Source of the DNA: a virus
Length of the DNA: 64,000 bases
IMG/VR virus record: IMGVR_UViG_3300045988_165922
Location: 37,893-101,892 of that record
Direction: 5' to 3' (one strand)
In this document: piece by piece, positions 1-64,000 of the stretch
Numbering within the stretch: the first letter of the stretch is position 1
Layout of the letters: each line of letters begins with the position of its first letter
Notes under the pieces: model-generated
What the model was told of the DNA's origin: nothing
Seen by the model: only the letters and a program-made list of their open reading frames with translations
Databases searched by the model: none
Program-made: the position numbers and the translations under genes

Positions 1-468
1 CCGGACCGGCGAATAAATCACATACTTGATGGTGTCCGTATCCCGCAGGATGATGCTGATTTCGCCAACGCTGTCCCGTTGGATGAACTGCACGATACCT
101 CGAACGGTTAGAGAACGCCGACTCAATAATATCCGGTCGCCAAGCTGAATTCGCTGTCCAACGAAACAATCATCTAATTCGACCAGCAGTTCCGCACCGG
201 TTTCGATGGACGAGTGGAAACTGTTCAGCGGGTTACGGAGAAAACTTCCAACCTTACAGTTCCAGTCGCGCTGTGCGTCGTGCAAGGTTTGGAAGCCGAC
301 TCCGCCAGATGTTCGCAAACCATTATCCACTGGACAAAAGTGGGAGTATTCCCAACCTTTCGGCAGAAAATATTGCTCGTCGTCCCAAGTGCAGTGGAGT
401 TCAGATTTAGCCCGATACTTAAATTCGGGAATGCTGTTACAGCATGGGCATGTAAGAAGGTTTCTCAC
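1..468 (-). CDS. hypothetical Cys-rich protein (CPCC...HC), 3' end cut by window edge
   Basis: minus-strand ORF open to position 1, hand-translated; GTG start overlaps the stop of the upstream gene (GTGA). Confidence 0.45.
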   Translation of the reverse strand, partial: MRNLLTCPCCNSIPEFKYRAKSELHCTWDDEQYFLPKGWEYSHFCPVDNGLRTSGGVGFQTLHDAQRDWNCKVGSFLRNPLNSFHSSIETGAELLVELDDCFVGQRIQLGDRILLSRRSLTVRGIVQFIQRDSVGEISIILRDTDTIKYVIYSPVR

Positions 469-722
469 CCCAGTCCTTTCTGAGTCCTTAAGAGTTCGTC
501 CAGTTTTTCCTCGATGCTTTCCAACCTCAAGCGCAACGCCTTCTGGCTTTCGTAGATGGCCGTAGTCTCACCGGAAACCTCATAGAGGCTTTTGTTGCCA
601 TACATGTCGTGCTTGTTGTCGGCCTGTATCTCAAGCTTCGCTATCTCCCGCTCCCGTTGCGACGGTTTGCGTGATTTCAGATAGTCCCTGCATTCGGGAC
701 TGAACATGTCCTCGTATCCCAT
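465..722 (-). CDS. hypothetical protein, 85 aa
   Basis: ORF track; ATG abuts the stop of the exonuclease gene (TAAATG), so translationally coupled. Confidence 0.55.
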   Translation of the reverse strand: MGYEDMFSPECRDYLKSRKPSQREREIAKLEIQADNKHDMYGNKSLYEVSGETTAIYESQKALRLRLESIEEKLDELLRTQKGLG

Positions 723-1307
723 TTAGCGGCCAAATTCCTCTCTGCGCATGGCTTCATACAGCATGTTTTCCTGAGTCGCGTCGGACAAGGCGCGATGCTC
801 TTCCACGTCACCGATACCATAGTCGCGGATAAGCACGGCAACCTTATGGCTTGGCTTTTCGGGATGGATTTTCCGGCTCATTTCCAACGTGTCCACGAAC
901 CGGTGGGGGAAGAAGAACATTCCACCGTTCACGGTTTTCATGGCCGCGTCCAAGAAACTTAAATCGAATGACGCGTTATGCGCCATGATGATGGTTCGTG
1001 GGCCAAGCCACTTGTCGAATCGGATGATGGCTTGACTTACGTCGGGTTGTCCGATGACCATGCTGTCGTTGATTCCGGTGAGCGAGGTGATGTATTCGGG
1101 GATTGGCTGGTGTGGGTCAATCAGTTGCTCGTATCGGTCTACGAGTTTTCCGTTATGGATTTTCACGGCTCCGATTTCAATGAGTTTGGCCCCGTTTTCG
1201 GGTTTGAAACCGGTGGTTTCGGTATCCAAGACCACGTAATCGTAGAGTGGTGTTTTCATTGGGTCGATTCTTCTGGGGTCTCGACTTTGGTATTTGTCCC
1301 AGCTCAT
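723..1307 (-). CDS. DEDDh 3'-5' exonuclease (DnaQ / Pol III epsilon-like)
   Basis: Exo I DTETTG, Exo II HNASFD and Exo III HRALSDA motifs present; motif promoter just upstream. Confidence 0.85.
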   Translation of the reverse strand: MSWDKYQSRDPRRIDPMKTPLYDYVVLDTETTGFKPENGAKLIEIGAVKIHNGKLVDRYEQLIDPHQPIPEYITSLTGINDSMVIGQPDVSQAIIRFDKWLGPRTIIMAHNASFDLSFLDAAMKTVNGGMFFFPHRFVDTLEMSRKIHPEKPSHKVAVLIRDYGIGDVEEHRALSDATQENMLYEAMRREEFGR

Positions 1308-1332
1308 GGTGTGGTCTCCTCGGATAAGTGAA

Positions 1333-1355
1333 TGTGTGGACGTTTCTAGTATAAC
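1333..1355 (-). promoter_or_regulatory. conserved promoter/leader motif copy (degenerate: tgtgtggacgtttctagtataac)
   Basis: matches the window-wide consensus; sits about 25 bp upstream of the exonuclease gene start. Confidence 0.5.
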
Positions 1356-1358
1356 GCC

Positions 1359-1628
1359 TTATCTGGTAATAGCCTTGACTCGTCCGTCCAGAACCGTTCT
1401 TACGACATCCTCGAAGTCGGTGTTGTCGGGCAATAGGCGGGAGTCTTGAAGGATTCCGATAATCTTCAACAGTTCCGTATGCCCGTGCGGAGTGCGCTTA
1501 TAGTCGCGGGTCGCACCCGCCTTGTATGCGCGACGCAACTGTAACGCCAACTGTTCCCGTGTGAGCGTGATGCAGTCGCCTTCCTCGATGGGATACCGTT
1601 CTTCCAGTTCTTCGTTGAGAATGCTCAT
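1359..1628 (-). CDS. hypothetical protein, 89 aa
   Basis: internal ATG (MSILNEELEE) with RBS GAAAGGAAAAAC; longer ORF-track start lacks an RBS. Confidence 0.5.
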   Translation of the reverse strand: MSILNEELEERYPIEEGDCITLTREQLALQLRRAYKAGATRDYKRTPHGHTELLKIIGILQDSRLLPDNTDFEDVVRTVLDGRVKAITR

Positions 1629-1653
1629 TTTTTTGTTTTTCCTTTCTGTTTTT

Positions 1654-2049
1654 TCAGACGTACATTCCCTCATGCCAGCCGTGTAGCAAACCCCATTCGG
1701 ATAGTTTCCGGAACCATTTCTCGCATTCGTCAGCCACCTTGTTGGGATAATCCAACGTCGGGTTCAAGTTGAGTAAATACTGGTAGTCGTAGGGTTGGCA
1801 GAAGTTCTCGTCCAACACGTCTATCTGCCAGTCGCTACCGTCCTTGGCAATCTCGACATTCAATGTCATGTCATGGTCGGGGGAGACTGAACGGCAGAGG
1901 TACCAATACCCCTCACGGTGGTCGGTGAATCCCAGTCGGCGCATGGTCGAATCTTCGGCGGGACTCATGCTAAGCGCCGCATTGTTCTGATGCTTCGTGT
2001 AGGTGATGCCTATGGTCGAGAATCGGGGCGTGTTCTGAGCGTCGGACAT
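1654..2049 (-). CDS. hypothetical protein, 131 aa
   Basis: ORF track; RBS TAGGAGAG 5 nt upstream of ATG. Confidence 0.55.
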   Translation of the reverse strand: MSDAQNTPRFSTIGITYTKHQNNAALSMSPAEDSTMRRLGFTDHREGYWYLCRSVSPDHDMTLNVEIAKDGSDWQIDVLDENFCQPYDYQYLLNLNPTLDYPNKVADECEKWFRKLSEWGLLHGWHEGMYV

Positions 2050-2057
2050 GTTCTCTC

Positions 2058-2429
2058 CTATTCTTCGCTTTTGCGCAGGTCGATTACCGGAATATGGGTA
2101 TCGGTGGAATAGTGGACGGAATAGGGGTCGATTGTCCTATGCCGCCAGCTGACGCCACCTTCCACTGGCCAAGCCAGCCAGCTTATGCCGTCCAAATAGT
2201 TCAGAATGCTGATGTGGGTAATCCAACGGCACCATCTTGTCGGGCATATCACGTCGAACATGGGTGTATTCTCGGTTCCCGGTCGGCAGGAATGCCGTTG
2301 CCAAGAGCGCAGGTATACGCGGTAGAGCGCATGGGAGTCGTCTGTTGGCAGTTCCTTGGTGTCGAATACTGCGCGAGTTGGGTGGTCATCGAAGAGGATT
2401 CGTTTGCCGAATTTAGTTGCTTGATTCAA
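2058..2429 (-). CDS. hypothetical protein, ~123 aa (TTG start)
   Basis: AAGGAG then 6 nt then TTG, immediately downstream of a motif copy; the ORF-track 5' extension would read through the motif. Confidence 0.45.
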   Translation of the reverse strand: MNQATKFGKRILFDDHPTRAVFDTKELPTDDSHALYRVYLRSWQRHSCRPGTENTPMFDVICPTRWCRWITHISILNYLDGISWLAWPVEGGVSWRHRTIDPYSVHYSTDTHIPVIDLRKSEE

Positions 2430-2457
2430 TGCGTTCTCCTTTTTGGTTGTCTTTGTT

Positions 2458-2482
2458 TTTGTTGTGAACAATCCCACTATAA
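2458..2482 (-). promoter_or_regulatory. conserved promoter/leader motif copy (ttgttgtgaacaatcccactataac)
   Basis: consensus match, oriented toward the 2058..2429 gene. Confidence 0.55.
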
Positions 2483-2514
2483 CACAAGGGGGTAGAAAAA
2501 CGCAACACGCAAAC

Positions 2515-2970
2515 CTAAGCCAGCGTCCCGTTAAAAAAGAACTCCCTCTTCCCAACCCGATACAAACCCACACGAGAGCCGGACAGACGAAAATCAAAAC
2601 GACGGAAGAAACCCTCATACATCGGCAACAGCTCTTCCGGCACTGTCACCAGAGGGAACCGTTCATCCAGCGATTTCAATGCATATTCGACCAGCGTGGA
2701 ACCAACCCCTCGACTCCGAAAACCCTCGTAGACATACAAAGTGCAAATCTTCCGTTCAGACGGATTTCTCTTGAGAACGCAAAACCCCGCCAACTCACCG
2801 TTTATGCGGGCTAAAAGAATCGCACGGCCTTTCCCCAATGAGGGGAGAACCGTGCGGTTGAACCAAATATCGAAGCCGGGATAATACGTTCGGATTGTCC
2901 CCGGAATGGGAATAGAAGCCGCAGTGCCAGCGTCCCGAACTACACTAATCCTCAACGAACTCGAACACAT
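2515..2970 (-). CDS. GNAT family N-acetyltransferase
   Basis: acetyl-CoA binding motif VYEGFRSRGVGSTLVEYAL (R-x-x-G-x-G), ~150 aa. Confidence 0.75.
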   Translation of the reverse strand: MCSSSLRISVVRDAGTAASIPIPGTIRTYYPGFDIWFNRTVLPSLGKGRAILLARINGELAGFCVLKRNPSERKICTLYVYEGFRSRGVGSTLVEYALKSLDERFPLVTVPEELLPMYEGFFRRFDFRLSGSRVGLYRVGKREFFFNGTLA

Positions 2971-3190
2971 GAAAATCCGTCACACGCTCGACGTTGACAT
3001 GACTCGTATCATCCGGCCAAATATATAAGACCGGCATGTAACCGGACAGTTCACGAACTGCGAGATTGCTGAAACCGTCCAAGTAGAGGGTTCCGGCCAT
3101 GGGTTTGCCGTTCCATTTGAATATCGCGGACTTGCCTTCGAATTCTTTCCAGTTGATTCCGTCTTGATAGGGAAGTTCTTTTAAGGCCAT
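2945..3190 (-). CDS. hypothetical protein, 81 aa
   Basis: ORF track; RBS AAAAGGAAAACCA before ATG; degenerate motif upstream. Confidence 0.5.
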   Translation of the reverse strand: MALKELPYQDGINWKEFEGKSAIFKWNGKPMAGTLYLDGFSNLAVRELSGYMPVLYIWPDDTSHVNVERVTDFHVFEFVED

Positions 3191-3206
3191 TGGTTTTCCT
3201 TTTTTG

Positions 3207-3230
3207 GTGTGGGCTATCTCACTCTAACAC
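3207..3230 (-). promoter_or_regulatory. degenerate promoter/leader motif copy (ggtgtgggctatctcactctaacac)
   Basis: partial consensus match (TGTTAGAGTGAGATAGCCCACACC in gene orientation). Confidence 0.4.
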
Positions 3231-3271
3231 AACAGGGGTAATGCAAAGAACGAAAAACCACCTTCCCACAC

Positions 3272-3487
3272 TTAGAATTCCGGCTCCTCAACATTCAACA
3301 ACACCAGCCTCGGACGGCGGCGAAGAATCCTACAATCCTCGTCCCAAGCATTCAGAATCTCGCAAGCCAACACGGTCGCTTCTGAATCAAGAGTAGGCGT
3401 GGTACGCAGAACCGACTGGATGTTATCCAAGTCTGCGGATGGGAGTTCAGTCGCGTCATTAGCCGCGTCCAACAAGTAATGGGGCAT
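3272..3487 (-). CDS. hypothetical protein, 71 aa
   Basis: start MPHYLL with RBS GGAAGGAG 5 nt upstream. Confidence 0.5.
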   Translation of the reverse strand: MPHYLLDAANDATELPSADLDNIQSVLRTTPTLDSEATVLACEILNAWDEDCRILRRRPRLVLLNVEEPEF

Positions 3488-3553
3488 TCGCGCTCCTTCC
3501 AAAAATTGAGACGAGAATACCCGTGGAAGTCGTTTTCCACGGGCATTCTGGTA

Positions 3554-3883
3554 TCATTTACTGACTCCGTGAAGTTCTAGAACTTCGTTTAGTCCCTCAA
3601 GGCAATCGTCCTCAATAGTAGCGCTACCCCAAACGTTTTCCCACCATTCGTCCAACAGTTGCGTAGCGCTCATGTCGAGCTTCTTAAGGGTTTCGGTTGT
3701 AATGTCAGCGTATTCCAAAGATTCTTCATTCAAGTATGCGATTGTTCTTGGGGCTACCGCATACTTGTCGGGGTTGGCGTCGAGTCGTTTCAGGAAAGCC
3801 AATACGGTCTCTTTGTCGTGCTCGTTCAGTTCAGGGTCGTTTTTGGCTGAGGTGGTCAGATACTCATAGTAGTCGCTGTTCAT
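3554..3883 (-). CDS. hypothetical acidic protein, 109 aa
   Basis: ORF track; RBS AAAGGATAAAAA-ATG. Confidence 0.55.
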   Translation of the reverse strand: MNSDYYEYLTTSAKNDPELNEHDKETVLAFLKRLDANPDKYAVAPRTIAYLNEESLEYADITTETLKKLDMSATQLLDEWWENVWGSATIEDDCLEGLNEVLELHGVSK

Positions 3884-3922
3884 TTTTTATCCTTTTGGTC
3901 TAACGTTTTTTTGACGTGGGAG

Positions 3923-4087
3923 CTAGTCATTGCTCCAGTCGGTATTGCGTATGCCGAATTCGTTTCGTTTCGTGGATTGCGGGTTCCAAGCGCTACCGGC
4001 GTCCCATCCGTTATGAGTGGAACGGTTGTTCTTGTGAGTGTTGTTTTTATTGGGACTATCGGTTGCTACCCAGTCGTGGTTACTCAT
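3923..4087 (-). CDS. hypothetical small protein, ~54 aa
   Basis: internal ATG (MSNHDW) with RBS GAAAGG; low-complexity N/H/K-rich sequence. Confidence 0.3.
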   Translation of the reverse strand: MSNHDWVATDSPNKNNTHKNNRSTHNGWDAGSAWNPQSTKRNEFGIRNTDWSND

Positions 4088-4098
4088 TCGTGAACCTT

Positions 4099-4353
4099 TC
4101 AGGCGAACACTTTCACGGACTGGAATTCTTCGCCCATTTCGTTGCCGGATTCGCATTGGTTGACAATAACCCATGGTTTGACGCTGGGGAAGTGGAGGCT
4201 ATCGATTCTCACATACATGTCGGGTTGTGCCGTGCGATATTCCAGTATGCCTTCGATGGTTTCGCCGGTTTTGGTGACGGCGATGCACTTGTGGCCTTCC
4301 AAGTTTTGGGGGAGGGTGTTGTGCCAGTTGATTTCTGTGGTGGTGTTGCTCAT
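4099..4353 (-). CDS. hypothetical protein, 84 aa
   Basis: start MSNTTT with RBS AAGGAGAAAA; motif promoter upstream. Confidence 0.5.
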   Translation of the reverse strand: MSNTTTEINWHNTLPQNLEGHKCIAVTKTGETIEGILEYRTAQPDMYVRIDSLHFPSVKPWVIVNQCESGNEMGEEFQSVKVFA

Positions 4354-4382
4354 TTTTCTCCTTGTAGGATGCAACTTCTTGC

Positions 4383-4404
4383 TGTGTGAACAATTCCAGT
4401 ATAT
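4383..4404 (-). promoter_or_regulatory. conserved promoter/leader motif copy (tgtgtgaacaattccagtatat)
   Basis: near-consensus copy; about 30 nt before the RBS of the 4099..4353 gene. Confidence 0.6.
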
Positions 4405-4471
4405 ATGATATTAGCGCAAAACACAATCCGATAGAACAATAAGGAAGCATAGAAACGGCAGTCTTCCAATC

Positions 4472-4846
4472 TCAGTAGCAGTTATCGCACCAGCTGGTAT
4501 CACCGCAAAGGTTCTCGTTCTCCTCGCTGAGAAGGCAACCGCAACCACTGCAATACGTGTTGGCTGGATTGTTGGACGAAGTGAAAGAACCTTCCCTGAC
4601 AATGGTTCCAGCCAAGTCGGCGATGGTGTAGATTGCCCGAGTGTCGGCTTCCGGTGCGGGATAGTCGGACATGCCTAGAATCCTGTTGTACACGTTCGTC
4701 AGTAGAGTGCGAACGTTTCCCACCTGACGAGTCCCATTCAGAATGGGAGTCGTCAAATGGTCGAAGAATTCTACCGTTGTATCCCAAGAATGCTGGCCTT
4801 CGTGGATTTCGATTTCCAGCTTTTCCTTGCCGTCGGTGAATCGCAT
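4472..4846 (-). CDS. hypothetical protein with C-terminal Cys cluster (CSGCGC...CGDTSWCDNC)
   Basis: ORF track; RBS AGGAAAACGAAA-ATG. Confidence 0.5.
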   Translation of the reverse strand: MRFTDGKEKLEIEIHEGQHSWDTTVEFFDHLTTPILNGTRQVGNVRTLLTNVYNRILGMSDYPAPEADTRAIYTIADLAGTIVREGSFTSSNNPANTYCSGCGCLLSEENENLCGDTSWCDNCY

Positions 4847-4856
4847 TTTCGTTTTC

Positions 4857-5273
4857 CTACAATTCTCTCATGGCCTTGTCTAAATCGGACACAATCGCGT
4901 CATACAGTCCGTCAACATCCAACGATTCCAGCTTATGTTCTTCCAGTTCGACGGGCGTGTATTCCCCGTCATCGAAAGTCCAGTGTGCGGACGGAACCGT
5001 GTATACTCCGCCACGCCAACGGTAGGAACGTCTGCCGTCTCGTTGCGAGTCGGCCACCAGATAGTACTCGACCTGCTTGCCCATGTAACGGTGTTGGAAT
5101 GCGACTTCGATTCCGTCTCCGAAGATGGCTCGGGTTGCGTGAGCGCCGGTCACGTAGGGGATTCTGACGAGTTTGTCGATGAGTTTCCGATAGGGTGTCT
5201 TCGCTGATTTTCGAGTACATTCTGATTGTCCTTTTTCGTGTAATTGGGGTTTGTGGTGATTGTTTTTCAGCAA
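4857..5273 (-). CDS. hypothetical protein, ~138 aa (start uncertain; TTG at 5273 or an internal ATG)
   Basis: ORF track; no clear RBS at either candidate start. Confidence 0.4.
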   Translation of the reverse strand: MLKNNHHKPQLHEKGQSECTRKSAKTPYRKLIDKLVRIPYVTGAHATRAIFGDGIEVAFQHRYMGKQVEYYLVADSQRDGRRSYRWRGGVYTVPSAHWTFDDGEYTPVELEEHKLESLDVDGLYDAIVSDLDKAMREL

Positions 5274-5527
5274 CAGTATTCGTTGACTGCGTTGACGAGT
5301 TCAGCCATGCTCATGCTGTATACGTCGCTGTGGCGGGCGTAGATGTCTTTTGCGAAGAGTCTGTTTTGCATGATGGTGCGGGCTTCGGGACTTTGAACGA
5401 GTTTCACGCTTTCGGGGAAGGTGCTTGAGAGGGCGTTGTCGTTGATTTGTTTGGCGTATTCGACTGCTTGTTTTTTGGGCATTTTCTTGACGTTGATTGC
5501 GCCGCCGATGTAGTGGATTGCGTACAT
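5267..5527 (-). CDS. hypothetical protein, 86 aa
   Basis: RBS AAAAGGAGCACATAAC-ATG; motif promoter upstream. Confidence 0.55.
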   Translation of the reverse strand: MYAIHYIGGAINVKKMPKKQAVEYAKQINDNALSSTFPESVKLVQSPEARTIMQNRLFAKDIYARHSDVYSMSMAELVNAVNEYCC

Positions 5528-5556
5528 GTTATGTGCTCCTTTTGCCTATCGCTCTT

Positions 5557-5579
5557 TGTGTGAACAATTCCACTATAGC
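5557..5579 (-). promoter_or_regulatory. conserved promoter/leader motif copy (tgtgtgaacaattccactatagc)
   Basis: near-consensus copy, oriented toward the 5267..5527 gene. Confidence 0.6.
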
Positions 5580-5659
5580 ACACTTGAGAAAAACCGCAAA
5601 ACCCCAAAAAACAAAAGCGGGACACCAAAACAGCATCCCGCCTTCCCCCCCATCAAACC

Positions 5660-6625
5660 TCAATCGGACAAACCGGCACGGGCACGCATCTTGCGTTTAA
5701 TCTCACTACCCTTGGCAAACAAGCGCTCCATACGGGCCACGGTCTGCAACGCCTTCTTATACTCCTCCAATCGAGAAGAGATTTGCCAATTACGAGGTTC
5801 CGCTAACGACTCCTCAATTAGAGAATCGGGAACATCCCACATAAAGGACATAATCCAACGGCGGTTTTCCCCGCCCATGCGACGCCACAAGCGCACGGCA
5901 CGCTTACCTTTGACCCATTCCGGATTATTGAACAAGACTTGGATGGCGGATTCGTCGGAAAGGGAGTCCAACAACGGGTCTATGTCCGTTTCCTCCGCCA
6001 ACGGTGCCGATAGGGCGCGGATGGTTTCGTCTTCGCTTTTCACCCAATGCTCGAAGCAGAGCCTATCGGCCAGCTTGTTTTCCACCATGTAGCGGATAAC
6101 GTCGTAATCCGTTTCCTCCCAGTACAGGCTTGCAACGGTATGCTTTGCGGCGAGCTTGCGTAGTTCGGGGTCTTTGTCCTTGGCGAGGCTGGTCGCGGTC
6201 TTATAGTTGAGTTTTCCCTTGTATTCCAAATATTCGGCCACCTTGCGGCGAACGTCACGACTCCGGTCTTTCAACACGGTTTCACGCAGTCCGTCGTATA
6301 TCTTTCCGTCCTCGATTTTCATGTTGTACTTCAACTTGCAGTTGATGTAATAGTGACGGAACGGTAAGGGGAGAGGGAATATTCTTCCACTCCGGTAGAT
6401 GTTCTTAATGCTTTCCAGCAGGTCGATTCCCTTGTTGGTAAGCTTCCAACGGTCGCGTTCCTTGGTCAGTTCGATTAGGTTGGCTTCCTTGAATTTGTCT
6501 AAGGACTTCTGGTCGATGTATGCGCTCAGTCGTTGCGAGTGGGTTTCGTTGTCGAAGTCCTCGAAGCAGTAAACGAGGTTGGCAGTCCACTTTTTGGTAA
6601 GACTGTTGATTGCGTCGTTGTCCAT
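5660..6625 (-). CDS. HEAT/ARM-like repeat protein with N-terminal wHTH-like region, paralog A
   Basis: repeated D-x-x-x-VRR/LRK-A helix-repeat signatures (DRSRDVRRKVAE, DKDPELRKLAAK); clear paralog of 7627..8544; start MDNDAINSL with RBS GAAGGAG; the track's 5' extension reads through the motif. Confidence 0.6.
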   Translation of the reverse strand: MDNDAINSLTKKWTANLVYCFEDFDNETHSQRLSAYIDQKSLDKFKEANLIELTKERDRWKLTNKGIDLLESIKNIYRSGRIFPLPLPFRHYYINCKLKYNMKIEDGKIYDGLRETVLKDRSRDVRRKVAEYLEYKGKLNYKTATSLAKDKDPELRKLAAKHTVASLYWEETDYDVIRYMVENKLADRLCFEHWVKSEDETIRALSAPLAEETDIDPLLDSLSDESAIQVLFNNPEWVKGKRAVRLWRRMGGENRRWIMSFMWDVPDSLIEESLAEPRNWQISSRLEEYKKALQTVARMERLFAKGSEIKRKMRARAGLSD

Positions 6626-6647
6626 GGTTTCTCCTTCTCGGCATATC

Positions 6648-6671
6648 TTGTGTGAACAATTCCAGTATAGC
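6648..6671 (-). promoter_or_regulatory. conserved promoter/leader motif copy (ttgtgtgaacaattccagtatagc)
   Basis: consensus copy about 20 nt before the RBS of HEAT paralog A. Confidence 0.6.
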
Positions 6672-6784
6672 CTAAGTTGAGATAAAACACAACACGCAAC
6701 CAAGCCAAAACGAAGACGCAATCCCCGCCCATATGAAAAAAGGAATACATCCACATGATTTTCCTGCGGGCGTATTCCCATGTT

Positions 6785-7093
6785 TTAGTTCAGAAGTCCG
6801 GAGCGATACAGAATCCTGCGGATATTGATGCTGTGGACGAAAGCGGTGTCAGGCTGTCCAACGAAGTCGGCAAGCTGCTCGTCGGAGCAAGTCTCGTCAA
6901 CGGCGGCATCCAAAACCACCTCGGTCGGAGAGTCGAACATCCTACAGCCGACGCCGTCATGCCCCTCGGTGTGCTCGAACAAGGCGAAGTAGGTCATGTT
7001 CTCGTCTGCAACACGCAACATGACATAGGAGGTATTGCCGTTGCGGAAGATGTTGTAGTCTGCTGCGCCGAATCGTGTGAAATACTCGTTCAT
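6785..7093 (-). CDS. hypothetical protein, 102 aa
   Basis: start MNEYFTRF with RBS GAGAAAGAG; motif upstream. Confidence 0.5.
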   Translation of the reverse strand: MNEYFTRFGAADYNIFRNGNTSYVMLRVADENMTYFALFEHTEGHDGVGCRMFDSPTEVVLDAAVDETCSDEQLADFVGQPDTAFVHSINIRRILYRSGLLN

Positions 7094-7114
7094 TGTGGCT
7101 CTTTCTCTCATATT

Positions 7115-7137
7115 TGTGTGAACGATTCCAGTATATC
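7115..7137 (-). promoter_or_regulatory. conserved promoter/leader motif copy (tgtgtgaacgattccagtatatc)
   Basis: consensus copy, oriented toward the 6785..7093 gene. Confidence 0.6.
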
Positions 7138-7271
7138 ATATTTGAGGGAAAGAGCGAAAACACAAAACACAAAAAGCCGCGCAAACGCAAAAGCATCCAC
7201 GCGACTCGATATTTTTTTCACCACTATACGGAGGGTTGTGCGGTTCCCTCCGCCGCAGTGGGTGCTGCCGG

Positions 7272-7568
7272 TTAGTCGTAGTCTGACGGTTCGCCATTGA
7301 CATAGTTCAAAAACTGGTCGAAGGCGTATTGCGCGGTGTCCTCATACCGGCATGGCTTCGGCTTCGCGTTCTTTTCCTGCTCTTCCTGCTCTATTAACTG
7401 GTCTATCCGACTTTGCTCGTCACGGTGTTGCCACGCGAGAGGTCTATTGCCCTGAAGTAGGTTCTCCTCCACCGTATATTCATGGTCGCGATACATATAG
7501 TCGAGATAGACCATATGGGCGTCGTATCCGTGTCCGTAGTATTTCCTAACGAATGTCGCTTTTCGCAT
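7272..7568 (-). CDS. hypothetical protein, 98 aa (Tyr/His-rich N-terminus)
   Basis: start MRKATF with RBS GAAAGGGG. Confidence 0.5.
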   Translation of the reverse strand: MRKATFVRKYYGHGYDAHMVYLDYMYRDHEYTVEENLLQGNRPLAWQHRDEQSRIDQLIEQEEQEKNAKPKPCRYEDTAQYAFDQFLNYVNGEPSDYD

Positions 7569-7626
7569 TGTTACCCCTTTCACGAATGGTGGGGCATGTC
7601 TGCTGGCACGCCCCTTTGTGTTTTAG

Positions 7627-8544
7627 CTAAATCTCGTGCTCGGCACGCTCCCAAATCTTCCGGCGAATCTCACTGTCCTCGGAGAACATCGTACCCAACT
7701 CCAACACTTGACGGACGGCTTCTCGGTATTTCTCCAAACGGTCATGCAAGGCCATGTACGCGTCGCTTTTGAACGCCTGATTGATGAACGAGTCCGGCAT
7801 GTCGCGCATGACCTTGACCAGCCTGTAACGTCCCACCTCGTCCGCGTTCTCCCAAGCGTTCATGACTCGTTCACGCGTGGCCCACTGCGGCTTGCAGGCC
7901 AGTACATGCGCCACATCCTGTGAGTCGAGGCGGGCCAACACTTCATCCACCTTGCCGTCTTCGGTCAGAAGAGCCGCCTGAACGCGAATCTGACTGTTGG
8001 GATTGTCCAGCCAATGTTCGACGCATTCCTTATCGAAGTTATGGTTATAGATAAGGGTTTTGACCACGCGCTCGTCCGACTCCTCGAAGAAGAGGTGAGG
8101 GTCTGCGTTCTTTGCCGCCATGAGTCGAATCTGATAATCCTCGTCGTAGGCCAAACCGTTCGACGTTTCCTTGTCGAGCTTGCTGAACTTGTTGAGCATT
8201 GTGGCCGCTTTCTTGCGAATCTCGGCGCTCCTGTCATGTAGGGCAACTTTGGATAGTTCCTTGACGGGTAGTTTCTTTTCGTCGTATACGCGCCAGTCGA
8301 AGTAGTAGTTACGGACTTTCAGGGGTAGTTCGGAGAGTTTGCCGGAGTTGAAATGCTGTCTAATGTTGGCGAGTTCGTCTTCGCCTGTTTGGGTGAGAGT
8401 CCAGTCGCCCGTCTCGTTTTCCTGAATGAGTCCGGCTTTGGCGAGTTTGGTGATGTCGCGGTCGGGGAATACTCGGCGTTCGGGTTCGCGCTCGAATCGC
8501 ATGAATTCGTAGACTGCGGTTTCGTTCCAGTTGATGTCGCTCAT
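7627..8544 (-). CDS. HEAT/ARM-like repeat protein with N-terminal wHTH-like region, paralog B
   Basis: aligns along its length with 5660..6625 (DRSAEIRKKAA, MRDMPDSFINQAF vs MWDVPDSLIEESL); start MSDINWNE with RBS GAGGAGC. Confidence 0.6.
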   Translation of the reverse strand: MSDINWNETAVYEFMRFEREPERRVFPDRDITKLAKAGLIQENETGDWTLTQTGEDELANIRQHFNSGKLSELPLKVRNYYFDWRVYDEKKLPVKELSKVALHDRSAEIRKKAATMLNKFSKLDKETSNGLAYDEDYQIRLMAAKNADPHLFFEESDERVVKTLIYNHNFDKECVEHWLDNPNSQIRVQAALLTEDGKVDEVLARLDSQDVAHVLACKPQWATRERVMNAWENADEVGRYRLVKVMRDMPDSFINQAFKSDAYMALHDRLEKYREAVRQVLELGTMFSEDSEIRRKIWERAEHEI

Positions 8545-8570
8545 TTTTTGCTCCTCGGCTTCCATATTTT

Positions 8571-8592
8571 TATGTGAACAATTCCAGTATAC
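8571..8592 (-). promoter_or_regulatory. conserved promoter/leader motif copy (tatgtgaacaattccagtatac)
   Basis: consensus copy upstream of HEAT paralog B. Confidence 0.6.
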
Positions 8593-8667
8593 AATTTGCT
8601 TGGACAAAACACGCTACAAAACAAAAAGCGGGAACTACAGCAACAAACCATATCCCCGCAAACCCAA

Positions 8668-9081
8668 TCAGCAGACGCTCGCGGAACCATCATCGCAAAG
8701 AGAGCATAACAGGCAACCGATGCCGTTAATATCCCTTGTCAGATGCACGCCCTTGGTGGAGCCGCACTCCTCACAACGAATGCCACTGTGCTTACGAGCG
8801 GTAGTGGAAGTGCGGGAGGGGGCAGACCCACGACGGTGGGTTTCCTTCCTTGGCGTGCCTATGACGTATTCCACACCGTCCAACACGAACGGCTTGCTGA
8901 CCTTGACGATGTTCACGTGAGACACTTCGCCGTTGGCTTTGAATACTGGGAACTCGTCGGTTTCACCAGCCTCGCTCCAATTGTCCCACCACTCTTTCGG
9001 GATTCGGACTTTCCAACCGTCCTTTAGCTTCGTCCAAGTCGGACGGGGTTCGGTCTTGGCGTCTTCGATAGTGTCACTCAT
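8668..9081 (-). CDS. hypothetical protein with C-terminal Cys cluster (CEECG...CLLCSLCDD)
   Basis: ORF track; RBS GAAAGGACAAAAA-ATG. Confidence 0.55.
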   Translation of the reverse strand: MSDTIEDAKTEPRPTWTKLKDGWKVRIPKEWWDNWSEAGETDEFPVFKANGEVSHVNIVKVSKPFVLDGVEYVIGTPRKETHRRGSAPSRTSTTARKHSGIRCEECGSTKGVHLTRDINGIGCLLCSLCDDGSASVC

Positions 9082-9092
9082 TTTTTGTCCTT

Positions 9093-9470
9093 TCAGCGAG
9101 TGTATCCGATTTTCCTAAGCACATGGTCTTCGGGGCTGGAGAGACGCTTGATGACCTCTTCCGGCGTAAGGCTGATTCTCTTCGTGTGGAGTAGGGGTTG
9201 GAACGAGCAGGTGCGGAGGAACTTCGTGACCACGCCGTCTCTGCTCATGCGGGAAGGAATCTTCTGGTTTCGATACTGGCGGTAGGTGAAGCGGAGCCAA
9301 CGAATCGCCTGTTTCGAGTCGATGGTCTTCACATGGGGATTATCGGCGTAGGCTTTCACCCAGTTATTGCGTTCGGTGACGCTATGGAAAATCTGGATTA
9401 GGGGAATGTTGTTGTCAGGGTCGAGCTTCTGGTTGGGATGGTTGACGATGGCGGCGTAGTAGGTGTTCAT
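9093..9470 (-). CDS. hypothetical protein, 125 aa
   Basis: start MNTYYAAI with RBS AAGGAG; the track's 5' extension reads through the motif. Confidence 0.5.
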   Translation of the reverse strand: MNTYYAAIVNHPNQKLDPDNNIPLIQIFHSVTERNNWVKAYADNPHVKTIDSKQAIRWLRFTYRQYRNQKIPSRMSRDGVVTKFLRTCSFQPLLHTKRISLTPEEVIKRLSSPEDHVLRKIGYTR

Positions 9471-9497
9471 GGGTCGCTCCTTTTGTAGACCAAGTTT

Positions 9498-9520
9498 TTG
9501 TGTGAACAATCCCAGTATAT
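9498..9520 (-). promoter_or_regulatory. conserved promoter/leader motif copy (ttgtgtgaacaatcccagtatat)
   Basis: consensus copy upstream of the 9093..9470 gene. Confidence 0.6.
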
Positions 9521-9570
9521 ATTCAAGAATAGCAATCACGCAAGTCGGCACGTCAAAACAAACTACCCAA

Positions 9571-9924
9571 TCACACAAAAACCAGCAAGCCTATCAATGC
9601 AATAATCGACAGATAGGCCAGAACCATAAGAGACAATCCAACCCGCAGACCCCATCCCCAAGCCGATACGCGAGAATCATTCTCCCTACCGACCTCTTCC
9701 ATTTTGCGGCTCCAAGCCTGAGCCTTATCAGTCAACTCGTTCTGCGTGAGCAAATTGCCGTCACGGTCGAACGGGCTAGGCTGATACGGCAACGGTAGAA
9801 GAATCCCCTCCATATCCGATGGTGGCAATACCGGATACGGTGGAATATTATGCCGCCAGATTTGCTCGGAACGGCGCAACCCCATACGGAACGCCGGATT
9901 ACGCACCGTGTCCAATAAACCCAT
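9571..9924 (-). CDS. hypothetical protein with C-terminal TM anchor, 117 aa
   Basis: RBS TAGGAGTAGAAA-ATG; hydrophobic C-terminus LSLMVLAYLSIIALIGLLVFV. Confidence 0.5.
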   Translation of the reverse strand: MGLLDTVRNPAFRMGLRRSEQIWRHNIPPYPVLPPSDMEGILLPLPYQPSPFDRDGNLLTQNELTDKAQAWSRKMEEVGRENDSRVSAWGWGLRVGLSLMVLAYLSIIALIGLLVFV

Positions 9925-9933
9925 TTTCTACTC

Positions 9934-10344
9934 CTATCGAAAAGTTAACGGCTCTTCGCCTATCCTCACAAGCAACTCGTTCAGTTCAGGTATGAGAATA
10001 TCCGTCTCAAGCTCTTCAATATCATGCTTGGTGAGGTAGAACACTTGCCTGTCCTTGTAATGCAACATGCCGTCAGTGTCGAACGATAGGCTTTCGAACA
10101 TGGTTTCGACCATATCCCAGAACAGGTTTCCGAACTGTTCTTTGGTTCGTTCGTCTTTCAGAACCGTATATACGGCGTGGGAGTATTGTTCGCCACGTTT
10201 CAAGTCCTTGTTCAGGCAACGTTCGCAACGATGGTATCCGTCCAAGTCTTTCACACAGTCGGAGCATAACGGTCGGGAGCATTCGGGGCAGAGGATAGTC
10301 CACTTGTTTGTTTTGCAGATTGCGCAGATTCCGTTGTTCAGCAC
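9934..10344 (-). CDS. zinc-finger protein (four CxxC pairs at N-terminus), 136 aa
   Basis: CAIC...CPEC...CSDC...CERC; GTG start with RBS AAGGAGC. Confidence 0.55.
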   Translation of the reverse strand: MLNNGICAICKTNKWTILCPECSRPLCSDCVKDLDGYHRCERCLNKDLKRGEQYSHAVYTVLKDERTKEQFGNLFWDMVETMFESLSFDTDGMLHYKDRQVFYLTKHDIEELETDILIPELNELLVRIGEEPLTFR

Positions 10345-10394
10345 GTCGAATGCTCCTTACCGTAGTAGGTGTGATTGCTTCCAGATTAACTCAA

Positions 10395-11117
10395 TCAGTC
10401 CAACGGTCTGCCGCGTCCGACAATCTTCTTACCGTCCGCGTTCCGCAACCATGCCAAGCCGTGACCATAGGAAACAACACCAGCTTTGACGGTCGGATTC
10501 TGCTGGAACGTGTAATAAACTTCCACCAGTCCGCCGCCACCGTTCGCTTGCAGAATACGAATCCTGTAATCCTTTTCCACGGCTTTGATGGCCATATCCC
10601 GTTCGAGTTCATCAAACCAACCATAAAGTGGGAGCATGGCGAAAGCGGCTAATACTCCTACGGTGATGAACCGCCAATATGTTTTGGCCCCTACCAGTAG
10701 GGCGATTACCGCCACGAGAACGCCGATGATGGCGATTCCGGCCACGAGTTGACGCCAATTGCCGTTGCAATCGTACTCGACGGGAGCATAGGGATTGGTG
10801 AGGGTCGTCGCGGATTTGACGGGTTTTGACTGTTTGCGTGAGATGGTCGGCTTGTAGGTCTTCGGTTCTTTCGTGGACACGGTTTCGGTCTTTGCTTTAG
10901 GTTCCGTCTTGACTGTAGGGTCGTTCTTCGATTCGACGGGCTTAGGAACGTTCTTCTTTTCAGCTTCCATGGGCGGTGCCGGTGGTTTCAACATTTTCCG
11001 TTCCGTCTCTTTGACCACTCTTTGAAGTTCGATGGTGGTGGACGAGTCGGGTTCGTCCATCGGTTCCTGACCTAACATCATGAGGTCGTTTTCCAGCGAG
11101 ACATCCCGTTCTTTCAT
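10395..11117 (-). CDS. membrane protein with Pro/Lys/Thr-rich linker and one TM, 240 aa
   Basis: ORF track; RBS GAAAGGAAG; TM IAIIGVLVAVIALLVG. Confidence 0.55.
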   Translation of the reverse strand: MKERDVSLENDLMMLGQEPMDEPDSSTTIELQRVVKETERKMLKPPAPPMEAEKKNVPKPVESKNDPTVKTEPKAKTETVSTKEPKTYKPTISRKQSKPVKSATTLTNPYAPVEYDCNGNWRQLVAGIAIIGVLVAVIALLVGAKTYWRFITVGVLAAFAMLPLYGWFDELERDMAIKAVEKDYRIRILQANGGGGLVEVYYTFQQNPTVKAGVVSYGHGLAWLRNADGKKIVGRGRPLD

Positions 11118-11153
11118 ACAAGGCTTCCTTTCTTTTTTGTCGGATATGAGAGA

Positions 11154-11185
11154 GGGGAGAAGCGGTCTGGATGACGCTTCTCCCC
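11154..11185 (-). terminator. hairpin terminator candidate (ggggagaagcg...cgcttctcccc)
   Basis: 10-bp GC-rich stem just downstream of the 11203 gene stop; no clean U-run. Confidence 0.4.
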
Positions 11186-11202
11186 GAGGCTTTTAGCATA
11201 GG

Positions 11203-11499
11203 TCAGAGGATTCGGGTTCCCTTGCGGGTGACGAGCATGATTCTGTTTTCGAGGCGGTTCTCGAAAACGTCCCAGTTGCCGCTCAGGACAGCCAAACACA
11301 CATTGCCTTTGATGAGGTTCCAACGTTCGTCGCAGTTGGATACGACGTGCTTCCAGTTGATTGGATTGGGCTTGTGGTGGGAGGTTTCCACGATAGCTTC
11401 GGTCATGGGCCTGTCTGCGTAGGCGTGGTCGTAGGTGTTGTCGCTTGCGACGATGCTGATGGTGCCGTTGTCGAATGCGATTGGCTGGATGGTGTTCAT
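11203..11499 (-). CDS. hypothetical protein, 98 aa
   Basis: start MNTIQPIAF with RBS AAAAGGAGAAAAC. Confidence 0.5.
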   Translation of the reverse strand: MNTIQPIAFDNGTISIVASDNTYDHAYADRPMTEAIVETSHHKPNPINWKHVVSNCDERWNLIKGNVCLAVLSGNWDVFENRLENRIMLVTRKGTRIL

Positions 11500-11536
11500 G
11501 TTTTCTCCTTTTGTTGTTGTGAGGCCGAACCCTTTT

Positions 11537-11559
11537 TGTGTGGACATGACCACTATAAC
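11537..11559 (-). promoter_or_regulatory. degenerate promoter/leader motif copy (tgtgtggacatgaccactataac)
   Basis: consensus-like copy upstream of the 11203..11499 gene. Confidence 0.5.
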
Positions 11560-11610
11560 ACATGGTCTGAAATATCACAATACGAAAAAACAAAAAATGC
11601 CGACCAGCGC

Positions 11611-12045
11611 CTAGAAGCAGAAGACCAAGCCCTGCGCCCTGACGAAAGACCTCAGAGCCTTCGGGGTACGCTCCCACGACTTTCTCTCCCCATACCATTC
11701 CACAAGAGCGGCACCAAGCTTTTCGGCAATCTCACAGGCGCGTTCCTCGGTCTCGGCGGCAACCTCCAGCGTAAGGTCGGGATAGAAATAGAAGCCCACG
11801 TATCGGACGGAAGGGCTTTTGGTGGTGATGGGCTTCAGTCTCTCGGGTTCGTCGCTTCCCACGAGCGAGTATGTTGCGCCGTGTTCGCCGTCCGTGATTC
11901 GCAGTGTGACGCAGTGCCATACGGTGCGTGCGGAGAGCACGGGCATGGGGTCGAGGATGGTTCTCCCGTGTTCGTGGGTGTACTGTTCGGCGCTCTCAAG
12001 CGAAGTTAAGAGTGTGAGCTGGTCTTCGTATTCGACCGGCCACAC
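11611..12045 (-). CDS. hypothetical protein, ~144 aa, start unresolved
   Basis: long clean ORF, but the only in-frame start after an upstream stop is a GTG lying 37 nt from the AAGGAG box. Confidence 0.4.
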   Translation of the reverse strand: MWPVEYEDQLTLLTSLESAEQYTHEHGRTILDPMPVLSARTVWHCVTLRITDGEHGATYSLVGSDEPERLKPITTKSPSVRYVGFYFYPDLTLEVAAETEERACEIAEKLGAALVEWYGERKSWERTPKALRSFVRAQGLVFCF

Positions 12046-12106
12046 CTGCTGTGTCTGCTGGTAGGCGTGTTCTATATACAGGTTGTTCTCCTTTTTAAAT
12101 GGTTTT

Positions 12107-12129
12107 TGTGTGGACGATTCCAGTGTGCC
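12107..12129 (-). promoter_or_regulatory. degenerate promoter/leader motif copy (tgtgtggacgattccagtgtgcc)
   Basis: consensus-like copy upstream of the 11611..12045 gene. Confidence 0.5.
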
Positions 12130-12206
12130 ACAGAGGGATAATGCAAAAATCCCTCACTGCACAGCCGCAAAAAGCTAAACCCGTCGAATCCGACGGGTTT
12201 AGAATC

Positions 12207-12545
12207 TCAGGGAATCAGCTGCCAAATCCGCCAGCCGACCAACCCCAACAGTACGAGCACCCCAATCGCATACATCCACGTGCCCGCGTATCCGCCCGCG
12301 AGGAACGCGCTCATCCGACGTTTCCGTTGCTCCAGCAGTGCGTACCATTCGCTCTCGCAACGGTCGAACATGTCCGCGTCCATGCGGGTGCCTCCGTACA
12401 TGTCGAGCCAATCGCGCACGGTCGGCATGGGACCCAACGGGTCACGCAGACGGGCGTGCGGTATGAGGGCTATTTTCAACCCCTGCCACACGCCCTTGAG
12501 AAAGAACGCGGGTAGCCTGTCCCCGGTCACGACAGCTCCCCACAT
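12207..12545 (-). CDS. small membrane protein, ~112 aa
   Basis: start MWGAVV; its ATG lies inside the 3' end of the RHH gene; C-terminal TM GVLVLLGLVGW. Confidence 0.45.
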   Translation of the reverse strand: MWGAVVTGDRLPAFFLKGVWQGLKIALIPHARLRDPLGPMPTVRDWLDMYGGTRMDADMFDRCESEWYALLEQRKRRMSAFLAGGYAGTWMYAIGVLVLLGLVGWRIWQLIP

Positions 12546-12685
12546 GGTTCGACGGTTTGCCTCAGCCCCCGTTCGACCAGTGCTCTCACCGCCGCGTTCC
12601 ACGTGAGTTCGTTATCGTCGGCGTATTGCATGGTCTGCCGGTACAGGTCGGCGGGCAACATGACCACACGGTTCACGTTCGGCAT
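12527..12685 (-). CDS. ribbon-helix-helix (CopG/Arc-like) DNA-binding protein, 52 aa
   Basis: hand-translated MPNVNRVVMLPADLYRQTMQYADDNELTWNAAVRALVERGL (beta strand then two helices); below the ORF-track size cut-off. Confidence 0.45.
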   Translation of the reverse strand: MPNVNRVVMLPADLYRQTMQYADDNELTWNAAVRALVERGLRQTVEPCGELS

Positions 12686-12689
12686 CGCG

Positions 12690-12869
12690 TTACCTCCAGA
12701 ACAGGTGGGCGAGCGAATCGGCGTCGATGTATCGGCGTCGTCCGATTTTGTAGGTGCGTATGCGACCGGCCTTCAGCAGGTCGTACACGTGCTGTCGTGA
12801 GCAGGAGAGGTAGGCCATCGTGTCAGCTATAGTGAGGATGGCTGGCAGTTCCTTGGCTTTGGTTCTCAT
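12690..12869 (-). CDS. excisionase-family HTH protein (Xis/MerR-like), 59 aa
   Basis: hand-translated MRTKAKELPAILTIADTMAYLSCSRQHVYDLLKAGRIRTYKIGRRRYIDADSLAHLFWR; matches the excisionase-family DNA-binding HTH pattern; RBS AAAGGA. Confidence 0.6.
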   Translation of the reverse strand: MRTKAKELPAILTIADTMAYLSCSRQHVYDLLKAGRIRTYKIGRRRYIDADSLAHLFWR

Positions 12870-12887
12870 CGTCGTGTATCCTTTTCG

Positions 12888-13277
12888 TTAATACCGGTAT
12901 TCGCAACCGGAATCCAAAAACTCGTGTTCGCCGTCGCTCCACAGCACGGCCTCTATGGTCGAAGGGTCGTTCAGGTCGATGAAAAACGCGGCAAGCTCGT
13001 CCACTGACAAGCGGGAAAACTCCTCGCCCACGGCTTTATAGAATTCGTCCCAAACGGCTTGGTCGGCGTCTGATTCCATGAGCGTGGAGAACCGTTCCGC
13101 CAGTTGCGCGGATGGGAGTATGGCATGGGAGAATCCTTCATCCGTGATGTCGAGCCATGCGTTCAGGCACCTGTCAGCCAGTTCGACGACCGGGAAGGTC
13201 AACATTCTCGTGGCGGTGCCCGTCCACTTGGTTTTCTTTAGAGAACTGACTTCTACGGCCTTGGTCTTGTGTTCCAT
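12888..13277 (-). CDS. hypothetical protein, 129 aa (paralog of 13745..14131)
   Basis: RBS TAGGAG; shares TxPVxELADxCxNxWLDIxD and C-terminal motifs with 13745..14131. Confidence 0.55.
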   Translation of the reverse strand: MEHKTKAVEVSSLKKTKWTGTATRMLTFPVVELADRCLNAWLDITDEGFSHAILPSAQLAERFSTLMESDADQAVWDEFYKAVGEEFSRLSVDELAAFFIDLNDPSTIEAVLWSDGEHEFLDSGCEYRY

Positions 13278-13309
13278 GGTCTAACTCCTATTCAATGGCT
13301 TTCTGTTTT

Positions 13310-13332
13310 TGTGTGAACGATTCCAGTATAGC
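13310..13332 (-). promoter_or_regulatory. conserved promoter/leader motif copy (tgtgtgaacgattccagtatagc)
   Basis: consensus copy upstream of the 12888..13277 gene. Confidence 0.6.
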
Positions 13333-13409
13333 GCACTTTGTAAAACAGGCAACACGGACACGCCAAAAAACAAAAAGCCCCGCCAAAACGACGGGGCCAC
13401 AAACCAAAA

Positions 13410-13610
13410 CTAACGATTCATACTCAAACGAACCTCAACCGCGACGGTCAGCAACACCACCGTAATGGCGCACACGGATACGATACCGAACGTGCGGCCA
13501 AACGTGAACAGCCAAGTGCCGAACGAGTAGATGCCGAACGCGACTGCGGTTGCCGTCCCACCGAAAGCGATGGTGACAAGCGTCATGAGCAGAACGTCCT
13601 TGATATGCAT
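13410..13610 (-). CDS. small 2-TM membrane protein, 66 aa
   Basis: RBS AAAAGGAGAAAAA-ATG; two hydrophobic helices. Confidence 0.5.
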   Translation of the reverse strand: MHIKDVLLMTLVTIAFGGTATAVAFGIYSFGTWLFTFGRTFGIVSVCAITVVLLTVAVEVRLSMNR

Positions 13611-13648
13611 TTTTTCTCCTTTTGGTGATGGGTTTTACGAACCCTTGT

Positions 13649-13671
13649 TTGTGTGAACAATTCCAGTATAC
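13649..13671 (-). promoter_or_regulatory. conserved promoter/leader motif copy (ttgtgtgaacaattccagtatac)
   Basis: consensus copy upstream of the 13410..13610 gene. Confidence 0.6.
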
Positions 13672-13744
13672 ATCATGTTGGGGCACGACACGCCAAACAA
13701 AAAGCGCCCCACCCACCCAAGGGAGAGGCGCTAAAACCCGACGG

Positions 13745-14131
13745 TCAGAACTCATGCTCGCAATCGGAATCGAGATACCATTTGTCCCCGTAACCCCAAA
13801 GAACACGACGGATGGTCGCAGGGTCGTTCAACTCCATGAACTTGGACGCCAGTTCATCCACCGACATGGCGGAAAAAGCCTTGCCAACGGAAGCATAGAA
13901 TTCATCCCATTCCGCCTGTTCGGCGTCGGAATCGACCAGCTCACGGAACCGTCCGGCAAGCTTCTCGTCCGGTAGGGAGGCTTCCGCAAAATTCGTGTCC
14001 TCTATGTCCAGCCAAGTGTTGAAACACTTGTCGGCCAACGCTTCAACCGGAATGGTGAGGATGCTGGAATACGTGCCCTTCCAAGCGTTTTTCTTGAAGA
14101 AGCTAACGTCTCGTGCCTTCATTTTTCTCAC
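13745..14131 (-). CDS. hypothetical protein, 128 aa (paralog of 12888..13277)
   Basis: RBS AGGAAGTGAGAAAA; paralog alignment holds over the full length. Confidence 0.55.
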   Translation of the reverse strand: MRKMKARDVSFFKKNAWKGTYSSILTIPVEALADKCFNTWLDIEDTNFAEASLPDEKLAGRFRELVDSDAEQAEWDEFYASVGKAFSAMSVDELASKFMELNDPATIRRVLWGYGDKWYLDSDCEHEF

Positions 14132-14134
14132 TTC

Positions 14135-14629
14135 CTATTCTTCGTCACTGTCCGCCTGACGGAGCGGAACGATACGGTTCCACTGTTCCTCATACTTGTC
14201 CTCCACATCCTTGGGACCATTGTCCAGCAGTTCGTTCAACGTGGCTCGTCCTACGTCGCTGAGACGGCTGATATTGCGGAGGATGTTCGCCACGTCGTCG
14301 GCTTCGTATAATTTGTTGCGATTGTCCAAAAGTTCCTGATATCGCGAGTCGGAGAGGTTCCAAAGATAGTCTTCCAGCAGTTTCCAGTCCTCCTTTTCGG
14401 CAGAGGGTACTGGAATCGGCTTGGTGAGCCGCCAATCTTCGAGAATGTCCGCCCAAAGGTCGGTCTTGACATTGTATTCGCCAAGGTCTTCCTCGTGGGT
14501 GAGTTTTTCGATTCGCTGTTCTTCGCCATCCTCGTCCAAGTAGTCTATTGTGAGATATTCCCTATCCACTGACAAGGTGGAGAGTTCGCGTAGTTTGGTG
14601 ATTTTGAGGTTGACGATTGTGTTAATCAT
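14135..14629 (-). CDS. hypothetical acidic protein, ~164 aa
   Basis: start MINTIVNLK with an AAGGAGG-like RBS; the track's 5' extension reads through the motif. Confidence 0.5.
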   Translation of the reverse strand: MINTIVNLKITKLRELSTLSVDREYLTIDYLDEDGEEQRIEKLTHEEDLGEYNVKTDLWADILEDWRLTKPIPVPSAEKEDWKLLEDYLWNLSDSRYQELLDNRNKLYEADDVANILRNISRLSDVGRATLNELLDNGPKDVEDKYEEQWNRIVPLRQADSDEE

Positions 14630-14660
14630 TTTTTGTTCCTCCTTGTTGGAATCTATTTTT

Positions 14661-14683
14661 TGTGTGAACAATCCCAGTATACC
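14661..14683 (-). promoter_or_regulatory. conserved promoter/leader motif copy (tgtgtgaacaatcccagtatacc)
   Basis: consensus copy upstream of the 14135..14629 gene. Confidence 0.6.
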
Positions 14684-14743
14684 ATGTTTGTTGTGAAAAA
14701 CAAAAACAGCCCACTCCCCAAAGCAAGGAAGCGGGCTGAAAAG

Positions 14744-15568
14744 TCAGGCATTCAGCAAAGCGTGGGACGAAACACCCATTTCAGACAAACCCAAACCCAC
14801 ATTGTTCGCGTCACTCACACCACGGGCAAAACCATCCTTGCTACCACGAGCAGTGGCCGCATGACCCGACACCAGCTCAAGCTTGTCAAAATACTCGTTC
14901 AGACGCTGACTCTTACATGACACCAGCTCACGACCGGAAGGAATGGCGAGACTCTGCTTGCGAAGCTCCTCGAAACGTTCGCTCAAACGTTCGTTGAATC
15001 CACCGCGATAACCATAGTAGAACTTGGCGCGTGGATAATCACGACGCATGTACTGTTTGCATTCCGTCAGCGTCGGATAGGATTCACGTCCGTAATGCGT
15101 TTCGACGTATTCCTTGTTGTCCTCATAGTACGCTTTGGCGTGCTTGTCAATCATGTCCGCGTAGCTAGTACGGGCGTGGACTGAGCAGTATAGGTCGATG
15201 CTTTGGAAGAGAAGGACTGCGGCGTTCACATCGTCCTCCTCGCCTACGAACATGACGGCACGTTCCTCAATCCTTCCGCCACACCGGCTTTCGTGAAGGT
15301 AGGCGCGGCATTCGTTAGCTTGGGCGATGATGGTCGCAAGGTAGCCTTGCTGATGGTAGATGGTGGTTTTGCTTACGTTCACGCCACGTTCGATGATTGG
15401 CTTGTTCGTGCGGGTGCGGTCGCGTTTCCAGTCTTCGATACGATATTCGTTAATGAGTTTCTGTGCCCGCTCGAACGCCATTTGCGCCTCATTGTCGCTG
15501 GATGCTTCGTTTTCGGCTATTGCCATGAGGTTGTTGATGCGTTCGATGATGCTGTCGATGTTGCTCAT
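14744..15568 (-). CDS. DUF2786-like protein (N-terminal IIERINNLMAIAENEAS...AQKLINEY signature), 274 aa
   Basis: N-terminal motif resembles the DUF2786 family common on actinobacterial plasmids and phages; RBS AAGGAGC. Confidence 0.5.
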   Translation of the reverse strand: MSNIDSIIERINNLMAIAENEASSDNEAQMAFERAQKLINEYRIEDWKRDRTRTNKPIIERGVNVSKTTIYHQQGYLATIIAQANECRAYLHESRCGGRIEERAVMFVGEEDDVNAAVLLFQSIDLYCSVHARTSYADMIDKHAKAYYEDNKEYVETHYGRESYPTLTECKQYMRRDYPRAKFYYGYRGGFNERLSERFEELRKQSLAIPSGRELVSCKSQRLNEYFDKLELVSGHAATARGSKDGFARGVSDANNVGLGLSEMGVSSHALLNA

Positions 15569-15596
15569 TTTTTGCTCCTTGGTTTTTCGACTTTTC

Positions 15597-15620
15597 CTGT
15601 GTGAACAATTCCAGTATACC
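15597..15620 (-). promoter_or_regulatory. conserved promoter/leader motif copy (ctgtgtgaacaattccagtatacc)
   Basis: consensus copy; first motif of the minus-strand island. Confidence 0.6.
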
Positions 15621-15699
15621 TCAAGTATGAAAACAACACAAAAAAGAGGAACGGAAACCGAAACGGGAACCGTCCCTCAATGCCTTTTAGAAAAGTGAC

Positions 15700-15855
15700 C
15701 TTATCTCAAACAAGAATCTATTTTAAACCACTTCCGTTTAGGTCGTCAACCTCTACTCTCGACAAAGCTCGCCCATTATCGAACTTAACCTCTTGGTACA
15801 TGCTTTTTTAAAGTATTATACTTATTATAATTATTATAAAATCAAGGAAACAGAC
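15700..15855 (+). promoter_or_regulatory. low-GC promoter region of the ATPase moron
   Basis: AT-rich (tattatacttattataattattataaaatcaagg), unlike the flanking ~60% GC DNA. Confidence 0.4.
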
Positions 15856-17013
15856 ATGACCAACCCATTCAAACCAACCGCCGGACGTATCCCACCGATA
15901 CTCGTCGGACGAGAAGAAATCATCGAAGACTTCGACTATGCGCTGAAAGACGGTGTGGGAAGCCCCGGACGGCTGATGTTCCTCACAGGAGCCAGAGGAG
16001 TCGGCAAAACAGTCATGCTGGACACACTGGGAGAGCACGCCCAAAAACAAGGTTGGCAAATCTACAACGAAAGCGCCGACAAAGGCTTCACCCGAAGACT
16101 CGTGGACGCGCTCACCGGCAAGGACACCACCCGCATATCCGCATACGACATGCCCAAAGTAGGATTGAAAGGGGACGTCGGGAATCTTGAACTGAGCTTA
16201 GGGAGAATCGAACTCGAACATAATGAGGAACGTTCCCTGACACTCCGCCAAGCGGTCGGAAAACGATTGGACAAAATGAACGAGACCAAACAAGGAATCC
16301 TCATCACATTGGATGAGGTGCAGTCCGGTTCCATGGACGAAATCAGAGCACTGTCCACCGCAGTGCAGCATCTCATCCGGGAAGGACGGAACATCGCGTT
16401 CGTTTTCGCCGGACTGCCGTCCGCAGTGAACGACGTGCTGTCCGACAATGCCATCACTTTCCTGCAACGGGCGGAACGATACCATTTGGGGTCTGTCCCC
16501 ACGGAAAAGGTATTGAAGGCGTTCGAGGAATCCTTCAGCGGCGAGAAGAAAGCCGGAATGGAAACGCTGATACGGTTGACCAACGCCACTCACGGTTATC
16601 CGTTCATGATTCAGCTGGTGGGCTATTGGGCTTGGCGGATGTCCGAAACCAACGGTCATGTGAATCAAGTGACCGAGGAGGACGCGGTCAAGGGTATCGA
16701 AAAAGCCCAAGCCAAACTAGGGGATATGGTTCACGCCCCAGCATTGCATGGCTTGCCATCCCATGCGGTGAACTATCTACTTGCCATGTCGGTGGATGAT
16801 ACGGTGTCGAATACAGGTGAAATCGCCCGTCGGTTGAACCGTTCGCCACAGTTCGCCAACGTGTATAGAACCAAGCTGATTGAGAACGATTTGATTGAGC
16901 CGGTCGGTTACGGTGAAGTCGCTTTCAAAATGCCGTATTTGCGGGATTACTTGCGTGAGCATGGGGCTTATTTGCAGATGCGGGAGAATATCAGCGAACG
17001 CTCGGAGAACTAG
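15856..17013 (+). CDS. AAA+ ATPase of the archaeal-ATPase/ORC-like family with a C-terminal wHTH-like region
   Basis: Walker A GARGVGKT, Walker B ILITLDEV; ~385 aa; RBS AAGGAAACAGAC. Confidence 0.7.
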   Translation: MTNPFKPTAGRIPPILVGREEIIEDFDYALKDGVGSPGRLMFLTGARGVGKTVMLDTLGEHAQKQGWQIYNESADKGFTRRLVDALTGKDTTRISAYDMPKVGLKGDVGNLELSLGRIELEHNEERSLTLRQAVGKRLDKMNETKQGILITLDEVQSGSMDEIRALSTAVQHLIREGRNIAFVFAGLPSAVNDVLSDNAITFLQRAERYHLGSVPTEKVLKAFEESFSGEKKAGMETLIRLTNATHGYPFMIQLVGYWAWRMSETNGHVNQVTEEDAVKGIEKAQAKLGDMVHAPALHGLPSHAVNYLLAMSVDDTVSNTGEIARRLNRSPQFANVYRTKLIENDLIEPVGYGEVAFKMPYLRDYLREHGAYLQMRENISERSEN

Positions 17014-17085
17014 GTTTTGTTGTTCTGGGCGGTTTAGCATGGACAAGCTGGAAGAATTCAATCCCGACACCATGTGACATTTACT

Positions 17086-17120
17086 GAAAAAGCCCCTCAG
17101 TCGAGGGGCTTTTCTTTTTG
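17086..17120. terminator. bidirectional rho-independent terminator (agcccctcagtcgaggggct followed by T-run; A-run on the other side)
   Basis: perfect 8-bp GC stem between the convergent genes 15856..17013 (+) and 17121..18128 (-). Confidence 0.7.
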
Positions 17121-18128
17121 CTATCCCTTGTGCGTTTTCTCATACCATTCCACGAATCCCAGCATGGCTTGCTGGAATGATGGTTTGAATTCGCCGTTTA
17201 CGGGAATGTTTCGGTTGAGTGGCGTGGTCTTATAGTTTTCCGGTAAGGGTGTGGCGCACCATTCGGGTGGTATCCGGTCGGTGAATGGTTCCTCGCAATC
17301 GTCGCTGAACATGAGTCCTACCGGCTTGCCGTTGAGGAGGATTGTTGCGTGGGGGCTGATTTGTCCTTTCGCCAACCGGTATTCTCCTCTTGTCGTGTGT
17401 ATTGGATAGTGGAAGGTTTCAGGTAGTCCTCCCCGCCGGTATTCGTCGCGTAATAGTCGAATCGGATTATAGTAGCGTTCCAATGCGGGGTATGCCCATT
17501 CGCATCCGCTCCAACAGTCGCGTACCCTGTCCATTCCGTCCCAGTTTTCTTTCGGATTGGGTTGGATGCTGAGTTTGCGGTATCGGTCGGTTTGACACCA
17601 GCGGGCGGGATTGTTCAGGGCATAGTTCGGCGTGGTTTGTTCGGCTAACCGTATGAGAGTGCTGAGGGTGCATGAAGCATAATGTTGCTTGTCGTATCGT
17701 GCGACAAGCCGATACGGGTCGGCATCATCCTTGTTAAACACAGGCTTCAACACGCGTAAATGTTCCTCCGTTACGGGAATATCAAGGTCGGCTGGTAAAC
17801 CCAACACTTCCATCCAACCTCCAAGCCTGTTCGTATCCCACTTGTAATCCTTGCAGTATTGCGCTTGCAACAGCCAAACCATCCAACGGCGCACATTCCG
17901 CATCAGTACGGGATGGGACGCGAATTCGAGAGGACGCCCCAGCATGTCATGATTCACATTATCCGGCGTGGTAATACTGGTTCGATTACCGTACTCGTCC
18001 ACTGCCGTCACGACGATATTGTGTCCGGCGTCCACAGCCTTGAACATGTCGCTGATGTTGTCTTCCACGAACGTGGGCGGAATGAGACGCGACTGGACTT
18101 GACCATTAATCGGCACGGAGAGCATCAT
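17121..18128 (-). CDS. hypothetical protein, 335 aa
   Basis: ORF track; overlaps the upstream gene by ATGA. Confidence 0.55.
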   Translation of the reverse strand: MMLSVPINGQVQSRLIPPTFVEDNISDMFKAVDAGHNIVVTAVDEYGNRTSITTPDNVNHDMLGRPLEFASHPVLMRNVRRWMVWLLQAQYCKDYKWDTNRLGGWMEVLGLPADLDIPVTEEHLRVLKPVFNKDDADPYRLVARYDKQHYASCTLSTLIRLAEQTTPNYALNNPARWCQTDRYRKLSIQPNPKENWDGMDRVRDCWSGCEWAYPALERYYNPIRLLRDEYRRGGLPETFHYPIHTTRGEYRLAKGQISPHATILLNGKPVGLMFSDDCEEPFTDRIPPEWCATPLPENYKTTPLNRNIPVNGEFKPSFQQAMLGFVEWYEKTHKG

Positions 18129-18736
18129 TCACCATCCTCACTATTAGAGGCGAGTCGGGTTCGGAGTTCCCTCAACCGGCCTAACCGTTCCTCCACAGCC
18201 TGAATACGAACGTCAACCGCAGTCAACGTGTCACCATCCGGCTCAGACAACTCATACTTGCCGGACGACAGTCGTTCCAGAAAACTGGTGGGAACATCCC
18301 ATACCAATAATCGGAGTTTGTCGGGACTGAGATTCAACCCCGTATACAAGCCGGTTTTAGGCCACATGCCATCCACGAGAGCCACATTCGGCATCATGCG
18401 CGGTGGACGGTCGGGCTGATATTTTTCGACTAGGATTCGACCAGCGAACCAGATAATGTCGCTATCCTGCTTGGAGTACGCGTACAAGTAGTCGTAGGGG
18501 TTGATGGTGACTGTGACACGCTTTTCAGCGTCCACGCCCTTATGCCACCAGAAATATTTGTCTAAAGCTTCGAACACCAGCCTTTCCACACGCATATCGA
18601 ACGTCCAAGTCTTCAACTTGTCATCAAACGTTCCACCCAACGCGCGGGAGCGACGTGCGAACAACGGATTATACGGAGCCTTAACCTTCAAACGGACATC
18701 ACTGCGAGTGACCGTAATATCATCAAAACCTGCCAT
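18125..18736 (-). CDS. hypothetical protein, 203 aa
   Basis: RBS GAAAGGAAACTGTC-ATG. Confidence 0.55.
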   Translation of the reverse strand: MAGFDDITVTRSDVRLKVKAPYNPLFARRSRALGGTFDDKLKTWTFDMRVERLVFEALDKYFWWHKGVDAEKRVTVTINPYDYLYAYSKQDSDIIWFAGRILVEKYQPDRPPRMMPNVALVDGMWPKTGLYTGLNLSPDKLRLLVWDVPTSFLERLSSGKYELSEPDGDTLTAVDVRIQAVEERLGRLRELRTRLASNSEDGE

Positions 18737-19005
18737 GACAGTTTCCTTTCACTCAAACGGCATACTCTGACCAATGCGCTGATAACCTCTAAAGCCCCAC
18801 ATGGGCGAAGTCCCGAGGAAGGAAATGCAAGTAAACCCAGTGTAACACCAAGCTGGGAAGAAAAACTAGCCGACAAGCATGCCGAGTGAAATACGATACA
18901 ATCCAAGCCTCACGAAATCTCATCCAAACGATTGAGGAAGCGGAAGATTCTGCGCCACCGCTTCCAGCAGATTACACCCCTCCACCAATCTGGAAAGTCC
19001 GGAAA

Positions 19006-20235
19006 TCACGGGTGAAAAGCCAGCTTCCGCATTTCACAATGCCTCCGATACCACGCTTTCTCCCGAGCGCACAGTCCACGACGGTGAGTTAGACCCGACA
19101 GTGTGCTCTCATGGCTCGTCCAAGAATCCTGAACTGTCCGCAATCCCACATGCACGCCATCATATGAGCGGATAAGGTTACGCGCATGCCGTCGGCTTGC
19201 ACGCAACGCCTTATGGTGCATGCGGATAAGAATACTGCCGTCATCCTGTACGCTGTATACGCGTTTCAGGAATGTGAGTTGACCGGTGCGACAGTCCACT
19301 ATGCGGGTCTTGCGCTTGTTCAACCGCAATCCCAATTGATTGACATGCCGCTCGTAACCGGCCAGCACACGTTCGGCCTGTTCACGATTCTTGCAGAAAC
19401 AGTAGGCATCATCCATATACCGTCCGTAGAATCCTTGCGACATGCACCAGTGGTCAACCTTGTTCAAATACCAGATAGCCATGGTTTGGCTTGTCTGATT
19501 GCCTAAACCCAAGTGAGGTTCGTCCAATACGAAGATTCTCAATACGGTTAGAATCCGTTCCACATCCTGCTTCTCCCGTCCGGTGCGGGCGATGCTCCGG
19601 TACAGGGTGGAAATCATATCGAACGCTCGTTGGGAGCTGATACTTCCGAAATAGTTGGCACAGTCGAAGATGACAGCATACGGATGCTCCCATTTGCCCA
19701 AAGCCCGCTTATAGTGTAGTTCGAACCGTTTTCGGGCGAACGATGTTCCACGTTTCGGTAGGCTTGCCGCATTATCGTATATCAGTTGGCTTTCCACGAT
19801 GGGGACGAGACTGTTGTCGCATAAGGCGCGTTGCACCACCCGGTCTCGGAAGGATACCGCGCTGATGTGGCGGAGTTTGCCTCGTTCGGAAATGTCGAAT
19901 CGGATTGGCGCTCTCTTCTTGTATGTGCCGTCCTCTAATTCTTGGGCGAGTTTCCAACAGTTGACGGCACGCCTATTGTCGAAGTTCAACACTGTGTTTT
20001 TCCATGTGACGCCGCGTTTGCATTTTCTTGCGGCTTGGTAGAGCGCGTCGAATCCGAATGTTTGTTGGAAGTCGATGTAACGGTGGAGCTTCCTGTACTT
20101 ATCATCCGAGCGTTGTTGCAGTCTGCGTTGGCGTCTTCTACGTCTTTGACTCGCATTCACGATTTTAATGCTTCCTTCACTAGGGAAAGAGAAAAGAATG
20201 GTTGAGGGCAGGTCGTCGGCAACAACCCAAGACAT
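19006..20235 (-). CDS. reverse transcriptase, DGR type
   Basis: RT motifs SFRDRVVQRAL, FDCANYFGSI, YMDDAYCF (YxDD); motif 4 reads LGNQTSQ (the DGR-type I/LGxxxSQ in place of QGxxxSP); adjacent TR/VR pair; N-terminal start uncertain. Confidence 0.85.
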   Translation of the reverse strand: MSWVVADDLPSTILFSFPSEGSIKIVNASQRRRRRQRRLQQRSDDKYRKLHRYIDFQQTFGFDALYQAARKCKRGVTWKNTVLNFDNRRAVNCWKLAQELEDGTYKKRAPIRFDISERGKLRHISAVSFRDRVVQRALCDNSLVPIVESQLIYDNAASLPKRGTSFARKRFELHYKRALGKWEHPYAVIFDCANYFGSISSQRAFDMISTLYRSIARTGREKQDVERILTVLRIFVLDEPHLGLGNQTSQTMAIWYLNKVDHWCMSQGFYGRYMDDAYCFCKNREQAERVLAGYERHVNQLGLRLNKRKTRIVDCRTGQLTFLKRVYSVQDDGSILIRMHHKALRASRRHARNLIRSYDGVHVGLRTVQDSWTSHESTLSGLTHRRGLCAREKAWYRRHCEMRKLAFHP

Positions 20236-20429
20236 GCAATGATGTTGGACGCCCAGCTTAAGGGGCGAGTATCCGTCGTTTCCGACAGTCTTAATATCTC
20301 CCTCAACCTATTTCACACGCAACCCATTTTTCGAGGGGCCGCGCATTCGACCATATCCCCTTCCCCTTCGGGAGGCTTTCACCCATTGGGCTACTGGCCT
20401 ATCTGATGTTAGTTTTTGGTAAGAGGAAT

Positions 20430-20582
20430 CGGGGACAACGGAGTAGCGATTGTTGGCATTGTTGTTGTAGCTGGGGTCGCCGTTCGAGTTCACTTGGAGG
20501 AAATTGTTGTTGTTGTTCGGGTTGGGCGAACGCTCCCACCAATTGTTGTTGTTAGCACCAAGAGGAGTGGAACCGGAAACGG
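20430..20582 (-). repeat. DGR template repeat (TR), ~153 bp
   Basis: identical to the VR at 21228..21380 except at ~20 positions, 19 of which are TR adenines on the coding strand (AAC-rich). Confidence 0.8.
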
Positions 20583-20625
20583 TGTCACCATAGTTTGGAT
20601 ATGGCCGATTTTGTTCAATTATATT

Positions 20626-21141
20626 TTAGGCTTGCGCCCGAGTATCCATTATAGTGTTCGTTTTCGACTCGGCGTTTTTAGCTTTCTTCAACTGGTCTCG
20701 CTCATACTTGACGGCTCCGGTGAACACGCCCATCGCCTTGTAGAGGGTTCCCGCATAGTTCACGAATTTCTTCTCCTTGACGACGGGATTGTATCTGGGG
20801 TCGCCTTCCGGATATTTCCTGTAGGCTTCCAAGTCTTTTTCCCGTGGAGGAAACTCCATCCAATCGTCCACAAGACCGGAGAGTGAGTTCAGCATGCCTT
20901 GGGCCTTGCACAACAGTTGCAGTTTCATCTCATGCTCTTCTACAGTGCTTGCATAAATGATGTCGGCACTGTAGGCGGAGGAGTACATTTCGTAGGCGAT
21001 ATGCATGACATGCACGGTTTCAATGCAGTTACGGCTTTTAGGCCATTTGCGGAACAGATTTCTGGTAGCCAAGAGCACGATTCTGGCCTGATTCGCATAT
21101 TCGCTTTTGGCTTTTGTACGTTTGCTTGCGGGAACCGTCAT
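20626..21141 (-). CDS. Avd-like DGR accessory protein, 171 aa
   Basis: small basic protein between target gene and TR, where avd normally sits; RBS AAGGAG. Confidence 0.5.
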   Translation of the reverse strand: MTVPASKRTKAKSEYANQARIVLLATRNLFRKWPKSRNCIETVHVMHIAYEMYSSAYSADIIYASTVEEHEMKLQLLCKAQGMLNSLSGLVDDWMEFPPREKDLEAYRKYPEGDPRYNPVVKEKKFVNYAGTLYKAMGVFTGAVKYERDQLKKAKNAESKTNTIMDTRAQA

Positions 21142-21213
21142 AGGACTCCTTTTGTGTGAGATTTGAGTTTGGAGGGGTGGTGGGGATGAACCCCACCACC
21201 CAAGGATTGGGGA

Positions 21214-22146
21214 TTAGAAGGAGAAAGCGGGGACAACGGAGCAGCGATAGTCGGCACTGTCGTAGTAGCTGGGGTCGCCGTACGAGGTCACTCGGAGGAA
21301 ATAACTGTTGTAGTCCGGGTCGGGCGAACGCTCCCACCAATAGCTGTAGTAAGCACCAAGAGGAGCGGAACCGGAAACGGTCTTGTAGATGCCGGAGAGA
21401 ATGCTATTACCCGACCAGTTATTTGTCACCTTACCGTGGAAATACTCGTATTGGCTTCCCTCCTGATTCAACGCTTGGAAACCACCAGAGGTCTTCCAAC
21501 CATCGTATAAGGTTGGTACGAGTTCACGGTAGGAGACGAGCCATACTTTGTCTGCCGTGGCTGACGCGCTTGAACCGACTGTGCTTCCGTAGGCCATGTT
21601 GTTGGTTTGTTTCAGCACGGTTGTGACGTTGTTTTGGAAGTCGGTTGGGAATTGGTTCCAGATTTCACCATTGTTCATCTGATTGCGGAGAAGACTGTCA
21701 CGCCAGCCGCCATTATTGGTGTGACTATTGTTCATGGCATACGCTTTCGGTAACGCGTTCCAAGCCATGAACGTCAATCCTGCTTTTCGTCCACTTCCGT
21801 CGGCTTTGTCGTCGTGGAGGATGCCGATGAGTCGGAATGGGAGGTTCGAGCCGTCTGATAGGGTGAGCGTGCCTTTGACCCCGTCGGTCAGGTTCTTTTC
21901 CATTGCGGCATAGTATGTGCTTCCTTTGCCTTTCTCGCTTAAATCGTCGGCAATCTGTTTCAATCCCGCCGCGTTATAGCCCGCGTAGCAAACCTTGTCC
22001 ACGCCAGTATTGCATTTGGCTGGTTCGGCGGCTATTGCACTACCGGTGAGGAAGCCGCCGCAGACCGCGCTCATGATGGCGAGGGTGGCGAGGAGCCGCC
22101 GAACCATGTGACGGCTCCCGTGTGATTGTGTGGCGTGTTCGCCCAT
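21214..22146 (-). CDS. DGR target protein: secreted, with a C-terminal variable repeat (C-type-lectin-fold style)
   Basis: signal peptide MVRRLLATLAIMSAVCGG...; VR covers the last ~50 codons; start MGEHAT with RBS AAAGGA, 12 nt after the adhesin gene stop. Confidence 0.75.
   Translation of the reverse strand: MGEHATQSHGSRHMVRRLLATLAIMSAVCGGFLTGSAIAAEPAKCNTGVDKVCYAGYNAAGLKQIADDLSEKGKGSTYYAAMEKNLTDGVKGTLTLSDGSNLPFRLIGILHDDKADGSGRKAGLTFMAWNALPKAYAMNNSHTNNGGWRDSLLRNQMNNGEIWNQFPTDFQNNVTTVLKQTNNMAYGSTVGSSASATADKVWLVSYRELVPTLYDGWKTSGGFQALNQEGSQYEYFHGKVTNNWSGNSILSGIYKTVSGSAPLGAYYSYWWERSPDPDYNSYFLRVTSYGDPSYYDSADYRCSVVPAFSF
21228..21380 (-). repeat. DGR variable repeat (VR), ending 12 nt before the target stop codon
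   Basis: aligns with the TR; the 14-bp GC-rich identical block cggggacaacggag at its 3' end looks IMH-like. Confidence 0.8.
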
Positions 22147-22157
22147 TCTTGTTCCTT

Positions 22158-25100
22158 TCACTGTTCTTCCTTCTTTCGTAGGAGGATGATTGCCGCGACG
22201 AGTCCGCTGATGCTGACGAGCATGAGGAGCGGCAACAGCAATCCCATGCCCGTGTGCGGCATGGTCGCCAACCATGTTTCAGGCAGGACACCCGCATCCA
22301 CATGCTCCTTGGTTGGAGCATCTTGGGTGAGGGTGATGGTCAGCTTGTTGGCTTCATCCGTGTAAGCATCCGAATCAGTGGAGCTTCCATCCGCCGCAGG
22401 AGTCTTGTCTCCCACATCCGGCGTGGTGAAGTCCCGGTGGTTCACTTTGGTGAATTGGATACGGTATTTGTTGCCGTTCGCGTCCAGACGTTCGAAAATG
22501 TACTTGCCATCCTTGTCGGTCTTGGTGGTTGCCAACTGTTTGCCGTTCTCGTCAGTCAGAATGACCGTCTGACCGGCGAAATGCGTGTTCTCACCTTCAT
22601 CTTGAATGCCGTTCTTGTTGGTATCCTCCCAATACAGGCCGCTGATGGAACCGAGTTTCTTCGCGGTGGTGGTTGGTGTGATGATGGTGCCGACTTGGTC
22701 GCAGGAGTCCTCATCGGACGTGCTGAACCAGTGTTGGCGTCCTTCCTCCGTATAGTCCGTGTCGGTGCGGCATGTCGGATTGCCGGTCACATCATTCGTG
22801 TTGGCATCCAGTTTCGTAGCGTCCGGAGTGTTCGGCTTGTTTTTGCCGCTTGCGTGTGGCGTGCCCGAATATGGCGTGTGTTCGGAGTCGAACCATGCTT
22901 GGTTGAGAATGGTCTTCGTATTCTTCTTAACCCACTCGTCAATGTACGTCTGGTCTTTGCCCGTCATGTCAGCGGTCTCACGGTCAACTGTGCCGGTGAA
23001 ATGGTAGATGACATAGCCGCCCGGCTCAATCGAATACGGCAGATTGTACGTGCGGGTAGTCAACCCATTCTCAGTGGTTTCGCTCGATGGTTCGACAGGT
23101 ACGGCGGTCGGGTCGGACGAGACCGCCATACCCTTCAAACCGATCGAACGCGCGCCACCCGTCTTACCGTCACCATACGGGTCGAAGCCCGCAATCATGA
23201 CCTGCTTGCCAAGAATGAGCACGTCACGGTCACCGCCCGCCACGTCGGAGGCGATGATGCCCGTATCGACTGGCGTGCCGATGATGTCCGTGTTGTTACC
23301 GGTGGAGTCGTCCGTCCAATACATGCCGTTGCCGGTCTTGCCGTTCGCCAATTGTCCGTCACCATTCCAGCCTGAAGCCCACAAGTGTTGGTTCTTGTCG
23401 ATGGCGTACAAGGTCTGATAGCCGCCGCTGATGAGTGTGATGTCCTTCAGACTGGACACGTTGGGCGAATAGCCGTCGCGGTTCAGGGTGGCTACCGGTT
23501 GGACGGTGCCCGAATTGGTCAACGCGTATACTTGACCGAATGCGGCGGCCACCTGCATATAGCCGCTTCCTTTTGGGGTTAATGCGGTCGAAGCGCCCGC
23601 ATACAGGCTTCCGCCGTTCTTGGTCAATGCGATGAACGAGTCCATGCTTGCGCTGACTTGCGTGGATGTGACGGAGCTAATCTGGGTCAGACTCGTGTAA
23701 GTCTTGTTGCCAATGTTTCCCGTGGCCCACAGGGTTCCGTCACTGGCGATGGCGACGGTGAACTGGTTGCCGCATGCCACGTCCGTGAACGTCTTATCCG
23801 AAGCGACTTCCGTCCATTCGAAACGATTGTCCGTATCACCCGTACCCAATTGGCCTCTACTATTCCAACCGGTCGTGTACAGGTGTCCGTCCGTGCTGAT
23901 GGCGGCGGAATGTTTGCCACCGGCGGCGACTTTCAGCCAACTACCGTTGATGATGGTCGGCTTGTTCACGTTCACCGGAGTACTCGTGTTCGTGGAGTCA
24001 GGCTTGAAACCCAATTGACCATACTGGTTATTACCCCACGCATACAACAAGCCCTCATTCGTCAACACAAACTTATGGTCGCCACTCGTCGCAACCTGCT
24101 TCGCACCACCGGATTCAATACTCACAGTACCCGCCGTAGCCGTCACATCATGCACATCAGCACTCATACGGTCAGACACGACACTGGAAGTATCAAAACG
24201 AGACGTGCCGGAAGACTCAGTGGAAGTATCAGGAACAACCTGAACACCAGACTTCCAAACATGACCGTCGGAAACCAAAATCGGCGTGCTCTGGTCAGTT
24301 CCCGTGCCATCATGGTTATATCCCCATGTCCACAGGCGTCCGCCTGAATCCAAAGCCAGTCTTCCCTCTATTTGCGTAATTGTGACATCAGATTTAACCT
24401 TAATAGGAACATTTACGCAGGTATTCTCATACCCAATTCCTAATGAGCCGTGCTCATTGTTTCCCCATGCCCACCGGTGGCCGTCCGAATCTAAAGCAAA
24501 CGAGGATGAATCCCTCGCCGCAATCTGCGTGAACATGTCAGTAGAATAAACTTTAATCAGTAGGGGTTTTAAGCTGTTTTTATTAGAAGATACTCCAAGT
24601 GAACCGTAGTTATTCCACCCCCATGCCCATAGGTGACCTTCCGAATCCAAGGCGAGTGAATGCGCGCCGCCTGCGCTGACTTGGGTGAAGGTGGTGTCCG
24701 GTTTGACCTCGATAGGAGTGTTCCGGGCGGTGGTTGTTCCGTCTCCCAACTGGCCGGAACCGTTGCCTCCCCATGCCCATAGGTGACCTTCCGAATCCAA
24801 GGCGAGTGAATGCGCGCCGCCTGCGCTGACTTGGGTGAAGGTGGTGTCCGGTTTGACCTCGATAGGAGTGTTCCGGGCGGTGGTTGTTCCGTCTCCCAAC
24901 TGGCCGGAACCGTTGCCTCCCCATGCCCATAGGTGACCTTCCGAATCCAAGGCGAGTGAATGCGCGCCGCCTGCGGCAAATGTCTTCAGTGGTGGTACAC
25001 TCGGTGCCTTCTCGGTGCTCTTGCCCTTATTCTGCACCTTCACATCCCAGTTGATGACGCATTTTGTGTCCGTGCAATTGGTGCCGGTGACGGTTTTGTC

Positions 25101-28100
25101 TACGGTGGCTTTCAGGTCTGGTTTCGCGTAACCGTAGTCCACGTGGGTCTGGTTGATGCCGATACCTAGGTGGATGTCGTCGGACGTGTCTGTCGCGTTG
25201 GACTTGATTTTGTTAGACCAGCTGCGCGTGTTCGTCACGTCTTCCAATTTGCCGTAGTAGGTTTTGACTTGGGTTTGCACGCCGTCGCCCGTACTGGTGC
25301 CCGTATTGCGTTTCACCGAAGTCTTGTACGTGCCGGAGTGGAGCAGGTCGAACTCGTAATACCCGTCCTTGTCGGTTTTCACTGTCTTGACGGACTGCCA
25401 AGCACCATTCGCATCCTGCTTGCTGAGGATGACTTCCACGCCTTCGATACGTTCCTCACCATCTCCGATGAGCGTGTTCTCATCCTTATCCCACCAGACG
25501 GTACCGGAAATGCTACCGACGACGACGTTCGCCACGTCAGGCCATGGCTGGTTGCCTGCTGGCTTGCCTGCCGTGTCGGAATAATAGTTGCGGCCCAACC
25601 ATAGCGTGTACTTGTCGTCTTTCACATTGTCGGACGGGTTGAGCGTGATGGTGCCGTTCACTGCGGAATAGGATAGTTTTTCGTCGGATGCGACGACTGT
25701 GCTGGTCAGTCGGATGGCGGTGATGTTCTTCTTGTCCGAATCCGTCAACTTGTCCCATGTCTTCCACTCGTAGTCAGCCGGATTATCCGACTTCTTTCCG
25801 GTGGTGGTTGAATAGTAGACGGTCGTACTGGTCGAATTGTCCATATTGACCGTGATGGGCTGGGTCAGTTCGTAGGAGCCATGATAGTTGCTGTATCCAC
25901 GCTCATATTCGACCAGCTTGTCCTGCACGTACTTCTCATCACCATTCGCAGGAAGCAGTAGCATGCTATCCATGGTGCCGGTGTGACCGCCGCCCTTGCC
26001 GTACACGTTGAACTCCCAAGTAAGCGGGTCACCGATTTCAGCCTTCGTGGTCTTCACACGCATGATGCCACTGTTGGTTTCCGCATTGGAGACGGGGAAT
26101 GGGACGCTGGGCGTATTGCTTTTGATGGTTTGGGCTTGCAATGCGCCGTTCTCGTCAACGTCCACGCTCATATTCGCACTGGCGGTCACAGTCCCGGTGG
26201 CGAGATTGGATACGATGCCACTGAAATGCAGGTCAGGCAAAGTGGCCGACCCCATACGGTCTACTTCCGGCGTGACTTTGCCAGAACGTGGCGTGAACAC
26301 GAGATTATTCCCGTCCACTTTCATCTGCCAGAACGAATCATCACAGGTCGGATTGTACAAGCCTTTCGGTTTCGGCACCGTGATGGTCGGCGTCATGCTT
26401 GTATTGGACAGGAGAATGGTGCGCAACTGTTCCGTGACCGTATAATCCACTCGCATGCCGGGAGTCAAATCGACTGCGCTTCCGGACGGGTGATTGGAAC
26501 TGTTGTTCGCATACACTTGATTGCCTTCACCATCGTAGGCTTTCAGACTGATGTCGATACTGGTGGTCGGGTCTACCGGCTTGGCAATCCACACCCAATT
26601 GGTGACGCTCGCCTTATCGTCTTCGGTAAGCCATGCGGTCAGCGTATCCAAAGCTTCCACATTGCCTTTGGACACGTCGGCTATGGCGAGCGTGTTGAAC
26701 GTGACCTGAACGTTCGGCGCACCCTTTCCTAAAGTCAACGTGTCGGGGTTGAACGTCACCCGAATCTTCTTGACGTTCGGAGCGTCCGTGTCGGATGGTT
26801 CCCCGTCATGCCAATTGTCTTTGCTATCAGCCCATTGAACTTTGTAGTCGGAAACCGGAGCACCGTTCTGGGTGACTTCCAAGCTTCCATCCCACCGCAT
26901 GCGCGTATTATCCCACTCATCCTGCATGGTCGGCGTAGTGTTTTTAAGCTTGTCCGCAGTAACGTTCGCCGCATACATTTCCAAAATGGTTTTGACTTGC
27001 GTTCCACGGGACACGGTGTCGCCGGAACCGTCGGAATAGTAATGGTAGATGTCGGCTTTGCCTTCGGCGGCGTCGAACGTCAGATTCTCCTTGTCGAACA
27101 TGGTCTTGGACGCAGTGTTAGGACGTTGCAGTCCTTTGCCGAACAGTGGAATCTTGCCAGCTGGAGTCGGCTTGAGCCGTTGGATGATGGCTCGTGACCA
27201 GTCATTGTTCGCGTACGGGTAGCCGACGCGGGCACCCGTATCCTTGTTGTAGGTGCTCTTGTCCCGTCCAATGTTCCAGCCGGGTTCGCCGCCCTTGCCC
27301 ATGTTCAACAGTGCGTTGCCGTTATCGTCTTTGACGCTGAACACGGTTTCGTCGGGAACAAGGTGGACATCGTAATATTTGACGTCTCCTTCTTTCATGT
27401 TTTTGAGCGCGTCGGTTCCGGCGGGAATCCTGTAGCTGATTGTCGCCGCCGTACCGTTTTTGCCACTGGATACGGTCAAATACTGTTCTTTATCACTGTT
27501 ACGGGTAATCCTCTGACCGCCTACAGTCCACACGGTGCCCTGCGGGAAGTCGGAAATATCCACTTTGGTAGTCCAATCGATGCTGGTGGACGCGCCCTTC
27601 GTGGACGAATAACCCGGATAGGTCAACGCGTCGGTACGAATAGTGAAATCACCGGTCGCATCGGTGTTCTGACTCCAATAAGTACGATGCTCATACGAGT
27701 ATTGGCCTTTCACCGGATTGCCGCCATTGTCAATGACCAAGTCAGCCGCCGGAGCGGATACTACAGTCAGCTCATCCGTACGATACGTGGTTGACGTTCC
27801 ACCTTCGCGGGCGACGACGATTTTCGGAATCTGACCCGGCTTGACCAAGCCTCCCGTGTCTTTTGCTTTCAGATAGAAGGTTTGGGTCATGGTTTCCACG
27901 CCACCGGCTGGAACCGTGTAGGAGCAGGAGCCGTCACTGTTTTTCTTCGCGGTGACGAGTTGTCCCGGCTGGCAGAAGCCACCACCGTCAGCAGTCTGCA
28001 AATACGGCGCGTCATCCAAGTCGAACTTCACGTTGATGGTACGCTTGCCCGCCGCGTTGAAGTTCAACGTGAGAGAATATTCGACCGTATCACCGGATGC

Positions 28101-28358
28101 GACCACGCCATCGGTAGGGGAATCATCGCCCGTGGCGAACCCGTTCTTCGAATTCACGAACGTTTGCGAACTCGTGCCATGCCCCGTACCGTCGGCTTTC
28201 TTAACGATTTTCGCAGTAGCATATGCGGGTTTCAACTCGTCCGCATGCGCTTTCGGAGAGGCTACCGGATTGGTCATGCATATCAGGCCGGATGACAGTG
28301 TGGCGATTGCGGCCAATAATGCTACCGGATGTGCCACATGCTTTTTGAGAATACCCAT
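22158..28358 (-). CDS. giant sortase-anchored surface protein / putative pilus tip adhesin with RCC1 beta-propeller repeats and CnaB-like domains, 2066 aa
   Basis: signal peptide; HSLALDSEGHLWAWGGNGSGQLGDGTT RCC1 repeats; CnaB-like GKYIFERL / GYYEFDLL; C-terminal MPHTG followed by TM and RKKEEQ sorting signal. Confidence 0.8.
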   Translation of the reverse strand: MGILKKHVAHPVALLAAIATLSSGLICMTNPVASPKAHADELKPAYATAKIVKKADGTGHGTSSQTFVNSKNGFATGDDSPTDGVVASGDTVEYSLTLNFNAAGKRTINVKFDLDDAPYLQTADGGGFCQPGQLVTAKKNSDGSCSYTVPAGGVETMTQTFYLKAKDTGGLVKPGQIPKIVVAREGGTSTTYRTDELTVVSAPAADLVIDNGGNPVKGQYSYEHRTYWSQNTDATGDFTIRTDALTYPGYSSTKGASTSIDWTTKVDISDFPQGTVWTVGGQRITRNSDKEQYLTVSSGKNGTAATISYRIPAGTDALKNMKEGDVKYYDVHLVPDETVFSVKDDNGNALLNMGKGGEPGWNIGRDKSTYNKDTGARVGYPYANNDWSRAIIQRLKPTPAGKIPLFGKGLQRPNTASKTMFDKENLTFDAAEGKADIYHYYSDGSGDTVSRGTQVKTILEMYAANVTADKLKNTTPTMQDEWDNTRMRWDGSLEVTQNGAPVSDYKVQWADSKDNWHDGEPSDTDAPNVKKIRVTFNPDTLTLGKGAPNVQVTFNTLAIADVSKGNVEALDTLTAWLTEDDKASVTNWVWIAKPVDPTTSIDISLKAYDGEGNQVYANNSSNHPSGSAVDLTPGMRVDYTVTEQLRTILLSNTSMTPTITVPKPKGLYNPTCDDSFWQMKVDGNNLVFTPRSGKVTPEVDRMGSATLPDLHFSGIVSNLATGTVTASANMSVDVDENGALQAQTIKSNTPSVPFPVSNAETNSGIMRVKTTKAEIGDPLTWEFNVYGKGGGHTGTMDSMLLLPANGDEKYVQDKLVEYERGYSNYHGSYELTQPITVNMDNSTSTTVYYSTTTGKKSDNPADYEWKTWDKLTDSDKKNITAIRLTSTVVASDEKLSYSAVNGTITLNPSDNVKDDKYTLWLGRNYYSDTAGKPAGNQPWPDVANVVVGSISGTVWWDKDENTLIGDGEERIEGVEVILSKQDANGAWQSVKTVKTDKDGYYEFDLLHSGTYKTSVKRNTGTSTGDGVQTQVKTYYGKLEDVTNTRSWSNKIKSNATDTSDDIHLGIGINQTHVDYGYAKPDLKATVDKTVTGTNCTDTKCVINWDVKVQNKGKSTEKAPSVPPLKTFAAGGAHSLALDSEGHLWAWGGNGSGQLGDGTTTARNTPIEVKPDTTFTQVSAGGAHSLALDSEGHLWAWGGNGSGQLGDGTTTARNTPIEVKPDTTFTQVSAGGAHSLALDSEGHLWAWGWNNYGSLGVSSNKNSLKPLLIKVYSTDMFTQIAARDSSSFALDSDGHRWAWGNNEHGSLGIGYENTCVNVPIKVKSDVTITQIEGRLALDSGGRLWTWGYNHDGTGTDQSTPILVSDGHVWKSGVQVVPDTSTESSGTSRFDTSSVVSDRMSADVHDVTATAGTVSIESGGAKQVATSGDHKFVLTNEGLLYAWGNNQYGQLGFKPDSTNTSTPVNVNKPTIINGSWLKVAAGGKHSAAISTDGHLYTTGWNSRGQLGTGDTDNRFEWTEVASDKTFTDVACGNQFTVAIASDGTLWATGNIGNKTYTSLTQISSVTSTQVSASMDSFIALTKNGGSLYAGASTALTPKGSGYMQVAAAFGQVYALTNSGTVQPVATLNRDGYSPNVSSLKDITLISGGYQTLYAIDKNQHLWASGWNGDGQLANGKTGNGMYWTDDSTGNNTDIIGTPVDTGIIASDVAGGDRDVLILGKQVMIAGFDPYGDGKTGGARSIGLKGMAVSSDPTAVPVEPSSETTENGLTTRTYNLPYSIEPGGYVIYHFTGTVDRETADMTGKDQTYIDEWVKKNTKTILNQAWFDSEHTPYSGTPHASGKNKPNTPDATKLDANTNDVTGNPTCRTDTDYTEEGRQHWFSTSDEDSCDQVGTIITPTTTAKKLGSISGLYWEDTNKNGIQDEGENTHFAGQTVILTDENGKQLATTKTDKDGKYIFERLDANGNKYRIQFTKVNHRDFTTPDVGDKTPAADGSSTDSDAYTDEANKLTITLTQDAPTKEHVDAGVLPETWLATMPHTGMGLLLPLLMLVSISGLVAAIILLRKKEEQ
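24600..24975. repeat. ~2.5 tandem, near-identical 150-bp DNA repeats, each encoding one 50-aa RCC1 blade
   Basis: copies start at about 24621, 24771 and 24921 and are essentially identical at the DNA level. Confidence 0.8.
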
Positions 28359-29263
28359 TAGTGTTCCTTCTTTGCGTGGTTTTTTCTACGGATGATGAGA
28401 ATGGTGATGATGATTACCGCAAGCCAGAAGCCGCCGACGTACAGTATGAGCCATTGGTTCGTGTGGTCTTTCGGCGCGTTTTCGGGTCTGGGTGCGGGGT
28501 GCGGCATGCTGGTGCGCGTGCCGGTCACTAGGAGTCGCTTGTTGTTGATGCCGTATGGCGTGCAGGTTAGGAGTGTGGCGAGGTCTTTTCCGGCGACGAT
28601 TTTCAGTTTGGTGAAATCGGATGGGTCTACCACATCAATGCTTGTGACCTTGTAGGCGAGCGTATGTCCGGCGGTTATCAGATAGAAGACGTCACTTTTT
28701 TTGGCTTCACTGCCGAAGCCTCGTAGCTTGTCGAACATGAGCTGGTCTGCCAAACCCGTGTGCGCGGATATGACAGTATGCGTGTTCTTGCCGCCGACGG
28801 GGAGACTGGAACCATATAAGTGTCCGGCTCCAGCGGCCAACACGTTTTGCGACGTGCCATGCCGGATGGGCAGGTTGATGCCCAAGCGTGGATATTTGAT
28901 GGTGGCCATGACCCCATCCTTGGGGGTGGATAGTTGCTTCCGATACGTGTTGTCCGTTTCGGACTTGTTGACGCCTGTCCAAGGGTCTTCCGCCTCACCA
29001 AGAATGGGCTGGCCTTCCTCGTATAGGCGTTGATTGTAGGCTTGCGCGTCCGCATACTCTTGGGCGATTCGTTTCACGTCAGTGTTTTCCACGGCTTGCG
29101 CGTGGGAGTCGGTCAACCGGTTGGATTGGCTGCTGTTCGAAATCATGAGAATGAATGGGATGGTTCCGGACAGGGCGGATAGGATTAGGCAGAGAAGTCC
29201 CGCTATGGCTCGATTTCCCAAGCCTTTCGGTTTCGCCGTATGTTTTCCCAAAACCCCTCCCAT
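28358..29263 (-). CDS. class C (pilus-specific) sortase
   Basis: TLLTCTPYG catalytic motif, conserved His and Arg, C-terminal TM; stop overlaps the adhesin ATG (TAATG). Confidence 0.8.
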   Translation of the reverse strand: MGGVLGKHTAKPKGLGNRAIAGLLCLILSALSGTIPFILMISNSSQSNRLTDSHAQAVENTDVKRIAQEYADAQAYNQRLYEEGQPILGEAEDPWTGVNKSETDNTYRKQLSTPKDGVMATIKYPRLGINLPIRHGTSQNVLAAGAGHLYGSSLPVGGKNTHTVISAHTGLADQLMFDKLRGFGSEAKKSDVFYLITAGHTLAYKVTSIDVVDPSDFTKLKIVAGKDLATLLTCTPYGINNKRLLVTGTRTSMPHPAPRPENAPKDHTNQWLILYVGGFWLAVIIITILIIRRKNHAKKEH

Positions 29264-29398
29264 GCGGTTATAAAGAATCTAAAAGGTGTCGTGTCGATAT
29301 TTGGGTTCCCGACACGACAAGCGGAACATTTCATGCTTTTCCAACCGTCAAACGGTCAGAAAAGTTTTCTCATACGGCAGTATTCCAATCTTCCAATC

Positions 29399-31093
29399 TC
29401 ACGCCTTGCGACGAAGCAGCAGGGCGGAAGCGCCAGCCAACAGGACGGTCATCACGCCGAAGATGGACAGCCAGACCGCACCGGTCTTCGGCATGTCAGC
29501 GATGTTGCGGGCGTTGATGACGGTCACACCCATCTTGTCAACGTTCTCGGAAGCCAGATTGTTGGCGTCCTTATCGAACTGGCTGAGCATGTAGGAGCCG
29601 TTCGACTGGTTCACCTTGATGGTCAGGGTGAACTGCGGCAGGATGGAGCCGTTGAACGGACTCTTTGTCTCCTTGACCGTGTACTTGCCGTCGAGGCCGG
29701 TCAGCGTGAGCACGCCATTGCTAGTAGCGACGCTGGTGACGGTGTCGGTGGTGCCGGTGCTCTCGGTCAGGTCGGCCTTGCGGTAGGTCAGGCCGTCGGA
29801 GGACTTGACGAACCTGACCGGGGTGGTGGTCTGGTCGCCCTCGTACACCTTGAACTCGGCTCCGGCGAGCGGAGCGTTGTTCGTGTCGTGCTTGGTGAGG
29901 GTGAACTTGCCGACGTACACCTTGTCGGTCTGGCCCGGGGTGGTCTCATGGTCGGTGACGGTGTTCGGATTATGCGAGTATTCGACCTCGTTGGTGTTGG
30001 CGTCGGCGGTTCCGGAGACGGCGTTCTTGTTCACGTACATGCCGTACTTGACGTCAACGGCGGCATCGACCGGGAACTTGGCTTTCATCGCCACAATGTC
30101 GGATGTGGTGGTGGAGTCACCGGTGGTCGGAGCGAAGATGATGTGGAACTTGCCATCCTCAGTAGTGACCTTGTAATCGGTGTCGCAGATGAGGGTCTTA
30201 CCGTCCACGGTCACGACCATGTTGTCCTTGGCCGCGTCATAAGTCAGGCCCTTGGAATACGTATCGTTGATGGCGTAATAGTACTTGTCGTAGCCAGTCC
30301 AGTTCGGCACTTTGCTGGTCATTTCGAAGCTGACCTTCTTGCCGATAGCGGTTTCGGCGGTCGCGCCACTGTTTTCGACGGTGCCGTTTTCGGCGGCGGT
30401 AATCTTCTTCGTGACGGTGGTGCCGTGTACCTTATAGTCCACGGTGCCCAGCGTGTAGGTCTTGGCGCCGTTCTTCAACGTGGTCTTGCCATCGATGCCG
30501 GTGCCGTTGAACATGACGATGGACGCCTGACCGGTCTTGGTGGTGTCCACGACCGCGTACACGCCCGGACGGACAGAAGCGGTCATATGCTTGGCGTCGG
30601 TGCCCTTGGCGAACGCGGTGCCCTTGTCGCCGATGACAGCGGCCTCGTTCTTCAACTGGTCGATGAAGTCACGAAGCTTGCCAGCCCACGGACTGTTCTC
30701 GGAATCAAGGAGATTCTGCACGACCCACACCATCGGATTGGACGCATTATAGTCGTATCCGGCAGTCTGGTCTTTCTTGGACTTAGTGTCAATACTGGCT
30801 TTAGTCAATGCGTCAGCAATAGCAGAAGCCTTGCCCGCGTCAATCAGGTCAAAGCCGGTAATATTAGTACCATCAGTCTGCGCATACGAATAGTAGGCGA
30901 GCGGCACAGCCTTCAACGTGCGATTGCTAATATCACCATTAGCAGCGACGGTCAACGTCTGACGAGCAGCCGCATCAAACTTGGATGCGTCAACACGAGT
31001 ATCAGCCGCCATGGCGGAGCCGACTCCAGCCAAACCCATGGCACCGGCCACAAGCGTGGCGACCGTTGCCTTCAACAGGTTTTTGGTTTTCAC
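29399..31093 (-). CDS. sortase-dependent pilin backbone subunit, 564 aa
   Basis: signal peptide; E-box-like YTVKETKSPFNGS; C-terminal MPKTG + TM + RRKA; GTG start with RBS AAGGAAAG. Confidence 0.7.
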   Translation of the reverse strand: MKTKNLLKATVATLVAGAMGLAGVGSAMAADTRVDASKFDAAARQTLTVAANGDISNRTLKAVPLAYYSYAQTDGTNITGFDLIDAGKASAIADALTKASIDTKSKKDQTAGYDYNASNPMVWVVQNLLDSENSPWAGKLRDFIDQLKNEAAVIGDKGTAFAKGTDAKHMTASVRPGVYAVVDTTKTGQASIVMFNGTGIDGKTTLKNGAKTYTLGTVDYKVHGTTVTKKITAAENGTVENSGATAETAIGKKVSFEMTSKVPNWTGYDKYYYAINDTYSKGLTYDAAKDNMVVTVDGKTLICDTDYKVTTEDGKFHIIFAPTTGDSTTTSDIVAMKAKFPVDAAVDVKYGMYVNKNAVSGTADANTNEVEYSHNPNTVTDHETTPGQTDKVYVGKFTLTKHDTNNAPLAGAEFKVYEGDQTTTPVRFVKSSDGLTYRKADLTESTGTTDTVTSVATSNGVLTLTGLDGKYTVKETKSPFNGSILPQFTLTIKVNQSNGSYMLSQFDKDANNLASENVDKMGVTVINARNIADMPKTGAVWLSIFGVMTVLLAGASALLLRRKA

Positions 31094-31134
31094 CTTTGTT
31101 TTCCTTTCCTTACTAGACCCGGCGCACGTTCATT

Positions 31135-31160
31135 CATCGAACGGGGTCAATATCGGATTA
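31135..31160 (-). promoter_or_regulatory. weak partial motif copy upstream of the pilus operon (cattcctaatatacc)
   Basis: matches only the TATA-half of the consensus. Confidence 0.2.
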
Positions 31161-31228
31161 CATTCCTAATATACCGCACGCACCCTCATTAAAAACCTTG
31201 AAAGAATGCTTTCAGCCCTTAAAAATAA

Positions 31229-31256
31229 GGAGGGGCATGGCTTCCCATACCCCTCC
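31229..31256 (-). terminator. rho-independent terminator (ggaggggcatggcttcccatacccctcc) with a U-run on the minus strand
   Basis: 7-bp GC stem, then TTATTTTT on the minus strand, downstream of the flotillin gene stop. Confidence 0.65.
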
Positions 31257-31274
31257 AACATGCCCCTGAACAGG

Positions 31275-32660
31275 CTAGTTTCCGGACTGTTCGGAACCTT
31301 TCTCACTCAATGCGGAACCGGCGGCATGACCGGCCACCATACTGTTCAGCAAGGCTTTCAAATCGATGCCCAAGGATTGCGACAATCCCTCACTCAACTG
31401 GCTCACACTGTTCACCGTGTCGCCCACGAGCTTCGTGCTGTTTCCGTCGCCGTACATGGTGATGTGGTCAACCTTGGTGAGCGGTTCGGCGGCGGCTCGA
31501 ACCATGTCGGGGAGAATCTGAATGTACTGTTGGGCGAGGATGTACGTGTTGTTCATCGCATTGTAGGCTCGGCCTTGGGCGCGGATTGCCTCCGCCTCGC
31601 CCACGCCCTTGGCCTGTGCGGCGGAGCCTTCAGCCTTGCCTTTGACTTCGGTCGCGTGTGCGTCCGCGTCGGCTGTGGATTGGATGGCCTGAGCCTCCTG
31701 CTGGCGTAGGTACAGTTCCGCGTCGGCGTGTTTTTGGGTTGTGTACATTTGCGCGTCGGCCTGCTGTTCGGCGGCGTAACGGTCGGCGTCGGCCTTCTTG
31801 CGGATGGTCGCGTTCAGTTTTTGCTCTTCGATTTCGGCGTTCTTCTGTTCGAGGACTGCCTTCTTTTCGGCGGCGGCGATTTCAGCCTCTTGCTCCTTGA
31901 CTTTGAGAGTTTTGGACTGTTCGGCGGCGGTGATGCCCTTCACCGCGTCGGCCTCGGCCTGCGCCTTGTCGGAGATGGATTGGAGTTCGGCTCGTTTCAG
32001 GTCGAGCTGGTTCTGACGGACGGCCACATCCTGTTCCGCGTTGATGGACGCGAGCTTCGCATTCCGGCTGATTTCGGCGGCCATTTCAGCGCCCATGTTG
32101 GCGATGACGTTCTGACGGTCGGTGAAGTCTTGAATGTTGAACGTGGTCAATTGAAGGCCAAGCCGTTCCATATCCACGCGGGCGGATTCGGCCACGGTCG
32201 CGGCGAACGTGTCCCTGTTCTCCATGAGCTCCTTCAACTCGGTCTTGCCGATGACCTCGCGCAGCTTGCCCAAGAGCACCTGCGTCACGTCCTTCTCCAT
32301 TCGCTCCTTGGACTGGTTCAGATAGTTCTTGGCGGCGTTCTCCAACGCCTTCACCTGTTTACCGTTCTCGTCCACGGTCATGGTCTCGGACGCTATCTGG
32401 AAGTTCGCGACGGCGTTCACGTCGATGAGGATTGCGTCCTTCGTCGGAATCGGCGTGTCGGTTCTCAGGAGCGACTGCACCGCTCCGAGGGAGAGCCAGT
32501 CCACGCGCATGATGAAGGGTATGATGAACGCGCTTCCGCCGGAGACGAAGCGTCGTCCACCCGGCCCGGTGATGACCATTACCCGGTCGGCGGGGCAGAC
32601 CTTGTAGCTTGCGGTTGCGAGCAGGATGATGAGTATCGCCACTGCCGCGACGATTATCAA
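31275..32660 (-). CDS. flotillin-like SPFH/band-7 domain protein (YqiK-like), 461 aa
   Basis: N-terminal TM, SPFH domain, long Ala/Glu/Gln-rich coiled coil (AEAEAIRAQGRA); start region ambiguous (TTG/CTG). Confidence 0.75.
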   Translation of the reverse strand: MIIVAAVAILIILLATASYKVCPADRVMVITGPGGRRFVSGGSAFIIPFIMRVDWLSLGAVQSLLRTDTPIPTKDAILIDVNAVANFQIASETMTVDENGKQVKALENAAKNYLNQSKERMEKDVTQVLLGKLREVIGKTELKELMENRDTFAATVAESARVDMERLGLQLTTFNIQDFTDRQNVIANMGAEMAAEISRNAKLASINAEQDVAVRQNQLDLKRAELQSISDKAQAEADAVKGITAAEQSKTLKVKEQEAEIAAAEKKAVLEQKNAEIEEQKLNATIRKKADADRYAAEQQADAQMYTTQKHADAELYLRQQEAQAIQSTADADAHATEVKGKAEGSAAQAKGVGEAEAIRAQGRAYNAMNNTYILAQQYIQILPDMVRAAAEPLTKVDHITMYGDGNSTKLVGDTVNSVSQLSEGLSQSLGIDLKALLNSMVAGHAAGSALSEKGSEQSGN

Positions 32661-32691
32661 TGTTGTTGGCAGTGACTTTTCCTTTCTTTTT

Positions 32692-32715
32692 TTGTGGGCA
32701 TACCCACTATGACAG
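32692..32715 (-). promoter_or_regulatory. degenerate promoter/leader motif copy (ttgtgggcatacccactatgacag)
   Basis: consensus-like copy upstream of the flotillin gene. Confidence 0.45.
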
Positions 32716-32723
32716 AACTTGTT

Positions 32724-34064
32724 TCAGAACTCGTTTTCGAAACCTGCGGCCATGTCCGCGAATTTGGAGCATTCGCCCATGAACGCGAGATTGAACGTTT
32801 CGGTAGGCCCGTTACGGTGCTTGGCGAGAATCACGTCGGCTTCGCCCGGACGTTCCTCACGGTCGTAGTATTCGGGACGATGCACGAGGAACACCATGTC
32901 GGCGTCCTGTTCGATGGAACCGGACTCTCTCAGGTCGGACAGTTCCGGCTTCTTGTCGGCACGCTGTTCCGCATTACGGTTCAACTGGGAGAGCACGACC
33001 ACGGGGCATTGCAGTTCCTTGGCGAGCATTTTGCATTGGCGGGAGAAGTTCGACACTTCCTGCTGACGGTTCTCGACGGTTTTACCGGAGGACATGAGTT
33101 GCAGGTAGTCGATGACGATAAGCTTCAACCCGTTGACCTTGCGGCTGAGAGCACGGCATTTCGCACGGATGGTGCTCATGTTGATGATGGCGGAATCATC
33201 AACCCACAATGGTGCCTTCTCGACCTGATGGCAGAGCGCGTTGAGTTTGTTCCAATCATTCGAGTTCAGATTCTCGGGATGTTGGAACGATGCGAGACGG
33301 ATGCCTGTTTCGGCTGCGAACATGCGTTGCATGAGTTCGTGACCGCCCATTTCCAGACTGAAAATCACAGTCGGCAGACCCTTGTGCAGTGCGGCGTTAC
33401 GCGCGAAATCCATGCCGAGAGTACTCTTGCCCATGCCCGGACGGCCCGCGACTATGACCATTTGTCCGGCTTGCAATCCGTGCGTCAACGCGTCGATGTC
33501 ACGGAAGCCGGTGGGTGTTCCGAACTCGTTCGGATTCTGTGACATTTCATCCAACTGTTGGAGTATTTCGTCGGACAGGCGGTATGCGGTCTTCAACTCG
33601 TCGTCTTCGGAACGGCTTGAATCCTCCAACGAGAACGCGGCCTCCAACGATTTGCTGAGCACATCTTCGGCTGACGCGTCGGATACGTTGCTCATCTGTT
33701 GCAACTGCTGTCCGACCATGTTGATGTGGCGGAGGATGGCCGCGTCACGAATCTGCTTGATGAAATAGTCACTGTTGTTCGACGTGGGCGCGGAGCCGAC
33801 AAGCTGGGCGATGTAGTCGATGCCGCCGACCTGTTCCAACTGTCCGTTGTCCATCATGTGCGAGGACAGCATTTGCGCGTCCACACGGTTATTGTCTGCG
33901 GCCAGTTCCTTTATATTATAGAAGATGGTCTGGTTGGTCGGCTGGTAGAAGTCCTCTTCGGAAAGTTGGCTGATGACCTTGTCCAACGTTTCCGCGTCTT
34001 GAAGCATGGCCCCCAACAATACTTGCTCGGCCATGTCCTTGTGGATTGGTGTGGGGACGCTCAC
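32724..34064 (-). CDS. dnaB: replicative DNA helicase DnaB
   Basis: N-terminal DnaB domain (LLGAMLQD), Walker A GRPGMGKST, RecA-like C-terminal domain; 446 aa. Confidence 0.85.
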   Translation of the reverse strand: MSVPTPIHKDMAEQVLLGAMLQDAETLDKVISQLSEEDFYQPTNQTIFYNIKELAADNNRVDAQMLSSHMMDNGQLEQVGGIDYIAQLVGSAPTSNNSDYFIKQIRDAAILRHINMVGQQLQQMSNVSDASAEDVLSKSLEAAFSLEDSSRSEDDELKTAYRLSDEILQQLDEMSQNPNEFGTPTGFRDIDALTHGLQAGQMVIVAGRPGMGKSTLGMDFARNAALHKGLPTVIFSLEMGGHELMQRMFAAETGIRLASFQHPENLNSNDWNKLNALCHQVEKAPLWVDDSAIINMSTIRAKCRALSRKVNGLKLIVIDYLQLMSSGKTVENRQQEVSNFSRQCKMLAKELQCPVVVLSQLNRNAEQRADKKPELSDLRESGSIEQDADMVFLVHRPEYYDREERPGEADVILAKHRNGPTETFNLAFMGECSKFADMAAGFENEF

Positions 34065-34438
34065 TTGTCGTTGTTCTCCTTCTTGCCGGTGTTGGTCTGA
34101 TTCTTGTTCAACGTCTCATACAGGCGGTGTTCCGTTTGCCAACGTTTGACACGGGATTTGCTGGGATGGTTGACCCACCGGTATACGCAACGTTCTATGC
34201 GCTTGTATCCGAGGACTTCCGGTCCGAGATTGTGACTGCGGAATATCTCCGAGGGACGTTCCCCTTGCAGATATCGGAGGGTCACTTCGTCTTGGAATTG
34301 GGTGGTGAAGATTACCCACCATCCGTGCTTGTTTTTCAAGACGTTGACGACTTCCGGCCGTCTTCCCAAGGCCAAAGCCTCGTCTGCGGTCAGAAGCTTC
34401 GCCGGGGATGTGTTCGGTTTTTTCGGTTTTTCGACCAT
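34061..34438 (-). CDS. hypothetical basic protein, ~125 aa
   Basis: start MVEKPKK with RBS GAAAGGACGAACAAAAGC. Confidence 0.45.
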   Translation of the reverse strand: MVEKPKKPNTSPAKLLTADEALALGRRPEVVNVLKNKHGWWVIFTTQFQDEVTLRYLQGERPSEIFRSHNLGPEVLGYKRIERCVYRWVNHPSKSRVKRWQTEHRLYETLNKNQTNTGKKENNDK

Positions 34439-34461
34439 GCTTTTGTTCGTCCTTTCCAAGG

Positions 34462-36225
34462 TCAGATTGCGTCCGGGAACTGTTCGTTCGGAGAGAATTT
34501 GAGGAGTTTCACAGTCGCTCCCTCACGCCATTTGTTCCACGCTTTGATGGTGATTCCGACGATGCGTCGGCGGGTTGGACGGTCGCTGTGCGCTCCACGC
34601 TTATTGATATCGAACAGCGTGTTGCGGAGTACGAGAATGGGGCTTCCCTCGTCAAGGTTAGCGCCGGAGGCGAGCATGTCGAAGAACCGTTCGCACGCCT
34701 CACCGTCGATTTCGTTGAACGTCCAGTAGAGGAGCGCGGCCATGCTGGTGGACATGAGATGATTGCTTTTCGTGTAGAACGTGCTGGCCTGTCGTAGCGT
34801 ATCCTCCAATTGCGGAGTGCTTTCGATGAACGTCAGCAGTTCATTTCGGGTCGGTGACATGTTGTTGACGCATGCGGCTTCCACACCCAACTGTTCGCTC
34901 AGATAGATGGAACGGGCCACGGTGGAAAGCTGTTTGGCGTTGTTACGGCCTTTCAGTTCGAGCACGTTAGCCATGGTGCGGACCTTGCCCGCATCCATGG
35001 TCTCCTGCGTGTCTTCGGGCAGTCCGCGAATGACCAGAGTGCGGAACGGAACACCGGATTCGACGCATGCGAGGAGCCTGTGCTGTCCGTCCAACAAGCG
35101 TCCCGTGTTGCTGAATTTGATGGCTTCGCCGTTCATTTTCCAAGCCTTCTGCGCCATGGTTCGGGCGAACAGTTCGACCTGTGTGCGGCTCACGTTGCGG
35201 TTGTTGGTGTTCACGCCGAGCATTTCCTTGGCAACGTCCGGTGTGATGGTTTCGACCCGTCCGGTGATGCTGTCCCAATCGTATTCGTCGGTTTCACTGG
35301 CGTAGGATGGCGTGGCCTTGGGTGCTGGCTCTTCCGGTTTCAAATGGATGAGCAACGTGGTTTTCGGAGCGCCGGAATGCCGTCTGATTTCGGTTTTCGG
35401 TGGTTTCACTTCGACCGTCTCGTACTGTTCGGATTCCTCGACCTGATTCATGGCGAACGCGAACGCGGTCATGGTGAACGCGAGCATGAACCTGTCCACG
35501 CTTCGTTTCGGAGGGAACTGTTTCATTCCGTCGATGATGCGGGTGGCGTCCGAATGGGTGATGTATGGGCAGTGGTTCACAACCGTGTCCAGTCCGCCCT
35601 CGTATTCCTTATGGGTGAGGAAGACGAATGGTGCGAGGGGAGTACGCGCCTGTGCCATTCCCTTGAAGCATTGGCCGACCTCATTGTAGATTTCACCAAC
35701 CTGACGGTAACGTGAAACAGTGTCGATGCCGTACTCGTCCACGGGGTTCGTGTACTCGTATTCGTTGTTTTTGAAGATGCGTTCGTTGTATCGGCTGGCC
35801 TCACGCATTCCGGAGCAACGTCCGAAACCGAGCGTGGTTCCGCTGCTTTTCGTACCGTCAGTCCGTTTCAGATTGTCTTTGCTCAGCCAGTAGGCTTCCA
35901 TATCCGCGATGAATGTTTTCGCCGCGACTTTCTTGGTGAGGTTCCGTCCGGTCATACGGGCGAAGTATTCTCCTTCGATGCCGGTGAGGACTGGCAGTCC
36001 GGTTCCGACGAACAGATTATCAGGCAGTAGGCCGTACCATTCGGGGTTGATTTCATGGTCGCTCATGTAGGAGAGAATCCGTCCCACGCTGTCACGGTCG
36101 ATGAACACTGTCCGCGCGTTGGCGAATGAGTCAACGTCGAGATTCAACGCCTTGCATGTCGGGAGGAGGTCTTTCTGAATCATGGTCATGAACCGTGGTT
36201 CGGTTTTGATGTCTTTGTTAGGCAT
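34462..36225 (-). CDS. ParB/Srx-like nuclease-domain protein with a large N-terminal domain of unknown function, 587 aa
   Basis: ParB-like motif FSNTGRLLDGQHRLLA in the C-terminal half; RBS GAAGGAAGGAAAC. Confidence 0.6.
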   Translation of the reverse strand: MPNKDIKTEPRFMTMIQKDLLPTCKALNLDVDSFANARTVFIDRDSVGRILSYMSDHEINPEWYGLLPDNLFVGTGLPVLTGIEGEYFARMTGRNLTKKVAAKTFIADMEAYWLSKDNLKRTDGTKSSGTTLGFGRCSGMREASRYNERIFKNNEYEYTNPVDEYGIDTVSRYRQVGEIYNEVGQCFKGMAQARTPLAPFVFLTHKEYEGGLDTVVNHCPYITHSDATRIIDGMKQFPPKRSVDRFMLAFTMTAFAFAMNQVEESEQYETVEVKPPKTEIRRHSGAPKTTLLIHLKPEEPAPKATPSYASETDEYDWDSITGRVETITPDVAKEMLGVNTNNRNVSRTQVELFARTMAQKAWKMNGEAIKFSNTGRLLDGQHRLLACVESGVPFRTLVIRGLPEDTQETMDAGKVRTMANVLELKGRNNAKQLSTVARSIYLSEQLGVEAACVNNMSPTRNELLTFIESTPQLEDTLRQASTFYTKSNHLMSTSMAALLYWTFNEIDGEACERFFDMLASGANLDEGSPILVLRNTLFDINKRGAHSDRPTRRRIVGITIKAWNKWREGATVKLLKFSPNEQFPDAI

Positions 36226-36769
36226 GGTTTCCTTCCTTCAATCGTTTCAGCATCCGGTAGGTTTTGGGGGCGCAACCGGATGGATTGTGTTCCTCTTTCC
36301 GATACTGTTTTTCGAGTTCGCTCCAATGGTCGATGATGGTTTTCCAATCGTCCGACACGTTGCGCATGAGACTCAGATAGGCACGTGCGACTGGCACCAT
36401 GTCGAACATTCCGAGTATCCGACGTAGGTCTCCGGGGTCTTTCGGAGTGTCCTCGCAACCATGTTCGCGCGTGCCGTTCACGGTCATTGTGATTCCGGTG
36501 AGCCGTTGGACGATGGCGAGCGAGCTGAGGCCCACGTCACCGTTGGCGAGCCATGCGGCGAACAGTTCCAACGGAAGTCTGGGACTGTCCGTCATGCCGT
36601 CGGAGGCTGGGTTGAGGTTGGCAACGAGCCTGTTCTTCGGAACGTCCGCGATGATGTCCGGCTGGGTTTCGGAGTCTGGTATTCGACCGTAGACGAGATG
36701 GTTGTTGACGAGTATGGACGGTTGTCGGCCACCATATACGCCGATGGTGCAAACGGTGTCTTCGACCAT
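36218..36769 (-). CDS. hypothetical protein, 183 aa
   Basis: ORF track; overlaps neighbours by a few nt, so operonic. Confidence 0.5.
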   Translation of the reverse strand: MVEDTVCTIGVYGGRQPSILVNNHLVYGRIPDSETQPDIIADVPKNRLVANLNPASDGMTDSPRLPLELFAAWLANGDVGLSSLAIVQRLTGITMTVNGTREHGCEDTPKDPGDLRRILGMFDMVPVARAYLSLMRNVSDDWKTIIDHWSELEKQYRKEEHNPSGCAPKTYRMLKRLKEGNHA

Positions 36770-36772
36770 GGT

Positions 36773-36997
36773 TCACGCTTCCATCCAGTGGATGCTTTCG
36801 TTGAGGAAGTCTCTGATTTTGCGGAGGGTTTCTATATCGTTGACGACGACGCTGGTCGCGGTGTCGCTGTCGGTGATGGTGAACATGAGTTCCTTGCCGA
36901 AGCTGGGGGATTGGAGGATTGTGAGCTTGTTGGTTCCCTCGTTGCCGACGATTTGGAGTGCGGATGTGTTGCCGTTGTCGTATTTGGTTGCGCTCAT
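36773..36997 (-). CDS. hypothetical protein, 74 aa
   Basis: ORF track; first gene of the minus-strand operon below the divergent promoter. Confidence 0.45.
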   Translation of the reverse strand: MSATKYDNGNTSALQIVGNEGTNKLTILQSPSFGKELMFTITDSDTATSVVVNDIETLRKIRDFLNESIHWMEA

Positions 36998-37032
36998 TGT
37001 TTCTGTGGTCTTTTCCGTTCCTGTGGAATGTT

Positions 37033-37058
37033 TTGTGTGGGCGAGGTCAGCTTAACAC
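37033..37058 (-). promoter_or_regulatory. degenerate promoter/leader motif copy (ttgtgtgggcgaggtcagcttaacac)
   Basis: resembles the 3207..3230 variant; oriented toward the 36997 operon. Confidence 0.35.
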
Positions 37059-37124
37059 ACTAGGTGGGGGTATGCAAGCGTTCGGGGATTCGCGGTCGGA
37101 TGATTTGCGTTCGACCATACCCTT

Positions 37125-37148
37125 TGTTATACTGGAATCGTCCACAAA
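37125..37148 (+). promoter_or_regulatory. conserved promoter/leader motif copy, plus orientation (tgttatactggaatcgtccacaaa)
   Basis: consensus copy about 50 nt before the 37198 gene; divergent from 37033..37058. Confidence 0.55.
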
Positions 37149-37197
37149 AAAGGGAGTCGCACACCTCCCCAACACGCCAGAACAAAAAGAAGAAACC

Positions 37198-37374
37198 ATG
37201 AGCAAACAGACGGAAAACAACATCAACCTGACACTGACACTCATCACAATCGTCAGCGCATTCCTCATGTGGAGACAGGATTACGGCCACGTGGTAATGG
37301 CAATCACCAGCATCACATTCCTACTCAGCTCCACCGCACTGTTCGCTCACTTCATCAAGAAACTCGACGCCTAA
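37198..37374 (+). CDS. small membrane protein, 58 aa
   Basis: start MSKQTENN with RBS AAGAAGAAACC; two hydrophobic helices. Confidence 0.45.
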   Translation: MSKQTENNINLTLTLITIVSAFLMWRQDYGHVVMAITSITFLLSSTALFAHFIKKLDA

Positions 37375-37444
37375 AAACAAAAAAGGAATGCCCCAGCCCG
37401 AACGGACTGGGGCATAGGCATATTCGCAAGAACGAAGAAAACCA

Positions 37445-37825
37445 ATGGACGATAAAAACAACACCGAACGAGAGCCGAGAACCGAAGTGGAACGACTCCT
37501 GTTCAAGAACGAACGCATGCAGGACGCGCTGCTCGACCTCAAGGACACCATGAGCAGAATGATTGGCGAAGGCCGACTGCCAAACGACGACGAGGTACAC
37601 CAATGGTTTGAGGGAATCGACCGCAAACTCGAACACGAGGCCGCTGACCGTGAGGTGTTGCTGTTCAACCATGGGGCCATGACCACAGTGCTCCCGAAGT
37701 CCACTGAACGATACCAACCCGACCTTCAAGTCCGATATCAGGAAATTCTCACCACATGCAACAAAGCGTATGCGGACGCCGACTACAAATATTGGATTGG
37801 CCGTTTCCAACAGGCCGGACTCTGA
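37445..37825 (+). CDS. hypothetical protein, 126 aa
   Basis: ORF track; RBS GAAGAAAACCA. Confidence 0.5.
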   Translation: MDDKNNTEREPRTEVERLLFKNERMQDALLDLKDTMSRMIGEGRLPNDDEVHQWFEGIDRKLEHEAADREVLLFNHGAMTTVLPKSTERYQPDLQVRYQEILTTCNKAYADADYKYWIGRFQQAGL

Positions 37826-37884
37826 CCTGAAAAACGCAATCCGAGCACAGTGGACAACACTGAAAGGAGTATTCGGACAGGACA

Positions 37885-38226
37885 ATGCCGGAAACCATAC
37901 AGACATACCATCCAACGTTCGAGAAGGCCAAGAAGCTCTTCAATCTGCGTAAAAGATTGTGGGAGATAGCCGACGGTAAAAGCGACGGAACAATCTCATA
38001 TGAGGAGGCGAACCATCTCGCCGTGGACGCGGTGGCGACCGCCAACGGAGGAATGCCACGCGCCACGAGCGGCCCCATGGTAAGACTCTGCAAGCTTTGC
38101 ACCAACGGTTGGATTCGTGAAGCGGCAAACGAGATGGGCTTGGTTTACCCGGACTTGGACAGCCCGGAACGGTGGGGCAAACATCGAGACCATAGCCGTA
38201 AAAAGGAAAGGAAGGCAACGGTTTGA
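37885..38226 (+). CDS. small protein of the C-x-NGWIREA motif family, copy 1
   Basis: CTNGWIREAANEMGLVYPDLDSPERW; tandem paralog of 38223..38564. Confidence 0.5.
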   Translation: MPETIQTYHPTFEKAKKLFNLRKRLWEIADGKSDGTISYEEANHLAVDAVATANGGMPRATSGPMVRLCKLCTNGWIREAANEMGLVYPDLDSPERWGKHRDHSRKKERKATV

Positions 38227-38564
38227 GCGGCAACGGATTCGGCAAGGAAGACATAAGCAGAACAGCCATTCCGGCACGCCCATACGCCAAGGATATGGCT
38301 ACCATCAACCGTCTGATAGCAAGGTTGCAAACCATTTCGGACGATAAGGCCAAAGGGAAAATCACATTCCAACAGGCGAACAAGAAGGCTGTGGAAGCAA
38401 TCCACAAGGCACGGAACACCAAGTCGAAGTCCCTGCAACGCAAGCCATTAGATTATTTAGAACGTATCTGCGAGAACGGTTGGATTCGGGAAGCTGTGCG
38501 AAAGATTCCCGAACTGTACCCGTATCTCGACCATCCAGATTTGTGGCTTCGTAAAGGCGCCTGA
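38223..38564 (+). CDS. small protein of the C-x-NGWIREA motif family, copy 2
   Basis: CENGWIREAVRKIPELYPYLDHPDLW; overlaps copy 1 by 4 nt. Confidence 0.5.
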   Translation: MSGNGFGKEDISRTAIPARPYAKDMATINRLIARLQTISDDKAKGKITFQQANKKAVEAIHKARNTKSKSLQRKPLDYLERICENGWIREAVRKIPELYPYLDHPDLWLRKGA

Positions 38565-38794
38565 TGTATTCCAAAGAGCAGATATGTTGCATGGTTTCTC
38601 TCATAATATTGTCGGCGTTGAGCTTGACCGCGCTGGTGCATTACGCTCGACTGTCGATAGGAAGAATGAGTCGGATGCCTGACGAGAAATCCCGTTCAGA
38701 CCTGTTCAACTATCGGCTGATGACCGTCGTGTCACTGCTGGTGTTGTCGGTTTCGGTGGGTTCCATCATCGTCTACGGTTCCTCTCTCAAATAG
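38564..38794 (+). CDS. small membrane protein, 76 aa
   Basis: ORF track; two TM helices. Confidence 0.4.
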   Translation: MYSKEQICCMVSLIILSALSLTALVHYARLSIGRMSRMPDEKSRSDLFNYRLMTVVSLLVLSVSVGSIIVYGSSLK

Positions 38795-38896
38795 ATTGGA
38801 TTGGAAGACTGCCGTATTTATACTTCCTTCTACTTCTCAAACATTGACCATAACGTTTATTGACAAGAATCATTTTCAGAAAGCAGGAAGGTCAGT
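38795..38896 (+). promoter_or_regulatory. AT-rich promoter region of the AAA-ATPase cassette
   Basis: low-GC spacer carrying ttgacc/ttgaca -35-like hexamers. Confidence 0.4.
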
Positions 38897-39853
38897 ATGT
38901 TAAACAGCACGGAAATGCTTCGACTGGTCAGAGCCGCATGCAACGGAGACCATTTGAAACTGTCCCAGCAAATCGACTTGCTGGCCGACTCGGTGGAGAA
39001 AGCCAAGCCGACCGCTTACACCACGAATCTACGTCGGCTGGCGGAGTCGGAACGAGAGAAGGGACTGGCTGTCAATGCGAGTCTGGCACCGGTTGACGGG
39101 TTGACCGAACCGTTGCTCCCACCGGACGGTACTCATAAGCCTGTGTGGGATAAGACCGTGCGGGAACTGTTGGACGGACTGGTTGCCGAGTATAAGAAAC
39201 TGGATGTTCTGACAGCGCATAATCTCGCTCCCCGTAATCGAATCATACTCACTGGAGCGCCCGGCACGGGTAAGACCACCTTTGCTTCCATCCTGTCGAA
39301 GAGGCTTGGACTGGACGGTGTTATTCTTCGTGCAGACCGTGTTATCAGCAGTCAGCTCGGCAAGACGTTAACCAATATCGCCTTGGTGTTCGACCGGCTC
39401 CACATGGAACGAAAGCTCCTGTTCATAGACGAATGCGACATGCTTCTTGCCCGACGCGACAACTCCCATGACGTTGCCGAAATGCGTCGAGCCACCAATC
39501 TCGTACTCCAGAAAATCGACACGCTACCAGATGATTGCATTCTCGTCTGCGCCACCAACATGAGCAGTCTTATAGACCGTGCCGCATGGCGTAGGTTCGA
39601 CGTCCGGGTTCATATGACACTACCGGACAAGGCGACTTCAAGACTTATCATCATGCACCGACTCAAGGAGTTGAACATCCAAGCCGACGGTCAACCGCTC
39701 GACATCGACATAGAAGATGTTAGTCCGGCCCTGCTTGTCCAAACCGTGGACAATCTGGCCCGCAAGACTTTGATTTCCGGTTCGGAAACCATTCCGACCG
39801 ACCTGTTCGTCAATGCTTTCAACTCTCTGAAGATGGAGGTTCCCAACCAGTGA
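38897..39853 (+). CDS. classical AAA family ATPase, 318 aa
   Basis: Walker A GAPGTGKTT, Walker B LLFIDECD, sensor-1 CATN, Arg finger RRFD. Confidence 0.75.
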   Translation: MLNSTEMLRLVRAACNGDHLKLSQQIDLLADSVEKAKPTAYTTNLRRLAESEREKGLAVNASLAPVDGLTEPLLPPDGTHKPVWDKTVRELLDGLVAEYKKLDVLTAHNLAPRNRIILTGAPGTGKTTFASILSKRLGLDGVILRADRVISSQLGKTLTNIALVFDRLHMERKLLFIDECDMLLARRDNSHDVAEMRRATNLVLQKIDTLPDDCILVCATNMSSLIDRAAWRRFDVRVHMTLPDKATSRLIIMHRLKELNIQADGQPLDIDIEDVSPALLVQTVDNLARKTLISGSETIPTDLFVNAFNSLKMEVPNQ

Positions 39854-40116
39854 ACCGTGACGGATACAAGTTCGATATCAATGTCCGCAGAAACGGTTTC
39901 ATGTCATATCTGTGGAGCGCCGAAGTGGAAGATGAAGGATTCTTCACTCCCATTGCGAACGGTACTGCCCACACTCTCAACGGCGGCAAGAAAGCCGCTA
40001 TGAAACAAGCGAGAAAGTGGGCGCAACACCAGCTCGCCCACCCCAGTGAAAAGGAAAGGTGGGCGGAATGTACGACGATGAGCAACACCAAAACCAGACA
40101 CCGGCGAAGTCACTGA
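39850..40116 (+). CDS. hypothetical protein, 88 aa, translationally coupled to the AAA ATPase (GTGA overlap)
   Basis: ORF track; start overlaps the ATPase stop. Confidence 0.45.
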   Translation: MNRDGYKFDINVRRNGFMSYLWSAEVEDEGFFTPIANGTAHTLNGGKKAAMKQARKWAQHQLAHPSEKERWAECTTMSNTKTRHRRSH

Positions 40117-40367
40117 AACGTTCCGGAAGGCAACCGAAACTATCCGACGTCGTCATGCTCGACCGGGGTTGTCAACTGTGGATTCGTGAAGCCCGTAAAG
40201 GGAACATCACTGACACGTCGAAGACCTTGGAGAAGATTCGATACCAGCTTCGATTGGAACGTCGTGTGGCCGGACAATCCGGCTCTGGACTTCGTAGACC
40301 TGTGGGTAGGGATAAAAAACCCGATACGGATGGGAACGGTTCAAAGCCGGATAGGAAAGACTTATAA
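40068..40367 (+). CDS. small protein with a C-QLWIREA motif (third member of the WIREA family)
   Basis: ATG MYDDEQ with RBS AAGGAAAGG; overlaps the 3' end of the upstream ORF by ~49 nt. Confidence 0.35.
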   Translation: MYDDEQHQNQTPAKSLKRSGRQPKLSDVVMLDRGCQLWIREARKGNITDTSKTLEKIRYQLRLERRVAGQSGSGLRRPVGRDKKPDTDGNGSKPDRKDL

Positions 40368-40374
40368 CCTATAA

Positions 40375-40413
40375 GGGTGCCGGTTGACGATGCCGTCAAC
40401 CGGCACCCTTTGG
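40375..40413 (+). terminator. rho-independent terminator (gggtgccggttgac gatgcc gtcaaccggcaccc + TTTGG)
   Basis: perfect 14-bp stem immediately after the 40367 stop. Confidence 0.7.
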
Positions 40414-40491
40414 TATCCGACCTCACAATACTGGGGGTATCATTGTGTTATCGACGGAACCACACGCCCGTCATTTTTATAAGGAGACACA

Positions 40492-41256
40492 ATGAACGAA
40501 GGAACCTATGGGCTGGAGACCCTGAAAGCCGACTATCATACGATAGTCGGCTACGATATCGGCTATCTCACCGCGGAATCCTATCCGCTGTTCGCACCCT
40601 ATCGTGCGAAAACCAAGAACAGTTTCTCCGGTAGAGTACCGAGACTGTTAAGCATAATCATCACCACTCTCATCAACACGCCAAGCCGCGAATGGGATGC
40701 GGAAACCCGCACGCTCACCATCGGTGACGACTTCTTCTTCCTCGCCAACAAATGCGGGTTGAACAGTGGAGGAGACGGACGCACTACCGTCCGGAACCAG
40801 CTTCTCATGCTCTCGTCAATCCAGTTCACCGGAGCAGACGGAGTCAAAGTCACGCCGGTCGAACACACCGAAATCACCGCCGACAGTCTCACTATCGAGC
40901 ATCGGAAAATCACGTTCACGGAACCGTTCGTAAAAATGATGACAAGGAACGTCCGGCAGATGCCGTTGAAGTGTCTGTACCCCAACGCGGGTAGCGCCAT
41001 AGCGATAGACCTGCTCGTATTGGCGGCATTGTATTGTCCGAACGACCATAGGCTCATCATCGAACGGGCAGACCTTCCATCACTGCTTCCAGCAAGCAGG
41101 CAAAGCCTCTCCAAGCAGAATCTTCTAAATAGATTCAAGGAGTTAAACGACAGGCAGAACGAGTGGACGTATCGTATAACGAAATACAGCGTGACCATCA
41201 GCCCGTTCGGAGTGTACTCGTCCGAAGACGCTTTGAGATTACGTCGCAGACAATAG
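40492..41256 (+). CDS. hypothetical protein, 254 aa; possible DNA-binding or replication-associated, function unproven
   Basis: ORF track; RBS TAAGGAGACACA; flanked by terminators on both sides. Confidence 0.5.
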   Translation: MNEGTYGLETLKADYHTIVGYDIGYLTAESYPLFAPYRAKTKNSFSGRVPRLLSIIITTLINTPSREWDAETRTLTIGDDFFFLANKCGLNSGGDGRTTVRNQLLMLSSIQFTGADGVKVTPVEHTEITADSLTIEHRKITFTEPFVKMMTRNVRQMPLKCLYPNAGSAIAIDLLVLAALYCPNDHRLIIERADLPSLLPASRQSLSKQNLLNRFKELNDRQNEWTYRITKYSVTISPFGVYSSEDALRLRRRQ

Positions 41257-41280
41257 TTCGAGTATGAACAGAGGGGAGCC

Positions 41281-41312
41281 GACCGTAAGGACGACTCCCC
41301 TCAATGATGTCG
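41281..41312. terminator. bidirectional hairpin terminator (gaggggag...ctcccctc)
   Basis: 8-bp GC stem between the convergent genes 40492..41256 (+) and 41323..42045 (-). Confidence 0.5.
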
Positions 41313-41322
41313 GAATGGGAAC

Positions 41323-42045
41323 TCAGATTTTCAGCTCATCGATAACGGAAAGGTCAACACCGTCACCCCAATTATCGACAATCTTGCTCAGGTTCTTACG
41401 CATTCCGGCAGGAGACTGGTCGTCAACCGGACGGCCGAAATTCTTCTCCGGCGCGACCGCGTTCAGCACGGAGAACAGCAGGTTGGTCATATCCTTGCCC
41501 TGCGCGAACACCAACGTCACCTCTGCGGCAATCATGCCCGGCTCGGCTGTAGCCAACCCTTCCAACGCGGACGCGAACTCGGAGATTCGACGTTGGTTCT
41601 TCGGCTCGGTCAATGCGTCCAGCACTGCTTCCGGAGTGCTCTTCTTCGTATCGGTCAACGCCTTGGCGAGAGAAACCACACGCTCGTCATCCAACGATTT
41701 GACAAGAGGAATCAGCTTCTTGCCGAACTGTTCCTCGATGTGCGGCATGGTCTTCTCACGCGGTTTGCGGTTGGAACGGCCCTTACCTTTCCCCTTCGGC
41801 TTGTCTTCGGTTTCAGTGGACTCAGCGTCCACGTTCATGTCCTCACCATCAGCCGGTGCGGACACGTCAGCGACAGGCTCCGAACTCTCCTGATTAAGAG
41901 AATCGGATTCCGTCTGCGACTCCTCGACAGAAGACTGCTCCGGTTCAGCATAATTGTCGGAACCGTAACCATTGTCCTGCTCCGACTGCTGGTTGTTGTT
42001 GAATCCCCAATTGGTGAAGTCTGGCATCATACCTTCTTTCGTCAT
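41323..42045 (-). CDS. protein with acidic disordered N-terminus and a structured C-terminal domain, 240 aa (alternative start at 42030)
   Basis: ORF track; RBS GAAAGAAGG before the second ATG. Confidence 0.5.
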   Translation of the reverse strand: MTKEGMMPDFTNWGFNNNQQSEQDNGYGSDNYAEPEQSSVEESQTESDSLNQESSEPVADVSAPADGEDMNVDAESTETEDKPKGKGKGRSNRKPREKTMPHIEEQFGKKLIPLVKSLDDERVVSLAKALTDTKKSTPEAVLDALTEPKNQRRISEFASALEGLATAEPGMIAAEVTLVFAQGKDMTNLLFSVLNAVAPEKNFGRPVDDQSPAGMRKNLSKIVDNWGDGVDLSVIDELKI

Positions 42046-42149
42046 ATCCAGAGAACACTCCGGTCGTACAGGCTGTTAACAGTCGGAACGAGGTGTTCTG
42101 TATTTTCAATTCACGAGTGTAACGCCCGACGGCATCCCTAAACGAGGAA

Positions 42150-42840
42150 AACGGGAAAAAACAATTCCCCGCGCCGCCCGCGCCGGTAGGCCAACATGAA
42201 TAGCGGATTCAAAAAAAGAAAAGATGACCAAAACCAAAAAGACAAAAAGATAGAAAACACTCCCCACCAAAAATCAGAAAACAAACACCATCACATCAAA
42301 AAGAAGAACCAAGAAAACCAGAAAGAAAAAAGAAAAAGAAGAACATAAGAGAAATAAGAGAAGACATCCTAAGCAAATAGAAGCAACAGAAGAACAGGAC
42401 AACACCCAGCAACATAATCAGGAAAAGAACAACAGAGAAAAGGACAACAGAAGAAGAAACGCCTACCCCTAAATCGGGAATACAACGTATGAAAACAACA
42501 GAGGCAACGCAACCATCCACAAAAGAACAGCACATCAACCCATATGACATACAGAACAGAAGAACGACATCACCAAACACCCCAAGAAACAAGAAAAGCA
42601 ACAAGCCACACCATCACAAGACAAACCGAACATCAGTATCAACACGACGGCACACAACAACCACAGCACAAAACGACAACAGCGAAAGGTCAATAGTCTC
42701 ACTAACAAGGTCAACGACAATCAAAACAAGGTAACATCAATACAGGAACAGCCAATGCAATGAAAAAAGCAACAGCAGAACCAACAAAAAACTAAATATC
42801 AAAAAACTATAAATGCCAGAACTCGGACAAAACCGTAAAC
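42150..42840 (+). other. ~700-bp strand-asymmetric A-rich (A+C-rich, T-poor) low-complexity intergenic tract
   Basis: plus strand is mostly A with very few T; lies between divergent gene starts 42045 (-) and 42863 (+). Confidence 0.7.
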
Positions 42841-42862
42841 GTTCCGATGAAAACAACGGAAC

Positions 42863-44077
42863 ATGACCCATCAGGAGGCGGTCTTATTGGAAAAACGAAC
42901 GATTTCCCTGATAATCGGCTCCGGAGGGCTTCTCACAACCATCAAAAAGGCCCTTACGAGAGCCGGAAACATGCGTTGGCAGGTGCCCGCCGCAGACAAT
43001 ATTCAAGCACAGGCCGACTATCTGATAAGACATCCGGTGCCCTCCGGGTTCAAAGGAATCATCTTCACCGACAGGGCTGGAAACTGGCTTCCGATAGCCA
43101 ACGCCGGATACATGGTCTACTGGTGCAACACCGGTCAGATACCGGTCGGAGCCATGGGCATGAGCGAACAGATGTTACGCATGAGCGTGGCTGATTTCGC
43201 ACGGACTTATTGGGGAATCCAGCTTGCGGACAAGCGTCTCGTAGTCGATATCCTCCAAAACAAAGTGAAGGAGACTGCGGTTCTCCTACCCATCACATCC
43301 AACACCGGAGGAGTGGGGAAGACCACGTCCAGCCGACAGTTGGCAGACCGTGCGTCGCAAGCCGGATTGCGTGTTCTACTCATCGACGGGAACATCAGAC
43401 AGTCCAGCCAACGTAGTTTTTTCGACCCGAGACAGGACAAGCCATTGCATACGATAGCCGACTGGCGACCGGGCATGCAGGTGCAGGTCGGAGCCAATCG
43501 AGGACGTGACCTTGGGGTTCCATACGACATCTGTTTCGCACCTCCAGCAGGCGTCGGAGTGGACTGGCAGATATACCGTCAGTACATCCAAGCGGCACGC
43601 CGACTGTGGGATTTCGTCGTGCTCGACCTTGACCGAATCAGCGCGGACGATTTGGATGATAGGGAGAATATCGCCAACGGTTTACTGCTTCCATACATTC
43701 AATCGGGAGACCCTTGTCTGGTTATCGTCAAGGCTGGAAGGCAGACGCAGATAGACGCGTTGAATCTGCTGACGGCCTTGGCTGAGCATCATCTTCCGAA
43801 GGAACTCATCGGCATCAAGGACACTGTTCCGGTCGGACTGCAAGGTTACAGACGGCTCGACTATACGAGATATGGGACGTTTCTCGGAACCGAATATCAG
43901 ACGGTCGAGGCAAGCAACCATATCGCCAACGGTGATGTCAGATGGGATGACCCCGGTCTTGCTTTTGCTAGGGAGAACATTCTTAACTGGGCTTTGCCCG
44001 ACCGTGGTTTCAATCCGGAAAGATTCAATCCGAACGCTAAGAATAGTGAAGGAAAGAAAGGTCGTGGGCGTAAGTGA
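42863..44077 (+). CDS. ParA/MinD-family ATPase with a ~140-aa N-terminal extension (CpaE/VirC1-like architecture), 404 aa
   Basis: deviant Walker A ITSNTGGVGKTT in mid-protein; Walker B-like VVLDLD. Confidence 0.65.
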   Translation: MTHQEAVLLEKRTISLIIGSGGLLTTIKKALTRAGNMRWQVPAADNIQAQADYLIRHPVPSGFKGIIFTDRAGNWLPIANAGYMVYWCNTGQIPVGAMGMSEQMLRMSVADFARTYWGIQLADKRLVVDILQNKVKETAVLLPITSNTGGVGKTTSSRQLADRASQAGLRVLLIDGNIRQSSQRSFFDPRQDKPLHTIADWRPGMQVQVGANRGRDLGVPYDICFAPPAGVGVDWQIYRQYIQAARRLWDFVVLDLDRISADDLDDRENIANGLLLPYIQSGDPCLVIVKAGRQTQIDALNLLTALAEHHLPKELIGIKDTVPVGLQGYRRLDYTRYGTFLGTEYQTVEASNHIANGDVRWDDPGLAFARENILNWALPDRGFNPERFNPNAKNSEGKKGRGRK

Positions 44078-45270
44078 CATTCGATGACCGTTTTCTTTTC
44101 GACCCGAACGACGAGAATCTTTGGAAGACCGGAAGCATTGCCGACTGGTATAAAGGCAACGACATGTTCGAGATGGAGCATCCCGGATTGTTCGCGCAGA
44201 CCCACCCGTGGTTCGTTGCGAACAAACTGTTCGCGGAGACAATGGTGAAAGCGAACAGCGAACTCGTTTCGAGTATCCTCGGAGCATTGTTCACTTGGAA
44301 GACATGCACGGTTGACCAACTGCGTGCGGGACTTTCCATCAAAGGCGCTCCCGCTTTCGAGCGTGACGAACCGAACCTGTATGGTGCGATGAACCGTTTA
44401 GGAATCATCAACGTCGGTTTCAGTCAGGCGGAACGATTGTACGGTCAGACCGTGAATCATGTTTGGCTTTCACCGTCGAACAGTCCACGTCTTATCAACC
44501 GTGCGATGAAATTGTACGGGATGGAAAAGTGGATGCGTGAGACGATGGCGGTTTCCTATTACGCGGGGAATCGTTTCCATGTTCGGCATAACACTTATGC
44601 GGCGCACGCGGGATTGATGTTGGCACGCGATTCACGTGTGAAATTTTCATCCGGTGATGGTTGGGGGAAATTCCGTAGCGTTGACCCACAGGCTGTTGCC
44701 GAATCGAAAGTCGGCAAGGCTTGCGCTACCGATGTGGTGACGTTGTGCCGGAACAATGTGTTGGCGGGTATCGAAATCCAAACGTCGAACAGCGAATTGG
44801 ATAAGAAGATGCAGAACTGGGCGAAGATGCTCGCCTACTCTCCGATGAAACGTCGCGGACTCATCTGCGTATGGTTGCAGATACCGAAGGCGAACGAAGG
44901 TTACGAATCGTTCAATGCGGTGATACAACGCACGCAAGGCATGACGGAAATGGTCGTGGGCAATCCGACCGTGTCGCAACGAATGGGAGTCGCGGTTTGG
45001 GATGAATGGTTCGAGCATGGAATTCCAACCGACAGGTTCGGTGAATATACGGACATGAGTGGAACACGGCGCAACATTTTCTCCGACGAGTGGGTGCAAT
45101 ACACTCCGCAAGTTCGTGACGTTCGCAAAGTCAGCGAATGGGGTTGGGACGTGACGTGGGACATCATCAAAAAGGATTGGGGTTGGGACGTTTCCGGTTG
45201 GACGATGCCGGAAGCGTACCGTGGCGGTTTCTACGGTTTCATTGGAAAGGATTGCGATGGTCTCCACTGA
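44074..45270 (+). CDS. hypothetical protein, 398 aa
   Basis: ORF track; overlaps the upstream stop (GTGA). Confidence 0.55.
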   Translation: MTFDDRFLFDPNDENLWKTGSIADWYKGNDMFEMEHPGLFAQTHPWFVANKLFAETMVKANSELVSSILGALFTWKTCTVDQLRAGLSIKGAPAFERDEPNLYGAMNRLGIINVGFSQAERLYGQTVNHVWLSPSNSPRLINRAMKLYGMEKWMRETMAVSYYAGNRFHVRHNTYAAHAGLMLARDSRVKFSSGDGWGKFRSVDPQAVAESKVGKACATDVVTLCRNNVLAGIEIQTSNSELDKKMQNWAKMLAYSPMKRRGLICVWLQIPKANEGYESFNAVIQRTQGMTEMVVGNPTVSQRMGVAVWDEWFEHGIPTDRFGEYTDMSGTRRNIFSDEWVQYTPQVRDVRKVSEWGWDVTWDIIKKDWGWDVSGWTMPEAYRGGFYGFIGKDCDGLH

Positions 45271-45697
45271 GGAATCATTCCAACAGACACAGGACGCGTT
45301 GGATGTAGCAAGATTGGAACGTGCGCGGGCTTTGCAACAGGTTCAGACATTATGTGAGACGGGACGTAGACATTTGGTCATTCCGTTTCTGATGGCGAAC
45401 ATGCAACGTGTTCCCGCATTACGGAAGATACGACTCTGGCAGTTGGATTCGATAATGTTCAACACTTCCCGGCGGATTGCGAACAAAACAATCCGCGTCA
45501 TGCGTGAAACCATCAACGATGATTCGAGTGTGAACGATGGTTACGTGACATTGGGTTGGGCGTTGGAGTCGAAGGAGAAAACCGTCCGGATGACGACGTG
45601 GCTTCTCCAATTGTCGTTACGTGAGAGGCTTTCCACTTTCCAGAAGCCGGAAGGTTTCCCATACGCGCAGTTGTATCAGCAGAGCACGGATGATTAA
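45257..45697 (+). CDS. hypothetical protein, ~146 aa
   Basis: start MVSTEE with RBS GGAAAGGA; alternative upstream start at 45221. Confidence 0.4.
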   Translation: MVSTEESFQQTQDALDVARLERARALQQVQTLCETGRRHLVIPFLMANMQRVPALRKIRLWQLDSIMFNTSRRIANKTIRVMRETINDDSSVNDGYVTLGWALESKEKTVRMTTWLLQLSLRERLSTFQKPEGFPYAQLYQQSTDD

Positions 45698-45722
45698 ACA
45701 AAAAAGGAAAGGAAGGTAAAAC

Positions 45723-48383
45723 ATGGGTAATCCGAACTGGTATCAGATAACCAGAACGTTGCAACAGTTAGACCCGGACGAGCAACGTTCGAAAGTGGAG
45801 AGCATTCCCGCCGAACTGGATGGTTGCACCCTTCTCCTCATCAAGAAGGGCGAGGAGCCGGTCAAGGAATATATTTACGGCGACGGCGAGGGAATCGTCA
45901 ACGCCGGACAGTTGGCTGGTTTTGACGCGAGACTGGTCGAAGGTGATGAGGAACCGGTGTTGCCGGATGGCGTGAACAGTGCGGCGCATCCTCTCATCCC
46001 GTTCCGTGCCCGGTTGAACTCGAAAAGCAACATGGAGAAAATGCGGACGAACTATTCCGGCGTTCGTACAAGCATCGAGAAGGTCATGCCGCCGGACAGT
46101 TATGTGAGCGTCACGCTTCGCAATCAGGGATACTTCGAGCAGATTCGTATTCGTAATTGGATTAGCGACGAATACAATGCGGTCGAGGATTCAAGCGAAC
46201 TTGCTTCGACCAACACGATGTGCGCCCGTGTGAGTTTCGGTTGCCGTCAGGTTTCGCGTAACCGACAGCTTGCGCAGAAGATTGGTCAAATCATCTGCCC
46301 GCTCATATCCAACATGTCCAGTCATGCGAGCCGTCCGAAATTCGGTTTGCTGTTCGTCAGCATGCTGTTGGAAGTGTTGTCCGTGATTTGGAGTGTGTGC
46401 GGTCTTGCAAGAGGATACGTGATGGATGGCGTGTTCCCATTGTTCCATTCCGCTTGGGGTTTCGGAATCGCGCTTCCACTGCTTGCGGTGACGTTGGTCG
46501 TGTTCCTGTTCCTCATGCTGTTGTCGTGCATTCCGTTCGTTTACATTCCGCGACCTCAGATTGCTGGTGGAGCGGTGGCGCTCATGCTTTACCTGCTGTT
46601 GGGGTTGCTTCCGCTTCCGACGTTCATTCCGATTCTTTTCGTTCCGCTTCTTGTCTTCGCGTTCATCCGTTGGAAGAATTGGACGTTGTGGGATGATATT
46701 TTCCAAACGCCACGCAGATATTATGCGATTGCGAACGACCGTGGCGCGAACGAGTCCGATAATCAGACCCGTCTTGGCGTGCGCACTCATAAGGAGCGCG
46801 TGTCGGCTTATGGTGCGCAACGTACCACGTTGATTCTTTCCCCGATTATCGTAAGTTCCGTGTTCACTCCGGTCACTCAGGGAGTGGCGATGAAACAGGA
46901 GTTGCATCCGGTTCCGGAAGTATTGTCGCATGATGGCATCTTCCTTGGGAAGGATGATACGGGACGTAACTGTTATCTCGACCCGTCGCAATTGTTCGGC
47001 GGTATCGCCATCAACGGCGAGGCCGGTTCCGGTAAGACCGTGCTCACCCATGGCATCAGCCAGTGGGCCATCAGCGCACGCGAGACCACCAGTCCGAAAA
47101 TCTGGGGACGCGACTCCCGTATCATCCATTTTTGGATGAAGGATGATACCGGTGTTAACGTGTTGGAACGTTATCGCAAACGTCACGGTTTCACCAGTCC
47201 GCAACGCGTCGTCTATTTGGCAGACCCGAACAGTGTGTGCTTGGACATGCTTGGCATGAAGGACGGGAACAATGCGATGGAGACTGCGGCGAGCGTGGCG
47301 AAGACCATGCGTTACTCGTTCGATGACGGTGATATTCTGAACGACTCGCAGAACATCATCACCCAAGCGTTGACCATCGGCGTGGCGGTTGACCGTTACG
47401 TGCAGGAGGAGCGTAAGCATAATCCCGAATCCGCGAACAAGGATTGGGAAAGCGAGATTGTGAAACGTTGCCATCAGCTCGAACAATCGTATCCGGGTGC
47501 GGAACAGTTGCGAATGCAGTTGAGTCCAATCGGATGGGCCGTCGTCGCATTATGCGGTTCCGACGGTCAGGCCGGTTCCGCGAAAGCGTTGGGTCATGTG
47601 TGCCGCGCGTTGAGCATGGAATTGAAGAGTGGCTACATGTTCGAGGAGATGACGTATGCCGCCCGTGCCGCCGAGCAATTATATGGCCGTCCGGACGCGG
47701 CTGGTCATACGGTTCGTTCCGACCGTGACATTCTCGCCAAGACGAACGCCTCGTTGAACAAGGTGAACCAGTTCCTTCCCATCGAACACATGTTCACGGC
47801 ACGTCGCGGCAAGGTGACTTGGACGAACATTCTCGACCATGCTGGCGATTATCACATTGTGCTCGCACCGCATAATGGTTATTCGTTGCCGGAACGTATG
47901 GATAAGATTCTCGGCGGCTGGCTCATGTACCGTTTCTGGAATACGGTGTTCGCGCATTGCAAGGATTGGGACAAGGCTGGCAAGTGGACGATGCTCGTAT
48001 GCGACGAGTTGAGCCTGTTGGCTAACGGCAATGACGGTATCATGCCCGCGTTGCGTGAGCAGGGTCGTTCGTTCGGTCTTCTTCTCGTGTTCGCCACCCA
48101 GTATCCGACCCAGTTGTCCGACGCGATGTTGGATTCGTTCATCGGCTATTCGACGTTCATCACATACAATACGACGATTCCGCGTATTGCCGATATGACG
48201 GCGAAACGTTTGACGAACAATGATGGTGAGGATGGTTGGCGTTCGGGCGCGGTGATGAATCTTCCACGTTATGCGGCGGCTGTTCGCACTCGAACCCAAG
48301 AACAGTTGCAACCGACGTTCCTTGTTCATGTGAACGATTTCGATAACGGTTATCGCAATGGTGACATGGATGATGATGACTAG
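45723..48383 (+). CDS. FtsK/VirD4-type coupling ATPase (T4CP-like) with central TM region, 886 aa
   Basis: TM helices at ~200-330; Walker A INGEAGSGKT; Walker B WTMLVCDELSLL; RBS AAAGGAAAGGAAGG. Confidence 0.7.
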   Translation: MGNPNWYQITRTLQQLDPDEQRSKVESIPAELDGCTLLLIKKGEEPVKEYIYGDGEGIVNAGQLAGFDARLVEGDEEPVLPDGVNSAAHPLIPFRARLNSKSNMEKMRTNYSGVRTSIEKVMPPDSYVSVTLRNQGYFEQIRIRNWISDEYNAVEDSSELASTNTMCARVSFGCRQVSRNRQLAQKIGQIICPLISNMSSHASRPKFGLLFVSMLLEVLSVIWSVCGLARGYVMDGVFPLFHSAWGFGIALPLLAVTLVVFLFLMLLSCIPFVYIPRPQIAGGAVALMLYLLLGLLPLPTFIPILFVPLLVFAFIRWKNWTLWDDIFQTPRRYYAIANDRGANESDNQTRLGVRTHKERVSAYGAQRTTLILSPIIVSSVFTPVTQGVAMKQELHPVPEVLSHDGIFLGKDDTGRNCYLDPSQLFGGIAINGEAGSGKTVLTHGISQWAISARETTSPKIWGRDSRIIHFWMKDDTGVNVLERYRKRHGFTSPQRVVYLADPNSVCLDMLGMKDGNNAMETAASVAKTMRYSFDDGDILNDSQNIITQALTIGVAVDRYVQEERKHNPESANKDWESEIVKRCHQLEQSYPGAEQLRMQLSPIGWAVVALCGSDGQAGSAKALGHVCRALSMELKSGYMFEEMTYAARAAEQLYGRPDAAGHTVRSDRDILAKTNASLNKVNQFLPIEHMFTARRGKVTWTNILDHAGDYHIVLAPHNGYSLPERMDKILGGWLMYRFWNTVFAHCKDWDKAGKWTMLVCDELSLLANGNDGIMPALREQGRSFGLLLVFATQYPTQLSDAMLDSFIGYSTFITYNTTIPRIADMTAKRLTNNDGEDGWRSGAVMNLPRYAAAVRTRTQEQLQPTFLVHVNDFDNGYRNGDMDDDD

Positions 48384-48412
48384 TTTTTAGCGTTCATCAT
48401 ATCGCTTTTCAG

Positions 48413-48451
48413 AATCCGTTCGGAACTTTCAACTTCCGGACGGATTTTTTT
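48413..48451 (+). terminator. rho-independent terminator (aatccgttcgg...ccggacggatt + TTTTTTT)
   Basis: 11-bp stem then T-run, ~30 nt after the T4CP stop. Confidence 0.7.
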
Positions 48452-48549
48452 AACCTAAAAACCTCGCTATGACTGGAAACAACCGCGTAGGTTGATAGGA
48501 TGAAAAATGCAGGAGAGTTCCGTTTGGAAAACGAAAGGGAACTCAAAAA

Positions 48550-48894
48550 ATGGGTGGAACCATTACCTTGGCTGGAAGCAGCCTTGAGAGCACCTATCAT
48601 AAGATGTTCGACACCATTTTGAGCAGTAGCGCGGGAACCGTGTTGACCAACATCGGTCTTGCCGCCGCAGTGCTTCTCGCACTCGGCCTTATCGCCGGTG
48701 GCATTTGCAAGGCGTTGGGACGTCAGAACAAAGTCGTGCAGATGTTCTGCCCGACCATCGGTCGTGTTCTCGTCGTCCTCGCAGTCGGATTCATTCTCGC
48801 TGGCCCGACCATCACCATTCCGGCAATTCTTAAGTTGATTGACTGGTTCGTTGACGCGTTTGGCAGCAGTGGAAAGACCTATCTGGGAATCTGA
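48550..48894 (+). CDS. small polytopic membrane protein, 114 aa (VirB2/TrbC-like candidate)
   Basis: ORF track; 2-3 TM helices; sits between the T4CP-like and VirB6-like genes. Confidence 0.45.
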   Translation: MGGTITLAGSSLESTYHKMFDTILSSSAGTVLTNIGLAAAVLLALGLIAGGICKALGRQNKVVQMFCPTIGRVLVVLAVGFILAGPTITIPAILKLIDWFVDAFGSSGKTYLGI

Positions 48895-48999
48895 CATCCG
48901 CAGAAGGAAAACCGGAGTGGATATGCGAAGAGGACCTTTCCGGTTCTGTTCCCACTCCGGTTTTCTTTTAAGAACCTTACGTACGAAAAGAGTTGAATC

Positions 49000-49422
49000 A
49001 TGAGCGATGAGGAAGACGAAGGATACAAAGGTCCCTTGCATCCGAGGTTGACGATGGACGACATCACGGAAGTGTCCGGCCCGGAGGAAATCGAACGGAA
49101 GAACACGTTCCAGATAACCAAGAACACTGAGGCCCGTTCCAAAACCGTGTTCTCCGTTATCGTCGGCGCATTGGCGGGCTTGGCTCTTTGCCTCATATTC
49201 GCCCCGTTGCTCGGATACATGTTCAGCTCGTTCTTCGTACTGTTGGGCGGAATACTGGCTCCGTTCTTCGCAGTCGGCACCATTAGAGACCGCACCCAAC
49301 AGACACGGTGGAAGAGAACCTTGCAGGATATGAAGAGCCGCAAGATTGAAGGGCAGGTCTTCTACCCGAATTCCACTCAGCCGGAAAACATTATCGACCT
49401 TCAAGAAATGGAAATCCGTTGA
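49000..49422 (+). CDS. small 2-TM membrane protein, 140 aa (VirB3-like candidate)
   Basis: ORF track; RBS GAAAAGAG; overlaps the downstream gene by ATGA. Confidence 0.45.
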   Translation: MSDEEDEGYKGPLHPRLTMDDITEVSGPEEIERKNTFQITKNTEARSKTVFSVIVGALAGLALCLIFAPLLGYMFSSFFVLLGGILAPFFAVGTIRDRTQQTRWKRTLQDMKSRKIEGQVFYPNSTQPENIIDLQEMEIR

Positions 49423-52400
49423 ATACAAAATATCGAGACCCAGTGAAACGGGCGGGTAGAAGGAACCTGCTCGTCATTCTGATGTTGTGCGTGGTCATGA
49501 CATTGTTCGTCTTGCCGTCCAGCGTGTTCGCCGCACAGGTCAACGATTCGACCACGACGATAACATGCGCCAACGGTGGAACTGACAGTGCTACATCAGA
49601 CATCTCTAGTTGTCTTCCTTCCGGACGTTGGGGAAACTACGTTGGGGAAATCACTTCGCGTACGGAACCGTACAGTGGCAGCGATGTCGCCGGTTGGTTC
49701 TCGAACGTCAAGCAGACCATCAGCTCGCAGACCCATATCGTCCTTCCCAACATTCTGATGCAGTTGACTCAGGTCTGCTGGTCTTCCGCATTGTCCATCA
49801 GCCAGTTCGCCGCTTCGTTCGAGCCAATGAAACAGGCTGGTGCGAACATCGACTCCGCAGTGTCCACCATGGTGACAAGTCTGATGGACGGCGGCATCCC
49901 CGCCACCATCGCAGTGCTCGGCATCGTGGCTTGGGTTGGCGCGGCTGGATTCCAAATCGGCACCGTCAAAGAGGCGAGCAAACGAATCGTCATCATGGTT
50001 CTCTGCTTCGCTTCAATCACGATGCTTGGAGCTGGAGCGGCCAAGACCGGGAAGAACGCCACAGAACCGGCGACCGGAAGCCCATGGTGGGTCGTGCAGA
50101 CAATCAACAACACCATCAACAAGCTTTCGGTCAACCTCGACCTTGACGGTATGGCCGACAGTGATAAAAACATGATGTCCTACCATCATGCGGCGAACGG
50201 TGCGAAAACCAATTGTCAGGATTACCTGTACTTCATGCATCAGGCATATGGCGAACAGGCGAAGTCCAACGGCAATCAGGATACAAGCAACGTCACCAAG
50301 GCCATCAACCGTATTTGGGAGGAGACCTCCCTTCGCTCGTTCGTGACCATGCAGTACGGAAACCCGCAGACCACCGGAACATCCTCGTTCCGTATCGCGG
50401 AAAACGCCCGGCAAGGTTACTGCCACGTGTTGGAGATGAAAGCCAACACGAACACGACCATCCAGAAGGATTTGACCAACAAGGCCATGGCGTTGCACAT
50501 CAGCGACCAGCGAGCCAAATGGTTGTTCTCCGTGGACGGTTGGGTAGACCCGCGTAATCCTTACTTCACCGACAAGCCGTTGGAAAGGGAGAACGCGACA
50601 TATCTCAGCCGTGCGGGCGTGTTCTGGGAAACCTGTGGCACGAAACGCAATCAGGAAATCTACGCGCGAGCCGGATGGGCAACACTCATCAACAATCTCG
50701 GTGACACAGGAACCAAGAACATCAAGAACGGCAGTACGAAAGTACGCGTCAAAATTGACGACTTGGACAATGTGAAACCGACCAACGGTGGCAAAGGCGT
50801 GATGGACACGAAACAGAACGGCAGCGAAGACGAAACCATCCAACAGACCACTTCGGTCTGCCAGACGATTCTCAAACAGGGTTCCGTAATCTTCTCCCGT
50901 TCCACCGATATCAACAAGGAGGATGACGGAACATATAAAGACCAGCAGAACGACACCAACTGGGGCGACTCCGCCACGGTCGGATGGCGTTTCGACGTGC
51001 CGAACGTTTCCGGAACTTGGAGTGAGGCGAATCTTCGTGACGCTCAGGATGATTCCACGGTCACGGGCGGTGCGAAGAAAACCATCGACTACATGTATGG
51101 CAACAACAACGTCGATACGTTGGGTGCTTGCGGAACACTTATCGGAGGCATCGTCAATCTCGTGGTCTGGGGATTGTTGAGCCTTGTTCTAATACTGACG
51201 AAGCTCATGCTGATAATGATGGCGTTGTTCCTCGTGGTCACGTTCCTTGTCCAAGCGTTCCCGATTGGCGAGAAGCCGAAGACGGCGTTGAAGAACTGGG
51301 CGACGTACACCTGCCAGTTGAGTATGGTAGGAGCGTTGTACGGTGCGCTCGGCGCTCTCGCAACATTCATTTGTGGCCTGACGTTGAAGTTCACCTCTGC
51401 CAGCAGTGGTTCGTTCACCTACCAGTTGATTGCGGGATTGAGTCCGGTGTTGGCTCTCGCCGCAATCGGCATGTTCTGTTCGAAAGTGTTGAAGTGTGGT
51501 AATCCGTTCAGCGTCAACGCTCTCATGGGAATGGCGGGTGGAACCGCAATGGCGTCCGGTCTTCGCAAGGGAATGCACATGATTGGACAGTACCGTATGA
51601 TTCGCGCCATGCGTGGCGGATTCCGTCGTGGCGGCAATGGTGTCGGACGTTTGTCCACGAACGGTACCGGCGCTGGCATGGCCCATAACGGAGCACGTCA
51701 AAGCGCGACCGTCCTGAGCAAGATGAGCCGCGCGCAACAGGATTCGTTGAGTCAGGGCGATAGGAATCTGATGAATCGTAACGCCAAGGAGTTCGAGGCG
51801 ATTCAGACGCGTGGACGCGGAAGCAAGAACTGGGCACGAATGGACAAGAGCACGGTGAGAGGAAGTCTTGCCGGTACGAAACTCCATTTTGAGGATTCCA
51901 CGGGCAAGTTCAAGGGACGGTTGAACGAAGCCGTTTCCAAGTTCCATGGAGAGGACAATACGGAGGCGTTCGCCCATAGTATCGCTCAACGTCACCCGGG
52001 CATGTCCCTCAACGATGTGCAACGCAAAGCACAAAGGATGAACCATCTGAACAATGCCGGACGCAAACTTCAAGGCGCGGCAAGAGTCGCCGGAGCCGGA
52101 GCCGCAATGGCCGGTGCCGGTCTCGCTTTCGCCGCACGAGCCGCGAAGAGCGCTCCTTTGCGTAACGTAGCCGCACGCGGAGCGAAGGTCGCCGCGAAAG
52201 CCGCTGTCGCAGGAGCTTTGTTCTCCAATCCGATTACCGCACCGTTGGGATTGATTGCCGCAGGAAAGCTAGCTACCGACCGTAACCTCCATCATGGCCT
52301 AGCGGTGGGTGCGGGAGCCGCGATGGACAAAATCCGCGACATCAGGAACGCTGCTCCCGGCAGTATGAGGAAACGCGACCAGTGGCGTCGCAACGTGTTG

Positions 52401-53450
52401 GGCATGGCTAATGGTGACGCTCCGTTGTCGTCTCCGTTCTCCGGCACCGGTAACGGTGGTTCCGCCGATGGTGACAGTCCTATGCCTTCCCCGACGGCTC
52501 CGACTCCGAATGCCCCGACCCAAACCGGTGGTGCCGGTGGCGCGTCGCCTATTCCGACTGACGGTCAGACCGAGACGATTCCGACTGACGGTCAGACGGA
52601 AACGATTCCGGTGGACACTCCAACTGAATCGGTTCCAGCCGACGCTCAAGGACAGGCTCCGGTGTTGACTGAACAGTCCGCGTTCAATCAGGTTCGTGAG
52701 GGAATGATGGCAGACTTCACGAATAACCAGCACATGTCTCAAGAGGATGCGGAACAAGCTTTCCAAGAAGCCGTGGCCTCCGGTGAAGTCGATGATTCTG
52801 TCCAAGCGTATATGAGCCAAAACAATCAATCTCCTATCGAGAATGTGACGGCTCAACCTGAGATGAATGCCAATCAGCCGGTGTACAACACTGAGACAGG
52901 TGAGATTGTCGGTGAGACCCTACCCTCCGGAACGATGGACGCCGCCGTGTCCGCCGCCTCCACTTGGCAGAAGGCAACCGACAATGCGACTCCGATGCCT
53001 GAATCGGTGAACAATTCACTGCAACAGGCGTACATGCGCGAGAATCCGGTGCAACAGTCTCCGGAGGAGCATTTGCGTATGGCACAGGAGGAGTGGACTA
53101 GAACGACGGGTCTTCCGGGCGATATGATGCCTGCGAGTGCGGAACGTGCCATGAACCCGAATGGAATTCAGCCGAGTAGAGAATTCACGGTTGATTCCGG
53201 TCAGACGCAACAGAAGGGTTCGGTACAGGCGCAAGCTCCGCGACAGCAGTCTCAACCGCAGCCACAAGCTCAGGTAAGACAACAGCCATCGGTTCGAATG
53301 CAACCGCCAACCACACCGTCACCGACCGTCAAACAGCCAGTGGACGCCAACCCGTCAAACCTGACAGGTTTCCCCTCCGTAGGCAATCTTCACATGAAGA
53401 AACCGCCGACCGGAGGACAGCCGACACCCAAACCGCCGTTCATGAAGTGA
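49419..53450 (+). CDS. large polytopic membrane protein with signal peptide, central multi-TM region and Ala/Gln/Pro-rich C-terminus (VirB6/TrbL-like candidate), 1343 aa
   Basis: signal peptide; multiple TM helices at ~530-690; low-complexity C-terminal third. Confidence 0.5.
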   Translation: MNTKYRDPVKRAGRRNLLVILMLCVVMTLFVLPSSVFAAQVNDSTTTITCANGGTDSATSDISSCLPSGRWGNYVGEITSRTEPYSGSDVAGWFSNVKQTISSQTHIVLPNILMQLTQVCWSSALSISQFAASFEPMKQAGANIDSAVSTMVTSLMDGGIPATIAVLGIVAWVGAAGFQIGTVKEASKRIVIMVLCFASITMLGAGAAKTGKNATEPATGSPWWVVQTINNTINKLSVNLDLDGMADSDKNMMSYHHAANGAKTNCQDYLYFMHQAYGEQAKSNGNQDTSNVTKAINRIWEETSLRSFVTMQYGNPQTTGTSSFRIAENARQGYCHVLEMKANTNTTIQKDLTNKAMALHISDQRAKWLFSVDGWVDPRNPYFTDKPLERENATYLSRAGVFWETCGTKRNQEIYARAGWATLINNLGDTGTKNIKNGSTKVRVKIDDLDNVKPTNGGKGVMDTKQNGSEDETIQQTTSVCQTILKQGSVIFSRSTDINKEDDGTYKDQQNDTNWGDSATVGWRFDVPNVSGTWSEANLRDAQDDSTVTGGAKKTIDYMYGNNNVDTLGACGTLIGGIVNLVVWGLLSLVLILTKLMLIMMALFLVVTFLVQAFPIGEKPKTALKNWATYTCQLSMVGALYGALGALATFICGLTLKFTSASSGSFTYQLIAGLSPVLALAAIGMFCSKVLKCGNPFSVNALMGMAGGTAMASGLRKGMHMIGQYRMIRAMRGGFRRGGNGVGRLSTNGTGAGMAHNGARQSATVLSKMSRAQQDSLSQGDRNLMNRNAKEFEAIQTRGRGSKNWARMDKSTVRGSLAGTKLHFEDSTGKFKGRLNEAVSKFHGEDNTEAFAHSIAQRHPGMSLNDVQRKAQRMNHLNNAGRKLQGAARVAGAGAAMAGAGLAFAARAAKSAPLRNVAARGAKVAAKAAVAGALFSNPITAPLGLIAAGKLATDRNLHHGLAVGAGAAMDKIRDIRNAAPGSMRKRDQWRRNVLGMANGDAPLSSPFSGTGNGGSADGDSPMPSPTAPTPNAPTQTGGAGGASPIPTDGQTETIPTDGQTETIPVDTPTESVPADAQGQAPVLTEQSAFNQVREGMMADFTNNQHMSQEDAEQAFQEAVASGEVDDSVQAYMSQNNQSPIENVTAQPEMNANQPVYNTETGEIVGETLPSGTMDAAVSAASTWQKATDNATPMPESVNNSLQQAYMRENPVQQSPEEHLRMAQEEWTRTTGLPGDMMPASAERAMNPNGIQPSREFTVDSGQTQQKGSVQAQAPRQQSQPQPQAQVRQQPSVRMQPPTTPSPTVKQPVDANPSNLTGFPSVGNLHMKKPPTGGQPTPKPPFMK

Positions 53451-53465
53451 CGTCGGTTTAACCAT

Positions 53466-53520
53466 CCGGCGTCGAATGTTTTGAGCATCTTCCACAGCAT
53501 TCGACGCCGGTTCCCCTTTC
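53466..53520 (+). terminator. hairpin terminator (ccggcgtcgaatg ... cattcgacgccgg)
   Basis: perfect 13-bp stem ~15 nt after the 53450 stop. Confidence 0.6.
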
Positions 53521-53553
53521 GAAAAAACTTCCAACGTCAAGGAGATTAGAAAA

Positions 53554-53907
53554 ATGGAAGAGGTAGGAAACCAAGCCGCTGACACTGCGGGACGAACGTT
53601 GGGTGACGTGCTCACCGTGTTCTTCTCTTGGGTGTTCACGCCGACGGGCGCAATCCTCACTTTGTTGATGATTATTATTTGCGCCGGTAGTGTCGTGTTC
53701 GCAATCTTGCAGAAAAGCACCCGCGCGTTGATGACCGCGTTGACCATCTGCGCGTTCCTGTTGTTCGTGTGGATTATCACCGGTGTCTTGGAGGTCATGG
53801 GTTTGCCCGTGCGTGAATGGATGAAGGATATCGCGGCCCAGATGCCTGATATCGGTTCACTGTTCATGGAGTTCCTTCGCAAACTGGTGTTCACAGCCAC
53901 CGAATGA
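53554..53907 (+). CDS. small 3-TM membrane protein, 117 aa
   Basis: ORF track; RBS AAGGAG. Confidence 0.45.
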   Translation: MEEVGNQAADTAGRTLGDVLTVFFSWVFTPTGAILTLLMIIICAGSVVFAILQKSTRALMTALTICAFLLFVWIITGVLEVMGLPVREWMKDIAAQMPDIGSLFMEFLRKLVFTATE

Positions 53908-54142
53908 TTTTTGTTCGGCTATAAAAACGAAAGAAGGCCGTATCCGTTTCATCGCGGACGCGGCTTTCTGTTTTTCTGTTCCGCCTGTAAACCTGTACGC
54001 CGTTCCACTGTTTTACTGGAATGTTTCTCCGAACGGTTTTCTGGTTCGGCGTGCCGACTTTTCGCCGTTGTTATCATCGAAACAAAAACATACCCCCACC
54101 ATGATTCCGTCCACACCGGAAGCAGAAAAAGGAAACCAGAAC

Positions 54143-54805
54143 ATGAGAGTCAAAAACCATACGGTCATCATCACCGTCGCAATCATCAAAGGCGGTTCAG
54201 GAAAAACAACCACATCAATGGCATTGGCCGAACTATTGCACAAACGCGGGGAACAAGTCACAGTCTTGGACTCCGACAACACGGGCGGCGCGACCATGTG
54301 GGAAATGTACGTCGAACAGGAAAACCGCAGACGTAGACAGGACAATCCGGACGCGAAACCATACACGCTCGGCTTCCCCGTCGTGCAAACCAACGAAGCC
54401 GTATTGAACAATCCGGAACTCATCCGCGAAAAATATTCAGGCTGGGTCATCATCGACACCCCACCGTCCGACGCCGGAGTGGTGCAGGCGGCGATAAACG
54501 CGGGCGACGTGGTGATAATCCCATGCCAGCCATCCGTATCCGATTTGACCCACGCGGGACGCACATACGCGGCGGCACGCAACGGCATCGTCCTGTTGAC
54601 ACGCGTGAAGCCGAGAACGAAACTCGCCCGGAACAGCATCAGCGAACTGGATGAGGAAGGCATCGCACGGTTCGAAACCGTCATCACGGAACGTGAAGCC
54701 GTCAAGAACATGTACGGCACGACGGAAATCGACAACAAGGAGTATTCCAGCGTCGTGCAGGAACTCATCGACTATCTGTCTGAAATCAATCTGGTGGAAG
54801 AATAA
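54143..54805 (+). CDS. parA: ParA partition ATPase
   Basis: deviant Walker A KGGSGKTT; ~220 aa; RBS AAAAAGGAAACC. Confidence 0.8.
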   Translation: MRVKNHTVIITVAIIKGGSGKTTTSMALAELLHKRGEQVTVLDSDNTGGATMWEMYVEQENRRRRQDNPDAKPYTLGFPVVQTNEAVLNNPELIREKYSGWVIIDTPPSDAGVVQAAINAGDVVIIPCQPSVSDLTHAGRTYAAARNGIVLLTRVKPRTKLARNSISELDEEGIARFETVITEREAVKNMYGTTEIDNKEYSSVVQELIDYLSEINLVEE

Positions 54806-54835
54806 AAACAGGAGCAGGGGAGTAAGTAGGCAATC

Positions 54836-55291
54836 ATGGTCAAGAACATCAAACGCAACGCTTTCGCAACCGGAATGCAGGACAAGCGTGACATGCGCCC
54901 ATTGGAATCACCGGAAAACATTAGCGAACCGAACACGGAGCAGGAACCGACACAGGCCGTTCCTGAAACGCGGGAACCGTCAGACCAGTCAGTCCAAACG
55001 TCCGCCGACATGCATGCCCAAACGCTCACGGAGGAAGAAGCCGACCGTCGGGCACGGCTCATCACCGACATAACCCATCCTGAAACACCGGCACCATCCG
55101 AAACGCATCAGCCGCCGAAAGAGAAAAGAATCGGCAGCAACGTCACCGTCGAAAACTGGCGTGCGTGGAAGATGAGAAGCATCGAATACGGGACGAAGCA
55201 GGCTGTATTGTTGAATGCCGCGATGGATTACTGCTTCCAGCAGGGGCACTTCGACCAGTCGCTCATCGACAAGTATGAGCAGAAGGATTAG
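54836..55291 (+). CDS. putative partition partner protein (ParB/ParG-like), 151 aa
   Basis: position directly after parA; Pro/Glu/Thr-rich N-terminus with a structured C-terminus; RBS GGGGAG. Confidence 0.4.
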   Translation: MVKNIKRNAFATGMQDKRDMRPLESPENISEPNTEQEPTQAVPETREPSDQSVQTSADMHAQTLTEEEADRRARLITDITHPETPAPSETHQPPKEKRIGSNVTVENWRAWKMRSIEYGTKQAVLLNAAMDYCFQQGHFDQSLIDKYEQKD

Positions 55292-55315
55292 GCTCCGGTA
55301 TACTAATTTTCGGAT

Positions 55316-55342
55316 GAACAAAAAGACTTCATCGAAGTCTTC
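55316..55342. terminator. bidirectional hairpin terminator (aagacttc atc gaagtctt; T-run on the minus strand)
   Basis: between the convergent genes 54836..55291 (+) and rep (-). Confidence 0.5.
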
Positions 55343-55399
55343 CAGATGGGGCGGCACTCACAACAGAGCGTACGTCCCATTGGTTTTTCTAAAACACAT

Positions 55400-56269
55400 T
55401 CAGGATACGAACGGGTTCATCGGCTCTTCATCATCTGCCCCACCCGCGTCCGTGTCGGCATCATCGTTACCCGACTGGATGGAAGGGAGACTGGGGCGGA
55501 CTATGACGCCGGTTTCCGTGATTTCGACTTTCAATTCCGGCCATGCGAGCTGAATCTTCTCCAACGCTCTTCTGAACTTGCGTCTGAATTCACGCATCGG
55601 ATACCCGTCATACTTGAACTGCATCAACAGAGCTTCCCATGTTACGCGGGTTTCACGTCGGGCACCGTTCGCGCGGAACGCGAGCCACTGGTAGATGTCC
55701 AAGGCGAGGGCGTCACTGCGAAGCCGACGGACGATGTACGGGTTGAGTGGCACGCAGTTCTCGGTCAGCAGCGCCCACATCTGGGGAGAGAATTCTATGA
55801 ACGACTTCTTGTTTTCGTCGGTCCCGTAGTTGAGCGCCACGGTGTTGGCGACAAAGAACGAGTGGGCTATGAATCCGTCTGCTGACCAGTTTTGGAGGAT
55901 GATGGAAGTGGTGGCTAGGTTCTTAACCATTTTCATCACATTATTCTTGTTCGACCCGGAATATTTGATTCCGACGCTATTGCAGAACGAGTTATACGTG
56001 TCGTCCAAGTAGACGGTATGATGCTCCACGTCCACGCAGTCGCTCCCGTTCTTGATAAGAGAGCGAATGTGGAGGAGGAACATTCTGGGGGCCGCACCAT
56101 AAGCCCATTCCCCGTTGGAGGCTGAGACGGTGATTGACGAGTTCCCGTTCGTCTTCCTAACGGATGGCGAGTCCGGTTTCGACTGTGGCAGGAAGCTCAG
56201 CTTTGACATCACGGACGGGGCGTAGCGGTATGCGTTTGACTTGTCGAGGTCTTTGCTATCATAGGTCAT
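55400..56269 (-). CDS. plasmid replication initiator (Rep) candidate, 289 aa
   Basis: located directly below the iteron array and AT-rich DUE; RBS AAGGAACTGTGGTCAC. Confidence 0.55.
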   Translation of the reverse strand: MTYDSKDLDKSNAYRYAPSVMSKLSFLPQSKPDSPSVRKTNGNSSITVSASNGEWAYGAAPRMFLLHIRSLIKNGSDCVDVEHHTVYLDDTYNSFCNSVGIKYSGSNKNNVMKMVKNLATTSIILQNWSADGFIAHSFFVANTVALNYGTDENKKSFIEFSPQMWALLTENCVPLNPYIVRRLRSDALALDIYQWLAFRANGARRETRVTWEALLMQFKYDGYPMREFRRKFRRALEKIQLAWPELKVEITETGVIVRPSLPSIQSGNDDADTDAGGADDEEPMNPFVS

Positions 56270-56448
56270 GTGACCACAGTTCCTTAAGGTTGATGGTTGC
56301 CGTTACCCCGGCTGGTTCCGCAGCGCGGGGTTTTCTTTTCTCTGATTCTAGTTAGAACTTTCGACCTCTCCACTGTTGCAGTCAACCTCTTCGGGCACGC
56401 GTGAGAAGGTGCCGCTATAGGTGGGTTATTCTGGCACGCCCTGCATAA

Positions 56449-56582
56449 AAAGTTGGAACTTTCGACACGGAAAGTTGGAACTTCTGACACGCTAAGTGGG
56501 CACTTCTGACACGGAAGTTGGAACTTTCGACACGGAAAGTTGGAACTTCTGACACGGAAAGTTGGAACTTCTGACACGCTTT
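56449..56582. repeat. iteron array: ~6 direct repeats of a 21-22 bp unit (aaagttggaacttctgacacgg)
   Basis: tandem direct repeats visible in the sequence; one degenerate unit (ctaagtgggcacttctgacacgg). Confidence 0.8.
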
Positions 56583-56619
56583 CGACCTGAAACGCCTACT
56601 CCCATAAGGGATTTCGACA

Positions 56620-56760
56620 CCTGCAAAAGGTATACAAAAGATTACAAAATATTAATAACCCTTGTATTCCCTTCTTTTTTCAAAAAACAAGTTTTTTTAA
56701 AAAGAAGCAAAAAATCAAAAACAGAATAAACCCATTTTTTAGATTTCATGTTTTGAAGAG
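56620..56760. other. AT-rich DNA-unwinding-element-like region of the putative oriV
   Basis: ~75% A+T with A/T runs, immediately beside the iterons. Confidence 0.5.
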
Positions 56761-57002
56761 ATTGAACCCTGCTTAAAGGTCATCCTCAATGCTTTTTTCG
56801 CTTCCCTGATTCGAACGTTTGAACAGGTCTAATCCTTTTGTGGAAGAGAGAAAAAAGAAAAGTTCCGGAAAAAGAAAAACAGAGAAGCCAGCACCACCGG
56901 TGGATGCATGCTGAAAACCCCGAAGCCGATATAGGAAACCTCGGACGGAAGGTAGACTTGAAGACAGTGCATGACAAACGGAAATGAATTCGGAGCGGAA
57001 CT

Positions 57003-58283
57003 GTGTTCGGAAGCAAGAAAGACAAGAACGGCAAACAGCCGATGGGCCAGCAGAAGGCGAAGCAGAACCCGAACAATGAGACCGACCTGTTCGCTGACGA
57101 AAAAGAACGCAAGGACGAGATAGAACTCACCGCGTGGAAGAAGGCGTTGAAGAACACCCAGAAGTGGAAGGTTCTCATCATCCTGTTCATCTGCACCGGT
57201 CTGGTCGCCCCGATGGTTTCCGTCCGTGCAATCAACACGTTGAACGAAATGGGTTCCTACCTGACGGAGAAGTACAAGGAAATCAGCGGCGACAAGCCCG
57301 GCAAGCAGGTCGCGTTGCAAGCCGTGTACAGTTGGCTGGATGATGACAAGGGCGCTTTCCAATACGGGTATGCGAACCTGTGGTGGAATGGCGCCACTGA
57401 AGTCAGCACATCCACGTCGGACGATTCCAGCGGTTCCACCACCCAGTATTGGAGTCATCAGATGTCCCTCACCGACAAGTCGGATGGAAGCACGAGGGAT
57501 ATCACCCAGCTTGTCGCCGTCACCGATGGTGTGGCTACTGCGGTGGGAACGCCGACCGTGCTTCCCAAGACCGTCACTTCGAACAGCAATACGGACACGT
57601 ATCGTCCCGACGGTTACATTCAGCTTGACCAGAACACGAGCCTGACGAACGTGGTCAGCGCTTGGTCTAAAGCATACATCGGCAAAGACTCCAACGCTTT
57701 GACGGTACTTGTCGGAGACCCGAACAGCGACCACATGTATCAACCCGCAAGCTTGGGTTCGTATCTGAACTCGTCCCTAGACTGGCTTGTGCAATGCACC
57801 AAGGACGGCAAGACCGTTGACAAGCAGAACAAGTCCGACAATCCCGAATGGGCGGCGGCGAGCGTCAGCATCTCGTTCAAACCCTACGAGAAGAAGGTTG
57901 ACGCGAGTACGGCCAACGACCCGAACGCCGACACCAAGTCGGTAAGCAACGTGGAGACGAGCGTCACCGTCCTCATCCATAATCCGACCCGTGGTAGCGC
58001 GAAAATCGTTGACTGGGGTGCCGAAGGCAGTCTGACCACGTTGAAGGCGTTCAGCAATGCCATTGACCGTTCGCTGATTGGCTCTTCCAGCAGTGATGAC
58101 GATGATGATTCTTCCGATTCCAGTTCATCGGATTCCGATAGCGGTTCCGGTGATGACGGTTCCGACAATGACGATTCCGACTCCTCCGATTCGGATTCGT
58201 CCGACAACAACGGCAGTAGTTCATCCCAGAATTCCGATGACGGTTCCGTAACCGGCGACCCCAATGAGGGTCCGAACGACTAA
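57003..58283 (+). CDS. membrane-anchored surface protein with Ser/Asp-rich C-terminal repeat region, 426 aa
   Basis: N-terminal TM VLIILFICTGLVAPMV; C-terminal SSSSDDDDDSSDSSSSDSDSGS... Confidence 0.55.
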   Translation: MFGSKKDKNGKQPMGQQKAKQNPNNETDLFADEKERKDEIELTAWKKALKNTQKWKVLIILFICTGLVAPMVSVRAINTLNEMGSYLTEKYKEISGDKPGKQVALQAVYSWLDDDKGAFQYGYANLWWNGATEVSTSTSDDSSGSTTQYWSHQMSLTDKSDGSTRDITQLVAVTDGVATAVGTPTVLPKTVTSNSNTDTYRPDGYIQLDQNTSLTNVVSAWSKAYIGKDSNALTVLVGDPNSDHMYQPASLGSYLNSSLDWLVQCTKDGKTVDKQNKSDNPEWAAASVSISFKPYEKKVDASTANDPNADTKSVSNVETSVTVLIHNPTRGSAKIVDWGAEGSLTTLKAFSNAIDRSLIGSSSSDDDDDSSDSSSSDSDSGSGDDGSDNDDSDSSDSDSSDNNGSSSSQNSDDGSVTGDPNEGPND

Positions 58284-58301
58284 TCCGAAAGGAAAACTAA
58301 A

Positions 58302-58436
58302 ATGACAGGACATAACAAGCCTAGTGAGGGTGACAAGTTCGCTGAGTTCATCAACAGCAATGGCCCGTTGACCGGTGCGATTATCGCCATCGCGTTCATC
58401 GTGTGTCTCGTCATCAGCATCATCTTGAACCTGTGA
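58302..58436 (+). CDS. small membrane protein, 44 aa
   Basis: hand-found ORF MTGHNKPSEGDKFAEFINSNGPLTGAIIAIAFIVCLVISIILNL with RBS AAAGGAAAAC. Confidence 0.35.
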   Translation: MTGHNKPSEGDKFAEFINSNGPLTGAIIAIAFIVCLVISIILNL

Positions 58437-58458
58437 TGAGATTTTTTGGAGGTTTCCT

Positions 58459-59484
58459 ATGGCTAAGAAGAAAGGCGGCATGTCCGCCGGTTCCCTGCTT
58501 GGCGGCATTCTGGTCGTGTTGACGGCCATGGTGCTCATCGTGAATCTTGGATTGTGGACTCCCATGTCGAAGATTTTCGGATTGCCGGAAATCAACAGTC
58601 TGTCCCAGTTGATGCCGGGTGAGGATTCCAAGGTGAAGCCGGATGTGAAATTGGGGTTGAAGGAGCCTCCCTTGAAGCCGTCCGGCTCCAATTCGCAAAC
58701 CAATACTCCAGAAGCCACAGAAACGCCCTCAGAAACGACGCAGACACAAAACGGGGACAATTCCTCAAGTCAAGCACAAAAAGCCTCTACAAGCGTTCCT
58801 GAAGGTGCTTTAAGCCCCATCACCACGAAACAGGCGCTTGACAAACTCGCTGACATCGAAACCGCAACCCCGCACACCAAAGGATACAACCGCAAAACCG
58901 ACTTCGGCACATGGCAGAACAGCAACCAGCTCTGCGGTTACGGCACCACCCGCGACTACATCCTCAAACGCGACATGACCGACGTGACCATGGACAAGAA
59001 CTGCAAGGTGCTCACCGGAACCCTCCAAGACCCATACACCGGCAAGACCATCAAATTCCAACGCGACACCTACGAGACCGTCAACGGCAAACAGAAGAAA
59101 ACAGGCGGGGACAGCATGGCCGTCCAAATCGACCATGTGGTGGCGGTCAACGACGCTTGGGCCAGCGGACTGTGGAAGGACTCGCGCAAGGGCGACCGCA
59201 TCACCTACGCGAACGACCCGGAAGTGCTCGTCGCGTCCGAAGGAGAAGCGAACAACATCAAACAGCAGGGCGTGAACCTCGTGAAGGACGAGGCGTTGAA
59301 CGGTTCCTCGACCAAGTGGAAGGACGCAACGCCCAGCATTTGGCTCCCGTCCAACAAGACGTACCAATGCTCGTATATGGCTAAACGCGTGTACATCAAA
59401 GACAAGTACAAGCTGTCCATGAGCAGTTGGGAAAAAGCCGAAACGAAGTCGTTCCTCACGCAATGCGTGGCCGACGGCAACTGA
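58459..59484 (+). CDS. membrane-anchored secreted protein with a His-Me-finger/HNH-like motif; putative extracellular nuclease, 341 aa
   Basis: N-terminal TM; Ser/Thr-rich linker; DHVVAVNDAW motif; function unverified. Confidence 0.4.
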   Translation: MAKKKGGMSAGSLLGGILVVLTAMVLIVNLGLWTPMSKIFGLPEINSLSQLMPGEDSKVKPDVKLGLKEPPLKPSGSNSQTNTPEATETPSETTQTQNGDNSSSQAQKASTSVPEGALSPITTKQALDKLADIETATPHTKGYNRKTDFGTWQNSNQLCGYGTTRDYILKRDMTDVTMDKNCKVLTGTLQDPYTGKTIKFQRDTYETVNGKQKKTGGDSMAVQIDHVVAVNDAWASGLWKDSRKGDRITYANDPEVLVASEGEANNIKQQGVNLVKDEALNGSSTKWKDATPSIWLPSNKTYQCSYMAKRVYIKDKYKLSMSSWEKAETKSFLTQCVADGN

Positions 59485-59749
59485 TTTTGTTGACCCAGCC
59501 CCTTGTTAGAAAAACTTTTCCTGTTTTTCCGGTTTTGCACCAGATGAATGTTCGAAGTCGTTTACTGTAACAGTTGAGACCGGGTTTTCGTGGTATATCT
59601 TCCACCATCTGGTTTCTTCCCCGGTCTCTGTGGAAAGCTCCTCTCGGGGAGTGTGTTTCGGGTTCCGCCACCCGTGTGTGGATTCTTTTTTGGGTGGCGG
59701 AACCATTTTCTTTCCTAATCGGCATTGTGGCGATTCGAGAAGAAAATGA

Positions 59750-59774
59750 TGTTATACTAGAAGTGTTCACACAA
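59750..59774 (+). promoter_or_regulatory. conserved promoter/leader motif copy (tgttatactagaagtgttcacacaa)
   Basis: consensus copy ~30 nt before the RBS of the 59805 gene. Confidence 0.55.
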
Positions 59775-59804
59775 TAATAGAAAAAGCCAGCCAAGGAGAA
59801 AAAC

Positions 59805-60176
59805 ATGAGCAACTACTTCAACAGCATCGAACACCAAATCAACCTCATGCTCGACAGGGAACAAGACCTCCAAGACGAACAGGAACAGCGCCTACGGGAT
59901 ATTCACGACGGCATCGGAGACTACGTGCTGTTGCCCGAAGGCGACCCGTGGAACATCGATGACTACGAGCAAGACCCACAGCCCACCAACATCAACAACA
60001 CTTGCAGTCACGGACTCTATGTTGACGAAGGTGTGAAATCTGGAACCATGTATCATCTCAACCCTGACCTCGGACTGTGGGCGGCTTGTGACGACTACGA
60101 GGACATAGAAAAAATGGTCAGGGAAGGCAAGCCGCTCACCCAGCCCATCGACGATTACGATTCGAAGCTCGCCTGA
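59805..60176 (+). CDS. hypothetical acidic protein, 123 aa
   Basis: ORF track; RBS AAGGAG. Confidence 0.5.
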   Translation: MSNYFNSIEHQINLMLDREQDLQDEQEQRLRDIHDGIGDYVLLPEGDPWNIDDYEQDPQPTNINNTCSHGLYVDEGVKSGTMYHLNPDLGLWAACDDYEDIEKMVREGKPLTQPIDDYDSKLA

Positions 60177-60218
60177 GAAAGAATTTTTCCTGAAACCTTC
60201 CTTGTTTGCGAAAAACTA

Positions 60219-60243
60219 CGTTATAGTGGAACCAGTCACAAAC
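60219..60243 (+). promoter_or_regulatory. conserved promoter/leader motif copy (cgttatagtggaaccagtcacaaac)
   Basis: consensus-like copy upstream of the 60259 gene. Confidence 0.5.
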
Positions 60244-60258
60244 AAGGAAGGTTCCTTT

Positions 60259-60591
60259 TTGAACACCGAAACGGACATCACGGACAGTCAAACCCAAGAA
60301 CGTTCCCGTCCACGCAAAGACCTTGACACCGTAGGAGGGTTCCTTGACTCCTGCAAGGACGAGACGCCAATCCTGCTTTACTTCAACACAAACGACGGAA
60401 TACAAAGAATCCCCCACATCCTAGGAGACCCGCCCACCGTCGGACAACTCCGACTCAACAAATATCTGCGGCCACTGAAAATCCAACGAAGAGTCCGCTA
60501 CCAGATTGCCGGAACCAGCGACACCGGCTGGGTCATCCGGGTCGATGAACGATTCAAGAAAAAGAAATACATCAAAGCGTCGAAAGCCTGA
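60259..60591 (+). CDS. hypothetical protein, ~110 aa (TTG start)
   Basis: AAGGAAGG then TTG immediately downstream of the motif. Confidence 0.45.
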   Translation: MNTETDITDSQTQERSRPRKDLDTVGGFLDSCKDETPILLYFNTNDGIQRIPHILGDPPTVGQLRLNKYLRPLKIQRRVRYQIAGTSDTGWVIRVDERFKKKKYIKASKA

Positions 60592-61345
60592 ACTTTTGGA
60601 TAATCAAGACTACACCGTGAACAAAACCCCTTTACGTTCCAACGGAGACCGGGAAGCAGTCTTGCAGACCATCTTCCGTAGGGGAGTCCTGCCGCAAGCC
60701 GTGGTGTACGCGCTCGGACTACTGGTGGCGGTATGTCTCCTCGCATATTCGAACTCCCTGACGGGAGGATGGAAAATCATCTTCCTGTTCCTGTCCATCC
60801 TGAATTTCGTGGCGGGAATCCGGGGACTCGTCAAGGTAAGCGCCAGCTGGACTACAGTCCGTGACTGCGCGTATCCGAACATCGACGCGAACGCGGCTGA
60901 AACATGGGATTTGGCCGTATGGCTCGCCAACAGTCCACAATTCGGAGGAACCCCCATTCGTGCCATGCGACAGCAGGAACTACGTGAGGCATTGGATGAG
61001 TACGGGCCACTGTTCCTAGCGAACAATCCGGAAGACGTGACCGTCCAACTGAACCGGTTGGAACGGCTCATGCATGACGTGGATTGGACAGGCCAATATG
61101 TTCATGCGCTCCTTCTATTCCGACAGTTGAAAGACTCACATCTCAAATATTGGAGCCAACTGGACGGAGCCTACTGGCAAACGTTAATAAAACTGACGTC
61201 AGGCATGCGTTTGGAAAACCTACGCGAAGACGTGCAACTCTCCCCACACCGCATGGTCATCTTGGATGGATTGCAGATTAACTGCGGACTGCACGGAACC
61301 GTAGGCGAATACACCGTCGGCTACGAGGATGGCGGAGTCCTGTGA
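60545..61345 (+). CDS. membrane protein, ~266 aa (start uncertain; alternative GTG at 60617)
   Basis: ORF track; two TM helices. Confidence 0.4.
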   Translation: MNDSRKRNTSKRRKPELLDNQDYTVNKTPLRSNGDREAVLQTIFRRGVLPQAVVYALGLLVAVCLLAYSNSLTGGWKIIFLFLSILNFVAGIRGLVKVSASWTTVRDCAYPNIDANAAETWDLAVWLANSPQFGGTPIRAMRQQELREALDEYGPLFLANNPEDVTVQLNRLERLMHDVDWTGQYVHALLLFRQLKDSHLKYWSQLDGAYWQTLIKLTSGMRLENLREDVQLSPHRMVILDGLQINCGLHGTVGEYTVGYEDGGVL

Positions 61346-61659
61346 ACTATCAGATGCTACGAGACGTTCGCACCGGACGAATCCACATGTTCTCCAACAA
61401 TTGTTGGATGCTTCGGGATTGGGTGACGAAAAACATCGGACTGGAAGAGAACGGCGTAGCTCTCATACGCAGACTCGACCTGTTGGAAATGGAAAAATAC
61501 TCCACCAAAATGATGGACAATCCCGAATCGTCCAGCGAGGAATACCGGCAAGCGAAAACCATGCATGACGGCGTGGTCAGAACATTCAAGGGAATGTCGC
61601 CGGTGGCGCGACTCGAATACTGGGACTGTCTGAACGACACTCCCGTCAACATCCTCTGA
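61342..61659 (+). CDS. hypothetical protein, 105 aa
   Basis: ORF track; GTGA-type overlap with the upstream gene. Confidence 0.45.
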   Translation: MNYQMLRDVRTGRIHMFSNNCWMLRDWVTKNIGLEENGVALIRRLDLLEMEKYSTKMMDNPESSSEEYRQAKTMHDGVVRTFKGMSPVARLEYWDCLNDTPVNIL

Positions 61660-61696
61660 GCTTAGAAAAAACACAAAACCTCTGAAAGGAGCAGCA

Positions 61697-62140
61697 TTGG
61701 ACGAACAATCCTCCACCCAACGTTTCCATATCCTCATGGCCGGTATCAGCGAAGGTGAGACCAGAATCCTCTACAACATCGAAAAAGGAAGGTTGACCGC
61801 CGACATCCTCAAAAGCAACATCGGCAGACAACTGCTGGATGCCGGACTCATCCGACGTAACGGACAATCAGCCCCATCCCTCACCAAGGATGGCATGCGC
61901 CTCGTATCCACGCTCGCCCAAGGCGAGGCAGACCGTCCAATCCGACTATACGAGCGCAACAGCGAAACACTGCTCCGCCAAGCCGGACAGGGAACGGCCA
62001 ACGCATACAAGGCCGGTTTCGAAAACGCCGCCATCGAACTGCTGAACGACAAGCTGGTTCACCTCGACATCGCAACAGGCGCTCTGACGCCGCTCCCTGC
62101 GGGACGGGAACTATTGGAACGACTGGAGCAGACGGCTTGA
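61697..62140 (+). CDS. hypothetical protein, 147 aa
   Basis: TTG start with RBS GAAAGGAGC. Confidence 0.5.
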   Translation: MDEQSSTQRFHILMAGISEGETRILYNIEKGRLTADILKSNIGRQLLDAGLIRRNGQSAPSLTKDGMRLVSTLAQGEADRPIRLYERNSETLLRQAGQGTANAYKAGFENAAIELLNDKLVHLDIATGALTPLPAGRELLERLEQTA

Positions 62141-63093
62141 AGCCTTGGTTCCAAGACGACACGCTGACGCTCTATCTGGGCGACGCATCGTCCGCGCTTT
62201 CCGATTTGCCCGACGGAAGCGTCGATTGCATCGTCACCAGTCCACCGTACTACGGGTTGCGCCAATACACGGATTCCGAACTGGAAATCGGACGCGAACC
62301 CACACCCGGCGGCTATGTGGAAGACCTCAGCAAAGTATTCCGCGAATGCAGACGAATCCTAGCCGATGACGGCACGCTCTGGCTGAACTTGGGAGACACG
62401 TACTCCACGCCGAACCTATGGGACGGCGGCGACGGGTCGGAGAACAGCATCGGATTGCACGGACATGCGCAGAAGCCGAACGGCAGGAAACGTCCAGACC
62501 GTCCGGCGAAGAACCTGCTCGGCATCCCGTGGAGAGTGGCGTTCGCATTGCAGGATGACGGTTGGATATTGCGTTCGGATATCATTTGGGGGAAAACCAA
62601 TCCCATGCCGGAAAGCGTGAAAGACCGTCCAAGCAAAAGCTACGAGCATATTTTCCTATTCTCCAAAACCGAAAAATACTATTACGACTACCAGTCCGTA
62701 AGACAACGGCAGTCGGAGAAAACCATCGAGGATTTAGCCCACCGGCATACGTTCGGCAACAAAAGCGCATATGGTGGTGTCCGCGAGGATTTGGGGAGAG
62801 ACCGTAGGGAATACGTGGCATCGGACGGCAGACGAAACCTACGCGACGTGTGGATGCTGCCGACCCGCCCGTATGCGGGAGCGCATTTTGCGGCTTTCCC
62901 GGTGGATATTCCCCTCACATGCATTCAGGCCGGTTGCAAGCCGGGCGGCGTGACGCTCGACCCGTTCAACGGTTCCGGCACCACCGGGTTGGCGGCTGCG
63001 ATGCTGGGGCGTAGGTATATCGGCGTCGATTTGAGTCAACAATATTTGGAATTGAGTCTGCGAGACCGTCTGAATCAGCCCGCGTTCGTATAG
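62137..63093 (+). CDS. beta-class DNA methyltransferase (N4-cytosine or N6-adenine); orphan
   Basis: motif IV SPPY near the N-terminus and motif I DPFNGSGTTG near the C-terminus; no restriction endonuclease gene adjacent. Confidence 0.8.
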   Translation: MKPWFQDDTLTLYLGDASSALSDLPDGSVDCIVTSPPYYGLRQYTDSELEIGREPTPGGYVEDLSKVFRECRRILADDGTLWLNLGDTYSTPNLWDGGDGSENSIGLHGHAQKPNGRKRPDRPAKNLLGIPWRVAFALQDDGWILRSDIIWGKTNPMPESVKDRPSKSYEHIFLFSKTEKYYYDYQSVRQRQSEKTIEDLAHRHTFGNKSAYGGVREDLGRDRREYVASDGRRNLRDVWMLPTRPYAGAHFAAFPVDIPLTCIQAGCKPGGVTLDPFNGSGTTGLAAAMLGRRYIGVDLSQQYLELSLRDRLNQPAFV

Positions 63094-63097
63094 GAGA

Positions 63098-63310
63098 TTG
63101 GAAAAAATGCTGTCGTTATTATCGCAACAGAATGTGCTTATCGCATTGGCTGTGGGAGCTATCATATTGGCGCTCATGTTCCTCATCCCCGCCGTCGAGG
63201 AACTGGTCGGCACGTATACTCCGTTGGGAGAATTCTGCGAACGACCGAACATGAGATGGGCTGTGGTCATCCTGACCATCGTAGCGGTTCTCACGGTAGT
63301 GGTCATCTGA
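63098..63310 (+). CDS. small 2-TM membrane protein, 70 aa
   Basis: RBS AGGAGATTGGAAAAA. Confidence 0.45.
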   Translation: MEKMLSLLSQQNVLIALAVGAIILALMFLIPAVEELVGTYTPLGEFCERPNMRWAVVILTIVAVLTVVVI

Positions 63311-63322
63311 CTTTTCCTTGAC

Positions 63323-63352
63323 GGGGACGGCTTGATGCCGTCCCTTTTTTGT
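63323..63352 (+). terminator. rho-independent terminator (ggggacggc ttgat gccgtccc + TTTTTTG)
   Basis: 8-bp GC stem plus T-run directly after the 63310 stop. Confidence 0.7.
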
Positions 63353-63423
63353 TTCCCGCATCAAGTATGGGACAGTGTTCCAGCCGACTAATCTAGGAAA
63401 GGAAAGACTCGAAAGGTGGAAAC

Positions 63424-63708
63424 GTGAAAAGCTTCCTAAAGAACCTATTGGCTTTGACCGGACTGGCGTCCATCATCACCATGCTCGGCTCCCTCGCATA
63501 TGTGGATAAGAAACTACATGATGTGAGCAACGGATACAAGTACGGCCCCGCACGGCATCTGGAGTATTTGAGCGCGCTGTTGCACTCCTTCAACCGTTCT
63601 ATAGATGTCATTGCCGCCGACACGCATCGGAAGGTGTGCGACGAGGAGAATCGGAAGTATGACCGTTTGGAGGATGAGCGGGAGAGGGCTTGGAGCGCGG
63701 CTCGCTGA
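63424..63708 (+). CDS. small secreted or membrane-anchored protein, 94 aa
   Basis: GTG start with RBS GAAAGGTGGAAAC; N-terminal hydrophobic segment. Confidence 0.45.
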   Translation: MKSFLKNLLALTGLASIITMLGSLAYVDKKLHDVSNGYKYGPARHLEYLSALLHSFNRSIDVIAADTHRKVCDEENRKYDRLEDERERAWSAAR

Positions 63709-63736
63709 GTATTTGGTTTTCTTTGCGTCTGTCTAT

Positions 63737-63762
63737 GTTATAGTGGAACTGTTCACATAAAA
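63737..63762 (+). promoter_or_regulatory. conserved promoter/leader motif copy (tgttatagtggaactgttcacataaa)
   Basis: consensus copy ~20 nt before the RBS of the 63781 gene. Confidence 0.55.
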
Positions 63763-63780
63763 CAGATTCGAAGGAAGACC

Positions 63781-64000
63781 ATGAACCAAAAAGTCCTCAT
63801 CACTCTCAACAACGGAGCGAAACGTATCGTATACCGTGACGACCTCTGCCACGAGCTGGCCGACCTGCTCCGGCTCTACCTGCACGCCGACGCGTTGCCG
63901 GGAACAGGGGAACGTTGGGAACTGTTGAGGACGCTTGCATCCACTCTCATTGGTCGCGCTGTCGAAAAAGGGCTTTTTGAGGACTGCGCCCGCGTGAACG
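63781..64000 (+). CDS. hypothetical protein, 5' part only (runs off the window)
   Basis: ATG with RBS GAAGGAAGACC after a motif; no stop before position 64000. Confidence 0.4.
   Translation, partial: MNQKVLITLNNGAKRIVYRDDLCHELADLLRLYLHADALPGTGERWELLRTLASTLIGRAVEKGLFEDCARVN

Follow-up and report, generated by a model that had tools for sequence, protein, structure and literature searches.

Organization of the Rep locus

In the window (the whole stretch of DNA analysed, 64,000 nucleotides), a pair of partition genes faces a convergent gene for a predicted iteron-binding protein, and an array of direct repeats bordered by AT-rich DNA lies on the far side of that gene:

54143–54805, plus strand: parA, encoding a 220-aa Walker-type ParA partition ATPase (Pfam AAA_31, CbiA and MipZ above cutoffs)
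54836–55291, plus strand: partner gene directly 3' of parA, encoding a 151-aa presumed centromere-binding partition protein
55323–55341, no strand: perfect 8-bp hairpin with arms AAGACTTC and GAAGTCTT, between the convergent partner and rep genes
55400–56269, minus strand: rep, encoding a 289-aa RepA_C-family predicted iteron-binding protein (Pfam PF04796)
56345–56372, minus strand: promoter-like site for rep, hexamers TGGAGA and TAGAAT with a 16-nt spacer
56449–56578, plus strand: six direct 22-bp iterons (Tandem Repeats Finder, 6.0 copies, 86% matches, unit AAAGTTGGAACTTCTGACACGG)
56595–56654, plus strand: conserved junction, motif CCTACTCCCATAAGGG followed by three 10-bp repeats, TGCAAAAGGTA / TACAAAAGAT / TACAAAATAT
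56624–56760, no strand: AT-rich block, candidate DNA-unwinding element (GC 0.22–0.30 over about 140 bp)

The parA and partner genes proposed in the initial annotation were both recovered. ParA passes the cutoffs of its three Pfam families, scores 107 bits with NCBIfam ParA_partition (below the equivalog cutoff of 180) and is 62% identical to the ParA encoded at 41.1–41.8 kb of pMP7017, a conjugative megaplasmid of Bifidobacterium breve JCM 7017. The partner is 31% identical to the product of the gene downstream of pMP7017 parA. It matched no Pfam family even at E = 10, and its single-sequence model (pLDDT 64) has a disordered N-terminal stretch of about 100 residues and ends in three helices; a partition role is suggested by its position only, and a ribbon-helix-helix fold is not claimed, given the lack of a Pfam match and the weak model. 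Type Ib partition cassettes, for example ParF/ParG of TP228, pair a small ParA with a small centromere-binding protein. The pair described here may resemble them in its 220-aa ParA, which has no N-terminal DNA-binding extension, and in its small downstream partner, whose N-terminus is long and disordered in the low-confidence model. The region upstream of parA holds only weak repeats, spaced ~65 bp apart, and a conserved stretch with inverted repeats, which make up a candidate par operator. As for the terminator that had been proposed between the convergent genes, the perfect hairpin is present but was not called by a consensus terminator scan; it marks the left boundary of a variable cassette (see below).

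The rep gene converges on the partition genes and, as first described, reads away from the repeats, its ATG lying 181 bp from the nearest iteron. A check against rep families (RepA_N, Rep_3 and similar) had been suggested, and Rep falls in an initiator family, RepA_C: residues 57–201 match PF04796 with 41.6 bits (cutoff 26, E = 2.1e-10), and every Rep homologue found carries the same domain. The best Foldseek matches to an AlphaFold model of Rep (pLDDT 77, pTM 0.77) were RctB domains 2–3 (E = 5e-8) and RepE54 (E = 3e-6), with probability 1.00 and TM 0.45–0.64. Judged from this model, Rep is predicted to have the tandem winged-helix fold of the iteron initiators RctB and RepE. Fold comparison alone was informative; searching PDB sequences with a profile built from the Rep alignment returned nothing meaningful. 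No second rep gene was found in the window by tblastn.

The array reported earlier as about six direct repeats at 56449..56582 consists of six tandem copies spaced 22, 22, 21, 22 and 22 bp apart. All six occurrences of the 20-mer core in the window (at most 3 mismatches) fall inside the array; the chance expectation is 0.01, and none of 100 shuffles reached six. A seventh copy, AGTTAGAACTTTCGAC, matches the iteron variant at 15 of 16 bases and lies at 56350–56365, in the spacer of the promoter-like site, where it may act as an autorepression operator of rep. The promoter function is itself only putative because this single match does not exceed the 2.2 expected from shuffles. Among contigs with an identical Rep protein, the number of iterons ranges from 3 to 6. 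Such copy-number differences could in part reflect assembly collapse.

The AT-rich block of ~140 bp noted beside the repeats was likewise confirmed: successive 100-bp windows over 56600–56799 have a GC content of 0.29, 0.22 and 0.30, in surroundings of about 0.5–0.6. It contains an A/T palindrome (56671–56707) and, at its junction with the array, three copies of a 10-bp unit (56624–56654, Tandem Repeats Finder). The junction block is 75–95% identical across Rep alleles that share 47–79% protein identity, and the AT-rich block is 87–90% conserved among alleles on one backbone. Conservation of this core on the same backbone could partly result from recent shared ancestry instead of selection, and it could also reflect the promoter of the downstream 426-aa gene. 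A DnaA-box cluster was not found, one single-mismatch site in 850 bp being the window background (0.84 per kb); to our knowledge, DnaA boxes are absent from some iteron plasmids.

In the classical iteron model, phased direct repeats lie beside an AT-rich region, and the initiator represses its own gene and handcuffs plasmid copies. F RepE/ori2, R6K pi, pPS10 RepA and Vibrio cholerae RctB share their tandem winged-helix fold with the Rep model. However, Rep has no detectable sequence similarity to classical iteron initiators or RctB, and no DnaA-box cluster was found at the locus.

A megaplasmid with two Rep–iteron systems

Many contigs from gut metagenomes, 212–232 kb long, encode exactly this Rep protein. 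The backbone is syntenic with pMP7017 (eight consecutive collinear genes, 31–62% identity), and both plasmids carry dnaB, at 32724–34064 in the window (53%). We conclude that the element is a ~217–232-kb Bifidobacterium megaplasmid of the adolescentis/pseudocatenulatum group, in agreement with the plasmid nature proposed initially. A PLSDB megablast of positions 54000–57000 gave no match: this plasmid family is missing from that collection, and the searchable literature yielded no description of a B. adolescentis or B. pseudocatenulatum megaplasmid. An Rfam search of the whole window returned nothing.

The closest characterised relative of the window Rep is pMP7017 RepA, also of the RepA_C family and 34.5% identical. 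The two loci have homologous repeat cores on the rep-sense strand (GTGTCAGAAGTTCCAA here, GTGTCARAATTCTAA in the A-repeats bound by RepA in pMP7017), the same ~21–22-bp spacing and the same orientation relative to rep. Distal to the repeats, AT-rich DNA, a set of three short phased repeats and a motif of the CCTACTGCC..AAGGG type are found in both, and the junction block is partly recognisable upstream of pMP7017 repA. One repeat coincides with the repA promoter there and with the putative rep promoter here; the leader predicted here (about 70 nt) compares with a mapped leader of 71 nt for pMP7017 repA. The loci differ in other respects: pMP7017 RepA has about 75 additional C-terminal residues, and its eight repeats form two clusters overlapping the promoter, whereas the window has six contiguous repeats and one putative operator copy; repA is at 96 kb of pMP7017 beside an FtsK-like gene, whereas the window rep occupies a slot adjacent to par. 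pMP7017 RepA binds its own repeats cooperatively; it also occupies its promoter region and controls its own expression (PMC8313286). However, its locus did not confer autonomous replication on a probe vector in B. breve, and RepA could be disrupted without plasmid loss, so it is dispensable (PMC8313286).

The validated iteron origin of pMP7017 is that of RepB, another RepA_C protein (PMC8313286). RepB resembles the window Rep in family and in iteron logic but is only 24% identical to it, and its repeats are irregularly spaced, in both orientations and downstream of the gene, unlike the array described here. A RepB homologue (56–57% identical to pMP7017 RepB) is encoded outside the window on the same kind of plasmid: a 231,996-bp contig carries both the exact Rep (185.4–186.2 kb) and the RepB homologue (54.9–55.9 kb), and the two types are paired on three further contigs. 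The two Rep loci are 93–130 kb apart on contigs of 202–232 kb, and 100–130 kb apart where the exact Rep is present. On related contigs, the RepB-type locus has at least 13 irregular 20-mers matching the pMP7017 iteron consensus. Co-residence was established through P0026/P0084, the exact ParA and P0125; P0085, P0124, P0123 and P0006 did not demonstrate it, as these lie on contigs other than those bearing the window Rep. We consider it most likely that the RepB-type origin runs ordinary vegetative replication.

RepA_C proteins are also known from other replicons, among them the annotated RepA of a 4.3-kb plasmid and Rep (S003) of SGI1. The latter is an initiator that fires from its oriV only with a helper plasmid and causes incompatibility (PMC7433901). 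The SGI1 oriV resembles the window locus in combining direct repeats with AT-rich regions. It differs in belonging to a gammaproteobacterial integrative island, in possessing a DnaA box and in its repeats, which are four GC-rich units of 17 bp located downstream of rep; the two sets of repeats show no evident sequence similarity.

Exchange of the rep–iteron cassette

Comparison with sister plasmids revealed a sharp break at the hairpin. Rightwards of about 55300, identity falls from 98–100% to 83–94%; the divergence is confined to 55.3–56.9 kb, and the flanks are 98–100% identical. Synonymous divergence (dS) is 0.44 for Rep and 0.02 for the adjacent partner gene. Plasmids with identical ParA carry Rep alleles that are 100, 83, 79, 65 and 47% identical to the window Rep, and pMP7017 has just 92 bp at the equivalent backbone position. 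The module is a sharply bounded, exchangeable cassette of 1.6 kb. Its hypervariability contrasts with the high conservation of the RepB-type locus, whose two commonest alleles are 99% identical. One contig, L059, was considered as a natural rep-less variant and then dropped, since it ends before any rep could show; an IS605-family element and an ImmA-like ORF follow its partner gene.

Across this variation, the geometry of iterons and AT-rich DNA is retained in every allele examined. A relative at 61% identity has altered repeats and keeps their period, their copy number and the side on which the AT-rich DNA lies. In the 47% allele rep is inverted, and its own 21-bp repeats still adjoin the same 10-mer/AT-rich core. 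The ratio dN/dS for rep is 0.10–0.12, comparable to that of neighbouring genes, and the 289-aa frame is intact on hundreds of contigs. The module is under purifying selection and, given this ratio and the intact reading frame, is not decaying.

Possible roles of the module

The locus was initially read as a classic theta-type plasmid origin. Its anatomy is that of an iteron replicon, with every canonical element in place (rep and six phased iterons, AT-rich DNA that contains short repeats, and a parA operon alongside), an initiator family and a modelled initiator fold, and its AT-rich block, at 22% GC, is far stronger than the GC minimum of about 42% at the RepB-type locus. This much of the description stands; yet the locus is unlikely to be the element's replicon, and we regard it as improbable that it forms a main, self-sufficient theta-type oriV. 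The homologous RepA locus of pMP7017 is neither sufficient nor necessary for replication, the equivalent pMP7017 slot is without the cassette, and the same contigs bear a conserved RepB-type replicon homologous to the validated one. Cumulative G−C in the window climbs from 28 to 52 kb and then forms a plateau across the Rep locus, with no origin-type minimum, whereas in pMP7017 the same measure finds the origin that has been validated, at 119 kb. Such a plateau would suit a terminus better than an origin; with just 7 kb of the window to the right of the locus, it is weak evidence. The skew of 13-kb RepB-type loci was too noisy for use, and no support was found for an alternative origin near 38.5 kb, where gene orientation diverges.

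Dineen et al. (2021; PMC8313286) suggested that pMP7017 RepA is a relic: a DNA-binding protein that represses itself, survives from an earlier replicon and no longer takes part in replication or copy control. The dispensability and autoregulation of that protein and its binding to its own promoter region fit such a reading, as does the iteron copy inside the rep promoter spacer here. For the window Rep we nevertheless find it unlikely, considering the low dN/dS, similar to that of neighbouring genes, and the frame kept intact on so many contigs. Repeats and Rep vary together while the architecture stays constant, and exchange as a precise cassette is unexpected for a relic. Where rep is inverted, its repeats come after the gene and therefore cannot be its operator, yet they are still beside the AT-rich core. 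More doubtful still is a role unrelated to an origin, with the Rep–repeat complex either providing the neighbouring ParA system with a site of partition or pairing, or acting as a barrier to forks and so organising the terminus opposite the RepB-type origin. It would agree with a cassette that directly adjoins parA and its partner, with the placement of the two Rep loci on opposite halves of the plasmid, with a skew plateau or maximum at the locus and with the syntenic pMP7017 position, about 2–3 kb from a 37.4-kb skew switch read as the terminus. However, the skew evidence is weak, we found no precedent in the RepA_C literature, pMP7017 retains its par operon with no cassette in the slot, and the candidate par operator sits upstream of parA instead.

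We favour, at a probability of about 0.55, a complete and selection-maintained RepA_C Rep/iteron/AT-rich module beside the par operon, the second of two Rep–iteron systems on the plasmid, which serves as an auxiliary replicon and incompatibility cassette and possibly as a conditional second origin. Rep would bind the six repeats through its two winged-helix domains, the 22-bp spacing (about two helical turns) aligning the Rep molecules along a single face of the helix. Binding to the single copy in its own promoter would lead to self-repression. Repeat-bound Rep may also pair sister plasmids by handcuffing, giving allele-specific copy control and incompatibility, and incompatibility of this kind would account for the swapping of cassettes between backbones that are otherwise identical. 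The conserved 10-mer/AT-rich core might let the site open as a second origin under certain conditions, perhaps dependent on plasmid-encoded or host-specific factors. Firing as an origin may never happen, because pMP7017 RepA, the nearest tested relative, is non-replicating and dispensable.

Our results draw attention to a B. adolescentis-group megaplasmid of ~220 kb that is very widespread. Only one megaplasmid replicon of bifidobacteria, pMP7017 RepB, has been characterised, and few genetic tools are available. The series of alleles, with Rep proteins of 47–100% identity, matching repeats and a constant unwinding core, provides material for the study of Rep–iteron specificity and would also be useful for compatible low-copy vectors for adult-type bifidobacteria. 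We tentatively propose, as a speculative extension of the auxiliary replicon, that the par-adjacent slot is an exchangeable "compatibility cassette": its Rep/iteron origin would fire conditionally (for example once it has entered by conjugation, in a host species new to it, or together with the DnaB that the plasmid encodes), and rapid allele replacement, including inversion of rep round a fixed unwinding core, would let sibling gut megaplasmids coexist or exclude one another. If true, this would give a function to pMP7017 RepA, an unexplained protein that is conserved yet dispensable. The window locus indicates that the enigmatic second replicase in the pMP7017 plasmid family is probably no decaying relic: it is maintained by selection, precisely bounded and repeatedly exchanged.

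Anatomy of the locus

The iterons, the AT-rich block and the 289-aa gene reading away from them, as described in the initial annotation, are all present, as judged from Tandem Repeats Finder, shuffled sequences, GC content and ORF positions.

Features of the locus (window positions)
54143-54805, parA; rep converges on the parA/partner pair
54836-55291, partner gene, 151 aa, convergent with rep
55400-56269, (-) strand, rep, 289 aa, start 181 bp left of the array, reading away from it
56350-56365, seventh repeat copy, 15 of 16 bases matching
56449-56578, repeat array, 6.0 copies of AAAGTTGGAACTTCTGACACGG (Tandem Repeats Finder)
56624-56654, three 10-bp repeats within the AT-rich block

Start-to-start spacing in the array is 22, 22, 21, 22 and 22 bp, and its 20-mer core, allowing up to three mismatches, occurs six times in the 64 kb, always inside the array (0.01 expected from shuffles). 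To its right, GC content drops to 0.22-0.30 across ~140 bp, a block that also holds an A/T palindrome. The seventh copy sits in the spacer of the sole promoter-like site on the rep strand. The third array repeat (AAGTGGGCACTTCTGACACG, 56494-56513) has the GTGGGCAC half-site typical of Rep alleles 79-83% identical to the window Rep (locus L058), a hint that arrays have recombined or that specificity is relaxed. Of the terminator proposed between the convergent partner and rep genes, a perfect 8-bp hairpin exists, but it was not among the calls of the terminator scan.

The suggested search for the rep family identified Pfam RepA_C (41.6 bits, cutoff 26). Modelled from 35 homologues, Rep takes a fold (pLDDT 77) that matches initiators with tandem winged helices, namely RctB (E = 5e-8) and RepE (E = 3e-6); a sequence-profile search of PDB chains with Rep found nothing. 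ParA is a small Walker-type ATPase. The partner protein has no family match and a weak structural model; from position and synteny, it is presumably a partition DNA-binding protein. Upstream of parA (53905-54142) there are weak repeats spaced ~65 bp, and a stretch shared with the 61% relative holds a CGGCG-N13-CGCCG inverted repeat; this is a candidate par operator or centromere.

A RepA-type locus and a co-resident RepB-type replicon

The Bifidobacterium breve megaplasmid pMP7017 encodes two RepA_C proteins (Dineen et al., PMC8313286). RepB is the initiator, sufficient and indispensable, with irregular 20-mer iterons downstream of its gene and the GC-skew switch of the plasmid at its locus. 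Upstream of repA lie eight direct repeats, together with a palindrome and an AT-rich region; RepA binds this stretch cooperatively and controls its own expression. A 1.8-kb fragment with repA, however, failed to replicate in B. breve, and disruption of repA was tolerated (PMC8313286). Sequence comparison clearly places the window Rep with RepA (34.5% identity, 149 bits) rather than with RepB (24%, 74 bits). Read on the rep-sense strand, the repeat core here is GTGTCAGAAGTTCCAA, the counterpart of GTGTCARAATTCTAA at the pMP7017 RepA locus, and repeat spacing (~21-22 bp) and orientation agree.

The window contains no second RepA_C gene. Homologues with 56-57% identity to pMP7017 RepB abound on gut contigs of 205-232 kb, the two commonest alleles being 99% identical to each other; downstream of these genes lie at least 13 irregular 20-mers (e.g. 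CGTGGCCTTTCGGACACC, CATGGACTATCAAACACC) that match the pMP7017 consensus TGGmCTATC. Rep-type and RepB-type loci co-reside on single molecules, 93-130 kb apart and in opposite halves on the three contigs of 202-232 kb.

Contigs carrying both loci
ERZ28656190 scaffold_29, 231,996 bp: exact window Rep, 185,368-186,237; RepB-type gene, 54,891-55,946
ERZ28635201 scaffold_10, 215,193 bp: exact window ParA, 209.2 kb; RepB-type gene, 87.2 kb
ERZ28615651 scaffold_210, 152,866 bp: 90% Rep allele and RepB-type gene
ERZ15609937 NODE_43, 202,302 bp: 61% Rep allele, 45.5 kb; RepB-type gene, 150 kb

Type II CRISPR-Cas genes (Cas9, Cas1, Cas2) lie ~5-6 kb upstream of the RepB-type gene (loci L014-L023; L021 1-872), and SecE and SecG homologues flank this replicon on the other side. 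In pMP7017, SecE and SecG likewise lie near repB, but the CRISPR system there is of type I-E and sits elsewhere.

In pMP7017, used as a control, cumulative G-C was lowest at 119 kb, where the validated origin lies, with a plateau or maximum at ~26-56 kb. The window curve is flat to 28 kb, climbs to 52 kb, plateaus at 52-58 kb and falls slightly thereafter: there is no origin-type minimum at the locus, which looks more terminus-like, a weak result because only 7 kb lie to its right. The pMP7017 position equivalent to the cassette (rep, promoter, repeats and AT-rich core) is ~2-3 kb from the published terminus switch at 37.4 kb (PMC8313286).

The host megaplasmid family

The plasmid nature proposed for the element was borne out. 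Many contigs of 212-232 kb from human-gut metagenomes encode the exact Rep; one of these, ERZ28621602 scaffold_3 (217,486 bp), matches the window at 100% identity across 18.6 kb. The window backbone shares its gene order with the 49.8-to-36.3-kb stretch of pMP7017, through genes for an 886-aa ATPase, a ~1300-aa and a 117-aa protein, ParA (62%), the partner (31%), a 426-aa protein (52%) and a GmrSD-type nuclease (51%). The window is part of a family of ~205-232-kb megaplasmids from adult-type bifidobacteria, and the NCBI names given to the family's proteins include B. adolescentis, B. pseudocatenulatum and 'MULTISPECIES Bifidobacterium'; relatives 89-90% identical to Rep, from B. pseudocatenulatum and B. 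adolescentis, are named RepA. The family is extremely common in human-gut metagenomes (exact ParA indexed in 1945 blocks, the RepB-type protein P0123 in 1546). We found no description of it in the searchable literature, and it is absent from PLSDB, where the locus has no close relative and the nearest plasmids are pMP7017-type megaplasmids of B. breve and B. longum.

Other features of the window were observed. A plasmid-borne replicative DnaB helicase (32724-34064, (-); DnaB_C E = 2.6e-97; 53% identical to pMP7017 dnaB) could be a trans factor needed by a second origin. A 409-aa reverse transcriptase (19006-20235, (-); RVT_1 E = 7e-13) is present; Rfam found no group II intron RNA or other family above threshold across the window. 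The gene at 22158-31093 (-) encodes a surface protein of 2066 aa, which contains RCC1-type repeats as well as SdrD B-like domains; it adjoins a sortase-type pilin (GramPos_pilinBB, SpaA), and pMP7017 carries a comparable adhesin/pilus cluster. A larger second ParA-like ATPase (404 aa) and its 398-aa partner (42863-45270, (+)), collinear with the pMP7017 'CobQ' and hypothetical genes (57% and 51% identity), might serve as a second system for segregation or as a pair of ATPases coupled to conjugation.

Cassette exchange and the role of the module

Compared with sister plasmids, parA, partner and the 426-aa gene are 98-100% identical, rep 83-94%, and promoter plus repeats ~50%, with cassette boundaries at ~55.3 and 56.9 kb; dS is 0.44 for rep and 0.02 for the adjacent partner gene. 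Plasmids whose ParA is identical to that of the window carry Rep alleles 100, 83, 79, 65 and 47% identical to the window Rep, and pMP7017 has only 92 bp at this position. Repeats are allele-specific: GGTTCCACTTCTTCCCACTTTT in the 61% relative (five or six copies, 22-bp period), AAAGTGGGCACTTTCGACACG in the 79% allele and AGTGTGGACTTTTCCCACCAA in the 47% allele (21-bp period). Copies range from 3 to 6 among contigs with identical Rep, possibly through assembly collapse. Downstream of an inverted 313-aa rep allele (L055 5376-5410), single relic, opposite-oriented repeats of two other alleles, GGTTCCACTTCTTCCGACTTT (type of locus L044) and CTGTGTCGAAAGTTCCAATT (window type), look like footprints of earlier cassette exchanges. 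Around the slot, IS200/IS605 TnpA/TnpB are inserted at differing points in different plasmids (L002 6508-7707; L003/L004 2009-3644; L059 4882-6205), and the ~1300-aa membrane protein upstream varies from 1269 to 1343 aa through a repetitive Pro/Thr-rich segment (window ~52.3-53.4 kb).

Repeat-to-promoter geometry varies among alleles. Inversion of rep in the 47% allele places the repeats downstream of the gene, yet the array still adjoins the conserved junction (CCTACTGCC..AAGGG motif, three 10-mers, AT-rich block). The constant geometry is therefore repeats beside the unwinding core, as an origin requires. The reading of the locus as the replicon of the element was nevertheless not supported: pMP7017 RepA is neither sufficient nor necessary, a RepB-type replicon is co-resident and the skew has no origin-type minimum here, and a self-sufficient main origin is improbable. 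A relic regulator, for which the tolerated repA disruption speaks, is equally improbable: the module is not decaying, rep having a dN/dS of 0.10-0.12, near the values of neighbouring genes. A partition or fork-barrier role, for which the adjacent parA and the terminus-like skew might speak, seems less likely still.

We favor, at slightly better than even odds (about 0.55), an auxiliary Rep/iteron module. Rep would repress its own synthesis, handcuffing by Rep and repeats would control copy number and incompatibility allele-specifically, and the module could serve as a conditional second origin, routine replication starting at the RepB-type origin outside the window. Such conditional behavior has a precedent in SGI1 Rep/oriV, a RepA_C replicon that needs a helper plasmid to fire and gives rise to incompatibility (PMC7433901). 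The anatomy, family and plasmid nature of the locus are confirmed; it is an iteron replicon from a known family, homologous to a described locus. Two things appear new in the searchable literature: a fixed-slot cassette next to parA that is hypervariable and invertible, and the very widespread family of megaplasmids in which it resides.
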